Below, piece by piece: positions 1 through 32,000 of a stretch of DNA of 32,000 nucleotides. Under the pieces are notes generated by a model, which was given only the letters and a program-made list of their open reading frames with translations, ran no database searches and was not told the DNA's origin. This DNA is from Arthrobacter hankyongi (GTDB lineage: Bacteria > Actinomycetota > Actinomycetes > Actinomycetales > Micrococcaceae). Where the stretch lies: assembly GCF_022012395.1 (NCBI RefSeq), contig NZ_JAKLTQ010000009.1:66323-98322 (forward strand), written 5' to 3'. The first letter of the stretch is position 1; each line of letters begins with the position of its first letter. Made by a program: the position numbers and the translations under genes.

Positions 1-641
1 GACTCGGCATCGGCCGAAAGCGAGTACTGGCGGCACTGGCGCAGCCCGTCCGGCAGGGTCACCTTGACGCTGACGAACTGGCCGGGCACGCCCGGGGTGG
101 CCGGGGTGTCGTCGGCCGGCTCGAGCACGAAGGTGGCGCAGCCGGCGCCGGCGAAGGTCTTGGCCACGACCTTCCACGGGGTCCACATCTTGTCATTGGC
201 CTGCCGGGCGTACAGGCCCTTTTCGATCTTGATCAGGGCCTCGGCCATCAGCCAGTAGACCTCGGTCCAGGCCTCGGCGATTTCGGCGGTGATCACGTCC
301 GCGAGCTCTTCGGCGATGGCCTCGAAGAGGTACTTGTAGACGATCTGGTACTGGTCCTCGGTGATGCCCAGGGAGGTGTGCTTGTGGGCGATCCGGCTGA
401 GCACCTGCTCCGGCACGGTGTCGGGGTTGGCGACCAAGTGGGAGGCGAAGGCGGCGATGGACCCGGCCAAGGCCTTCTGCTGCTCGCCGTTGCGCTGGTT
501 GGCGCGGCTGAAGAGCCCGTCCAGCAGCTCCGGGTGGGCGGCGAACATCCGCCGGTAGAAGTTGGGGGTAATGCTCCCGAGCCGCTCGCCGACCAGCGGC
601 AGGGTGGCTTCAATGATGGGACGGGATTTCTCCGAGAGCAT
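1..641 (-). CDS. hmp: Flavohemoglobin / nitric-oxide dioxygenase Hmp, N-terminal ~213 codons. The 3' end runs off the window, so it is absent from the supplied ORF track.
   Basis: My own translation from ATG 641..639 gives MLSEKSRPIIEATLPLVGERLGSITPNFYRRMFAAHPELLDGLFSRANQRNGEQQKALAGSIAAFASHL...IAHKHTSLGITEDQYQIVYKYL...PGQFVSVKV...RQYSLS. This is collinear with the E. coli Hmp globin domain and the start of the FAD domain (RxYS). An AGGAG RBS lies 5 nt upstream. GC3 bias is strong. Confidence 0.9.
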   Translation of the reverse strand, partial: MLSEKSRPIIEATLPLVGERLGSITPNFYRRMFAAHPELLDGLFSRANQRNGEQQKALAGSIAAFASHLVANPDTVPEQVLSRIAHKHTSLGITEDQYQIVYKYLFEAIAEELADVITAEIAEAWTEVYWLMAEALIKIEKGLYARQANDKMWTPWKVVAKTFAGAGCATFVLEPADDTPATPGVPGQFVSVKVTLPDGLRQCRQYSLSADAE

Positions 642-677
642 CGTTACTCCTTGAGTGGAAGGGGTGCTTACGCGCTC

Positions 678-703
678 AAAAGTAGCATTTGAAATACTGG
701 TTT
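678..703. promoter_or_regulatory. Candidate NsrR (Rrf2) operator upstream of hmp
   Basis: AT-rich imperfect palindrome aaaAGTAGCATTTgAAATACTGGttt with core AGcATTT-g-AAATaCT (6/7 pairs). It sits 37-62 nt upstream of the hmp ATG in otherwise GC-rich DNA. It resembles the published gATGyATTT-N-AAATrCATc type NsrR boxes. Confidence 0.45.
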
Positions 704-751
704 AAATCCATGTTTCTACGGCGTGTAGAAAACTTCCTTGAACTGGCGCGG

Positions 752-1201
752 TCAGGCCGGCCGGCGGGTGAGCAAGGTCACAAAAACCGGCTCCATTTGT
801 GACTGATGCGGCAGAGAGGAGACGACGAGATCGTCCAGTTCGTGGTAGAAGGCCTCGCGGGCCCGGCGCAGTGCCCCGCGCAGCCCGCAGTGGTTGTTCA
901 TCGGGCAGTCGCCGTTGGGGCTTTCGCAGTCCACCAAGTCCTCGCGCCCGTCCAGTTCGCGCAGCAGCGCGCCCACGGTCACGGCCATGCCGGCCTGGCT
1001 GATCCGCACGCCGCCGGCGCGGCCGCGCACCGCCTCGACCAGGCCGAGGGAGCGCAGCTTCAACACGGCCTTGCTGACGTGGTTGTAGGGGGTGCCGACG
1101 CCGTCGGCGATGGCCTGGGTGGTGAACAGTTCGCCCTCGGGTGCTGCGCAGAGCAGCATCAGTGCCCGCAGGCACACATCGGAGAAGGCATTGATCCGCA
1201 T
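752..1201 (-). CDS. nsrR: Rrf2-family NO-sensing transcriptional repressor NsrR
   Basis: 149 aa. Rrf2 winged-helix region (TTQAIADGVGTPYNHVSKAVLKLRSLGLVEAVRGRAGGVRI) and a C-terminal Cys triad (CESPNGDCPMNNHC) of the kind that binds the [4Fe-4S] cluster. It lies immediately upstream of hmp on the same strand. Confidence 0.85.
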   Translation of the reverse strand: MRINAFSDVCLRALMLLCAAPEGELFTTQAIADGVGTPYNHVSKAVLKLRSLGLVEAVRGRAGGVRISQAGMAVTVGALLRELDGREDLVDCESPNGDCPMNNHCGLRGALRRAREAFYHELDDLVVSSLPHQSQMEPVFVTLLTRRPA

Positions 1202-1207
1202 CAGTCA

Positions 1208-1213
1208 ATTTTA
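1208..1213 (-). promoter_or_regulatory. Candidate -10 box (TAAAAT) for a leaderless nsrR transcript
   Basis: The minus strand reads GGTAAAAT-TGACTG-ATG. The hexamer fits the actinobacterial TAnnnT consensus and ends exactly 6 nt before the nsrR ATG. No SD sequence is present, which is the typical leaderless arrangement. Confidence 0.35.
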
Positions 1214-1224
1214 CCCGTACCCCA

Positions 1225-1284
1225 AACTTGGGCGGGATAGATGCTGTTTTCGGGCTCCAAAACAGCATCTATCCCGCCCAAGTT
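1225..1284. repeat. 26-bp perfect inverted repeat (hairpin, 8-nt loop). Probably the terminator of the manB operon, and it overlaps the nsrR promoter region.
   Basis: Left arm 1225..1250 aacttgggcgggatagatgctgtttt, loop cgggctcc, right arm 1259..1284 aaaacagcatctatcccgcccaagtt, with exact reverse complementarity. It sits between the stop of the 1308..1958 gene and the nsrR start. Confidence 0.9.
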
Positions 1285-1307
1285 GCACGGAAAGGGGGCT
1301 GGGGCGG

Positions 1308-1958
1308 CTACAGGCTGCGCAGGGCCTGGTCGATCGGGGTGTCACCGTTGTTGAACGCGATGAACCTGCCCACGGTTTCGGGCATGTCCAGCACCGCGGC
1401 GGCAACGCGGGCCACGTCCTGGCGGCTGACCCGGCCCGGCGCCAGGTCCTCGCCCACCTCGATCCGGCCGGTGCCCGGGTCCAGGGTCAGCGCGCTGGGG
1501 CCCAAAATGGTCCAGGACAGGAAGGTGCCCTCCAGGTAGCTGTCCGCGGCGGCCTTGGCCTCGGCATAGGCATGGAACGGGTCCTCCCGCGGCACGCCGT
1601 GGTCCAGCCGGGCGCCGAAATAGGAGATCATCACGTACCGGGACACCCCGGCCTCCTGTGCCGCGTCCATCGAGCGGATGGCCGCGTCCCGGTCCACCGC
1701 GTAGGTGCGTGCCGGATTGCCGCCGCCGGCGCCGGCGGACCAGATCAGGGCATCGTGCCCCTCGATCCGGGTGGCCAGCTCCTCGATGCCCAGCTGTTCG
1801 ACGTCGGCAACCACCGGCGTCGCGCCCGTCCCGGCGACTTCCGCGGCATGCTCCGGGTTCCGGATCAGCGAGCTGACCTGGTGCCCCTGGCCGGACAGCA
1901 GGCGGGACAGGTGCAGGGCCACCTTGCCGTGGCCTCCGATGATGGCGATGCGGCTCAT
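1308..1958 (-). CDS. NAD(P)H-binding (atypical SDR / NmrA-like) protein
   Basis: 216 aa. N-terminal Rossmann motif IAIIGGHGKVALHL. Overall resemblance to the NAD(P)H-binding SDR_a family. ATGA overlap with the upstream gene at 1955..1958. Confidence 0.7.
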   Translation of the reverse strand: MSRIAIIGGHGKVALHLSRLLSGQGHQVSSLIRNPEHAAEVAGTGATPVVADVEQLGIEELATRIEGHDALIWSAGAGGGNPARTYAVDRDAAIRSMDAAQEAGVSRYVMISYFGARLDHGVPREDPFHAYAEAKAAADSYLEGTFLSWTILGPSALTLDPGTGRIEVGEDLAPGRVSRQDVARVAAAVLDMPETVGRFIAFNNGDTPIDQALRSL

Positions 1959-2431
1959 GCGTGGTCCCCGGTTTCTGGCCAGACGATCCGTTCCTGCGGA
2001 TCGAGGAACGGGTCGGGATAGTTCCAGTGGCCGTCGTCGTCGTGGTTATAGGGCTGCACGGCGGAGATGGCGGTGCCGTCCGCGTGCTCGACCGACATCT
2101 GCACGGCGTCCGTGTCCGAATCGGGCAGGAAGACGTCGCTGATCACCGCGATGGCCCGGAAGCCGTCGCGTTCCTGCCGGAGCACCGCGTAGAGTTCGGC
2201 GATCATCGCGTCCACATCCACCTCACCCACTTCGGCGGACTCGTCGTCCAGATCGTCCGGGGTGACGGCGATCAGCCGCAGTTCGCCGTCGACCGTGGTG
2301 GCCAGCGCCACCGGCAGGAAGGCTCCGTGTTCCAGCAGCTGTTCCTGCGCCATGCCCAGCGCGGTGCCGAACAGCGTGTCGATGTCCTCCAGCGTGCGGG
2401 GGTCGACGCCGTCCCGCCAGGAGCCGCTCAT
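1955..2431 (-). CDS. Acidic conserved hypothetical protein
   Basis: 158-aa ORF with good GC3 bias. Start/stop overlaps (ATGA) with both neighbours at 2428..2431 and 1955..1958. I recognise no motif. Confidence 0.6.
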   Translation of the reverse strand: MSGSWRDGVDPRTLEDIDTLFGTALGMAQEQLLEHGAFLPVALATTVDGELRLIAVTPDDLDDESAEVGEVDVDAMIAELYAVLRQERDGFRAIAVISDVFLPDSDTDAVQMSVEHADGTAISAVQPYNHDDDGHWNYPDPFLDPQERIVWPETGDHA

Positions 2432-3846
2432 GCCTGCTGCCTGACCAGGGCCAGGACCTGGTCGCGGATGCGTTCCATCACGGCCTGCTCCTTCGCTTCG
2501 CCGTTGTAGCGCAGGTAGGGTTCGGTGTTCGACGGGCGCAGGTTGAACCAGAAGGACCCGTCGGTGGCGGCCACGGTGGTGCCGTCCACGGTCTGGATCG
2601 ACACGTCCTGGCCCAGGCAGGCATCCAGCACCCGCTCGATGGCGGCGTCCTTGTCCGCGACGGAGGAGTTGATCTCCCCGGAGGCGAAGTAGGGCTCGTA
2701 TTCCGCGGCCAGCACCGACAGCGGCTCCTCCTGGCTGCCGAGCGCGGCGAGCACGTGCAGGGCTGCGAGCATCCCGGTATCGGCGTTGAAGAAGTCCCGG
2801 AAGTAGTAGTGCGCCGAGTGCTCCCCGCCGAAGACCGCCCCGGTTTGGGCCATCACGGCCTTGATGAACGAGTGCCCGACCCGGGTGGCCACCGGCACCC
2901 CGCCGGCGGCCGCGACCGCCTCGGGCACCGCCCGGGAGGTGATCACGTTGTGGATGACCGCCGGATGCTCCTCGCCGGCGGCCCGGACCCGGGCGATCTC
3001 GCGCACCGCCACCAGCGCGGTGATGGCGCTGGGCGAGACCGGGGCCCCGGCCTCGTCCACCACGAAGCAGCGGTCCGCGTCCCCGTCGAACGCCAGGCCC
3101 AGGTCCGCCCCGTGCGCCACCACCGCCGCCTGCAGGTCGCGAAGGTTCTCCGGCTCCAGCGGGTTGGCCGGATGGTTCGGGAACGTCCCGTCCAGCTCGA
3201 AGTACAGCGGCACGATGTCCAGCGGCAGCCCGTCCCCGAGCACCGCCGGGGCGGTCAGCCCGGCCATCCCATTGCCCGCATCGACCACCACCCTCAGCGG
3301 CCGGATCCCGGACAGGTCCACCAGGGCGCGCAGGTGCCCGGCATACCCGGCCAGCACATCGGCCTCGCCCGCGGTGCCCGGCACGATCCCCGCCGCGGCC
3401 GGATCCGGGATCCCGCCGGCCAGGTAGGCCGCCGCCGCGTCCCGGATCTCATACAGCCCGGTCTCGGCCGAGACCGGCACCGCGCCCGGACGGGCCAGCT
3501 TGATCCCGTTGTACTGCGCCGGGTTGTGGCTGGCGGTGAACACCGCCCCGGCCGCAGCCCGGATGCCGCACGCGTAGTACAGCTCGTCGGTCGAAATCCG
3601 CCCCAGCATCACCGGGTGCGCCCCGCGCGCGGCCGCCCCGGCCGCAAAGGCCCGCTCGAATTCCGGCGAGGACGGGCGCGCGTCCCCGCCCACCAGCACC
3701 TCGGCCCCGGCCAGGCCCAGCACATCCACGAACGCCGCCCCGGTCGCCTCCGCCGTCGCGGCCGTAATCGTCTCGCCGACAATGCCGCGCACGTCGTAGG
3801 CCTTGAAGGCCGTCTGGAAGGAATCGATGAGATTGGGGCTAGTCAC
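2428..3846 (-). CDS. manB: Phosphomannomutase/phosphoglucomutase (alpha-D-phosphohexomutase family)
   Basis: 472 aa. Phosphoserine loop FTASHNPAQYNGIK, Mg loop AFDGDADRCF, sugar loop GGEHSAHYYF. Confidence 0.9.
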   Translation of the reverse strand: MTSPNLIDSFQTAFKAYDVRGIVGETITAATAEATGAAFVDVLGLAGAEVLVGGDARPSSPEFERAFAAGAAARGAHPVMLGRISTDELYYACGIRAAAGAVFTASHNPAQYNGIKLARPGAVPVSAETGLYEIRDAAAAYLAGGIPDPAAAGIVPGTAGEADVLAGYAGHLRALVDLSGIRPLRVVVDAGNGMAGLTAPAVLGDGLPLDIVPLYFELDGTFPNHPANPLEPENLRDLQAAVVAHGADLGLAFDGDADRCFVVDEAGAPVSPSAITALVAVREIARVRAAGEEHPAVIHNVITSRAVPEAVAAAGGVPVATRVGHSFIKAVMAQTGAVFGGEHSAHYYFRDFFNADTGMLAALHVLAALGSQEEPLSVLAAEYEPYFASGEINSSVADKDAAIERVLDACLGQDVSIQTVDGTTVAATDGSFWFNLRPSNTEPYLRYNGEAKEQAVMERIRDQVLALVRQQA

Positions 3847-3918
3847 CGCACCAGTCTATGCAGGGCTGGCCTGTGGACAAGCCGCCCCGCTGTCGGAGCC
3901 GGCTGGGATACTGGGGGA

Positions 3919-6111
3919 ATGGCCGATTTCCAGGACACCGCCCTTCAGGACACCACCGACGCCCCGAGCACCGACAATCCACTGCGGGCGGAGGCCACGC
4001 AGATCCTCCGGCGACTGGTCGGCAATGACGCGGCGCAGTTCCATCCGGGCCAGTTCGAGGCCATCGAGGCGCTAGTGGCCGGCGGCCGTAGGGCGCTGGT
4101 GGTGCAGCGGACCGGCTGGGGCAAGTCCGCCGTGTACTTTGTCGCCAGCCTGCTGCTGCGGGCCCGCGGCGCCGGCCCTACCCTGATCGTCTCGCCGCTG
4201 CTGGCGCTGATGCGGGACCAGGTGGCCGCCGCCGAGCGCGCGGGGGTGCGGGCCGCGGCGATCAATTCGGCCAACCAGCTGGAGTGGGACGAGGTGTCCG
4301 GGCAGCTGGCGGCCGATGCCGTGGACGTGCTGCTGGTCTCCCCGGAGCGGCTGAACAATCCGCGTTTCCGCGACGAGCAGCTGCCCGAGCTGGTGCGGCG
4401 CTCGGGACTGCTGGTGGTGGACGAGGCGCACTGCATCTCGGACTGGGGGCATGACTTCCGTCCGGACTACCGGCGGATCCGGGACCTGATCGGGCAGCTG
4501 CCGGAGAGCGTGCCGGTGCTGGCCACCACTGCCACGGCCAACTCCCGGGTGGTGCATGACATCGAGGAGCAGCTCGCCGGGCGGGCTGACGCGGGCGACG
4601 GCGGCGGGCCGGCGGGGCAGGGCGTGCTCACCATCCGCGGCCCGCTGGCGCGCGAGTCGCTGCGGCTGGGCGTGCTGCGGCTGCCCAGCCCGCGGGCCCG
4701 GCTCGGCTGGCTGCTGACCCATCTGGCCGAACTGCCCGGCAGCGGCATCATCTACACGCTGACCGTCTCGGCGGCCGAGGATACCGCGCGGCTGCTGCGC
4801 GAGGCCGGACACGCGGTGCTGGCCTACACCGGACGCACCGACCCGGCGGACCGGGAGCAGGCGGAGGCCGCGCTGAAGGAGAACCGGGTCAAGGCGCTGG
4901 TGGCCACCAGCGCGCTGGGGATGGGCTTCGACAAGCCGGACCTGGGCTTCGTGGTCCATCTGGGCGCGCCCAGCTCGCCGGTGGCGTACTACCAGCAGGT
5001 GGGCCGGGCCGGGCGCGGAACGCCCAATGCGGACGTGCTGCTGCTGCCGGGTACCGAGGATCGGGAGATCTGGGAGTACTTCGCCACCGCCTCGATGCCG
5101 GACGAGGCGGTGGCGCTGGCCGTGCTGCGCGAACTGCCGGCTCCGGGCACGGTGCTGTCCGCCGCAGCGCTGGAAACCCGGGTCAACCTCAGGCGTTCCC
5201 CGCTGGAACTGCTGCTGAAGGTGCTCTCGGTGGACGGCGCGGTGCGCCGGGTGGGCGGCGGCTGGGAAGGCACCGGCATGCCGTGGACGTACGACGGCGA
5301 ACGCTACGGGCGGATCGCCCGCGCCCGGGTGGCCGAGCAGAACGCGATGCTGGACTACGAGAACACCGCCGGCTGCCGGATGGAGTTCCTGGCCCGCGAA
5401 CTGGATGACCCCGCGGCGGCCCCCTGCGGGCGCTGCGACAACTGCGCCGGCGCCTGGTACCCGCAGGCCGTGGCCGAGGAGGCCACCCGCAGCGCCGACG
5501 CATCGCTGCACCGGGCCGGGGTGGAACTCGAACCGCGGGCCATGTGGCCCTCGGGCATGGACCGGCTGGGCATCGCGGTCAAGGGCAAAATCGCCGCGGG
5601 CGAGGCGCTGTCCGCCGGCCGGGCGCTGGCCCGGCTCACGGACCTGGGCTGGGGCGGGCGGCTGCGGGAGATTTTTTCGGCGACTGCGCCGGATGCGCCG
5701 CTGGACGCGGCCACGCTGCAGGCCTGCGTGCAGGTGCTGGCACAGTGGGGCTGGACCGAGCGGCCGGTGGCGGTGGTCAGCGTGCCCTCGCGCAGCCGGC
5801 CGCAGCTGGTGGAGTCGCTGGCCCGGGGCCTGTCCGGGATCGGCCGGCTGCCCTACCTGGGCGCCCTGGCCCCGGTCAACGGCGGACCGACGGGCGGTCC
5901 CGGCGGCAACAGCGCGTTCCGGCTGGCCGGGGTCTGGGACCGGTTCGCGGTGCCCGACGGCGGCGCGGCATGGTTCGCGCAGCACCCCGGACCGGTGCTG
6001 CTGGTGGACGACCTGGCCGACAGCCGGTGGACGCTGACCGTGGCAGGCCGGGCGCTGCGAACCGCGGGGGCCACGGCGGTGCTGCCCTTCGCGCTGGCGC
6101 TGAAGGCCTGA
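3919..6111 (+). CDS. RecQ-family ATP-dependent DNA helicase of the RqlH type (helicase core, Zn-binding module, ComF/phosphoribosyltransferase-like C-terminal domain)
   Basis: The real start is ATG 3919 (MADFQDT...). The upstream part of the 1118-aa track ORF is antisense to manB. Motifs present: QRTGWGKS (Walker A), VVDEAHCISDWGHDFRPDY (DEAH), ATTATA, YYQQVGRAGR, the Cys cluster CRMEF...CGRCDNC, and a C-terminal PVLLVDDLADSRWTLTVAG (PRT-like). Confidence 0.88.
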   Translation: MADFQDTALQDTTDAPSTDNPLRAEATQILRRLVGNDAAQFHPGQFEAIEALVAGGRRALVVQRTGWGKSAVYFVASLLLRARGAGPTLIVSPLLALMRDQVAAAERAGVRAAAINSANQLEWDEVSGQLAADAVDVLLVSPERLNNPRFRDEQLPELVRRSGLLVVDEAHCISDWGHDFRPDYRRIRDLIGQLPESVPVLATTATANSRVVHDIEEQLAGRADAGDGGGPAGQGVLTIRGPLARESLRLGVLRLPSPRARLGWLLTHLAELPGSGIIYTLTVSAAEDTARLLREAGHAVLAYTGRTDPADREQAEAALKENRVKALVATSALGMGFDKPDLGFVVHLGAPSSPVAYYQQVGRAGRGTPNADVLLLPGTEDREIWEYFATASMPDEAVALAVLRELPAPGTVLSAAALETRVNLRRSPLELLLKVLSVDGAVRRVGGGWEGTGMPWTYDGERYGRIARARVAEQNAMLDYENTAGCRMEFLARELDDPAAAPCGRCDNCAGAWYPQAVAEEATRSADASLHRAGVELEPRAMWPSGMDRLGIAVKGKIAAGEALSAGRALARLTDLGWGGRLREIFSATAPDAPLDAATLQACVQVLAQWGWTERPVAVVSVPSRSRPQLVESLARGLSGIGRLPYLGALAPVNGGPTGGPGGNSAFRLAGVWDRFAVPDGGAAWFAQHPGPVLLVDDLADSRWTLTVAGRALRTAGATAVLPFALALKA

Positions 6112-6129
6112 ACAGCGGTCCGCTTTTCC

Positions 6130-6870
6130 TCAGCCGGGGCGGTCGTAGTGGGTGATGATGCTGCGCCCGGGGCCGGCGCCGCTGGCCACGGTGCTGACCC
6201 GCACGCCGTAGAGCGCGCTCAGGGCCGGTGCGGTGAGCAGCTGCTGCGCCGGCCCGGCCTGCACCCCGTCCGGGCCCATCAGCAGCACCGTGTCGGCCAG
6301 GAACAGGGCGTGGTCCGGATGGTGCGTGCTCAGCAGCAGCGTCAGCCCGTCCGAGGCCAGTTCGGCGAGCAGGGCCAGCACCCGGGCCTGGTTCTTCAGG
6401 TCCAGCCCGGTGGCCGGTTCGTCCAGCACCAGGACGGGGGCATCGGCGGCGATCGCCCGGGCAATCAGGACCAGCTGCTGTTCGCCGCCGCTGAGCGTGG
6501 GGAACGGCCGGGCCTGCAGTCCGGCCACCCCTACCCGCTCCATGGCCTGCAGCGCGGCCGCCCGGTCCGCGGCCGAGGGCGAACGGAACAGGCCCACCTG
6601 CCGCGCCCGGCCCATCAGCACCATGTCCAGGGCCGGGTAGGCAAACGTGCCGCCGCGGGCCTGGGGCACAAAGCCGACGGGACCGGCCCCGTGCACGGCA
6701 CCTTCGACCGGGGTGAGCAGGCCGGCCGCGCAGCGTACCAGCGTGGTCTTGCCGCTGCCGTTGGGGCCCAGTACCGCGGTGGCGGTGCCCGCGGCCAGCA
6801 CGCAGCTCACGCCGCGGAAGACCCAGTCCCGGCGCGGATAGTGGAAGCCGATGCCCGCCAGCTCAAGCAC
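6130..6870 (-). CDS. ABC transporter ATP-binding protein (FhuC/FecE-type, iron-chelate/cobalamin importer class)
   Basis: 246 aa. Walker A GPNGSGKTT, signature LSGGEQQ, Walker B VLVLDEP. GTG start overlaps the permease stop by 8 nt. Confidence 0.9.
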   Translation of the reverse strand: MLELAGIGFHYPRRDWVFRGVSCVLAAGTATAVLGPNGSGKTTLVRCAAGLLTPVEGAVHGAGPVGFVPQARGGTFAYPALDMVLMGRARQVGLFRSPSAADRAAALQAMERVGVAGLQARPFPTLSGGEQQLVLIARAIAADAPVLVLDEPATGLDLKNQARVLALLAELASDGLTLLLSTHHPDHALFLADTVLLMGPDGVQAGPAQQLLTAPALSALYGVRVSTVASGAGPGRSIITHYDRPG

Positions 6871-7948
6871 TGTCCCAGATCCGATCCCGGTTGCGGCGCA
6901 GCAGCAGGAAGAACACCGGGGCGCCGATCAGCGCGGTGAGCACGCCCAGCGGGATTTCCCCCGCTGTCAGGGTGCGCGCCACCGTGTCCACCGCGATGAG
7001 GTAGGCGCCGCCGAGCAGGAAGGAGACCGGCAGCAGCACCCGGTGGTCCGGCCCCACCCACATGCGCGCCAGGTGCGGGATGACCAGGCCCACCCAGGCC
7101 ACCGCGCCGCTGACGGCGACGGCCCCGGCCACAATGAGCGCGACGGAGGCCAGCACCACCCAGCGCAGCGGCCGGGGCCGCACGCCCAGCGCCGCGGCGT
7201 CGTCGTCGCCCAGCGACAGCACGTTGAGGCGCCAGCGCAGGGCCAGCAGCACCGCGGTGCCGGCCAGGACGGGGAGGGCGGCCACCAGCACCTTGGCCGA
7301 GGTGGCCGCCGCCACGCTGCCCAGCAGCCAGAACACGATGGCCGGCAGGGTGGTGAACGGATCGGCCAGGTAGACCACCAGCGAGACCAGTGCGGAGAAG
7401 AAGGACCCGATGACCACTCCGCCGAGCACCACCATGAGCATGGGGGCGCCGCCCCGGCCGGAGGTGACGAGGAAGAGCAGCCCCAGGGCCAGCAGGCCGA
7501 AGCTGAAGGCACCGGTCACCAGCAGCACCGGGCCCAGTCCCAGCAGCAGGGCCAGCGCCCCGCCGAAGGAAGCGCCGGCGGAGACGCCGATGATCTCCGG
7601 GCTGACCAGCGGATTGCGGAACAGGGCCTGCAGGGCCGCCCCGCAGAGTGACAGTCCGCCGCCGACCAGCACCGCCAGCAGGACCCGGGGCAGGCGTACC
7701 AGGAGCACGATGTTCTGCTCGGTGCCGCTGACGGCAGGGTCCGCCGGGAGCAGCCCGGCGAGCAGGATCCGGGCCACATGCCCCACCGGGACGCCGTAGC
7801 GGCCCACGGCCAGGGCCAGCAGCCCGACGCACAGCAGCAGCAGGGCGGCGGCGGCGACCGGGCCGGCCACCCGCACCCGGGCGGCTGCGGTCCCGGCCGT
7901 CGGGCCCGACACCCGGGCCGTGGCCGGGACCACCGGGTCAGGCGGCAC
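6863..7948 (-). CDS. FecCD-family ABC importer permease
   Basis: 361 aa, highly hydrophobic, about 9-10 TM segments. The FecCD-type C-terminus (GEIPLGVLTALIGAPVFFLLL) is present. GTG start at 7948 overlaps the binding-protein stop, and the true start could lie further downstream. Confidence 0.85.
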   Translation of the reverse strand: MPPDPVVPATARVSGPTAGTAAARVRVAGPVAAAALLLLCVGLLALAVGRYGVPVGHVARILLAGLLPADPAVSGTEQNIVLLVRLPRVLLAVLVGGGLSLCGAALQALFRNPLVSPEIIGVSAGASFGGALALLLGLGPVLLVTGAFSFGLLALGLLFLVTSGRGGAPMLMVVLGGVVIGSFFSALVSLVVYLADPFTTLPAIVFWLLGSVAAATSAKVLVAALPVLAGTAVLLALRWRLNVLSLGDDDAAALGVRPRPLRWVVLASVALIVAGAVAVSGAVAWVGLVIPHLARMWVGPDHRVLLPVSFLLGGAYLIAVDTVARTLTAGEIPLGVLTALIGAPVFFLLLRRNRDRIWDSA

Positions 7949-9059
7949 CGAACTGACCGTAGTTGGCCGAGGCGGCGTTGGCGTCCTGCTGCAGGATCCG
8001 GTCGATTTCCGCGTCGGTGGTCCGGTGGGCGTAGAGGAAGTCGAAGTAGTCCGCGACCGTGGCGCGCAGCCCGGACCGGTCCTGCCGCGGGAAGGCGATG
8101 TCCGTGAGCCAGTGCCACATCAGCGCCGACTCCTGGCTCGGCGGATCCCAGCGGTAGCCACCCAGCGGCACCTTGTAGACCCGGCGCGAGCGCACCGCCG
8201 ACACCTGCTGGTACACCGGATCGGCGTAGAGGTCCGCCGGCACGGCGTCGTCGAAGTTGCCCAGCAGGATCACCTCGGGATCCCAGGCCAGCACCTGTTC
8301 CGCCTCGGTGCCCACCATCCCGGAGCCGGCCACACCCCGGTCCCCGGTGGCCGGATTGCTGCCCCCGACCAGCTTGATGTAGAAGTCGTTATAGGTGTTG
8401 TGCCCGGCCACCTTCAGGCCCTGCTTGAAGCGGTTGAAGTACAGGATGCTCGGGCCGGTGCGGCCGGCGGCCAGGGCCTTGATCCGGCGCAGCTCCGCGT
8501 CGCTGCGCGCCTTCATTTCGACGGCGCGTCCGGGCTTGCCCAGCATCGCGGCGAAGAGCGCGGTCCAGGCATCGACGTCCTCCTGCCGGCCGTTGTTCGT
8601 CAGGCTCAGCACCGTCAGCCCGGCGTTCTGCAGAGGCTCGGTCAGCGCGGATTCGTCCCACTGCACCACGACGTCCGGGTCCAGCGCCCGCACGCTCTCC
8701 ACGTTCGGCGTGAAGTCCTCGGTCGCCACCTCGTGCGGGACCCGGAGCGCTGCGGGGAACATCTGGCCCATGATGCCGTCCTTCATGGCGGTCCAGGAGG
8801 CATGGTGCATGCCCGCGAGGTGCTCCGCGCTGCGGTCCACGGCCACCAGCAGCGAGGCGGCGGGCATCGGGATGGTCACTACCCGCGCCGCGGGCCGGTC
8901 CAGCTGCAGGGTGCGGCCCTGCTGGTCCGTCAGGGTGATGCCGCCGCTGGCCGCCGGTGCGGCGGTGCGGGTGCCGCCGCAGGCGGCCAGCGCGGCGGCG
9001 CCGGCGGTGGCCAGCAGGCCGCCGAGCAGCCTCCGGCGCGTTGGATCCTGATGCTCCAT
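7938..9059 (-). CDS. ABC importer substrate-binding lipoprotein (class III periplasmic binding protein, iron-chelate/B12 type)
   Basis: Real start is ATG 9059, with AGGAGG 7 nt upstream. The rest of the 712-aa track ORF is antisense run-through. The N-terminus MEHQDPTRRRLLGGLLATAGAAALAACGG carries a twin-Arg-like signal plus a lipobox Cys. 373 aa. Confidence 0.8.
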   Translation of the reverse strand: MEHQDPTRRRLLGGLLATAGAAALAACGGTRTAAPAASGGITLTDQQGRTLQLDRPAARVVTIPMPAASLLVAVDRSAEHLAGMHHASWTAMKDGIMGQMFPAALRVPHEVATEDFTPNVESVRALDPDVVVQWDESALTEPLQNAGLTVLSLTNNGRQEDVDAWTALFAAMLGKPGRAVEMKARSDAELRRIKALAAGRTGPSILYFNRFKQGLKVAGHNTYNDFYIKLVGGSNPATGDRGVAGSGMVGTEAEQVLAWDPEVILLGNFDDAVPADLYADPVYQQVSAVRSRRVYKVPLGGYRWDPPSQESALMWHWLTDIAFPRQDRSGLRATVADYFDFLYAHRTTDAEIDRILQQDANAASANYGQFGAA

Positions 9060-9236
9060 TCGCGTTCCTCCTGCGCTGGACCGGACCGGGCCGGCATGGG
9101 CGAGCTGCAACAGAATGCCCCCAGCTTCCGCCCGATGCCCGGACCTGTCAACGCATACCGGAGCAGGCTTTTCCTTGTCGGCCTGGGGGCGCGGTGCTAT
9201 GGTCGGGACAAAATTCCCCGCGGAACGAGGCCGGCC

Positions 9237-10019
9237 ATGGTTTCCGACGCTGCCAACGGCGCCCAGTTGTTTGTCCGCTACGCCTATCCGCCCAATGCCC
9301 GCGGCAGCTGCGGGCCGCCGGACAGCGACGCGCTGCTGCACTACGGGCAGTCCGGCGTCACCGACCCGGGGCTGCGCGAGCTGGCCAAGGGCTTCGCCGG
9401 CGCCTGGCCGTACCTGGAGCTCATCGCCGGCTCCACCGGGATCCCGGATCCGCTGGACCACCGGGTGGTCGAGGCGTACTGGGTCGGCAATGCCCTGCTC
9501 GACGCGGTGGGGGTGCGCCACCTCGGCGATTCCATGGAGGAGCGGTTCCGGGCCCGCACCGGCTGGCAGTTTCCGCACCTGATCGAGGGCGTGCTGGCCG
9601 GGGGAGTGCCCCACCACAGTTTCCACGTGTTCGAGATCTACCCGTGGACGGGCCTGCTCGGCGACGACCGCCGGCATGCCACGGCGCTGAACGTGCTGGA
9701 CCGCTGCCGGATCCGCTGGGGCGAGGTGCTGGCGCTCGCCGGCGACGAGGCCGTGGTGCGCTCCCGCCCGCTGGCCTGGGACGGCAGCGCGCTGTCGCTG
9801 GGGCCGGCCGTGGTGGAGACGGCCCGGTATGCGGTGGATGGGACCGGTTTCGTGGCGGACCTGTCGGTGGGGGACGTGGTGTCGCTGCACTGGGACTGGG
9901 TGTGCGACCGGCTCGCCCCCTACCAGCTGCGGCAGCTGCAGCACTTCACCGCCAGGCACCTGAAGATCGCCAATACCGGCGTCGAGCACCGCGGCACCGC
10001 CATCGCCCTCGAAAAGTGA
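9237..10019 (+). CDS. Conserved hypothetical protein, with a C-terminal ~70 aa that is HypC/HupF-like by pattern
   Basis: 260 aa from ATG 9237 with strong GC3 bias. The N-terminus is LFVRYAYPPNARGSCGPP. The C-terminal segment CRIRWGEVLALAGDEAVV...VGDVVSLHWDWV parallels the HypC pattern C-x4-G-x-V...VGDxVLvHvGfA. It is divergent from the ABC operon and lies next to the hydrogenase cluster. Confidence 0.7.
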   Translation: MVSDAANGAQLFVRYAYPPNARGSCGPPDSDALLHYGQSGVTDPGLRELAKGFAGAWPYLELIAGSTGIPDPLDHRVVEAYWVGNALLDAVGVRHLGDSMEERFRARTGWQFPHLIEGVLAGGVPHHSFHVFEIYPWTGLLGDDRRHATALNVLDRCRIRWGEVLALAGDEAVVRSRPLAWDGSALSLGPAVVETARYAVDGTGFVADLSVGDVVSLHWDWVCDRLAPYQLRQLQHFTARHLKIANTGVEHRGTAIALEK

Positions 10020-10084
10020 GCCGCCCGCCCAGACCCCCGCGACGGCGGCTCCGTTTTCATGGTGCTTGAACAGCACCGCCTAAC

Positions 10085-10467
10085 CAGCACGGCCTCGTGC
10101 CGGACGGAGGGGCAGCCGGTTCCGCTGCCCCGGCTGCTTCGCTGGCCCTCGGACGGTACAGGAAGCCCTCTCGAACATCCGCAAGCACGTCCCCGGCGCC
10201 CACGTCGACGTCGAACTCCGTTGGGGGACCAGGACCGTCGACCTCTGGCTGATCGATCCCGGCGCCCCCGGCCCGGGGGAAAGCCGGACCGGGGGGCACC
10301 GGGATCGGCCTCCTCGGGCCGAACGGGCCGGCCTCGCCGGCGGCTCATTCGAGGCAGGCGCCCACGACGGCGGCTTCCGGGTCCACCTGTCCATCCCGCT
10401 CGACGGCGAAGGATACCGTACGCCGGCGCAGCCATCTGGTGTGCCCGCACCCCAGCCCGCCAATTGA
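10085..10467 (+). pseudogene. 3' relic of a sensor histidine kinase (HATPase_c domain only), with no start codon and with frameshifts
   Basis: Not in the ORF track because it has no start codon. Frame 1 reads ...TVQEALSNIRKHVPGAHVDVELRWGTRTVDLWLIDPGAPGPG...GGH RDRPPRA ERAGLAGGSFEAGAHDGGFRVHLSIPL*. This matches the QEALTNvrKHA N-box and the C-terminal GGxL...GGGFRV..LPL region of NarL-partner kinases. The expected G2 box GHGIGLLG is readable only in the +1 frame at 10297..10317, and upstream homology continues in another frame before ~10155. The HisKA, sensor and N-terminal parts are absent. Confidence 0.55.
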
Positions 10468-10709
10468 GGAGCGCCGTTGTCCTGCGGTGCGCCGGGCTCG
10501 TCACGGCCATCGCGACCGGCAGCGCCGGCCTGCTCGCGCTGCTCTACGCCATCTCCTATGCCGGTTCGGTCCTGCCGGCACTGACCTCCGGCCAGCTCAG
10601 CCGCAGCGTCAGCCTCCTGACCATCACCATCGGCTACGCCGTCCTCGCCGGCGTGGCCTGCATCATCGCCCTCGCCCGCGCTGCTGCTCCCGGCCGCCGG
10701 CAGCGCTGA
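10464..10709 (+). pseudogene. Orphan 3' tail of a membrane protein (two predicted TM helices), either a gene remnant or a small membrane protein with a TTG start
   Basis: The last ~75 codons of track ORF 10059..10709 (AGLVTAIATGSAGLLALLYAISYAGSVLPALTSGQLSRSVSLLTITIGYAVLAGVACIIAL) show excellent GC3 codon bias and hydrophobic helices. The upstream 130 codons are Arg/Pro junk. There is no ATG, GTG or SD. The only in-frame candidate start is TTG 10464. Confidence 0.3.
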
Positions 10710-10740
10710 AAAACGGGGCGGCGCCGGGCTGCGGCCGCCC
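10709..10740 (-). terminator. Candidate intrinsic terminator of the hydrogenase operon
   Basis: The minus strand reads GGGCGGC-cgcagcccggc-GCCGCCC-cgTTTTTc. That is a 7-bp all-GC stem (10716..10722 / 10734..10740), an 11-nt loop and a T5 tract. It lies 47 nt downstream of the last operon gene (stop at 10787). Confidence 0.5.
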
Positions 10741-10786
10741 GCCGCACCACGCGACGGCCTCCCACCGCATTGGGACCAAACACACC

Positions 10787-11248
10787 CTAGGGTGCCTGGG
10801 GTGCGGCTTCGCCGTTGTCCTCCGGAGGCTTGAGCGCGGTGGCATCCCGGGGTTCCGAGGTTCCGGTGGGCCGGTCGGACGGGGCTTCGTGGGTTCCGGT
10901 GTCCTCACGCCCTGCCTCCTTACCCTCCTGCTTGATCACGTCTTCCCCGCGCCGCGTGGTGCTCTCACCCACTCCCGCAGGCGGCGCTTCCGCGTCGGCC
11001 GGTGTTTCGCCGGATCCGGGCTGGGCCGGTTCCCCGGCCGGCGGCTCACTGCCCCAGGCACGTGAGGTGCCCTCGGCCGGCTCATCCCGGCCGGTGGTCC
11101 GGCCCTCGTAAGGCGGGACGGCGCTGCCCGCCGTGTCCGTCTCGCCACCAGGTCCGGGATTGGTGCCCTTGTTGTAATCGCTGCCCAGCCGGTCGCCCTT
11201 CGGCGCGTTTGACGGGTCGGTCGGTTTGGACGCATCTGCCGGAGACAT
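10787..11248 (-). CDS. Low-complexity, predicted intrinsically disordered acidic Pro/Gly/Glu/Thr-rich protein, last gene of the hydrogenase operon
   Basis: Start is ATG 11248 (MSPADASKPTDPSNAPKGD...), with AAGGAGG 5 nt upstream. 153 aa with no hydrophobic core. It lies 10 nt downstream of the hypC stop. Confidence 0.55.
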   Translation of the reverse strand: MSPADASKPTDPSNAPKGDRLGSDYNKGTNPGPGGETDTAGSAVPPYEGRTTGRDEPAEGTSRAWGSEPPAGEPAQPGSGETPADAEAPPAGVGESTTRRGEDVIKQEGKEAGREDTGTHEAPSDRPTGTSEPRDATALKPPEDNGEAAPQAP

Positions 11249-11258
11249 GGCGCCCTCC

Positions 11259-11552
11259 TTACTGGTCGTTGACTTGGTGGTGGTCGGGCCGGCTCTGGTC
11301 CGGCCCACGGTCCGGGTCCCGTGGCCGCCCCATCAGTTCCAGGCCGTCCATGGCCTGCCCGGCGCCGGCGGCATCCACGCGCTCCAGGGCGAATCCCATA
11401 TGGATTAGGACCCAGCTGCCGGGCTCCGGCGGACCGTCGTCGAGCAGGCCGATGTTGATCCTGCGGTGCACGCCGGCAACATCCACCAGCGCGAGCTGGC
11501 CGCCGTAGCCGTCGACCAGGCCGATCACCTGGCCGGGAATCCCCAGGCACAT
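11259..11552 (-). CDS. hypC: HypC/HybG/HupF-family [NiFe]-hydrogenase maturation chaperone
   Basis: Starts MCLGIPGQVIGLVD..., the invariant N-terminal Met-Cys. Ends ...SWVLIHMGFALERV plus a Pro/Asp tail. 97 aa. GAAGGAGG RBS upstream. The track's 275-aa ORF is run-through into the protease gene frame. Confidence 0.88.
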   Translation of the reverse strand: MCLGIPGQVIGLVDGYGGQLALVDVAGVHRRINIGLLDDGPPEPGSWVLIHMGFALERVDAAGAGQAMDGLELMGRPRDPDRGPDQSRPDHHQVNDQ

Positions 11553-11565
11553 GGCCCTGCCTCCT

Positions 11566-12114
11566 TCATCCGGCCGGTACCTGCCCGGCCAGCAGCTGTT
11601 TGACGGTCTGCATGGCCTGCGGAACGGCCGCCGCGACCGGGTCGGACAGGCCGATTCCTTCGGCCAGGTCGGCCGGCACGCAGCCGACGACGTAGGTGCG
11701 GGGCAGGTTCCCGCCGAGTGACCGCAGCCGGCCCAGGACCGCCGCCGGGTCCATGCCGTGCGGGTCCAGCGCGGCGGCCGGGTCCAGGTCGCCACGGCGC
11801 ACCTGCAGGACCCGGAGGCTGCCCGGCGCGGCGCCCTCGGCCGGCACGGTGTCCACCAGCAGCAGGACATCCACCGGCTTGAGCAGGTCGTAGGCCAGAT
11901 GCATCCCCCGGATGCCGTAGTCCACCACGCGGACCGCGGCACCTCCGGCAGGCACCCCGGCAGGGTCGGCGGCCAGCCGGCGCGCCACCTCCGGGCCGAA
12001 ACCGTCGTCGCGCAGGAACATGTTGCCCACGCCGGCGACCAGGATACGGGCGGCCGGCGGGACGCGGCCGGCCACCGGGCCGGCACCGGCCAGGGACGTG
12101 CGGCGTCGGGCCAT
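11566..12114 (-). CDS. [NiFe]-hydrogenase maturation endopeptidase (HyaD/HybD/HupD family)
   Basis: 182 aa from ATG 12114. Contains ILVAGVGNMFLRDDGFGPEVARRL (the GxGNxxxxDDGxG motif) and a later DPHGMDP (metal-binding His region). Confidence 0.85.
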   Translation of the reverse strand: MARRRTSLAGAGPVAGRVPPAARILVAGVGNMFLRDDGFGPEVARRLAADPAGVPAGGAAVRVVDYGIRGMHLAYDLLKPVDVLLLVDTVPAEGAAPGSLRVLQVRRGDLDPAAALDPHGMDPAAVLGRLRSLGGNLPRTYVVGCVPADLAEGIGLSDPVAAAVPQAMQTVKQLLAGQVPAG

Positions 12115-12119
12115 GGCCC

Positions 12120-12239
12120 CTACATGCTCCGGATCTTGAGGTAGCGCTGGATGTCCGGCAGCGAGCGGAGCCCGATGTAGACGGCGGCCAGGCCGGCGGC
12201 GATGAGCACCGCGGTGGTGATGGTTCCGACGACTTTCAT
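12120..12239 (-). CDS. 39-aa single-pass membrane micropeptide, translationally coupled within the hydrogenase operon
   Basis: MKVVGTITTAVLIAAGLAAVYIGLRSLPDIQRYLKIRSM. Its ATG overlaps the stop of the 473-aa gene (ATGA at 12236..12239), and it ends 5 nt before the protease ATG. It has one clear TM helix and a basic tail. Confidence 0.55.
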   Translation of the reverse strand: MKVVGTITTAVLIAAGLAAVYIGLRSLPDIQRYLKIRSM

Positions 12240-13657
12240 GATGTGTCCTTTCCCTGCCCGGTAGCGGATCCGGCACTGTCCTGCGCGCCGGACTGCGGAC
12301 GGTCCAGCGGTTCCAGTTCCTCGGGGGCGTAGTAGAACGACCGGCCGTAGCCTTCGTGCAGGTCCGCCGCGGGATCCCGTTCGAGCACCAGCCCCACGTG
12401 GGTGCTGCCGTCGACGTCGAAATGCACGCTGGTGACCCGGGCCGTTTGCCCGGCGAAGAACAGGTCCTGGGCGTCGGCGCGCCGCCGGGGATGGACCCGG
12501 ACCCGGCTGCCGCGCGACACCGGCACACCGTCGATGACGACGGCGTCGGTATCCGGCCGCACGCTGGCATCCGCCTCCGGATGCCACCACGGCCTGCCGC
12601 CGCCGGGGTCCGGTCCGGCACCGGACCCGGCCCGCGGGTCGCGCAGCACGCCGTGCAGCTGCTGCAGTTCCTCGGCTGACAAGGCCTCGCACCGCTCGAT
12701 CACCGCCGCGGCGCGCGGATCCGTGGCCCGGGCCTCGGCCTTCTCCTCGTCGGTCAGGGTCAGGACCCGCAGGGTGAGGATTTCGTCGATCTCCGTGGCG
12801 TCGTAGAGGGCCACCGGACTTTCCGGGGCGACGGCGGGGTGGTCATAGAGGATGATGGGCGAGACCAGCAGGACGTCGCTTTGGCCCTCCGGGCCGGCCA
12901 GCACCGGCCAGCAGCGGTGCTGGGCGCAGGCGCGGGCGACCTCCGCGGCCGCCTCCGGCGGCTCCAGCAGGGACAGGAAGTCCCCGTCCCGGAGGCCGAG
13001 CAGCAGATGGGTGCCGATGAACGAGGCGGCGATGGCGTCCGTCCGCCCGCCGGCGGTGGCCGCGCCGGTATTCGTGGCGGCGACCCGCAGCCGCAGCAGC
13101 GGTCCGGCCGGGCCCGTACCGGCGGCGGTGGCATGCAGCCGGACTTCACCGGAGAGGGCCCGGCGCCGGCGCACCAGCCGTCCGGCCACCGTCCCGCCGG
13201 GACCGGCCAAAAGTTCGGTGTCCCTGCCGCCGGGAACCGCCACCGGCACACTCAGCCCCTGCCGTTCCGGATCCTGCAGGTCCGCCAGCGGAAACGGACC
13301 CAGCACGATCTCCTGCTCGACGGCCTCGTCCCAGCTCAGCCAGTGCGAGGGACCGACCGTGAGCTCATCGACCGGCTCGAAGCCGCCGCCGCGGGCCTGT
13401 TCCACGGTCCGTGTCTGCAGCTGCAGGAAGCGCAGGTGCACTTCCACGCCGGCCCCGGGGCCGGCCGCGAGCAGGCAGTCGGCGGACATCCGGGCGTCCT
13501 CCCCGGTGCCGGCTGCGGCCGCCCCGGGCGGGCCGAGGATGCCGAACTGCCAGCGGGCCTGGTTCTTCACTGCCGAGGCCCGGTAGGGGTAGAGCAGGTA
13601 CCCCTCGTAGAGGACCGCGTCCGCGACGGCCCGGGCGAGCAGCAGGTTCGTCTTCAC
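12236..13657 (-). CDS. Conserved hydrogenase-operon protein of unknown function (473 aa)
   Basis: GTG 13657 (VKTNLLLARAVADAVLYEGYLLYPYRASAVKNQARWQFGILGP...) overlaps the upstream stop (GTGA at 13654..13657). GC3 bias is strong throughout. I recognise no catalytic motif. The track's 613-aa ORF is an N-terminal run-through. Confidence 0.75.
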   Translation of the reverse strand: MKTNLLLARAVADAVLYEGYLLYPYRASAVKNQARWQFGILGPPGAAAAGTGEDARMSADCLLAAGPGAGVEVHLRFLQLQTRTVEQARGGGFEPVDELTVGPSHWLSWDEAVEQEIVLGPFPLADLQDPERQGLSVPVAVPGGRDTELLAGPGGTVAGRLVRRRRALSGEVRLHATAAGTGPAGPLLRLRVAATNTGAATAGGRTDAIAASFIGTHLLLGLRDGDFLSLLEPPEAAAEVARACAQHRCWPVLAGPEGQSDVLLVSPIILYDHPAVAPESPVALYDATEIDEILTLRVLTLTDEEKAEARATDPRAAAVIERCEALSAEELQQLHGVLRDPRAGSGAGPDPGGGRPWWHPEADASVRPDTDAVVIDGVPVSRGSRVRVHPRRRADAQDLFFAGQTARVTSVHFDVDGSTHVGLVLERDPAADLHEGYGRSFYYAPEELEPLDRPQSGAQDSAGSATGQGKDTS

Positions 13658-14325
13658 GGCTGGATCCCGCCGGCCGGGGCGGTTCCGGTGGGGGCCGCGG
13701 CTGCGGCCTGCAGCAATTCTTCGACGGCGGCCTCCCAGGAGGTGTGGCCGCGGACCGACCTGTAGCGGGCCAGGGCGGCCAGTACCTCCCGGTCCAGCCG
13801 GAGCCAGCCGGCGTTGGGGAAGGTTAGGTCCATCAGCCGGCGCCAGACGGCCACCGGGAGCTGGTAGGACGCGGCCAGGTTCCACGGCACCTGTTCGACG
13901 CCGAATCCCTGCCGGCCCCGGGTGAACACGGTGCCGGAGAACAGCAGTTCCAGCGGGATGGCGCCGTCCCGGAGCGCATTGAGATACTTGGCGGCGGCCA
14001 CGTCGAAGTCGAAGGTGCAGGGCAGCGGCAGGTCCGTCTCGGTGGCCGAGCTGAAGCCCTGCACCATGGTGCTGCATTGGAGCCAGAGGAAGGACTTGAG
14101 CGTCTCGGGCCAGCGGCGGCGCCCGCCGAAAAGGTCCAGCAGCCCGTCTTCCTCCGCCGGCGCATAGCCGCGGCGCTGCGGCAGGATGCGGACCTGGCAG
14201 CGCAGGGCGATGGCATGGACCGCGGTGCCGGTGGACTCGGTGATCCGCAGCCGGGCGGTCAGCTGCGGTGCCGCCGCGTAGGGCTCGGGCTGGATGTCCA
14301 GGACGCTGAAGGCCAGTTCCGTCAT
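13654..14325 (-). CDS. Conserved hydrogenase-operon protein of unknown function (223 aa)
   Basis: ATG 14325 (MTELAFSVLDIQPEPYAAAPQLTARLRITE...) overlaps the upstream stop (ATGA at 14322..14325). It appears soluble and has no recognisable motif. Confidence 0.75.
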   Translation of the reverse strand: MTELAFSVLDIQPEPYAAAPQLTARLRITESTGTAVHAIALRCQVRILPQRRGYAPAEEDGLLDLFGGRRRWPETLKSFLWLQCSTMVQGFSSATETDLPLPCTFDFDVAAAKYLNALRDGAIPLELLFSGTVFTRGRQGFGVEQVPWNLAASYQLPVAVWRRLMDLTFPNAGWLRLDREVLAALARYRSVRGHTSWEAAVEELLQAAAAAPTGTAPAGGIQP

Positions 14326-15017
14326 CGGACCGTCCCTTCGGCCGACTCGCCGCGGCGTGCCGAAACCGGCCTGCTGCGGCTGCCGATCTGCTCGAAGAAC
14401 GCGGCCAGTGCCGTGCGCGCTTGGCCGCCGCCGTCGAACCCGTGCCAGACGCGCCGCAGCTGCCCCACCAGTTCGTAGCACGCGTCCACCGGCACCAGGT
14501 AGCACAGGGCCTGCGGAAGACCGGGGCCCGGGCCCCGGATAAGCAGGGCTTCGGTGTCGTCCGCGGCCAGGGACAGCCCGGGGTTGCGGGCCAGCACGGC
14601 GTCCCAGGCGGCCAGCGGCAGTTCGGATTCCGTCGCCCCGGCGGGTCCCGGGTAGAAGGCCACGCTGCGGTTGAGCGTGGAACTGCGGAAGAAGAACGCC
14701 AGGCCTACCGGAATCTCCAGCTCATCCCACTGTCCCGGTCCCAGTTCGAAGTCGGGGAAGGACAGATAGCGCTCCGGCACGGACCGGTAGCGCAGCTGCG
14801 CGGTGCTGTCGGTGAACAGCAGGTAGCACGGCCGGCAGGTGCACAGGATGGCCCGGCTTTGCAGGTCCACGACGTGCTGGTGCGGATCGGCGATGGCGGT
14901 GCCGCACATTTCGCAGCGTTCACCGGCGGCCGCTGCCGGTTTGGCAGCCGCGATGCGGCGCAGCAGCGCGATCGGCATGCTGCCGGGGTGGCCTGTCTGT
15001 CCTGGAGGCTGGTTCAT
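14322..15017 (-). CDS. Conserved hydrogenase-operon protein of unknown function with a Cys-rich metal-binding motif (231 aa)
   Basis: ATG 15017 is preceded by AAGGAGG. The motif CEMC-x20-CTCRPC (CxxC...CxCxxC) lies near the N-terminus. An alternative start is M14 (nt 14978). Confidence 0.75.
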   Translation of the reverse strand: MNQPPGQTGHPGSMPIALLRRIAAAKPAAAAGERCEMCGTAIADPHQHVVDLQSRAILCTCRPCYLLFTDSTAQLRYRSVPERYLSFPDFELGPGQWDELEIPVGLAFFFRSSTLNRSVAFYPGPAGATESELPLAAWDAVLARNPGLSLAADDTEALLIRGPGPGLPQALCYLVPVDACYELVGQLRRVWHGFDGGGQARTALAAFFEQIGSRSRPVSARRGESAEGTVR

Positions 15018-15033
15018 CCGCGCCGCTGCCTCC

Positions 15034-15999
15034 TTATCCTCGGGATCCCGCCGCGGCCGGAACGGCCACGGACATCACGCCGCCGCGGACCAGCAGCGGC
15101 AGCGGGTCCAGGTGCATGTTCCGGTCCTCCAGGCAGACGCCTGCCTGCCGCACATCGAAGTGGCTGCGGCAGGTGGGGCAGCGCAGCAGCCCGCCGCCGG
15201 CCGGTGCCGCCAGTGCGCGCTGCAGCGTGGCCCCGGCCAGGGAGTGCGTGCAGCGCGGGCAATAATCCCGGTAGGCATACACATCCGGCCCGATCCGGCA
15301 GGCCAGCAGGGGGTAGCTGCCGATCAGGAACCCCGCAGCCTCCCCGGATTCCAGCCCGGCAAATTCGGGCACCGGTTCCCAGACGGCGCCGGCCTGCGCC
15401 GGCACGCCGCCCCCGGCCTGCCCGGGCGGCCTACCTTCCGGGCCGCCGGTTTGCTGGTTGACCCGGACCAGCAGCGCCTCGACCGGAATCACCGCCTGTG
15501 CGGCAGGCACATCCTCCTCCACCACTTCGATGCCGGTCACCTCGGGGGCCGCGGCTTCGATCGCGTCCTGCACGGCGAGCCGGAGGGTCACCGGGGAGGA
15601 GGGGCACCCGTGGCAGGTGCCCAGCAGCCGCAGCCGGACCACGCCTTCGGCGCTGATGTCCAGCAATTCGACATTGCCGCCATGCGAGCCCAGGTAGGGC
15701 CGGACGCTGTCCAGCGCCGCGGCCACCCGGGTTTCCACATCCTGCGGATGCAGGCCGTGGATCAGCAGGAGCCCGGAGACCAGGTCATCGGCCACCAGCG
15801 CCTGCCGGATCCCGCTGCCGGCGGCCCCGCTGCCGTCGAGGATGTCCAGGATCCGCTGCAGGCCGGCACCATAGAGGTCGGTCACCTGGCGCACCAGTTC
15901 CTCGGCGCGCTCGCGGGCCACCGGCCCGCCTGCCCCGAGCGCATCGAGGAGGGTGCTGATCCTCTCCCCGGCCGGGCCAAGCCGGTCCTCGCCGTGCAC
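15034..15999 (-). CDS. hhyE: HhyE-like putative iron-sulfur protein: a NifU C-terminal-type domain fused to a Rieske-like / Cys4 module
   Basis: GTG 15999 lies 3 nt after the hhyL stop. The NifU-like segment is VRPYLGSHGGNVELLDISAEGVVRLRLLGTCHGCPSS. The C-terminal module is CPRCTH-x22-CPTCRSH (CxH...CxxH embedded in CxxC pairs). 321 aa. Confidence 0.75.
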   Translation of the reverse strand: MHGEDRLGPAGERISTLLDALGAGGPVARERAEELVRQVTDLYGAGLQRILDILDGSGAAGSGIRQALVADDLVSGLLLIHGLHPQDVETRVAAALDSVRPYLGSHGGNVELLDISAEGVVRLRLLGTCHGCPSSPVTLRLAVQDAIEAAAPEVTGIEVVEEDVPAAQAVIPVEALLVRVNQQTGGPEGRPPGQAGGGVPAQAGAVWEPVPEFAGLESGEAAGFLIGSYPLLACRIGPDVYAYRDYCPRCTHSLAGATLQRALAAPAGGGLLRCPTCRSHFDVRQAGVCLEDRNMHLDPLPLLVRGGVMSVAVPAAAGSRG

Positions 16000-16002
16000 G
16001 GG

Positions 16003-17796
16003 CTACTCGCCGGTCAGGGACTGGGTCGGGGAGTGCAGCTTCTCCAGCGTCCGGCCGTTGCCCAGGTACATGTGGACGCCGCAGGGCAGGCAGGGATCGA
16101 AGCTGCGCACCGTGCGCATGATGTCGATGCCCTTGAAGTTCTCGCGGTCATTCTCCTCAAAGATCGGCTGTCCCTGGACGGCATCTTCGTAGGGACCGGA
16201 GACACCGTTGGAATCGGTGGGGCTGGCATTCCACGGGGTCGGCGGGTACGGGTGGTAGTTGGCGATCTTGCCGTCGCGGATCACCATATGGTGGGACAGG
16301 ACCCCGCGGACGGCTTCGGTGAAGCCGCAGCTGGCCGCCTCGTCCGGCACCTCGAAGGTTTCCCAGGTCTTGGTCCGGCCGGCCCGGATCTCCTCCAGCG
16401 CCCGTTCGGCGAAATGTAGCGCGGCGGCTGCCGCGTAAGCCTGGAAGTAGGTCCGCGCCCGGTTGCGCTCAAGCGTGTTGCTCCACTGCGGGATCTTCCA
16501 CTCGAAGCTGACCGGGCCCTTCAGGGCCGTCTTGGGCAGGTTGATCTGCACGCTGTGCCCGGTGGCCTTCAGGTAGCCGATGTCCACCAGGCCGGCCAGC
16601 GCGGTGGCCCAGAGCCGGGCCAGCGGGCCGCCGCCGGTGTCCAGCGCGAGGTTGCTTTCGCCGTCGAACCAGCGGGGGGACATGACCCAGCTGTACTTGT
16701 CCGCGAGGTCGCGTTTCTGCGGCTTCGGGTTGGTGTGCTGGTTCCAGGGGTGGCGCCGGTCCACCGGGTTGCCCAGCGGGTCGGTGGTGACGAACATTTC
16801 CTGGTCCGCCCAGTCCTCGTAGTAGGAGGAACCGAGCAGGATCCGGATGCCCAGGTTGATCCGCACCAAATCCGTGGTGACCAGCTTGCCGTCCACGACG
16901 ACGCCGGGGGTGACGAACATTTTCCGGCCCCACTCGGTCATGTCCTTGTAGTCGAAGTTGCAGAAGTCCGGGTCCTGGAAGGAACCCCAGCAGCCCAGCA
17001 GCGTCCGCCGCAGCCCGACCTGCTCGTACCCCGGCAGCGCCTCGTAGAAGAAATCGAACAGGTCGTCGTGCATCGGCACGACCTTCTTCATGAACTCCAC
17101 GTAGCGCATCAGCCGGGTGAGGTAGTCGGTCATCAGCTGGATGGTGGCCACGGTCCCCACGCCGCCGGGATAGAGGGTGGACGGATGCACATGGCGTCCC
17201 TCCATCAGGCAGAACATCTCCCGGGTGAGCCGGCTGACCTGCAGCGCCTCGCGGTAGAACTCGCCGGTGAACGGGTTCAGCGAGCGCATGATGTCGGCAA
17301 TCGTGCGGTAGCCGTGCTCCGCTTCGTGCGGGGCACGGGTGTTCTCGGCCCGGGCCAGCACCGACGGGTTGGTCTCGGACACCATTTTCTCGCAGTAGTC
17401 CACGCCGACCAGGTTCTCCTGGAAGATGTTGTGGTCGAACATGTACTCCGCCGCTTCGCCCAGGTTCACGATCCATTCGCCCAGGTGCGGCGGCTTCACC
17501 CCGTAGGCCATGTTCTGGGCGTAGCACGAGCAGGTCGCGTGGTTGTCACCGCAGATGCCGCAGATGCGGCTGGTGATGAAATGGGCGTCCCGCGGGTCCT
17601 TGCCCTTCATGAAGAGCGAGTAGCCGCGGAAGATCGACGAGGTGCTGCGGCATTCGACGACCTGCCGGTTGGCGAAGTCGATCTTGGTATAGATGCCCAG
17701 ACTGCCGACGATCCGGGTGATGGGGTCCCACGCCATCTCCACCAGGTCGTTGGGGGCGCTGCCCTGGTTTTCCTGGGACGGCATCGTTGAGGTCAT
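16003..17796 (-). CDS. hhyL: [NiFe]-hydrogenase large subunit, group 1h/5 (high-affinity Hhy type)
   Basis: 597 aa from ATG 17796 (MTSTMPSQENQ...). The L1 signature FITSRICGICGDNH and the L2 signature RSFDPCLPCGVHMY are the group-5/1h-specific forms. The C-terminal extension after the L2 His is the substrate for the protease. Confidence 0.93.
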   Translation of the reverse strand: MTSTMPSQENQGSAPNDLVEMAWDPITRIVGSLGIYTKIDFANRQVVECRSTSSIFRGYSLFMKGKDPRDAHFITSRICGICGDNHATCSCYAQNMAYGVKPPHLGEWIVNLGEAAEYMFDHNIFQENLVGVDYCEKMVSETNPSVLARAENTRAPHEAEHGYRTIADIMRSLNPFTGEFYREALQVSRLTREMFCLMEGRHVHPSTLYPGGVGTVATIQLMTDYLTRLMRYVEFMKKVVPMHDDLFDFFYEALPGYEQVGLRRTLLGCWGSFQDPDFCNFDYKDMTEWGRKMFVTPGVVVDGKLVTTDLVRINLGIRILLGSSYYEDWADQEMFVTTDPLGNPVDRRHPWNQHTNPKPQKRDLADKYSWVMSPRWFDGESNLALDTGGGPLARLWATALAGLVDIGYLKATGHSVQINLPKTALKGPVSFEWKIPQWSNTLERNRARTYFQAYAAAAALHFAERALEEIRAGRTKTWETFEVPDEAASCGFTEAVRGVLSHHMVIRDGKIANYHPYPPTPWNASPTDSNGVSGPYEDAVQGQPIFEENDRENFKGIDIMRTVRSFDPCLPCGVHMYLGNGRTLEKLHSPTQSLTGE

Positions 17797-17824
17797 CTGC
17801 TTGCCTCTCTGCAGGTACGGCGGG

Positions 17825-18883
17825 TTACCAGGTGCGCCTGGCGCCGGTGAGGAGCTCACGGCCGGGCCGGCGCCACTTCGGCTCCTGGTCCAAGGTGTGG
17901 ACGGTGATCTCGCGCAGGGCACGGATCGACGAACCGTAGGCCCGGATGGCGGTGGTGGAGAGCTTGCCGCCGGGCGGTTCGTCCATGAACGGCATGAACT
18001 TGTCCGGGAAGCCCGGCATGGTGCAGCCGATGCAGATCCCGCCGACGTTGGGGCAGCCGCCGATCCCGTTCATCCAGCCGCGCTTGGGCACGTTGCATTT
18101 GACCACCGGACCCCAGCAGCCCAGCTTCACGATGCACTTGGGCGAGCCGTATTCGGTGGCGAAGTCGCCCTGCTCGTAGTAGCCGGCCCGATCGCAGCCT
18201 TCGTGCACCGTCTGGCCGAACAGCCAGGTGGGCCGCAGCGCCTCGTCCAGCGGAATCATCGGGGCCTGGCCGGTGGCCTGGTAGAGCAGGTAGGTCATGG
18301 TTTCGGACAGGTTGTCCGGCTGGATCGGGCAGCCGGGGACGCAGACGATCGGGATGCCGGCCTTGGACTTCCAGCCATAGCCGAGGTAGTCCGGCACGCC
18401 CATGGCGCCGGTCGGGTTGCCCGCCATGGCATGGATGCCGCCATAGGTGGCGCAGGTGCCGGCGGCGATGATGGCCGTGGCCTTGGGCGCCAGACGGTCC
18501 AGCCATTCGCTGGTGGTGATCGGCTGCCCGGTGTCCAGGTCGTTGCCGAAACCGCACCAGTAGCCGCCGGGGTCGTGCAGCTTTTCGTTGGGGATCGATC
18601 CCTCGACCACCAGGACAAACGGTTCGAGTTCGCCGCGGTCGGCCTTGCGGAACCATTCCAGGAAATCGTCGGCGCCTTCCTGCGGGCCGCACTCGAAGTC
18701 GATCAGCGGCCAGTGCATGGCGATCCGGGGCAGTCCCGGCAGGGCACCGAGGGCGATTTCCTCGACGGAGGGCTGGGTTGCCGCGGTCAGGGCGACCGAA
18801 TCGCCGTCGCAGCTGAGCCCGGCGTTGATCCAGAGGACGTGGATCAGGGTCTCTTCGGCCTGAAGTTCGATGTCTGTTGGCAT
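17825..18883 (-). CDS. hhyS: [NiFe]-hydrogenase small subunit, group 1h/5, with no Tat signal
   Basis: The preferred start is ATG 18883 (MPTDIELQ...), with GAGGAGG 5 nt upstream. The track start at 18904 is also possible. The N-terminal cluster motif is WINAGLSCDGDS, with Asp in place of the second Cys of the usual CxxC. Further Cys ligands are GTCATYGG, VPGCP, KLGCWGPVVKCNVP and GICIGCTMPGFPD. There is no RRxF twin-arginine leader. Confidence 0.92.
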   Translation of the reverse strand: MPTDIELQAEETLIHVLWINAGLSCDGDSVALTAATQPSVEEIALGALPGLPRIAMHWPLIDFECGPQEGADDFLEWFRKADRGELEPFVLVVEGSIPNEKLHDPGGYWCGFGNDLDTGQPITTSEWLDRLAPKATAIIAAGTCATYGGIHAMAGNPTGAMGVPDYLGYGWKSKAGIPIVCVPGCPIQPDNLSETMTYLLYQATGQAPMIPLDEALRPTWLFGQTVHEGCDRAGYYEQGDFATEYGSPKCIVKLGCWGPVVKCNVPKRGWMNGIGGCPNVGGICIGCTMPGFPDKFMPFMDEPPGGKLSTTAIRAYGSSIRALREITVHTLDQEPKWRRPGRELLTGARRTW

Positions 18884-18922
18884 TGGGGCCTCCTCGGGAG
18901 CCATGCCGTCCCGGAACCGCTG

Positions 18923-19792
18923 TCAGCGGGCGTCTGACAGTGCCTCCGGCCTGTTGTGTGGCCGGTGCCCGGCCGTGCCTGCCGCCGGGGCGCCGGGTGT
19001 GTCCGTGAGCCAGCCGTACCAGCCGTCCAGGCCGTCGCCGGCGGTAGCCGAGACGACCAGGACCTCGACGTGCGGATTGAGCATCCGCGCCTGGCGGATG
19101 CAGTCCTCGACGTCGAACTTAACGTAAGGGAGCAGATCCGCCTTGTTGATCAGGATCAGGTCGGCGGCCATGAACATATGGGGGTACTTGCGCGGTTTGC
19201 CATCACCTTCCGTCACCGAGATGATCACGACCTTGGCCGTCTCGCCGAGGTCGAACAGGGCGGGGCATACCAGGTTGCCCACGTTTTCGATGAACAGCGT
19301 CGAGCCGGCCGCCGGGTCGAGGGCGTCCAGGCCCCGCCGGAGCATCTGCGCATCCAGGTGGCAGCCGGCACCGGTGTTGATCTGGACGACCGGGCGGCCC
19401 GCGGCCCGGATCCGGTCCGCGTCCAGGGATGTTTCCTGGTCCCCTTCGATGACCTGGATGTCCAGGTCGTCGCCGAGGTCCCGGATGGTCCGCTCCAGCA
19501 GCGTGGTCTTGCCGGCTCCCGGGGAACTCATCAGGTTGAAGGCCCGGATCCCGCGGCCCTCGAGCCAGCCGCGGTTGCGGGCGGCGAGCAGTTCGTTCTT
19601 GGCCAGCAGGCGCTCTTCCAGCGCAATCGTTTCGTGGCCGCCGCCGTCGTGGCCGTCTTGCCCAGGATGCTCATGCGGATGGCTGTGCGGGTGGTCGTGG
19701 TCGTGCGCGTGCCCGTGTTCCCCTGTCTGGACGCCGGCTGCGTCCGTGATCCTGACGCCGGCGTCGTCGCTGCATCCGCACGTTGAACACAT
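18923..19792 (-). CDS. hypB: Hydrogenase nickel-incorporation GTPase HypB with a His-rich Ni-storage stretch
   Basis: 289 aa. N-terminal MCSTCGC (CxxCGC high-affinity Ni site). His-rich run GEHGHAHDHDHPHSHPHEHPGQDGHDGGGH. P-loop SSPGAGKTTLL. ENVGNLVCP and NKADL GTPase motifs. Confidence 0.93.
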   Translation of the reverse strand: MCSTCGCSDDAGVRITDAAGVQTGEHGHAHDHDHPHSHPHEHPGQDGHDGGGHETIALEERLLAKNELLAARNRGWLEGRGIRAFNLMSSPGAGKTTLLERTIRDLGDDLDIQVIEGDQETSLDADRIRAAGRPVVQINTGAGCHLDAQMLRRGLDALDPAAGSTLFIENVGNLVCPALFDLGETAKVVIISVTEGDGKPRKYPHMFMAADLILINKADLLPYVKFDVEDCIRQARMLNPHVEVLVVSATAGDGLDGWYGWLTDTPGAPAAGTAGHRPHNRPEALSDAR

Positions 19793-19795
19793 AGC

Positions 19796-20125
19796 TCACA
19801 CCACTTCCACTGAGGTGACCGCCAGCTCGCGCCCGCCGGTAATTTCGACGTCGGCGCTGCCGCACGGGCACAGCGGGATCAGGTCCGGCAGGGTGAAGTC
19901 CAGTCCGCAGCCGCGGCAGCGGCCCCGGCCCTCGGGCTCGTCGATCAGCAGTTCGGCCCCGGCCAGCGGGGTGCCGTCCGTGACCAGTTCAAAGCAAAAA
20001 CGCATCGCGTCCGGCAATACCCCGGACAGGCGGCCGACTTTCAGGCGCACACCGGTCACCTGGCGCTCGCCGGTCCGGCCGACGACGGCGTCGAGAAGGC
20101 TCTGGGTGATGGAGAGTTCGTGCAT
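19796..20125 (-). CDS. hypA: Hydrogenase nickel-insertion metallochaperone HypA
   Basis: 109 aa from ATG 20125, with the canonical MHE N-terminus (MHELSITQSLLDAV). Zn site CRGCG...CPCG. The GTG at 20137 given in the track would add 4 residues. Confidence 0.9.
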   Translation of the reverse strand: MHELSITQSLLDAVVGRTGERQVTGVRLKVGRLSGVLPDAMRFCFELVTDGTPLAGAELLIDEPEGRGRCRGCGLDFTLPDLIPLCPCGSADVEITGGRELAVTSVEVV

Positions 20126-20155
20126 CGGGCGCCGCACCTCGAATCAACACGCTTC

Positions 20156-20182
20156 CTAATACGGTAGGCCCGCCCGCGTCAA
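20156..20182 (-). promoter_or_regulatory. Weak candidate sigma-70-type promoter for the hypA-led hydrogenase operon
   Basis: The minus strand reads TTGACG-N15-TATTAG, about 30 nt upstream of the hypA ATG. The spacer is short and the -10 lacks the terminal T, so this is tentative. Confidence 0.2.
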
Positions 20183-20285
20183 ACCACAATACAAATCGGG
20201 CACCGGCCGACTGTTCCCCTCGGACCGGGGCGGACCTAGGATGTTCAGCATCAACGGCGACGCCAACTTCCAAGGAGGCACGGCC

Positions 20286-21362
20286 ATGGCTGATTCCCCG
20301 TCCGGCCTGCGGACGAGGCACCAGCGGCGCAGCCTGATGCTGATGCTCCTGGTCATCGTCGCGCTCCACGTGCTGGGCTGGGGCCTGTTCGTGCTGGCCG
20401 TGCTGCCGGGAAACTACCGGCTCGGCGGGACGCATGCCTTCGGCCTTGGGGTGGCGCTGGCGGCCTATACGCTGGGCATCCGGCATGCCTTCGACGCCGA
20501 CCATATCGCCGCCATCGACAACACCACGCGCAAGCTGGTCGAACAGCACGGGCCGGCGCGGCCGCTGGGCGTCGGCTTCTGGTTCGCGCTGGGCCACTCC
20601 ACCGTGGTGCTGGTGGCCGTGGGCCTGCTGGCCGGCGGCTTCAACCTGCTCGCCGCCCAGCTTGCCGACGACCAGTCGCCCTTCCTGCGCGCGGCCGGGC
20701 TCTGGGGCGCCTTGGTCAGCGGGCTCTTCCTGCTGCTGCTGGGCGGGACGAACCTTGCCTCGCTGAACAACATCAGGAAGCTGCTGGCCGGCTACCAGCA
20801 GGGGACCTACCTGCAGGAGGAGCTTGAGGAGACCCTGCGCCGCCGCGGGATCCTCAACCGGCTGCTCGCCCCGGTGGTGGGCATGGTGGACCGTCCGGCC
20901 AAGATGTATCCGGTGGGGCTGCTCTTCGGCCTCGGCTTCGACACCGCCACCACCATCGGCCTGTTCGTCATTGCCGGCGGGGCCGCCCTGACGCTGCCGT
21001 GGTACGTGGTGCTGGTGCTGCCGCTGCTCTTTGCCGCCGGCATGGTCACCTGCGACACGGTGGACGGGCTGCTGATGCAGCGCGCCTACCAGTGGGCCTT
21101 CGACCATCCGCTGCGCCGCTTGTATTACAACCTGGTGGTGACCTCCGTTTCCGTCGTCGTCGCCTTCCTGGTGGCAGCGGTGGTCCTGTTCGGTGCCCTC
21201 TCCGAGGGCCTGAACCTCACCACGGGCCCGGTGGCGTGGGTGGCCGGGCTGGACCTGGAGAACTTCGGCTTCATCGTCGCGGCGGCCTTCCTGCTTATCT
21301 GGGCCGCGGCGCTGGCGTACTGGAAGTTCAGTGCGGCCGGGCAACGGCAGTCCGGCAGCTGA
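20286..21362 (+). CDS. HoxN/HupN/NixA-family (NiCoT) nickel/cobalt permease
   Basis: Start is ATG 20286, with AAGGAGG 6 nt upstream. NiCoT signatures are present: RHAFDADHIAAIDNTTRKL, FWFALGHSTVV and LLFGLGFDTATTIGL. About 8 TM segments. It is divergent from hypA. Confidence 0.9.
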   Translation: MADSPSGLRTRHQRRSLMLMLLVIVALHVLGWGLFVLAVLPGNYRLGGTHAFGLGVALAAYTLGIRHAFDADHIAAIDNTTRKLVEQHGPARPLGVGFWFALGHSTVVLVAVGLLAGGFNLLAAQLADDQSPFLRAAGLWGALVSGLFLLLLGGTNLASLNNIRKLLAGYQQGTYLQEELEETLRRRGILNRLLAPVVGMVDRPAKMYPVGLLFGLGFDTATTIGLFVIAGGAALTLPWYVVLVLPLLFAAGMVTCDTVDGLLMQRAYQWAFDHPLRRLYYNLVVTSVSVVVAFLVAAVVLFGALSEGLNLTTGPVAWVAGLDLENFGFIVAAAFLLIWAAALAYWKFSAAGQRQSGS

Positions 21363-21404
21363 CGCCGCCAGCCCGCCGCGGACGACGGCGCCTGGCCAGG
21401 GCGC

Positions 21405-21683
21405 CACACGGTCCTCGGGAATGTCGACGGCGATCTCCTCGAGGCCGGCGCCCACGATGATCTGGCAGCCGAGCCGGGAGCGGCCGGTGCGGTCGGCCGT
21501 GGCGGCGTCGAGCATCTCCTCCTCGTGGGCGCTGATCGGCGGCAGGGCGTGCATGTATGCGGGCCGCACGGAGACGTGGCAGGTGGCGCAGATGGCCTGG
21601 CCGCCGCATTCGCCGAGGATGCCATCTACGCCGTTGATGACGGCCACGTCCATCAAGCTCATGCCGTTGTCGGCTTCGCGCAC
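21405..21683 (-). pseudogene. Relic of an adrenodoxin/putidaredoxin-type [2Fe-2S] ferredoxin, missing its N-terminal ~14 residues and its stop codon
   Basis: (V)READNGMSLMDVAVINGVDGILGECGGQAICATCHVSVRPAYMHALPPISAHEEEMLDAATADRTGRSRLGCQIIVGAGLEEIAVDIPEDRV aligns with putidaredoxin from about residue 15 to its end, and all 4 Cys ligands are present. An in-frame TGA lies directly upstream (21684..21686), abutting the TetR stop. There is no stop where the family ends, so the frame runs 470 more codons antisense through the Ni permease gene. Confidence 0.6.
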
Positions 21684-21687
21684 TCAG

Positions 21688-22356
21688 TTACTGATGAGAC
21701 AACGCCTCCAGCAACTGGCGGAACGCGGCAAGGCGGCGTGGGGCCGTGGAAGGATCGCGGGAGGTATCGATTCCTGCCTCGCGGATTGCCCCGACGAGGA
21801 GTGCCGCGATCGCTTCGATGTCCAGCCGTGATGACACGTCGCCGGCCTCCTGGGCGTGGCGCAGTTCGGCGATGATGGCATCGAGCGTCTGTTGCGATCC
21901 GCTGCCACGGCGTTTGATTCCGACGAGCTGCGGGCCGGAAACGTTGTAGAAGAGGCCGAGTTCGTGCTTGGCGGCCAGTTCGAGCATCGCGCTCGGGTAG
22001 GCGCAGAGCCGGTCGATCCAGGTTCCCTGGCGGGCGGCGAGGATTGAGGCGGCGTCGACGAGGTCGCGGCCTAGGGTCTGGTACGCCTCGGCCAGGAGGT
22101 CTGCACGGCCGCCGGGGAAGTGGGCATACAGCGTTGCACGCGATGTGCCGGCGCGGCCCGTGATCCGATCAACCGTGGCGGCACCCAGTCCATTGGCGGC
22201 AATGACTTCGATCGCTGCCCGGATGAGGTCCTCGCGGGTGCGCAGCCGCTGGCGGACGCGGAGGGAGGCAGCAGGGGCGGACGGTTCGGTCACGGTGCCC
22301 GGCTCCTGGGCGGGCGGGCGGCGGATCTGGTCCGGGGATGCAGGAGTGACGGTCAT
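21688..22356 (-). CDS. TetR/AcrR-family transcriptional regulator
   Basis: 222 aa. The TetR HTH is REDLIRAAIEVIAANGLGAATVDRITGRAGTSRATLYAHFPGG. Its ATG overlaps the stop of the upstream fusion gene (ATGA at 22353..22356). Confidence 0.88.
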   Translation of the reverse strand: MTVTPASPDQIRRPPAQEPGTVTEPSAPAASLRVRQRLRTREDLIRAAIEVIAANGLGAATVDRITGRAGTSRATLYAHFPGGRADLLAEAYQTLGRDLVDAASILAARQGTWIDRLCAYPSAMLELAAKHELGLFYNVSGPQLVGIKRRGSGSQQTLDAIIAELRHAQEAGDVSSRLDIEAIAALLVGAIREAGIDTSRDPSTAPRRLAAFRQLLEALSHQ

Positions 22357-24671
22357 TGGTGTGTTCCCACGGTGCGGGTCTCGGCGGCGAGCGCCGAGTC
22401 GAGAGTGTCGATGACGTGATCGAGCTCGTCCCGCTCGATCACGAGGGGCGGGCGGATCTTCAGGACGTTGTCGTTGGGGCCGATGCGGCTGATGAGGATC
22501 CGTTCGCGCACGAGCGCTTCAACGAGCCGCTTGGCCAGCGGGCTGTCGGGGTTGCCGTCTTCGTCGACGAGGGCCAGCCCGAAGAACAGCCCGCGCCCCT
22601 TGGCCGCAGCCACGCGGGGCTGGCGGGCGGCGAGCTCCCGGAGGCGTCCGGCCACGTGGCGTCCGAGTCCGCCCGTGCGGGCGAGGAGGTCCCGGTCCTT
22701 GAGTTCGTCCAGCACGGCTTTGCCCGCCGCGGCGGCGGCGGGGGTGCCGGCGAACGTGTTGAAGTACATGTTCGCGCTGCTGAAGTCCTCGAGGACCGCC
22801 TGGGTCGTCACCACCCCGCCGAGCGGGTATCCGTTGCCCAGCGGTTTGCCGAGGGTGACCATGTCCGGGCTGATGCCGGTGGCCTGGTGGCCCCACCAGA
22901 CGTCGCCGAGGCGGCCGAGGCCGGCCTGCACCTCGTCGGCGATGACGAGGCCGCCGGCCGCGCGGATGCGTTCGACGAGTCCCGGCAGGTATCCCTCCGG
23001 CAGGCGCGGGAGGCCCTCGGTGGAGAAGGCCGGCTCGATGAGCAGCGCAGCGAGGCCGTGCCCGTCCTTCTCGAGCGAGGCGATGGCCTGGTCGATCTCG
23101 GCGAACGCGGCGGCGAGCTGTTCTCCGGGGTCGGCCCGTCGGGGATCGTCAAGGTCGGGGATGTTGATGGTGCGCACGTGCTGGCCGAAGGGTTCGGAGA
23201 CGGTTAGTCCGGTCGTCAGGGAGGCCAGGGCAATCGTGTTGCCGTGGTAGCTGTGGTCGGTCACGATCACGCCGCTGCGGCCGGTCCGGTGCCGGGCAAT
23301 GCGCAGCGCCAGTTCATTGGCCTCGGATCCGCTGTTGGTGAAGTAAACCCGGTCGAGGGGAGCGTCGAAGGTGGCCAGCAGTTGTTCGGCGTAGTCGACG
23401 ACAGGCTCGCTAAGGTAGCGCGTGTGGACGTTGTAGGTGTTCAGTTGGGCGCATACGGCATCCGCGACGCGGGGGTTGGCATGCCCGACATGCGGCACGT
23501 TGTTGTAGGCGTCGAGGTAGCGCTGGCCGTCCGCATCGGTGAGCCACACGCCGTCGCCCGATACGAAGTGCCGTGGGCGGTCGTAGAACAGCGGCGAGTA
23601 GGGGCCGATGGTCTTGGCCCGCCTCGCCAGCAGCTGTCGGTCGCGGTCGGGAAGGGGGGCTGGAGCCGCGCTGGGGGCCGGCCCAATGAATCCGCGGCAC
23701 AGGTCCAGGACGACCGGCAGGACCTCGGCGCGCAGGAAGGCGCTCGTCTCGTCCCCGGGCCGGTCGGCTGCCCATCCCAGGTAGGTAAGACCCCGGGCCA
23801 GTACCAATGCGTTCAGCGCTTCGGCGGCACCTTCCGGGATCTTGGCATGCCGCTCGTAGCCCTGCAGCAGCGCCTCGCGGTACTCGTTGGCGCGGGGATG
23901 GCGGTGGTACCAGAACAGGACGGTGGCCAGGTCGAAGAGCCACCAGCCTTCCCCGAAGTCGTCGAAGTCGATGAGCGTGAGGCGTCCTTGCGAGGTGAGG
24001 ACGTTCTCGGGGGTGAAGTCGGCGTGGATGACGCCGTAGACGTCCGGGCCGGTGCCGAGATCCTTGAGGGTCCGGCGGATGCCGGCGAGGGCTTCTGCGA
24101 TGGTCGCACGGTCCTTTTCCGTCTCGGCCAGCCGGCGCGGATCGCCCCATAGCGGATCCTGCCCTGCCAGGCCATCAGCGTCCCAGGCCTGCCGCGAGTA
24201 GCCCGGAATCCGGCCGAGGTCGCGGACGGTTGTGTGGAGCCGGCCGCAGAGTTCGCCGAGCTGCTCGAATGCCTCTGCGCTCAGGCCGTCCTTCCCCGCC
24301 CAGGCTTCTGCCGCGTCGCCGAGCGGAACCGAGTCCTCGACCCACCGCTGGACGTCCACGTGGTGCCCGCGGCCCTGCTCGTCGGGGACCACCGCGAAGA
24401 GCCTGCCATCAAGGGACGGCACAACTTCGGGGACCGGCAGGCCGGCTGTGCCCAAGGCGGCCATGTAGGCGTTCTCCGTATGCACCTCGGCATCGCTGCG
24501 GTGCCCAAGGCGGTGAATGCGCAGCGCGTAGGAGCCGCCGGCGTCCGAGACCCGGAAGACGACGTTCTCGCGGTGCTTGACGAACTCGATGTCCGCACTT
24601 GCGGAGATTCCGAACGAATCAAGGGCGCGCCGCGCAAGTGCGAGGGCATCCTCTCGGGAGAGGTTTGACAT
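22353..24671 (-). CDS. Bifunctional fusion of an N-terminal APH/choline-kinase-like phosphotransferase and a C-terminal class-III PLP aminotransferase-fold enzyme (candidate amino-alcohol kinase / O-phospho-amino-alcohol phospho-lyase)
   Basis: The preferred start is ATG 24671 (MSNLSREDALALARR...), with GGAAGGAA upstream. The track start at 24725 is possible. Kinase motifs are HADFTPENVL (HxDxxxxN) and IDFDDFG. PLP-fold motifs are FTNSGSEANELALRIAR, LIADEVQAGLGRLG and MVTLGKPLGNGYPLG (the Schiff-base Lys). Confidence 0.85.
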   Translation of the reverse strand: MSNLSREDALALARRALDSFGISASADIEFVKHRENVVFRVSDAGGSYALRIHRLGHRSDAEVHTENAYMAALGTAGLPVPEVVPSLDGRLFAVVPDEQGRGHHVDVQRWVEDSVPLGDAAEAWAGKDGLSAEAFEQLGELCGRLHTTVRDLGRIPGYSRQAWDADGLAGQDPLWGDPRRLAETEKDRATIAEALAGIRRTLKDLGTGPDVYGVIHADFTPENVLTSQGRLTLIDFDDFGEGWWLFDLATVLFWYHRHPRANEYREALLQGYERHAKIPEGAAEALNALVLARGLTYLGWAADRPGDETSAFLRAEVLPVVLDLCRGFIGPAPSAAPAPLPDRDRQLLARRAKTIGPYSPLFYDRPRHFVSGDGVWLTDADGQRYLDAYNNVPHVGHANPRVADAVCAQLNTYNVHTRYLSEPVVDYAEQLLATFDAPLDRVYFTNSGSEANELALRIARHRTGRSGVIVTDHSYHGNTIALASLTTGLTVSEPFGQHVRTINIPDLDDPRRADPGEQLAAAFAEIDQAIASLEKDGHGLAALLIEPAFSTEGLPRLPEGYLPGLVERIRAAGGLVIADEVQAGLGRLGDVWWGHQATGISPDMVTLGKPLGNGYPLGGVVTTQAVLEDFSSANMYFNTFAGTPAAAAAGKAVLDELKDRDLLARTGGLGRHVAGRLRELAARQPRVAAAKGRGLFFGLALVDEDGNPDSPLAKRLVEALVRERILISRIGPNDNVLKIRPPLVIERDELDHVIDTLDSALAAETRTVGTHQ

Positions 24672-24757
24672 CGTGCTGGTTCCTTCCATCCGGCCACGTT
24701 TATGGACTGCAGGTCTGGGAAACATCCTTACACTCCGATGCAGGCATCTGGAATACC

Positions 24758-24774
24758 AGTACGGTAACCATACT
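24758..24774. promoter_or_regulatory. Candidate TetR operator in the divergent intergenic region
   Basis: 17-bp imperfect palindrome AGTAcGGTaACCaTACT (7/8 pairs), flanked by the similar short palindromic units TCTGGAATACCAG and TCTGGAAATCAGA. This is the least GC-rich part of the 214-bp region between the fusion gene and the SDR gene. Confidence 0.3.
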
Positions 24775-24885
24775 CAGAGTCTGGAAATCAGACGGCTATT
24801 CCATGCGGCGCACCTGCGTGAGTACATTCGCTGCACCGGTCCGCGAAGGCCGGGGCCGAGCACTTTCAAGACCGGAGCAGATGTG

Positions 24886-25659
24886 ATGACGGAACACGAC
24901 AACGGGGGGCTCCCCAAGCGGGTAGTAGTAACCGGCGGGTCCTCCGGGATCGGCTTCGCCGTGGCGAAATACTTCCTGGAGTCCGGCACGAGCGTCGGCA
25001 TCATCGGCCGCGATCCGGCCAGACTCGAAGCCGCTGCCGAGGAGCTGGGCCGATCGGCCCACGGAAGGATCGAGGCCGCCTGCGCCGATGTCCGGGACGA
25101 GCAGCGGATTGGGATGGTCATCGACGAACTCGCCGGCAGCATGGGCGGCATCGACACCCTTGTGGCGGCCGCCGGCACGGAGGGCGAGATGGGGGCGGCC
25201 TGCGAGGACGTCACTGCAGCATCCTTCCGGGATGTCCTCGACATCAATGTCGTCGGCACCTTCCTGGCGGTGCGGCACGCACTGCCGCACCTGAAGCGGG
25301 CCGACGCCGGAAACGTCGTGATCGTGGGCTCGGACTCGGGCTTCGTCGCGGTACCGGGGATGTTGGCCTACAACGCGTCAAAGGGTGCGCTGGTCCAACT
25401 CACCCGTGCCCTGGCGGTCGAGCTCTTCGACGTCCACGGGATCCGGGTCAACAGCGTATGCCCGTCGATCGTGGACACGCCGATGGCCCGCCGCGGACTG
25501 GGTGTCGACTCCTTCACCGACGCGGCATACCCGGTCCAGGAAGCGGCAGACATCGCCTGGAGCGTGGGCTACCTGTCGTCCCACCGCTCACGTGCCATCA
25601 ACGGCGTGAACCTGCTGTCCGATTTCGGCTACACCGGCCGCTCCTCCTTCCCTGCATGA
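24886..25659 (+). CDS. Short-chain dehydrogenase/reductase (classical SDR)
   Basis: 257 aa from ATG 24886 (MTEHDNGGLPKRVVVTGGSSGIGFAV...). Cofactor motif TGxxxGIG and catalytic YNASK. The upstream part of the 360-aa track ORF is non-coding. Confidence 0.88.
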   Translation: MTEHDNGGLPKRVVVTGGSSGIGFAVAKYFLESGTSVGIIGRDPARLEAAAEELGRSAHGRIEAACADVRDEQRIGMVIDELAGSMGGIDTLVAAAGTEGEMGAACEDVTAASFRDVLDINVVGTFLAVRHALPHLKRADAGNVVIVGSDSGFVAVPGMLAYNASKGALVQLTRALAVELFDVHGIRVNSVCPSIVDTPMARRGLGVDSFTDAAYPVQEAADIAWSVGYLSSHRSRAINGVNLLSDFGYTGRSSFPA

Positions 25660-25684
25660 CCTCTCTTCTGCGAAAGGCAGACCG

Positions 25685-27148
25685 ATGACAGCCCCAGCCA
25701 CCACCAGCCAGCATGACGCCCTGTCGAGGAACTCCCTCGGGGTCTTCGGCGTGGCTTTCCTTGTCCTGGCCGCCGTCGCACCCCTGACCGGCATCGTCGT
25801 CATCACCGCCATCGGCATCGCCCTGGGCAACGGCGGCGGCATGGTCGCGTCGTTCATTGCCGTGACGGCGGTACTGTTGCTGTTCGGCACCGGCTACGCC
25901 CGTATGTCGAGTGAACTCGTCAACGCCGGCGGCTTCTACTCCTTTGTGCTCCGGGGCCTGGGCCGGCCCGCCGCACTCGTCACCGGGCTCGTGGCCATGA
26001 TCGGCTACAACTTTTTCGTTGCCGGCGCCGTAGGCACGATCGGCTTCTTCGCGCAGACCGTGATCGCGCAGCTGACCGGACTCGACCTGCACTGGTATAT
26101 CTGGGCGGTCATCTCTGTGGTCGCAGCCTTCGCGCTCAGCCGCCAAGGCATCGGCTTCAGCGCAAAGGTGCTCGGAGCCTCGCTGGTCTGCGAAGTGCTC
26201 ATCCTCCTGGTCTTCGACTTCGCGGTGCTCTTCACCCACGGGTTCGACCTTGACGTCTTCAAGCCCGACGTCGCGTTCTCCGGCGCGGTGGGCATCGCAT
26301 TCCTCTTCGCCTCCAACGCCTTCGTCGGCGTCGAGGCCACGGGCCTCTTCAGCGAAGAGGCCCGTGATGCCAAACGCACCATCCCGCGCGCCACGTTCGT
26401 GGCCATCGGCTTCATCGGCGTCTTCGCGGCCTTCACCACCTGGGCCATCGTCAGCGCCACCGGCGCCGCACAGGCCCAGGACGTTGCCTTGGGGCATCTG
26501 GAAGCGGGCGACCTCGTCTTCTCCCTCTCCAGCAGCTACCTTGGTGCCGCCCTCACTACCGTGATGATGGCGCTTCTCCTGGTCAGTCTCTTCGCCGCGC
26601 TCATGGCCCTGCACAACTCCGCAACCCGCTACATCTACTCCCTCAGCCGGGCACGCATTCTGCCGCAGAGCCTCAGCCGCACCCGCAACAACGGAGTCCC
26701 CGAGCGCGCCTCGATCGTGCAGTTCGTCTTCGCCACCGCCGTGGCCGGCCTTTTCGCCCTGGCCGGGCTCGACCCCATCACGTCCCTGGTGCCAAGCATG
26801 ACCGGTTTCGGCACCCTGGGCATCATCACCCTCCAGCTGCTCGCCGCCGTCGCCATTGTCGTGCACTTCCGCCGTACCCGGGATCGGCGGCTCTTCTCCA
26901 CCCTCATCGCGCCAGGCATCGGGCTGCTTGGGCTCCTGGTGATCGTCGTCCTGGCCATCATCAACTTTCCCGTCCTGGCCGGCTCCGACGCGCCGATCAT
27001 TGCCGGCCTGCCCCTGCTGCTGCTCGCCGCCCTCGCAGGGGGGCTCCTGTGGGCCGCGTATCTGCGCAGGAACCGGCCTGAGGTGTACGACGGGCTCAAC
27101 CACGACCTCGAGCGCTTCGAGGACAACGTCCCCGAGGCCCACCAGTAG
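25685..27148 (+). CDS. APC-superfamily amino acid/amine permease
   Basis: 487 aa, about 12 TM helices, with a typical APC N-terminus (LGVFGVAFLVLAAVAPLTG). The 526-aa ORF on the opposite strand is Gly/Asp/Glu/Arg junk. Confidence 0.85.
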   Translation: MTAPATTSQHDALSRNSLGVFGVAFLVLAAVAPLTGIVVITAIGIALGNGGGMVASFIAVTAVLLLFGTGYARMSSELVNAGGFYSFVLRGLGRPAALVTGLVAMIGYNFFVAGAVGTIGFFAQTVIAQLTGLDLHWYIWAVISVVAAFALSRQGIGFSAKVLGASLVCEVLILLVFDFAVLFTHGFDLDVFKPDVAFSGAVGIAFLFASNAFVGVEATGLFSEEARDAKRTIPRATFVAIGFIGVFAAFTTWAIVSATGAAQAQDVALGHLEAGDLVFSLSSSYLGAALTTVMMALLLVSLFAALMALHNSATRYIYSLSRARILPQSLSRTRNNGVPERASIVQFVFATAVAGLFALAGLDPITSLVPSMTGFGTLGIITLQLLAAVAIVVHFRRTRDRRLFSTLIAPGIGLLGLLVIVVLAIINFPVLAGSDAPIIAGLPLLLLAALAGGLLWAAYLRRNRPEVYDGLNHDLERFEDNVPEAHQ

Positions 27149-27224
27149 GACTCCCCGTGGCGGGCACCCTTTTCGCATCCATGCCGAGGTGCAGAAGTTC
27201 AGATTCGAAAATCAAGGAGTGAAC

Positions 27225-28931
27225 ATGGCAAAGGATTCCCCGATCGATTTCATCGTGACCGGTGGGCCGGTCTACACGAGCGACCCGGACCATGAGTGGG
27301 CAGAGGCCTTCGTCGTCTCCGGGGGCAAGATCAAGGCGGTCGGTACGGAGGCCGAGCTCCGGGCCCTGGCAGGCGGTTCCGTGCCGGTCCTGGACCTTGA
27401 GGGACGGCTGGCATTGCCCGGTCTCGTCGACGTGCACGCCCATCTGGGGCTCGGGGGCCGCCAGCTGGCCTTCGAGTTGCCGCTCCTGCCGACCGACTCG
27501 ACCGCTGAAATCTTTGCGAAAGTACGCGCCTGGGTGGAGCGGCTCGGCCCGGAAGAGTGGGTCGTCGGGGGCATTGTGGGGTCGACGGTCATGGACGACA
27601 TCACCGTCCAGGATCTTCAGCTGCTGGACGAGGCAGCCCAGGGCCACACCGTGATGCTGCGCGACGATTCCATGCACAATCGCTGGGTCAACTCCCGCGC
27701 TCTGGAGGTCATGGGCGTTACTCGGGATTCACCGAATCTCGAGGGCGGGACCTATGTCCGCGACGACGCAGGAAACCTCACCGGCGTCCTGCATGAGCTG
27801 GCCGGCGGCCTCGCCGAAGCCGCCGCGGCGGCCTCCATCAGGGACCTGGACCAGTACAACGCCGTGGCACTCAAGACGGCGATCCGTACGTTGAACTCCT
27901 TCGGCATCACCTCCGTCCAGGAGGCAGCGACCATGGACTACGCCCTCAAGACGCTCCACCACCTTGACGGACAGGGGGAACTGACCGCGCAGGTCGTCGC
28001 CTCCATGCCGTCGCGCACCTTCATCGAACCGGGCATCACCGGCCCGGACCTCTACGAGATCGGGTCGAAACACCGCAGCGAGCATGTGCGCCCGGACTTC
28101 TCCAAATACGTCCTCGACGGGGTCCCGATGACGCGGACCTCCGCCATGCTCCATCCCTATATCTGCAGCCACCCCACCCACGAGCCGGACTTTACCGGCG
28201 AGTCATTGTGGGAGCTTGCTGACCTGGTCAGGTCCTTAGAGGATCTGGTCGACCGCGGGCTGCACGCCAAGCTCCACGCCACCGGAGATGCCGCCGTCCG
28301 CCGGGTGCTCGACGCCGTCGAGGCGGTCCGCAAGAGCCGCGGCTATGGGGCCATCTTCCAGATTGCCCACGTCGAGTACATCGATGACGCAGACCTCCGC
28401 CGCTTCGCCGAGCTGCAGGTCGTGCCGGACGCCTCGCCATACCTGTGGTTCCCCTCCGTCATCCAGGAAAGCATCGCCAAGCAGATCCCTGCCGAAACCT
28501 TCGACAAGTCCTGGCCTCTGCGGGACCTGTTCGAGGACGGGGCCCTGGTTTCCGGCGGATCGGACTGGCCGTGCGCGGCGCCGACTCCGGACCCGTGGAC
28601 AGGCCTGGAAACCATGGTCACCCGGCGCAGTCCCGATCCCTCGGTCGCCGGCGAGCTCAACGCCGGCCAGGGTATCGACCTCCGGCAGGCTGTCGCCGCC
28701 TTCACCCGCAACCCTGCCGCCGCCATGGGGCTGGGCGAGGTTACCGGCATGCTCAGGCCGGGACTCGCTGCGGACTTTATCGTCCTTGACCAGGACATCT
28801 TCCGTGAAGATCCGTCCGCCATCCACAAGACCAAGGTCCTGCAGACGTACTTTGAAGGCCGCCTCGTGTACGACGCCGGCGATGCTGACGGCTCCGCCCA
28901 TACCTCGGACATGGTTCGCAGCAGCAGCTAG
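27225..28931 (+). CDS. Amidohydrolase-family metallo-hydrolase (YtcJ-like / amidohydrolase_3)
   Basis: 568 aa from ATG 27225, with AAGGAG 5 nt upstream. Contains MAKDSPIDFIVTGGPVYT, the metal motif LPGLVDVHAHLG, and a C-terminal GGSDWP...D loop. Confidence 0.82.
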   Translation: MAKDSPIDFIVTGGPVYTSDPDHEWAEAFVVSGGKIKAVGTEAELRALAGGSVPVLDLEGRLALPGLVDVHAHLGLGGRQLAFELPLLPTDSTAEIFAKVRAWVERLGPEEWVVGGIVGSTVMDDITVQDLQLLDEAAQGHTVMLRDDSMHNRWVNSRALEVMGVTRDSPNLEGGTYVRDDAGNLTGVLHELAGGLAEAAAAASIRDLDQYNAVALKTAIRTLNSFGITSVQEAATMDYALKTLHHLDGQGELTAQVVASMPSRTFIEPGITGPDLYEIGSKHRSEHVRPDFSKYVLDGVPMTRTSAMLHPYICSHPTHEPDFTGESLWELADLVRSLEDLVDRGLHAKLHATGDAAVRRVLDAVEAVRKSRGYGAIFQIAHVEYIDDADLRRFAELQVVPDASPYLWFPSVIQESIAKQIPAETFDKSWPLRDLFEDGALVSGGSDWPCAAPTPDPWTGLETMVTRRSPDPSVAGELNAGQGIDLRQAVAAFTRNPAAAMGLGEVTGMLRPGLAADFIVLDQDIFREDPSAIHKTKVLQTYFEGRLVYDAGDADGSAHTSDMVRSSS

Positions 28932-29086
28932 GAAAATCTGCGGGCGGCGCCCATGATCCGGCCGCCGACAGCGGAATGAACCACCAAGCCTCCGCGTCGC
29001 AGCCCTCCCCGTTCGCGGCCTACCCCAGGCGCTCCGCGCGCGGGAACCCCGGGCCGCTCTCTTAGCTCGCTTCGCTCGCCGCGGCG

Positions 29087-30229
29087 CTAGCTGGCCAGCA
29101 CGGCGCGGTCGCGGCCCTGGGACTTCGCCTTGTACAGGGCGCCGTCGGCGGCGGCGATGACCGCGGCCAGGTTGTCGGCGCCGGGATCGATCGCCGCGAT
29201 GCCGTAACTGGCGGTGGGCATGCGGAAGCCGTCCTGCGGCTGCCTCCGCCGGTGGCTGAGGCTGATCTGCCGGGCCACGTCCTTGGCCTGCCCCGGCTCG
29301 GCCCCGGGCAGCAGCAGGACGAACTCCTCGCCGCCGTAGCGGCCGACCAGGTCGGTGGAACGGACGGTGGCGGTGCAGGCGGCGGCAAACGACTGCAGCG
29401 CGGCGTCGCCTGCCGCATGCCCGTGCCGGTCGTTGATGGACTTGAAATGGTCCAGGTCGGCCAGGATTAGCACCCCCGGGGTGCCGGTCCGCTGCAGCCG
29501 GCGCAGCTCGTCGTCGGCCAGGTCCAGGAACGCGGTGCGGTTGAGCAGGCCGGTCAGCCCGTCGAGGCTGGCCCGGGCGCGCAGTTCCCGGGTGACCTGC
29601 TCGTGGCTCAGGGCCGCCATGCTGAAGGAGACGACCACCAGCAGCATCATGTGCAGCAGCGTGGTGGGAACCGTGCCGAAGAAGGCCAGGAAGATGCGCC
29701 CTTGGGGTCCGTCGGCCAGGAACGCCAGGCACCGGCCGCCGTAATAGAGCGCAACGAAGCCGGCGGAGAAGGCCAGGGGCCTCCGCAGCCAGGTGTAGTC
29801 CGGCGGCAGGCGCCACAGTTCGACCGCCGACAGGCCGATCAGCAGTGCCATCAGGGCGAGGAAGAAAGGACCGCCGGCCCAATTATTGGTGGCCGGATGA
29901 TCCAGCACCGAGGGTACGGCCACCACCGCCGGGCCGGCCGCCAGCTGCCACAGCTTCGGTGTCGCCGCCCGCAGCGTGCGCGCGCCGGCCCAGACGCAGG
30001 CGGCCCCCAGCACGGTCAGGACATTGCCCACCGGGTTGGCCCAGAACTGTTGGGCGGTGCCGTTGAGCAGGTAGGCCGAGGACCCGGTCAGGAACAGGGT
30101 GATGGCCGCGCACCACCAGCCGCTGTAGGCCGAGCGGGTGCGGCGGTAGGTGACCAGGTAGAAGAGGATGAACAGGGTCAGTGCCACCACGGCGAAGGCG
30201 ACCCGCAGGGTTGCGGTGTCGAGGGTCAT
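29087..30229 (-). CDS. Membrane-anchored diguanylate cyclase (GGDEF) with an N-terminal ~6-TM sensor region
   Basis: 380 aa from ATG 30229 (MTLDTATLRVAFAVVALTLFILF...). Active site RYGGEEFVLLL, with an intact RxxD I-site (RSTD) 5 residues upstream, plus DLDHFKSINDRHGHAAGD. Confidence 0.88.
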   Translation of the reverse strand: MTLDTATLRVAFAVVALTLFILFYLVTYRRTRSAYSGWWCAAITLFLTGSSAYLLNGTAQQFWANPVGNVLTVLGAACVWAGARTLRAATPKLWQLAAGPAVVAVPSVLDHPATNNWAGGPFFLALMALLIGLSAVELWRLPPDYTWLRRPLAFSAGFVALYYGGRCLAFLADGPQGRIFLAFFGTVPTTLLHMMLLVVVSFSMAALSHEQVTRELRARASLDGLTGLLNRTAFLDLADDELRRLQRTGTPGVLILADLDHFKSINDRHGHAAGDAALQSFAAACTATVRSTDLVGRYGGEEFVLLLPGAEPGQAKDVARQISLSHRRRQPQDGFRMPTASYGIAAIDPGADNLAAVIAAADGALYKAKSQGRDRAVLAS

Positions 30230-30312
30230 ATCCAGGTCCCACCGGTTAATCGATATATGCCGGGTCCAGTATCGCAGCAGCACCGCCTGTATGTCCGGCA
30301 CGCCACGGGAGC

Positions 30313-30359
30313 GCACGACGGCGGCACCGGGGCGCGGTGCCCGGGCGCCGCCGTCGTGC
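30313..30359. repeat. GC-rich extended hairpin in the divergent intergenic region
   Basis: The 13-bp perfect arms are GCACGACGGCGGC (30313..30325) and GCCGCCGTCGTGC (30347..30359). An inner 5-bp helix pairs CCGGG with CCCGG. There is no flanking T-tract on either strand. Confidence 0.8.
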
Positions 30360-30443
30360 CCTTGACGGGCCCGGCGCCGGGGACAACGATGCCAATACCA
30401 CCACCCGCCAGTGCTGCCACAATGATCCGGAAGGCAGGAGTCC

Positions 30444-30788
30444 ATGGAAGCCGTCACCTGGTTCGCCCCCATTCTCGATGGCAAGCTCGAGGCTTGGCAG
30501 GCCTTTACGCAGGAGTTGATGGGCGCGCGGCAGGCCGAACACGTCGCCTCGCGGCGGCGCATGGGCATGGTCCGGGAAGTAGCCGGCCTGATGCAGACGC
30601 CCGCGGGCGACTTCGTCTGCCTGTTCCATGAGGCCGAGGACCTGGACCGGGCCTTCGCGATCCTGGCCGGATCGGAGGACCCGTACGATGTCTGGTTCCG
30701 CGCACAGATCACCGAACTGCACGGCATTACTTCCGACCAGCTGAAGCGTCCGCCGGCCACCGTCTATCTGGACTACCACCAGCGCTGA
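30444..30788 (+). CDS. Small conserved hypothetical protein (114 aa)
   Basis: An AGGAG RBS lies 5 nt upstream of ATG 30444, and GC3 bias is good. The sequence starts MEAVTWFAPILDGKLEAWQAFTQELMG.... I recognise no catalytic motif. Confidence 0.55.
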   Translation: MEAVTWFAPILDGKLEAWQAFTQELMGARQAEHVASRRRMGMVREVAGLMQTPAGDFVCLFHEAEDLDRAFAILAGSEDPYDVWFRAQITELHGITSDQLKRPPATVYLDYHQR

Positions 30789-30825
30789 CGCCGGAGGACC
30801 CGGACGCCCAAGGGGCACTCAACGC

Positions 30826-30853
30826 AAAAGGCCCCCGCCGTTAAGCGGGGGCC
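30826..30853 (-). terminator. Intrinsic terminator downstream of tRNA-Ser
   Basis: The minus strand reads GGCCCCCGC-ttaacg-GCGGGGGCC-TTTTG. That is a 9-bp GC stem (30830..30838 / 30845..30853) followed by a T-tract. It starts 6 nt after the tRNA 3' end. Confidence 0.75.
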
Positions 30854-30858
30854 TGACG

Positions 30859-30947
30859 CGGAGACGGGGGGATTTGAACCCCCGGTCGAGTTTAACCCCG
30901 ACCCTTCATTAGCAGTGAAGTCCATTCGGCCGCTCTGGCACGTCTCC
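30859..30947 (-). tRNA. tRNA-Ser (anticodon GCU), class II with a long variable arm, CCA not encoded
   Basis: The minus strand reads GGAGACG-TG-CCAGAGCGGCCGAATGG-A-CTTCA-CT-GCT-AA-TGAAG-GGTCGGGGTTAAACTCGACC-GGGGG-TTCAAAT-CCCCC-CGTCTCC-G. The acceptor, anticodon and T arms all pair, and a GTTCAAAT T-loop is present. Confidence 0.93.
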
Positions 30948-30971
30948 ATTTATGCTGTTTCCAGCCCACCT

Positions 30972-31001
30972 AGATTACCCAGAAGTGCCCCCGAAGAGCA
31001 A
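30972..31001 (-). promoter_or_regulatory. Candidate promoter for tRNA-Ser
   Basis: The minus strand reads TTGCTC-N18-TAATCT, ending 24 nt upstream of the mature tRNA 5' end. The -10 fits TAnnnT. Confidence 0.3.
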
Positions 31002-31139
31002 AACCCGCCGGGCTATTGCCCTGTCCGTGCCGGACGTGGCGGCCACCGGACCAATACCGGACACGACGGCGCCCCGGCCCCGGCCGCGGGGCGCCGGCTG
31101 CGCCCGCGGCCGGGTGGGGGCGGGGCGCCGTGCCCCGGG

Positions 31140-32000
31140 TCAGTGCCTGACGGCCTGCAGCTTCAGCATCCGCGCGATCACCTTGTCCAGTTCGGAGTCG
31201 TCGAAGATTTTCTTCCAGTCGTCCTTGATGAGGGTGTCCCGGCCGTACTGGATAGCGATTTCGCACGCCTCGGAGAACGGGTTGGAGCCGCGCAGGGCGT
31301 TGGTCAGGGCAATCTGGACGTGGCCGAAGAGCATGGCCTTGGCGGCTTCCTCCGGGACCCCCACGGTGTGCACGGTTTCGTGCAGGGCTTCATTGAGCAG
31401 GGTGCCGATCATGCAGGCCACGGTTTCGACCAGGGTGGGTTCGAGCACGGCCAGCTGCTTGACGGTGACCCAGTGGACATCGATCACCGGCGCGTAGATG
31501 ACCCGGATCACGGCCTCGGCCCGGGCCCGCACGGCCTCGGCGACGTCCTCGTCGATGGCGGCCACGACGTTCTGCGGGGCGCCCTGGCCGCCGAAGGTGT
31601 CGGCCCATTCCTCCTTGGTGGTGCGTTCCAGGAACACGGACGGGTGGCAGGGATGGGCCACAGCCTGGACCACGTCCTCGCGCCGGGCCAGCAGGCCGGC
31701 GTAGGCGGCGGCCGGGTCCAGGGTGAGCAGGATGGCGCCGGACTTCAGCTGCGGCACGACGCCTTCGGACACGACGCCCAGGACGATGTCCGGGACGGCG
31801 AGGATCACGACGTCGGCGTCCTTGACGGCGTCGTCGGTGCCGGTGACTTCCCGGCCTTCGGCGCGCACACGCTCCTGCCCGGCGGGGGAGTTCTCGGCGT
31901 AGAACACGGTGTGGCCGGACTTCTGGAGGTTCGCGGACACGCGCATCCCCATCTTGCCTCCGGCTCCGATGACGGCGACGGTCAATTGTGCTGCGGACAT
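31140..32000 (-). CDS. NAD(P)-binding oxidoreductase (6-phosphogluconate-dehydrogenase-like / ProC-like fold)
   Basis: 286 aa. ATG sits at 32000..31998, exactly at the window edge. Rossmann motif VAVIGAGGKMGMRV, plus a helical C-terminal domain. Confidence 0.7.
   Translation of the reverse strand: MSAAQLTVAVIGAGGKMGMRVSANLQKSGHTVFYAENSPAGQERVRAEGREVTGTDDAVKDADVVILAVPDIVLGVVSEGVVPQLKSGAILLTLDPAAAYAGLLARREDVVQAVAHPCHPSVFLERTTKEEWADTFGGQGAPQNVVAAIDEDVAEAVRARAEAVIRVIYAPVIDVHWVTVKQLAVLEPTLVETVACMIGTLLNEALHETVHTVGVPEEAAKAMLFGHVQIALTNALRGSNPFSEACEIAIQYGRDTLIKDDWKKIFDDSELDKVIARMLKLQAVRH

What the first reader, a model, noticed from the sequence alone, without database searches (positions are those of the whole stretch)
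12120..15017. Block of three unknown proteins plus a micropeptide, translationally welded into the core of the Hhy hydrogenase operon
Four ORFs of 231, 223, 473 and 39 aa lie between the structural/electron-transfer genes (hhyS-hhyL-hhyE) and the maturation protease. Their stops and starts literally overlap: ATGA at 14322-14325, GTGA at 13654-13657, ATGA at 12236-12239. That pattern indicates stoichiometric co-translation.

All four have strong GC3 coding bias but no catalytic domain I can name. The only visible handle is a CxxC-x20-CxCxxC metal motif in the 231-aa protein.

Group 1h enzymes oxidise atmospheric H2 and must be assembled in air and coupled to the quinone pool. The factors that do this are not established, and this block is the obvious candidate for an undescribed assembly, tethering or O2-protection module.
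Basis: partly seen in the sequence, partly recalled or inferred. Interest (0 to 1): 0.7.

Follow-up and report, generated by a model that had tools for sequence, protein, structure and literature searches.

The report
Uncharacterised helper genes of air-hydrogen hydrogenase
Four tightly linked genes inside the operon for the enzyme that lets soil bacteria burn atmospheric hydrogen are real and always travel with that enzyme. They are already catalogued as "unknown function" families, and here they look most like enzyme-assembly helpers plus a tiny membrane peptide.

Summary
Four minus-strand genes of 231, 223, 473 and 39 aa lie between hhyS-hhyL-hhyE and the hupD protease, with ATGA/GTGA/ATGA overlaps exactly where stated.

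They are not undescribed. They are DUF5947, DUF6084, a family with no Pfam model, and DUF6893. All four are annotated in RefSeq (Arthrobacter hankyongi I2-34). The literature knows the three large ones as hhaABC, PHG067-069 or MSMEG_2717-15, all "unknown function".

They are strictly tied to group 1h hydrogenases:
- All 81 genome loci show the same gene order.
- In PLSDB, 13 of 13 plasmids with a 1h large subunit carry DUF5947, against 0 of 120 with other [NiFe] hydrogenases.

New clues from this work:
- The 473-aa family occurs fused to the HupD maturation protease in at least 7 lineages, and to DUF6084 in one.
- All three large proteins diverge as fast as Hyp proteins, not as slowly as HhyS/L.
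- DUF5947 has eight invariant Cys/His residues.
- The 39-aa peptide is the only transmembrane element in the operon. In some lineages it is paired with a YceI-like lipid/quinone-binding protein.

Best reading: a Hhy-specific maturation complex with the protease, plus a possible membrane anchor. No fold matches were found, and function remains unproven. Interest is moderate.

The parts
14322..15017 (-). ORF-A, 231 aa. DUF5947 family (HhaA / PHG067 / MSMEG_2717 homologue). N-terminal Cys/His motif (C35, C38, H46, H48, C59, C61, C64) plus C180; C-terminal alpha/beta domain.
   Evidence: Pfam PF19372 scores 232.9 bits against a cutoff of 25. The eight Cys/His are invariant across Actinobacteria, C. 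necator and Methylocystis. In the AF2 model, residues 81-220 have pLDDT around 90 and the N-terminus is below 50. Foldseek finds no PDB match with E<0.2. RefSeq WP_237821629.1.
13654..14325 (-). ORF-B, 223 aa. DUF6084 family (HhaB / PHG068 homologue). No metal motif.
   Evidence: Pfam PF19562 scores 309 bits. ATGA overlap with A. A DUF6084-ORF-C fusion protein (P0482, 765 aa) has 28 cluster members on many contigs. No PDB relative by sequence or profile. RefSeq WP_237821626.1.
12236..13657 (-). ORF-C, 473 aa, GTG start. Large family with no Pfam model (HhaC / PHG069 homologue). Conserved N-terminal motif YEGYxLYPYR; beta-rich core (about residues 40-260); conserved acidic helical segment (about 267-336); SH3-like C-terminal domain (about 370-450).
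   Evidence: The family has 3959 representatives at 50% clustering with E<=1e-3. No Pfam or NCBIfam hit. AF2 model has mean pLDDT 72, with the core around 90. Foldseek matches only the C-terminal domain, to PetP/SH3 (7r0w_V, 2n5u), plus a weak DrmA hit. C-terminal fusions to the HycI/HupD protease occur in 7 of 10 long representatives tested, and recur in independent assemblies.
12120..12239 (-). ORF-D, 39 aa. DUF6893 small protein: one transmembrane helix followed by the conserved basic tail S-[ILV]-P-D-x-x-R-Y-[LM]-[KR]-x-R-x-M-stop.
   Evidence: Pfam PF21833 scores 55.4 bits against a cutoff of 24.6. Found in 76 of 81 genome loci; 39 aa in 72 of those 76. Kyte-Doolittle 19-residue maximum is 2.03, the only operon product above 1.6. 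A motif scan of metagenomes gave 120 contigs, 105 with Hhy neighbours and at least 4 more in hyp clusters. RefSeq WP_372463709.1 'DUF6893 family small protein'.
15034..15999 (-). Context: HhyE, a NifU-like putative iron-sulfur protein with a Cys-rich C-terminal region.
   Evidence: Pfam NifU hit, 3e-20. Sequence shown.
16003..17796 (-). Context: HhyL, the group 1h [NiFe] large subunit, with a 22-aa C-terminal extension after the CGVH motif.
   Evidence: Pfam NiFeSe_Hases. L1 motif TSRICGICGDNH and L2 motif SFDPCLPCGVH, as quoted for group 1h/5 in PMC5364354.
17825..18904 (-). Context: HhyS, the small subunit.
   Evidence: Pfam NiFe_hyd_SSU_C and Oxidored_q6.
11566..12114 (-). Context: HupD/HycI-type maturation endopeptidase. 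Its start is 5 nt after D's stop.
   Evidence: Pfam HycI hit, 1e-11. Junction read directly.
11259..11552 (-). Context: HypC/HupF-family chaperone.
   Evidence: Pfam HupF_HypC hit, 1e-18. Sequence shown.

Best explanation
What it is. The four ORFs are the accessory gene set dedicated to group 1h (Hhy) hydrogenases. They are HhaA (DUF5947), HhaB (DUF6084), HhaC (no Pfam model) and a DUF6893 micropeptide. They are co-transcribed and translationally coupled with hhyE upstream and hupD-hypC downstream.

Proposed mechanism:
1. HhaB and HhaC act as a physical unit with the HupD endopeptidase on the HhyL precursor. They would form a Hhy-specific chaperone or scaffold for the last steps of large-subunit maturation and subunit assembly in air. 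This is inferred from the gene fusions.
2. HhaA contributes a Cys6His2 metal centre, either for metal or Fe-S handling or for redox support of that process. The metal site is inferred from invariant residues; its chemistry is unknown.
3. The 39-aa peptide is a single-pass membrane protein. Its conserved cytoplasmic tail docks the machinery or the finished enzyme at the membrane. The transmembrane character follows from hydropathy; the docking is inferred.

What is shown and what is inferred. Shown here: real genes, strict linkage to 1h hydrogenases, conserved coupling, the fusions, and the absence of any known fold or domain. The functions themselves are inferred.
For: Linkage to group 1h:
- All 81 loci found through ORF-C have the order HhyS-HhyL-HhyE-A-B-C-(D)-HupD. 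Genes are missing only where a contig ends.
- All 65 full-length HhyL in those loci carry the 1h L1 motif, and 64 the L2 motif.
- In PLSDB, the 13 records with a 1h-type HhyL are exactly the 13 with DUF5947. None of the 120 records with other [NiFe] large subunits has it.
- The block is conserved in C. necator pHG1 and in Methylocystis, with 4-8 nt overlaps between genes.

Link to maturation:
- ORF-C is fused to the HycI/HupD protease in 7 representative clusters. Identical-length copies come from independent JGI, NCBI and Logan assemblies, plus 2 metagenome contigs.
- A DUF6084-ORF-C fusion has 28 cluster members. One MAG shows an A-B fusion.
- Between the window and distant taxa, A, B and C are 37-58% identical. 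That matches HupD, HypC and HypA (31-64%), not HhyS/L (65-83%).
- The block sits directly upstream of hupD-hypC. No terminator-like site lies on the coding strand anywhere from hypA through hypC.
- The -4 overlap is the modal junction for HhyE/A, A/B, B/C and C/D across the loci.

Literature:
- Deleting HhyE abolishes activity even with an artificial acceptor, so assembly roles for operon proteins are considered possible (PMC6883350).
- hhaABC are up-regulated together with hhyLS in T. roseum (PMC6776052).

Micropeptide D. [quoted passage not shown] C. necator lacks D, and its enzyme is described as cytoplasmic (PMC4377017).
Against: - There is no direct functional data for any of the four proteins.
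- Fusion of neighbouring, overlapping genes is weaker evidence than fusion of unlinked genes. One frameshift can create it, although recurrence across assemblies argues these are real.
- A, B and C have no detectable similarity to any known hydrogenase maturation factor or to any solved fold. 'Chaperone' is therefore by context only.
- In T. roseum the genes are reported on the structural operon, not the maturation operon (PMC6776052).
- A's Cys/His motif could equally be an electron-transfer cluster. PHG067 was proposed as an electron acceptor (PMC6883350, citing Schafer 2013).
- Methylacidiphilum's 1h cluster is described as hhyS-hhyL-hupD only (PMC5364354), so the block may not be universally required.
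- No structure could be predicted for B, and the metal-binding region of A was modelled with low confidence.
Confidence: 0.5

Rival explanations
1. The proteins are subunits or partners of the working enzyme rather than assembly factors. HhaA carries an Fe-S (or similar) cluster that accepts electrons from HhyS/HhyE. HhaB and HhaC form a scaffold, functionally analogous to HucM of Huc. The micropeptide anchors the complex so that electrons reach menaquinone.
For: - A has eight invariant Cys/His residues.
- PHG067/MSMEG_2717 has been proposed as an electron acceptor (PMC6883350).
- The genes follow the structural genes directly, and are reported co-regulated with them in T. roseum (PMC6776052).
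- D is a conserved transmembrane peptide, and in 13 loci it is adjacent or close to a YceI-like polyisoprenoid/quinone-binding protein.
- No anchor or quinone-coupling subunit is known for Hhy (PMC13332983).
- The C-terminal domain of C has the SH3-like fold of PetP, a peripheral subunit of an electron-transfer complex.
Against: - The Cys/His spacing matches no canonical ferredoxin, Rieske or rubredoxin pattern, and Pfam detects none even at E<=10.
- A, B and C diverge about twice as fast as HhyS/L.
- C is repeatedly fused to the maturation protease, which is not part of the mature enzyme.
- From my own knowledge, not checked here: purified and crystallised C. necator AH contains only the small and large subunits.
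- On native gels only HhyL, HhyS and HhyE were reported to co-localise (PMC6883350).
Confidence: 0.27
2. The block is an O2-protection or repair module. It would keep the active site or Fe-S clusters reduced, or rebuild them, during synthesis and turnover in air.
For: The association is exclusive to an O2-insensitive hydrogenase class. A has a Cys/His-rich site. [quoted passage not shown]
Against: No similarity was found to rubredoxin, peroxidase, thioredoxin or any redox-repair family. Nothing in the data speaks specifically to O2. It also overlaps largely with the maturation explanation.
Confidence: 0.1
3. The ORFs are hitch-hiking or unrelated genes (for example of mobile or phage origin) that merely sit inside the operon.
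For: Only a sub-threshold Pfam hit of C to Phage_TAC_7 (E 0.002, 18.5 bits against a cutoff of 25), and weak Foldseek hits to viral glycoproteins.
Against: Synteny with hhyL is perfect across Actinomycetota, Proteobacteria and other phyla. Composition and GC3 are native. Overlaps are conserved. The viral hits have TM-scores below 0.1.
Confidence: 0.02

Closest known systems
hhaABC / PHG067-PHG069 / MSMEG_2717-2715: conserved hypothetical genes of group 1h (group 5) hydrogenase operons
   Same: Same families, same order and same position between hhyE and hupD. C. necator pHG1 has NifU-DUF5947-DUF6084-hypothetical(476 aa)-protease with overlapping genes. Identity to the window proteins is 39-45%. 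Function is recorded as unknown in PMC4377017, PMC6776052, PMC6883350 and PMC13332983.
   Different: The window (Actinomycetota) carries the extra DUF6893 micropeptide between C and hupD. No D-like ORF was found in the fetched C. necator or Methylocystis loci. Its HhyE is also longer (321 aa against 192 aa).
Isoenzyme-specific accessory proteins of O2-tolerant membrane-bound [NiFe] hydrogenases (HoxL/O/Q/R/T/V of R. eutropha; HyaE/HyaF/HybE of E. coli)
   Same: Operon-encoded helpers with no catalytic domain, specific to one hydrogenase, lying between the structural genes and the protease/hyp genes. One of them (HoxR) is a Cys-rich metal protein needed for aerobic maturation (PMC6883350).
   Different: No sequence or profile similarity could be found: Pfam detects none of those families. 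Profile comparison with the operon's own Hyp proteins, HupD and HhyS/L/E is negative. Group 1h enzymes lack the Tat signal that several of those chaperones handle (my own knowledge).
HucM (Huc, group 2a) and CoxG-type quinone-delivering or membrane-tethering partners of atmospheric trace-gas oxidases
   Same: Conceptually, these are a missing link between a soluble-looking oxidase and membrane menaquinone. D is a membrane peptide, and in some lineages it is followed by a YceI-like isoprenoid-binding protein.
   Different: No homology. D is only 39 aa. The window has no YceI-like gene. No lipid-binding fold was demonstrated in A or C: the LolB, CoxG and Bet v1 hits are insignificant.
PetP/SH3-like small subunits
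   Same: The C-terminal domain of ORF-C (about residues 370-450) superposes on PetP (7r0w_V TMt 0.77; 2n5u TMt 0.68; probability 1.0).
   Different: This is a fold-level resemblance of a 75-residue domain only, with 12-18% identity. It says only that the domain is probably a protein-docking module.

Membership tests
Pfam DUF5947 (PF19372) | Whole-protein HMM score above the gathering threshold (25 bits) | tested here: met
   232.9 bits, E 2e-69, covering profile positions 1-176 of 177.
Pfam DUF6084 (PF19562) | HMM score above the gathering threshold (25 bits) | tested here: met
   309.2 bits, E 2e-92, covering profile positions 1-210 of 213.
Pfam DUF6893 (PF21833) | HMM score above the gathering threshold (24.6 bits); small protein of about 40 aa | tested here: met
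   55.4 bits, with the full 32-position profile matched. 39 aa. RefSeq name 'DUF6893 family small protein'.
HhaC / PHG069 family (no curated model) | Full-length homology to the hypothetical protein encoded between DUF6084 and hupD in 1h operons | tested here: met
   39% identity over 99% of the length to C. necator PHG069. Same position in 81 of 81 loci.
Group 1h [NiFe] hydrogenase operon (hhy) | Large subunit with L1 TSRICGICGDNH and L2 SFDPCLPCGVH motifs | tested here: met
   Both motifs are present in the window's HhyL. They are the motifs quoted for group 1h/5 in PMC5364354.
Group 1h [NiFe] hydrogenase operon (hhy) | Accessory block co-occurs with 1h and not with other [NiFe] groups | tested here: met
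   PLSDB gives 13 of 13 against 0 of 120. Genome loci give 81 of 81. The genome sample is biased towards Actinomycetota (best 80 of at least 594 hits).
Rubredoxin-type maturation factor (HoxR/HupI-like) | Rubredoxin domain: two CxxCG / CPxCG knuckles recognised by the Pfam Rubredoxin model | tested here: not met
   No Rubredoxin hit for ORF-A even at E<=10. The motif is CxxC...HxH...CxCxxC, with only a partial resemblance to the knuckles.
Canonical Hyp/Hup maturation proteins (HypA, HypB, HypC/HupF, HupD) or a HupK/HoxV-like large-subunit paralogue | Profile-level homology to those families | tested here: not met
   hhalign of the A, B and C profiles against profiles of HypA, HypB, HypC, HupD, HhyS, HhyL and HhyE built from the 81 loci gives probabilities below 4% in every case.
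Iron-sulfur electron-transfer protein (the role proposed for PHG067) | Binds a redox-active Fe-S cluster | not testable with these tools
   Only the invariant Cys6His2 set is seen. AF2 gives low confidence for this region. UV-vis, EPR or metal analysis is needed.
Membrane anchor subunit of a hydrogenase | Integral membrane segment | tested here: met
   D has a hydrophobic stretch of about 20 residues with KD19 2.03.
Membrane anchor subunit of a hydrogenase | Physical association with the enzyme | not testable with these tools

The most novel reading that the evidence does not exclude
The DUF6893 micropeptide is the long-sought membrane anchor of actinobacterial Hhy, and in some lineages it works with a YceI-like quinone-binding partner. 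Separately, HhaB-HhaC-HupD form a previously unrecognised maturation machine specific to 1h enzymes, built from folds with no solved relatives, and HhaA supplies a new type of Cys6His2 metal site.
Probability: 0.25. Interest if true: 0.7.

Novelty: already known. Interest (0 to 1): 0.42.

Why it matters
Group 1h hydrogenases are a main biological sink for atmospheric H2. As of 2026 it is still unknown how they are matured in air, attached to the membrane and coupled to the quinone pool (PMC13332983, PMC6883350).

This block is the only conserved, hydrogenase-specific, unexplained coding capacity in the operon. The field is already aware of the genes, so finding them again in an Arthrobacter genome is not news.

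What this analysis adds is a set of concrete, testable leads:
- protease fusions pointing to the maturation step;
- a conserved 39-aa transmembrane peptide missing from the PLSDB gene table of the one plasmid record checked;
- pairing of that peptide with a YceI-like protein in some lineages;
- an invariant Cys6His2 site in DUF5947;
- apparently novel folds.

Tried and rejected
- NCBIfam gave no hit for any of the four proteins.
- PDB sequence searches (phmmer and profiles) gave only noise:
  - LolB for A, E 0.5;
  - CarS for C, E 0.04;
  - acyl carrier proteins for the acidic helix of C, E 0.24-0.75, with no conserved Ser at the attachment position;
  - nothing for B.
- Foldseek against PDB:
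  - A has nothing below E 0.2. GAF, Bet v1 and CoxG-like hits are insignificant, so the lipid-binding idea for A is dropped.
  - C has one weak hit to DrmA (TMq 0.22) and matches to herpesvirus gB with TM below 0.1, both rejected as meaningless. Only the SH3/PetP-like C-terminal domain is credible.
- Foldseek against BFVD gave nothing for C.
- The Phage_TAC_7 hit of C is below Pfam's threshold and was rejected.
- A, B and C are not paralogues of one another, nor of the Hyp, HupD or Hhy proteins.
- The alignment-based scan for D in metagenomes failed because the alignment had no stretch conserved enough to search with. It was replaced by a degenerate DNA pattern.
- The Greening 2015 review that coined hhaABC is not held in the library.


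Full report
OBSERVATION

The window is about 70% G+C. Its sequence is that of Arthrobacter hankyongi I2-34: ORF-C is 100% identical to LVY72_13325, and exact look-ups of A, B and D return RefSeq proteins of that species.

On the minus strand, the ORFs read in order as follows:
- hypA, 19796-20137
- hypB, 18923-19792
- hhyS, 17825-18904
- hhyL, 16003-17796
- hhyE (NifU-like), 15034-15999
- ORF-A, 14322-15017
- ORF-B, 13654-14325
- ORF-C, 12236-13657
- ORF-D, 12120-12239
- hupD, 11566-12114
- hypC, 11259-11552

A nickel permease gene (NicO) is transcribed divergently at 20241-21362.

hupD starts 5 nt after D's stop.

GC3 is 0.85-0.95 for the four ORFs. No terminator-like site lies on the coding strand across the operon.

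HhyL carries the group 1h signatures TSRICGICGDNH and SFDPCLPCGVH, plus a 22-residue C-terminal extension of the kind removed by the endopeptidase (motifs as given in PMC5364354).

WHAT THE FOUR PROTEINS ARE

Pfam places A in DUF5947 (233 bits), B in DUF6084 (309 bits) and D in DUF6893 (55 bits). C has no model; its only hit is a sub-threshold one to Phage_TAC_7. NCBIfam has nothing for any of them.

The families are large:
- at least 6900 clusters at 90% identity for A;
- 3300 for B;
- 3959 representatives of C at 50% identity.

The literature already knows these genes:
- 'conserved hypothetical proteins hhaABC' on the structural operon of Thermomicrobium roseum, up-regulated 5.5-fold on starvation (PMC6776052);
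[quoted passage not shown] A July 2026 paper still calls them hypothetical. It states that no membrane-anchoring subunit of the 1h enzyme has been identified (PMC13332983). The block is therefore catalogued but functionally unexplained, not undescribed.

IS IT TIED TO GROUP 1h?

Yes, in both directions, as far as I could test.

I scanned one genome per species with a diverse ORF-C alignment. This found at least 594 genomes. In the best 80 loci plus pHG1, the order HhyS-HhyL-HhyE-A-B-C-(D)-HupD is invariant, and genes are missing only where a contig ends. All 65 full-length HhyL copies carry the 1h L1 motif, and 64 the L2 motif.

In PLSDB, exactly 13 plasmids carry a 1h-type HhyL (72-85% identity). 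They are the same 13 that carry DUF5947. The 120 plasmids with other [NiFe] large subunits (below 28% identity) have none.

C. necator pHG1 and a Methylocystis plasmid show the same block with 4-8 nt overlaps.

One caveat applies. The genome sample is dominated by Actinomycetota. A Methylacidiphilum 1h cluster is described as hhyS-hhyL-hupD only (PMC5364354), so the block may not be universal.

TRANSLATIONAL COUPLING

The -4 overlap is the modal junction across the loci:
- HhyE/A: 47 of 75
- A/B: 46 of 78
- B/C: 44 of 80
- C/D: 23 of 76, with a further 18 at -13

The structural genes hhyS/hhyL are separated by 24-95 nt in the spacings seen more than once. This supports tight translational coupling of the accessory genes. 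It does not by itself show equal stoichiometry.

CLUES TO MECHANISM

(a) Gene fusions. I tested ten unusually long ORF-C relatives. Seven carry a C-terminal HycI/HupD maturation-protease domain and one carries an N-terminal DUF6084.

The fusions recur with identical lengths in independent JGI, NCBI and Logan assemblies. For example, the 645-aa protein includes MDQ1361239.1 from an Acidimicrobiaceae MAG, and the 765-aa B-C fusion has 28 members on many contigs. Two further in-frame C-HupD fusions and one A-B fusion occur among the fetched loci. The A-B case is a single MAG and could be a frameshift artefact.

Fusions of adjacent overlapping genes are easy to make, so this is moderate evidence. 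It links A-B-C to the protease, which is not part of the mature enzyme.

(b) Evolutionary rate. I compared the window with C. necator, Methylocystis and two other distant loci.

| Proteins | Identity to the window |
|---|---|
| HhyS, HhyL | 65-83% |
| A, B, C | 37-58% |
| HupD, HypC, HypA | 31-64% |
| HhyE | 34-44% |

A, B and C are thus indistinguishable from the maturation factors in this respect.

(c) Metal site in A. C35, C38, H46, H48, C59, C61, C64 and C180 are invariant from Actinobacteria to Alpha- and Betaproteobacteria. The pattern fits no canonical Fe-S or rubredoxin signature, and Pfam finds none.

(d) Structure.
- AF2 gives C a confident beta-rich core (residues about 40-260, pLDDT around 90), a poorly modelled but very conserved acidic helical segment, and a small C-terminal beta domain.
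- Foldseek finds only an SH3/PetP-like match for the C-terminal domain and nothing credible for the core.
- A's C-terminal alpha/beta domain is confident (pLDDT around 90), but has no PDB match with E below 0.2.
- Profile searches of the PDB, and profile-profile comparisons with every other protein family of the operon, are negative.

On present evidence the folds have no solved relatives.

(e) The micropeptide.
- D is found in 76 of the 81 loci, and in 72 of those 76 it is exactly 39 aa. It has a variable hydrophobic helix and a conserved tail, S-[ILV]-P-D-x-x-R-Y-[LM]-[KR]-x-R-x-M-stop.
- It is the only operon product with a transmembrane-grade hydropathy peak.
Of these, 105 have ORF-C and/or HupD next to the peptide. 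The other 15 also encode D-like peptides, at least four of them in hyp clusters.
- In 13 loci a YceI-like gene (PF04264, a polyisoprenoid-binding family) lies just downstream. In most of these it directly follows the D-like peptide. Where upstream context is visible, the order is C-HupD-D-YceI.
- D is absent from the C. necator and Methylocystis loci. The C. necator enzyme is described as cytoplasmic (PMC4377017), whereas the mycobacterial enzyme is membrane-associated without a known anchor (PMC13332983).
- D is absent from the PLSDB gene table of the M. intracellulare plasmid, in a 126-nt gap between annotated genes.

BEST EXPLANATION AND RIVALS

I favour a two-part accessory module (confidence about 0.5).

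First, HhaB and HhaC, with HhaA's metal site, work with HupD on the HhyL precursor as a 1h-specific maturation and assembly complex. Second, the DUF6893 peptide provides a membrane attachment point.

The main rival (about 0.27) is that A is an electron-transfer protein and that B, C and D are scaffold and anchor subunits of the working enzyme. The Cys/His site, the position next to the structural genes and the D-YceI pairing speak for it. The protease fusions, the fast divergence and the two-subunit composition of purified C. necator enzyme (my own knowledge) speak against it.

An O2-protection role (about 0.1) has no specific support. Hitch-hiking genes are excluded by the synteny data.

COMPARISON AND NOVELTY

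By membership, these are ordinary members of DUF5947, DUF6084, the PHG069 family and DUF6893, in an ordinary group 1h operon.

They work like the isoenzyme-specific accessory proteins of other O2-tolerant hydrogenases (HoxL/O/Q/R/T/V, HyaE/F). They are not members of those families: every homology test was negative.

The finding is therefore 'already known' as an entity, sitting on a real open question. The modest new content is the set of leads listed above. The micropeptide-as-anchor idea and the B-C-protease complex are the most novel readings still open (probability about 0.25).

Noticed in passing
window 10787-11248 (-), just after hypC; also L008, L027, L042, L049, L051, L060, L064, L075 and L077, between D and hupD: An acidic, low-complexity, probably disordered protein with the conserved motif PPYEGR and a later G/T-R-[AG]-ED-like motif recurs in Hhy operons at variable positions. 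It lies after hypC in the window, and between the micropeptide and hupD in nine other genomes. No Pfam hit.
   Followed up: partly
L089, L194, L101, L119, L122, L085, L126, L121, L188, L181, L149, L068 (about 4352-4906), L069 (12587-13081): A YceI-like (PF04264) gene follows a shorter D-like micropeptide and/or hupD in a subset of Hhy/hyp clusters, typically in the order C-HupD-D-YceI. This hints at a membrane or quinone link. The window has no YceI-like gene.
   Followed up: partly
L203 7530-7649 (M. intracellulare plasmid NZ_CP012886.2): The 39-aa DUF6893 ORF is present, but it is not listed in the PLSDB gene table, which shows a 126-nt unannotated gap between the hypothetical protein and the protease. 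The micropeptide is missed in this record's table and may be missed in others (only this record was checked).
   Followed up: yes
L001 5423-6478, L082 3505-4584, L203 1128-2183: The 1h small subunit HhyS is named 'hydrogenase expression protein HypE' in the RefSeq annotation of three unrelated records. This looks like a systematic misnomer, and PMC13332983 remarks on it too.
   Followed up: partly
L051 about 8664-9950: A and B appear as one continuous reading frame (429 codons) in a single long-read MAG. This is either a genuine A-B fusion or a frameshift error.
   Followed up: no
window 6130-10076 (-) and 20241-21362 (+): A FecCD permease, an ABC ATPase and a 712-aa ORF flank the operon on one side. 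In the 712-aa ORF only the C-terminal third matches Peripla_BP_2. A divergently transcribed NicO nickel permease lies on the other side, suggesting that metal supply genes are clustered with the hydrogenase. The roughly 450-aa N-terminal extension of the binding-protein ORF has no Pfam hit and may reflect an over-long ORF call.
   Followed up: no
window 15034-15999 (-), HhyE residues about 245-290: Besides the NifU domain, HhyE has a C-terminal Cys/His-rich segment (YCPRCTH...LRCPTCRSH). The C. necator homologue is much shorter (192 aa) and aligns to only about half of the window's HhyE.
   Followed up: no

Follow-up and report, generated by a model that had tools for sequence, protein, structure and literature searches.

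Which compounds are handled by a cluster that joins an APH-fold kinase and a class-III PLP enzyme in one polypeptide, and to which of the known amine-degrading systems is it related? We addressed these questions for a locus of the soil actinobacterium Arthrobacter hankyongi, in a 32,000-nt stretch of DNA that is called here the window. All five genes of the cluster lie within positions 21688-28931, and genes, coordinates and Pfam domains match the gene set of a first-pass annotation of the same DNA. They form two divergent units, one with the fusion gene and a TetR gene on the minus strand, the other with an SDR, an APC permease and a YtcJ-like amidohydrolase on the plus strand. The left-hand neighbour of the cluster is a NiFe-hydrogenase/HypA/HypB/NicO block, the right-hand one a GGDEF gene.

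21688-22356, minus strand: TetR-family regulator, 222 aa (Pfam TetR_N, PF00440, 9.8e-11)
22353-24725, minus strand: fusion ORF with kinase and PLP domains (Pfam APH 3e-26 and Aminotran_3 7e-72, single ORF)
23682-24671, minus strand: kinase domain of the fusion, APH fold, residues 1-330 (PF01636, 3e-26; HxDxxxxN at 216-223, DFD at 235-237)
23616-23681, minus strand: Pro/Ala-rich interdomain linker of the fusion, residues about 331-352 (AlphaFold2 pLDDT)
22356-23615, minus strand: PLP domain of the fusion, residues about 353-772 (Aminotran_3, PF00202, 7e-72; phospho-lyase clade)
24745-24805, no strand: operator-like nested palindromes inside the divergent intergenic region (24672-24885, 214 bp)
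24886-25659, plus strand: classical SDR, 257 aa (Pfam adh_short 2e-49)
25685-27148, plus strand: APC-family permease, 487 aa (Pfam AA_permease_2 2e-29)
27225-28931, plus strand: YtcJ-like amidohydrolase, 568 aa, cytoplasmic (Pfam Amidohydro_3, PF07969, 9e-88)

The 772-aa reading of the fusion gene starts at the ATG at 24671. This choice of start is supported by a GGAAGGA ribosome-binding site about 10 nt 5' of it, by the lengths of the fusion homologs (769-778 aa) and by an identical 772-aa protein already on record. The TGA of the fusion gene overlaps the ATG of the TetR gene (ATGA), an arrangement of translational coupling, and we therefore consider the two genes to be one operon. Besides the palindromes GTCTGGAAATCAGAC and GTACGGTAACCATAC, the intergenic region between the divergent units contains an outer TGGAATA...TATTCCA pair. 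The related loci L001-L005 keep the core GTCTGnnnnnCAGAC pair in their intergenic regions, so that the palindromes are conserved over six loci. Together with the TetR_N domain, these palindromes are in line with the TetR-controlled divergent arrangement first proposed for this locus, and we regard them as a candidate operator to which TetR may bind. A TetR gene whose product is 61-67% identical also comes after the fusion gene in L001, L002, L004 and L005, and TetR adjoins the lyase gene on plasmid pTC2 (see below) and in L019, L083, L085 and L093.

The fusion gene encodes, as the first-pass annotation held, one polypeptide that contains both Pfam domains, and the motifs that it had named are present: HADFTPEN at residues 216-223, IDFDD at 234-238, and TLGKPLG with the Schiff-base lysine Lys609. 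In an AlphaFold2 model of the fusion (mean pLDDT 86.4) both domains are confident and residues 331-337 fall below a pLDDT of 50; the pTM is only 0.58, and the orientation of the domains is accordingly not predicted as fixed. The fusion is near-universal in the genus (8 of the 9 genomes sampled), and kinase/lyase fusions recur in at least four actinobacterial lineages in the tree. Kinase and lyase adjoin or are fused in most of 80 related loci, an arrangement that is pervasive in Actinomycetota and Pseudomonadota, and lyase-ALDH fusions of about 933 aa exist too. By its predicted domains, the fusion gene is a Rosetta-stone link between the kinase and the lyase. Consecutive steps are also fused in the NCBIfam families NF004799/NF004800 (PRK06148/PRK06149), proteins of about 1000 aa in the order kinase, M23-like domain, lyase. 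Against these the PLP part of our fusion scores 469 and 381 bits, far under the family cut-offs of 1128 and 973 bits, and unlike them the 772-aa protein has no M23-like middle domain, its kinase being followed by the lyase after a short flexible linker.

Among solved structures the PLP domain matches best the characterised phospho-lyase 5g4i, with 521 bits, and it matches human ETNPPL (6tor) with 281 bits, whereas its match to any transaminase is at most 163 bits, a gap of 360 bits below the phospho-lyase match. It is about 55-60% identical to A1RDF1, a characterised phosphoethanolamine phospho-lyase. In quick trees of 33 and then 47 sequences (LG+G4, SH-aLRT support, without bootstrap) the domain forms a clade with 5g4i and 6tor at an SH-aLRT of 100; this phylogenetic placement, which the first-pass annotation had named as a check on its reading, sets the domain with the phospho-lyases and apart from the transaminases. 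All 10 class-III paralogs in the genome fall outside the clade, as do the PLP enzymes of the RMM microcompartment discussed below. Lys609 and the PLP-N1 aspartate Asp579 are aligned with a lysine and an aspartate that all class-III sequences compared have in common. The residues invariant in the clade are kept as well, namely YNNVPHVGH at 389-397 (including Y389, N390, N391 and P393), R418, Y427, W593, P610, N613, F637, N638, K738 and R740; position 738 is a lysine here versus Arg, His or Gln in the transaminase paralogs of the genome. Clade membership, residues and scores thus support the prediction that the domain is a phospho-lyase, and class-III lyases that catalyse 1,2-eliminations have been documented (PMC8154272).

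The kinase domain has the APH/choline-kinase fold with both the HxDxxxxN and the DFD motifs, and HADFTPEN and IDFDD are invariant in 30 fused homologs (H216, D218, N223, D235, D237). Its top solved relative is 6ef6 (131 bits), to which a kinase from a true RMM locus is visibly similar, and an amicoumacin kinase is the second solved match. The domain is 47% identical to the kinase encoded beside A1RDF1 and about 29-35% identical to 6ef6, the sole solved structure of this kinase type; because the latter identity is so low, the substrate is not transferable from 6ef6. The 6ef6 match and the RMM-type identities suffice to predict the kinase family, not the substrate.

We found the closest counterpart of the cluster on plasmid pTC2 of Paenarthrobacter aurescens TC1, in the shell-less cluster of A1RDF1 (AAur_pTC20101; PDB 5g4i/5g4j). 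The order there is SDR-permease-kinase with a divergent TetR-lyase-ALDH, and both gene set and layout match those of the window. The proteins are best hits both ways (identities: SDR 55%, permease 63%, kinase 47%, TetR 35%, lyase 55%) and the two lyases are in the same clade. From this agreement we conclude that the window cluster is orthologous, at the sequence level, to the A1RDF1-type shell-less system. The two differ in four respects. Kinase and lyase are separate genes on pTC2 and a single polypeptide in the window; the amidohydrolase, which is inside the cluster in the window, has its pTC2 ortholog (62%) 18 kb off beside a copper amine oxidase; pTC2 has an ALDH directly 3' of the lyase, a position without one in the window; and the window locus lacks the plasmid and aromatic-catabolic surroundings of the pTC2 cluster. 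We searched the whole window for an aldehyde dehydrogenase and found none, in agreement with the first-pass annotation. It had also left the fate of the aldehyde open, which is now less so, as unlinked orthologs of the A1RDF1-linked ALDH, 75-80% identical, are encoded elsewhere in the genome (G000:C8:5177-6598 and C7:73167-74603).

The SDR is 55% identical to AAur_pTC20097, 70-73% identical to its counterparts in L001-L005 and 54-61% identical to those in L006, L011, L013, L019, L020, L029 and L043. This SDR orthogroup occurs with kinase/lyase genes in 13 of 28 actinobacterial loci, that is, it travels with kinase/phospho-lyase genes in Actinobacteria. The permease is 63% identical to AAur_pTC20098 of the A1RDF1 cluster and 57-71% identical to those of L010, L011, L019 and L043; against the ethanolamine-permease model its score was far under the cut-off.

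The first-pass annotation had compared the locus with the mycobacterial aminoacetone-utilisation microcompartment (RMM/AAUM, found in Mycobacterium and Rhodococcus; APDH 6ci8/6ci9, APK 6ef6). What stands of this comparison is the pathway logic proposed for RMM (SDR, kinase, class-III PLP enzyme, APC permease, aldehyde product) and the kinase fold that RMM and the fusion have in common. Orthology does not stand: identities are 33% for the SDR (6ci8 type), 28-29% for the kinase and 28% for the PLP enzyme, and the RMM PLP enzyme is outside the phospho-lyase clade and without its signature residues. That the SDR is the APDH of the RMM locus, the characterised aminopropanol dehydrogenase, is ruled out by the same 33% identity, which counts against the amino-alcohol reading given below. 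In RMM loci the SDR is followed by a regulator that PMC4207490 assigns to the GntR family, as against TetR in the window. The window locus has neither shell genes nor an ALDH, and no PF00936 shell domain was found across the 99.96%-complete genome by a search that detected positive controls and true RMM loci; the shell-less reading of the cluster therefore holds. No EutB was found in the genome either, and with both BMC shell genes and EutB missing from it we see no competing route. Judged by these comparisons, RMM is an analogue, and not an ortholog set or homologue, of the window cluster; in Mycolicibacteria, shell-less loci of the A1RDF1 type coexist with RMM.

Breakdown of amino alcohols by a kinase and an O-phosphate phospho-lyase (EC 4.2.3.2) is a classical route in Erwinia and Pseudomonas, acting on ethanolamine and 1-aminopropan-2-ol, and has animal counterparts in ETNPPL and in hydroxylysine kinase with PHYKPL. 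To our knowledge, the bacterial genes were left unassigned in the original work on the Erwinia and Pseudomonas activities. The window cluster shares with this route its two-step logic and both protein folds; it differs in that the steps are fused and set among an SDR, a permease, a TetR regulator and an amidohydrolase. We consider it very probable that the core of the pathway is a kinase step followed by a phospho-lyase step on an amino alcohol, and the cluster is most likely a shell-less catabolic unit for a vicinal (beta-hydroxy) primary amine of this kind. Clade, residues and the 6ef6 kinase match argue likewise for the core of the first-pass reading, an amino-alcohol kinase and phospho-lyase fusion in a TetR-associated, shell-less catabolic cluster, and this core held in all tests applied to it. 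It is a known type of pathway, here fused and shell-less, with a recurrent but unexplained amide-hydrolase partner.

From the domain identities, the clade, the conserved catalytic residues and the conserved linkage we infer the following catalytic steps, TetR ligand and substrate. The APC permease would presumably import the amine; the N-terminal APH-fold domain would phosphorylate its hydroxyl with ATP; and the C-terminal PLP domain would form an external aldimine, take a proton off the amine-bearing carbon and eliminate phosphate. Hydrolysis of the enamine would then yield an aldehyde (or ketone) and ammonium, with no need of an amino acceptor, and the aldehyde would be oxidised by an unlinked genomic aldehyde dehydrogenase. 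TetR, sitting on the palindromes, would keep the two operons repressed as long as no metabolite of the pathway is bound to it. The flexible linker would tether both enzymes within the fusion, and since PLP enzymes of class III are obligately dimeric, the functional unit is probably a dimer of PLP domains with two kinase domains attached. Less certain are the accessory steps, in which the SDR may interconvert amino ketone and amino alcohol (as amino-ketone entry or stereo-inversion) and the amidohydrolase may free the amine from an N-acyl (amide-linked) precursor. The leading substrate candidates would be 1-amino-2-propanol/aminoacetone and ethanolamine, with aryl-ethanolamines as an alternative.

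This alternative, which we hold to be unlikely, is that aryl-ethanolamines (such as octopamine, phenylethanolamine and noradrenaline-type amines) are converted by the same chemistry to arylacetaldehydes, alongside the breakdown of tyramine and phenylethylamine by copper amine oxidase; the amidohydrolase would first free the amine from N-acyl conjugates such as N-acetyl or hydroxycinnamoyl amides. It draws on the surroundings of the A1RDF1 cluster, since the pTC2 block holds, besides the copper amine oxidase and the amidohydrolase ortholog, genes annotated as 4-hydroxyphenylacetate meta-cleavage genes, a PheA/TfdB-type monooxygenase and an ALDH annotated feaB. In the close relatives L002 and L004 the gene of an AGAO-like copper amine oxidase with 75-77% identity to that of pTC2 is only 2 kb away from the fusion-TetR operon, and six further actinobacterial loci encode one that is 46-55% identical; a Klenkia kinase adjoins a phenol-hydroxylase-type monooxygenase; and in the genome itself the amine oxidase, monooxygenase and hpaE of pTC2 have orthologs with 77-91% identity. 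However, aromatic-catabolic genes are absent from the window, and the linked ALDHs are under every curated family cut-off, StyD/phenylacetaldehyde included, so that the 'feaB' labels are annotations only. Copper amine oxidases also take small aliphatic amines, and A1RDF1 was reportedly found active in vitro on phosphoethanolamine by Cuetos and colleagues in 2016, both of which count against an aryl substrate. Our literature search gave no octopamine-to-phospho-lyase link. A fungal precedent for the order amide hydrolysis, copper amine oxidase, ALDH exists (PMC13490858) and speaks for the alternative.

It is about equally improbable, in our estimate, that the amidohydrolase, and possibly the SDR, have no role in the pathway, which would reduce the unit to permease, fusion and TetR. 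The amidohydrolase, a predicted TIM barrel, has a complete binuclear-metal motif set, with ligands assigned by motif position (H71, H73, K294, H351, H382 and D447, invariant in 32 orthologs), and thus shares fold and full metal-ligand set with the YtcJ-like amidohydrolases (PF07969); its AlphaFold2 model has a pLDDT of 87.9, and the structures close to it are limited to those of two uncharacterised hydrolases from archaea. In G502, G522 and G562, the closest amidohydrolase-bearing members of the genus, its ortholog and the fusion are on separate contigs, as they are in Arthrobacter sp. CAU 1506, where the amidohydrolase context looks unrelated. Moreover, nine Amidohydro_3 paralogs occur in the genome, and in the family sample only 5 of the 27 phospho-lyase-bearing genomes have the two genes at most 4 kb apart. 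These five are, however, half of the 10 genomes that have both genes, and they belong to four genera. Amidohydrolase orthologs are also found, in varying gene order, inside kinase/SDR/permease operons of Kineococcus, Paeniglutamicibacter, Glutamicibacter, Paenarthrobacter, Streptomyces and a metagenomic contig, and they directly adjoin copper amine oxidases in L081, L084 and L088, the latter being a point for aryl-ethanolamines as well. All seven other orthologs with inspected context are near an amine-to-aldehyde or amine-to-imine enzyme, and the 13 of 28 loci given above speak for a role of the SDR. What had been taken for an extra component is therefore rather a partner, recurring but facultative, of modules that turn an amine into an aldehyde by way of kinase/lyase or of copper amine oxidase, and may free the amine from an amide. 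Amine-releasing chemistry of the NfdA type would fit this link to amine catabolism, although the label 'N-substituted formamide deformylase' on homologs is an automatic annotation. NfdA of Arthrobacter pascens releases benzylamine from N-benzylformamide.

Much less probable is 5-hydroxylysine or another hydroxylated amino acid as the substrate, taken up by an amino-acid-type APC permease and processed as by the animal hydroxylysine kinase and phosphohydroxylysine phospho-lyase. The permease does belong to the amino-acid/polyamine/organocation family and kinase and lyase are, in kind, homologous to the animal pair, for whose discovery a gene fusion is cited as the route in the passage of PMC12138971 that refers to Veiga-da-Cunha 2012; yet no aminoadipate-semialdehyde or lysine-catabolic gene was found in the window or the inspected related loci, the conserved partners are SDR, amine oxidases and generic ALDHs, and the nearest characterised lyase takes a simple amino alcohol phosphate. 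Finally, that the PLP domain is an ordinary omega-transaminase beside a kinase that acts on something unrelated (an antibiotic or a sugar, for example) is hardly credible, for although Pfam and NCBI annotate an aminotransferase and the APH fold includes antibiotic kinases such as the second-best solved match, the 360-bit gap, the clade placement with signature residues such as Lys738, and the widespread kinase-lyase adjacency or fusion all favour a lyase.

The amino-alcohol reading extends a known two-step breakdown to a well-defined, genus-wide fused enzyme, and corrects the comparison: the real relatives of the cluster are A1RDF1-like shell-less clusters, not the mycobacterial microcompartment. 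A1RDF1, until now studied alone, gains a context in which kinase, SDR, permease, TetR and ALDH are testable partners. The RMM PLP enzyme, in turn, is of another lineage than the proven phospho-lyases, which bears on how the chemistry of that organelle is read. For specialists this outcome will be unsurprising, and the gain is in annotation accuracy and well-posed experiments. That the YtcJ-like orthogroup moves between modules with amine oxidase and modules with kinase/lyase gives a concrete lead to the substrate of this amidohydrolase. A wider proposal, which we put forward as speculative and rather doubtful, is that amidohydrolase and fusion serve as interchangeable modules in an actinobacterial system, so far undescribed, that scavenges amide-conjugated biogenic amines, for example the N-acyl or hydroxycinnamoyl tyramine and octopamine of plants and insects. 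After their release by the amidohydrolase, amines that lack a beta-hydroxyl would be passed to the copper amine oxidase and beta-hydroxylated ones, such as octopamine, to the kinase/phospho-lyase; both branches would meet at one arylacetaldehyde and lead on into the catabolism of 4-hydroxyphenylacetate. Should this prove true, octopamine-type amines would have their first bacterial route described at the level of genes, and the YtcJ-like orthogroup would be assigned a function.

The cluster lies between a group-1h-type NiFe-hydrogenase/HypA/HypB/NicO block on one side and a GGDEF gene on the other, and its five genes form two divergent units:

21688-22356, minus strand: TetR-family gene, downstream of the fusion gene, its own ATG overlapping the fusion's TGA
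22353-24671, minus strand: 772-aa kinase/lyase fusion, a single open reading frame with Pfam domains APH and Aminotran_3
24745-24805, in the 214-bp divergent intergenic region: nested palindromes GTCTGGAAATCAGAC and GTACGGTAACCATAC, with an outer TGGAATA/TATTCCA pair
24886-25659, plus strand: SDR, 257 aa
25685-27148, plus strand: APC permease, 487 aa
27225-28931, plus strand: Amidohydro_3 (YtcJ-like) protein, 568 aa

A GGAAGGA ribosome-binding site backs the start of the 772-aa frame, as do the lengths of its homologs and the presence of an identical protein in the databases. The genes, domains and coordinates of the first-pass annotation were borne out in full, and the motifs that it quoted are all present in the fusion sequence. 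A TetR gene was found together with the lyase in every actinobacterial cluster examined in detail, and the core of the palindromes is kept in the equivalent intergenic regions of five related loci. The TetR protein would repress the cluster, with a pathway metabolite relieving the repression. A promoter scan of this high-GC region (the genome has a GC content of 68%) gave no match and is uninformative there. The permease was rejected as an ethanolamine permease, since it scored 55 bits against a TIGR00908 cut-off of 382.

Among all PDB sequences, the top match to the PLP domain is 5g4i (521 bits), which is A1RDF1, encoded on plasmid pTC2 of Paenarthrobacter aurescens TC1 and named 'phospholyase' by its depositors. 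The human ethanolamine-phosphate phospho-lyase (6tor) follows with 281 bits, and no transaminase scores above 163 bits. We placed the domain in a maximum-likelihood tree with sequences from related loci, both solved lyases, the full set of ten other class-III paralogs in the genome, and the PLP enzyme from each of two genuine loci of the mycobacterial aminoacetone-utilisation microcompartment (RMM). The first-pass annotation had proposed such a phylogeny against phospho-lyases and transaminases; the domain falls in one clade with both characterised lyases (SH-aLRT 100), and all ten paralogs and both RMM enzymes fall outside it. Across the clade, thirteen residues do not vary (Y389, N390, N391, P393, R418, Y427, W593, P610, N613, F637, N638, K738 and R740); the paralogs seldom or never have them. 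The fusion has all thirteen, in addition to the shared PLP lysine Lys609 and Asp579. Lyases that catalyse 1,2-eliminations exist among class-III enzymes (PMC8154272), and from these sequence comparisons the PLP domain is predicted to be a phospho-lyase-type enzyme rather than a generic transaminase. The genome also encodes a second protein of ~786 aa outside the window (G000:C4:81607-83967, plus strand). Its C-terminal half belongs to the class-III aminotransferases and is sister to a GabT-like paralog; the N-terminal half (~350 aa) has no APH-type match.

The kinase domain has intact HxDxxxxN and DFD motifs. Its top solved relative is 6ef6 (131 bits), which is the (S)-1-amino-2-propanol kinase of Mycobacterium smegmatis, and which the kinase from a true RMM locus visibly resembles over an N-terminal stretch. 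An identity to 6ef6 of ~29-35% fixes the kinase family, not the substrate.

Single-ORF kinase-lyase proteins of 760-807 aa make up the top 28 database matches and ~37 of the best 120. The lyase was present in 19 of 401 genomes in a class-level sample, which was too sparse for co-occurrence statistics; we therefore used a family-level sample of 201 genomes, 27 of which have the lyase. Within the window's own genus it occurs in eight of nine genomes, in seven of these eight in open frames of ~790-820 aa, and it is therefore fused there. Fused proteins appear in at least four separate actinobacterial clades of the lyase tree, and a fusion in the reverse order, lyase-kinase, was found in Pseudomonadota; elsewhere, the two genes adjoin each other but are separate. 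Taken together, the comparisons indicate a genuine kinase-lyase fusion that recurs. As an architecture it is not new: a review passage on gene fusions that reveal function points to the work of 2012 in which hydroxylysine kinase and the phospho-lyases were discovered (PMC12138971). In the AlphaFold2 model (monomer, pTM 0.58), both domains of the fusion are confident and the Pro/Ala linker between them is disordered; we therefore claim tethering, and neither a defined interdomain interface nor a channel. In Rhodococcus opacus DSM 44188 the kinase-lyase frame (L043:8486-10303) is only 606 aa long with a partial kinase part; its near-identical database protein P0025 has 772 aa, and the short frame could reflect a frameshift or an assembly error.

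[quoted passage not shown] The window proteins are the genome's best matches to the pTC2 SDR, permease, kinase, TetR and lyase, at 55, 63, 47, 35 and 55% identity, respectively. The window thus carries a fused-gene version of the cluster around A1RDF1, the one bacterial lyase that has been studied biochemically.

The first-pass annotation had proposed an amino-alcohol pathway without a microcompartment and had likened it to the RMM genes. Its reading is supported, but the orthologous comparator is the pTC2 cluster. We compared the window with two genuine mycobacterial RMM loci, shell genes included. The RMM SDR is orthologous to the solved aminopropanol dehydrogenase 6ci8/6ci9 (487 bits), but is just 33% identical to the window's SDR. 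The latter, previously described as an amino-ketone reductase analogue, was rejected as an ortholog of the known aminopropanol dehydrogenase. The RMM kinase is 28-29% identical to the window's kinase. The RMM PLP enzyme (L089:10154-11491 and L091:9933-11210, both Mycolicibacterium) shares 28% identity with the window's lyase domain, falls outside the A1RDF1/ETNPPL clade and is without its signature residues; the proven phospho-lyases and the presumed RMM phospho-lyase are therefore of different lineages. Shell-less loci like that of the window (L006, L026 and L029) are found in the same Mycolicibacterium genomes as well, so that lacking a shell is the norm in this lineage of the pathway and not an oddity. 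A search of the window's whole genome for shell genes found zero PF00936 genes, and no EutB is present in that genome.

The window contains no ALDH gene, as had been noted for the locus. The genome has at least 30 ALDH paralogs; two of them, at G000:C8:5177-6598 and C7:73167-74603, share 75-80% identity with the ALDH next to A1RDF1. In one region outside the window (G000:C8:1531-8148), an amidase (PF01425), an MFS transporter, an ALDH 80% identical to that pTC2 enzyme and an APC permease stand in a row; this is another amide-hydrolase and amine/aldehyde unit of the same genome. An ALDH lies within 8 kb in ~27 of 80 related loci. Lyase-ALDH fusions of ~933-963 aa, with the ALDH C-terminal, occur in Streptomyces, Geodermatophilaceae and metagenomes (L009:7872-10760, L083:3412-6213; P0072, P0085), and represent a second Rosetta-stone fusion, in which the lyase is joined to the enzyme of the following pathway step. 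Of 28 actinobacterial loci, 8 have a copper amine oxidase in the vicinity of the kinase/lyase genes; these include the two fusion-bearing Arthrobacter relatives, where the oxidase is 2 kb away.

We rank small aliphatic amino alcohols (1-amino-2-propanol/aminoacetone, ethanolamine) first as substrates, followed by aryl-ethanolamines and then by hydroxylysine-type amino acids. Aryl-ethanolamines such as octopamine are possible substrates because the whole pTC2 block is surrounded by genes annotated as 4-hydroxyphenylacetate-pathway enzymes. They stand below the aliphatic compounds because the lyase-linked ALDHs score under every curated NCBIfam cut-off (~400 against 615 bits for aminobutyraldehyde dehydrogenase, ~380 against 850 for StyD), because the window has no aromatic genes, and because A1RDF1 is not known to have an in vitro substrate other than phosphoethanolamine. 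In the literature collection searched, no paper ties octopamine catabolism to a phospho-lyase. ALDH type was dropped as a substrate clue, since the NCBIfam scores do not separate substrates.

The amidohydrolase, previously regarded as an extra component, turned out to be a recurrent partner, both in kinase/lyase clusters and at amine-oxidase loci. It has a complete HxH/Lys/His/His/Asp motif set, invariant in 32 orthologs, and a confident AlphaFold2 model. Its sole close solved relatives, by Foldseek against the PDB and by sequence search alike, are two uncharacterised archaeal YtcJ-like hydrolases; further Foldseek matches are generic superfamily members at 12-17% identity. Neither search points to a substrate, and structure was dropped as a guide to one. 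Orthologs lie inside kinase/lyase clusters in six places, with differing gene orders:

Paeniglutamicibacter: SDR-amidohydrolase-MFS
Kineococcus: kinase-permease-amidohydrolase-SDR
Glutamicibacter: amidohydrolase within the kinase/lyase cluster
Paenarthrobacter: SDR-amidohydrolase-permease, facing TetR-DAO-kinase-HbpS-lyase-ALDH
Streptomyces: lyase-TetR-kinase-amidohydrolase
Metagenomic contig: amidohydrolase in a cluster whose lyase is fused to an ALDH

Other orthologs directly adjoin AGAO-like copper amine oxidases, together with TetR, AraC, permease and ALDH genes, and one is near an FAD amine oxidase. In the family sample an ortholog was found in 15 of 201 genomes, ten of which also have the lyase; the two genes are no more than 4 kb apart in five of these ten, from four genera. 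Fusion and ortholog are on separate contigs in Arthrobacter sp. CAU 1506 and in the three most closely related genus members that have the amidohydrolase (G502, G522 and G562). We read the amidohydrolase as a facultative accessory of modules that convert primary amines to aldehydes. The most economical chemistry would be hydrolysis of an N-acyl precursor to free the amine; a precedent comes from a fungal study, where an amidohydrolase, a copper amine oxidase and an ALDH act in this order on hydroxycinnamic acid amides (PMC13490858).

A copper amine oxidase of AGAO-like type, which shares 77% identity with that of pTC2, is encoded outside the window near a contig end (G000:C11:84433-89805), together with genes for a TetR-like regulator, AraC and an APC permease. 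In several relatives an amidohydrolase ortholog sits in the copper amine oxidase cluster; in the window's genome it is found with the kinase/lyase fusion instead. At the edge of one RMM locus, a gene (L091:18846-20000, minus strand) starts with PGLHDHHLH, a motif typical of metal-dependent amidohydrolases, and has no tblastn match to the window's amidohydrolase. PMC4207490 reports 'hydrolases' in RMM1 loci, and this gene may encode one of them.

Through the comparison with the window, the crystallised A1RDF1 gains a pathway context, which is of modest interest; the interest of the cluster comes mainly from the testable link between a YtcJ-like amidohydrolase and amine catabolism.
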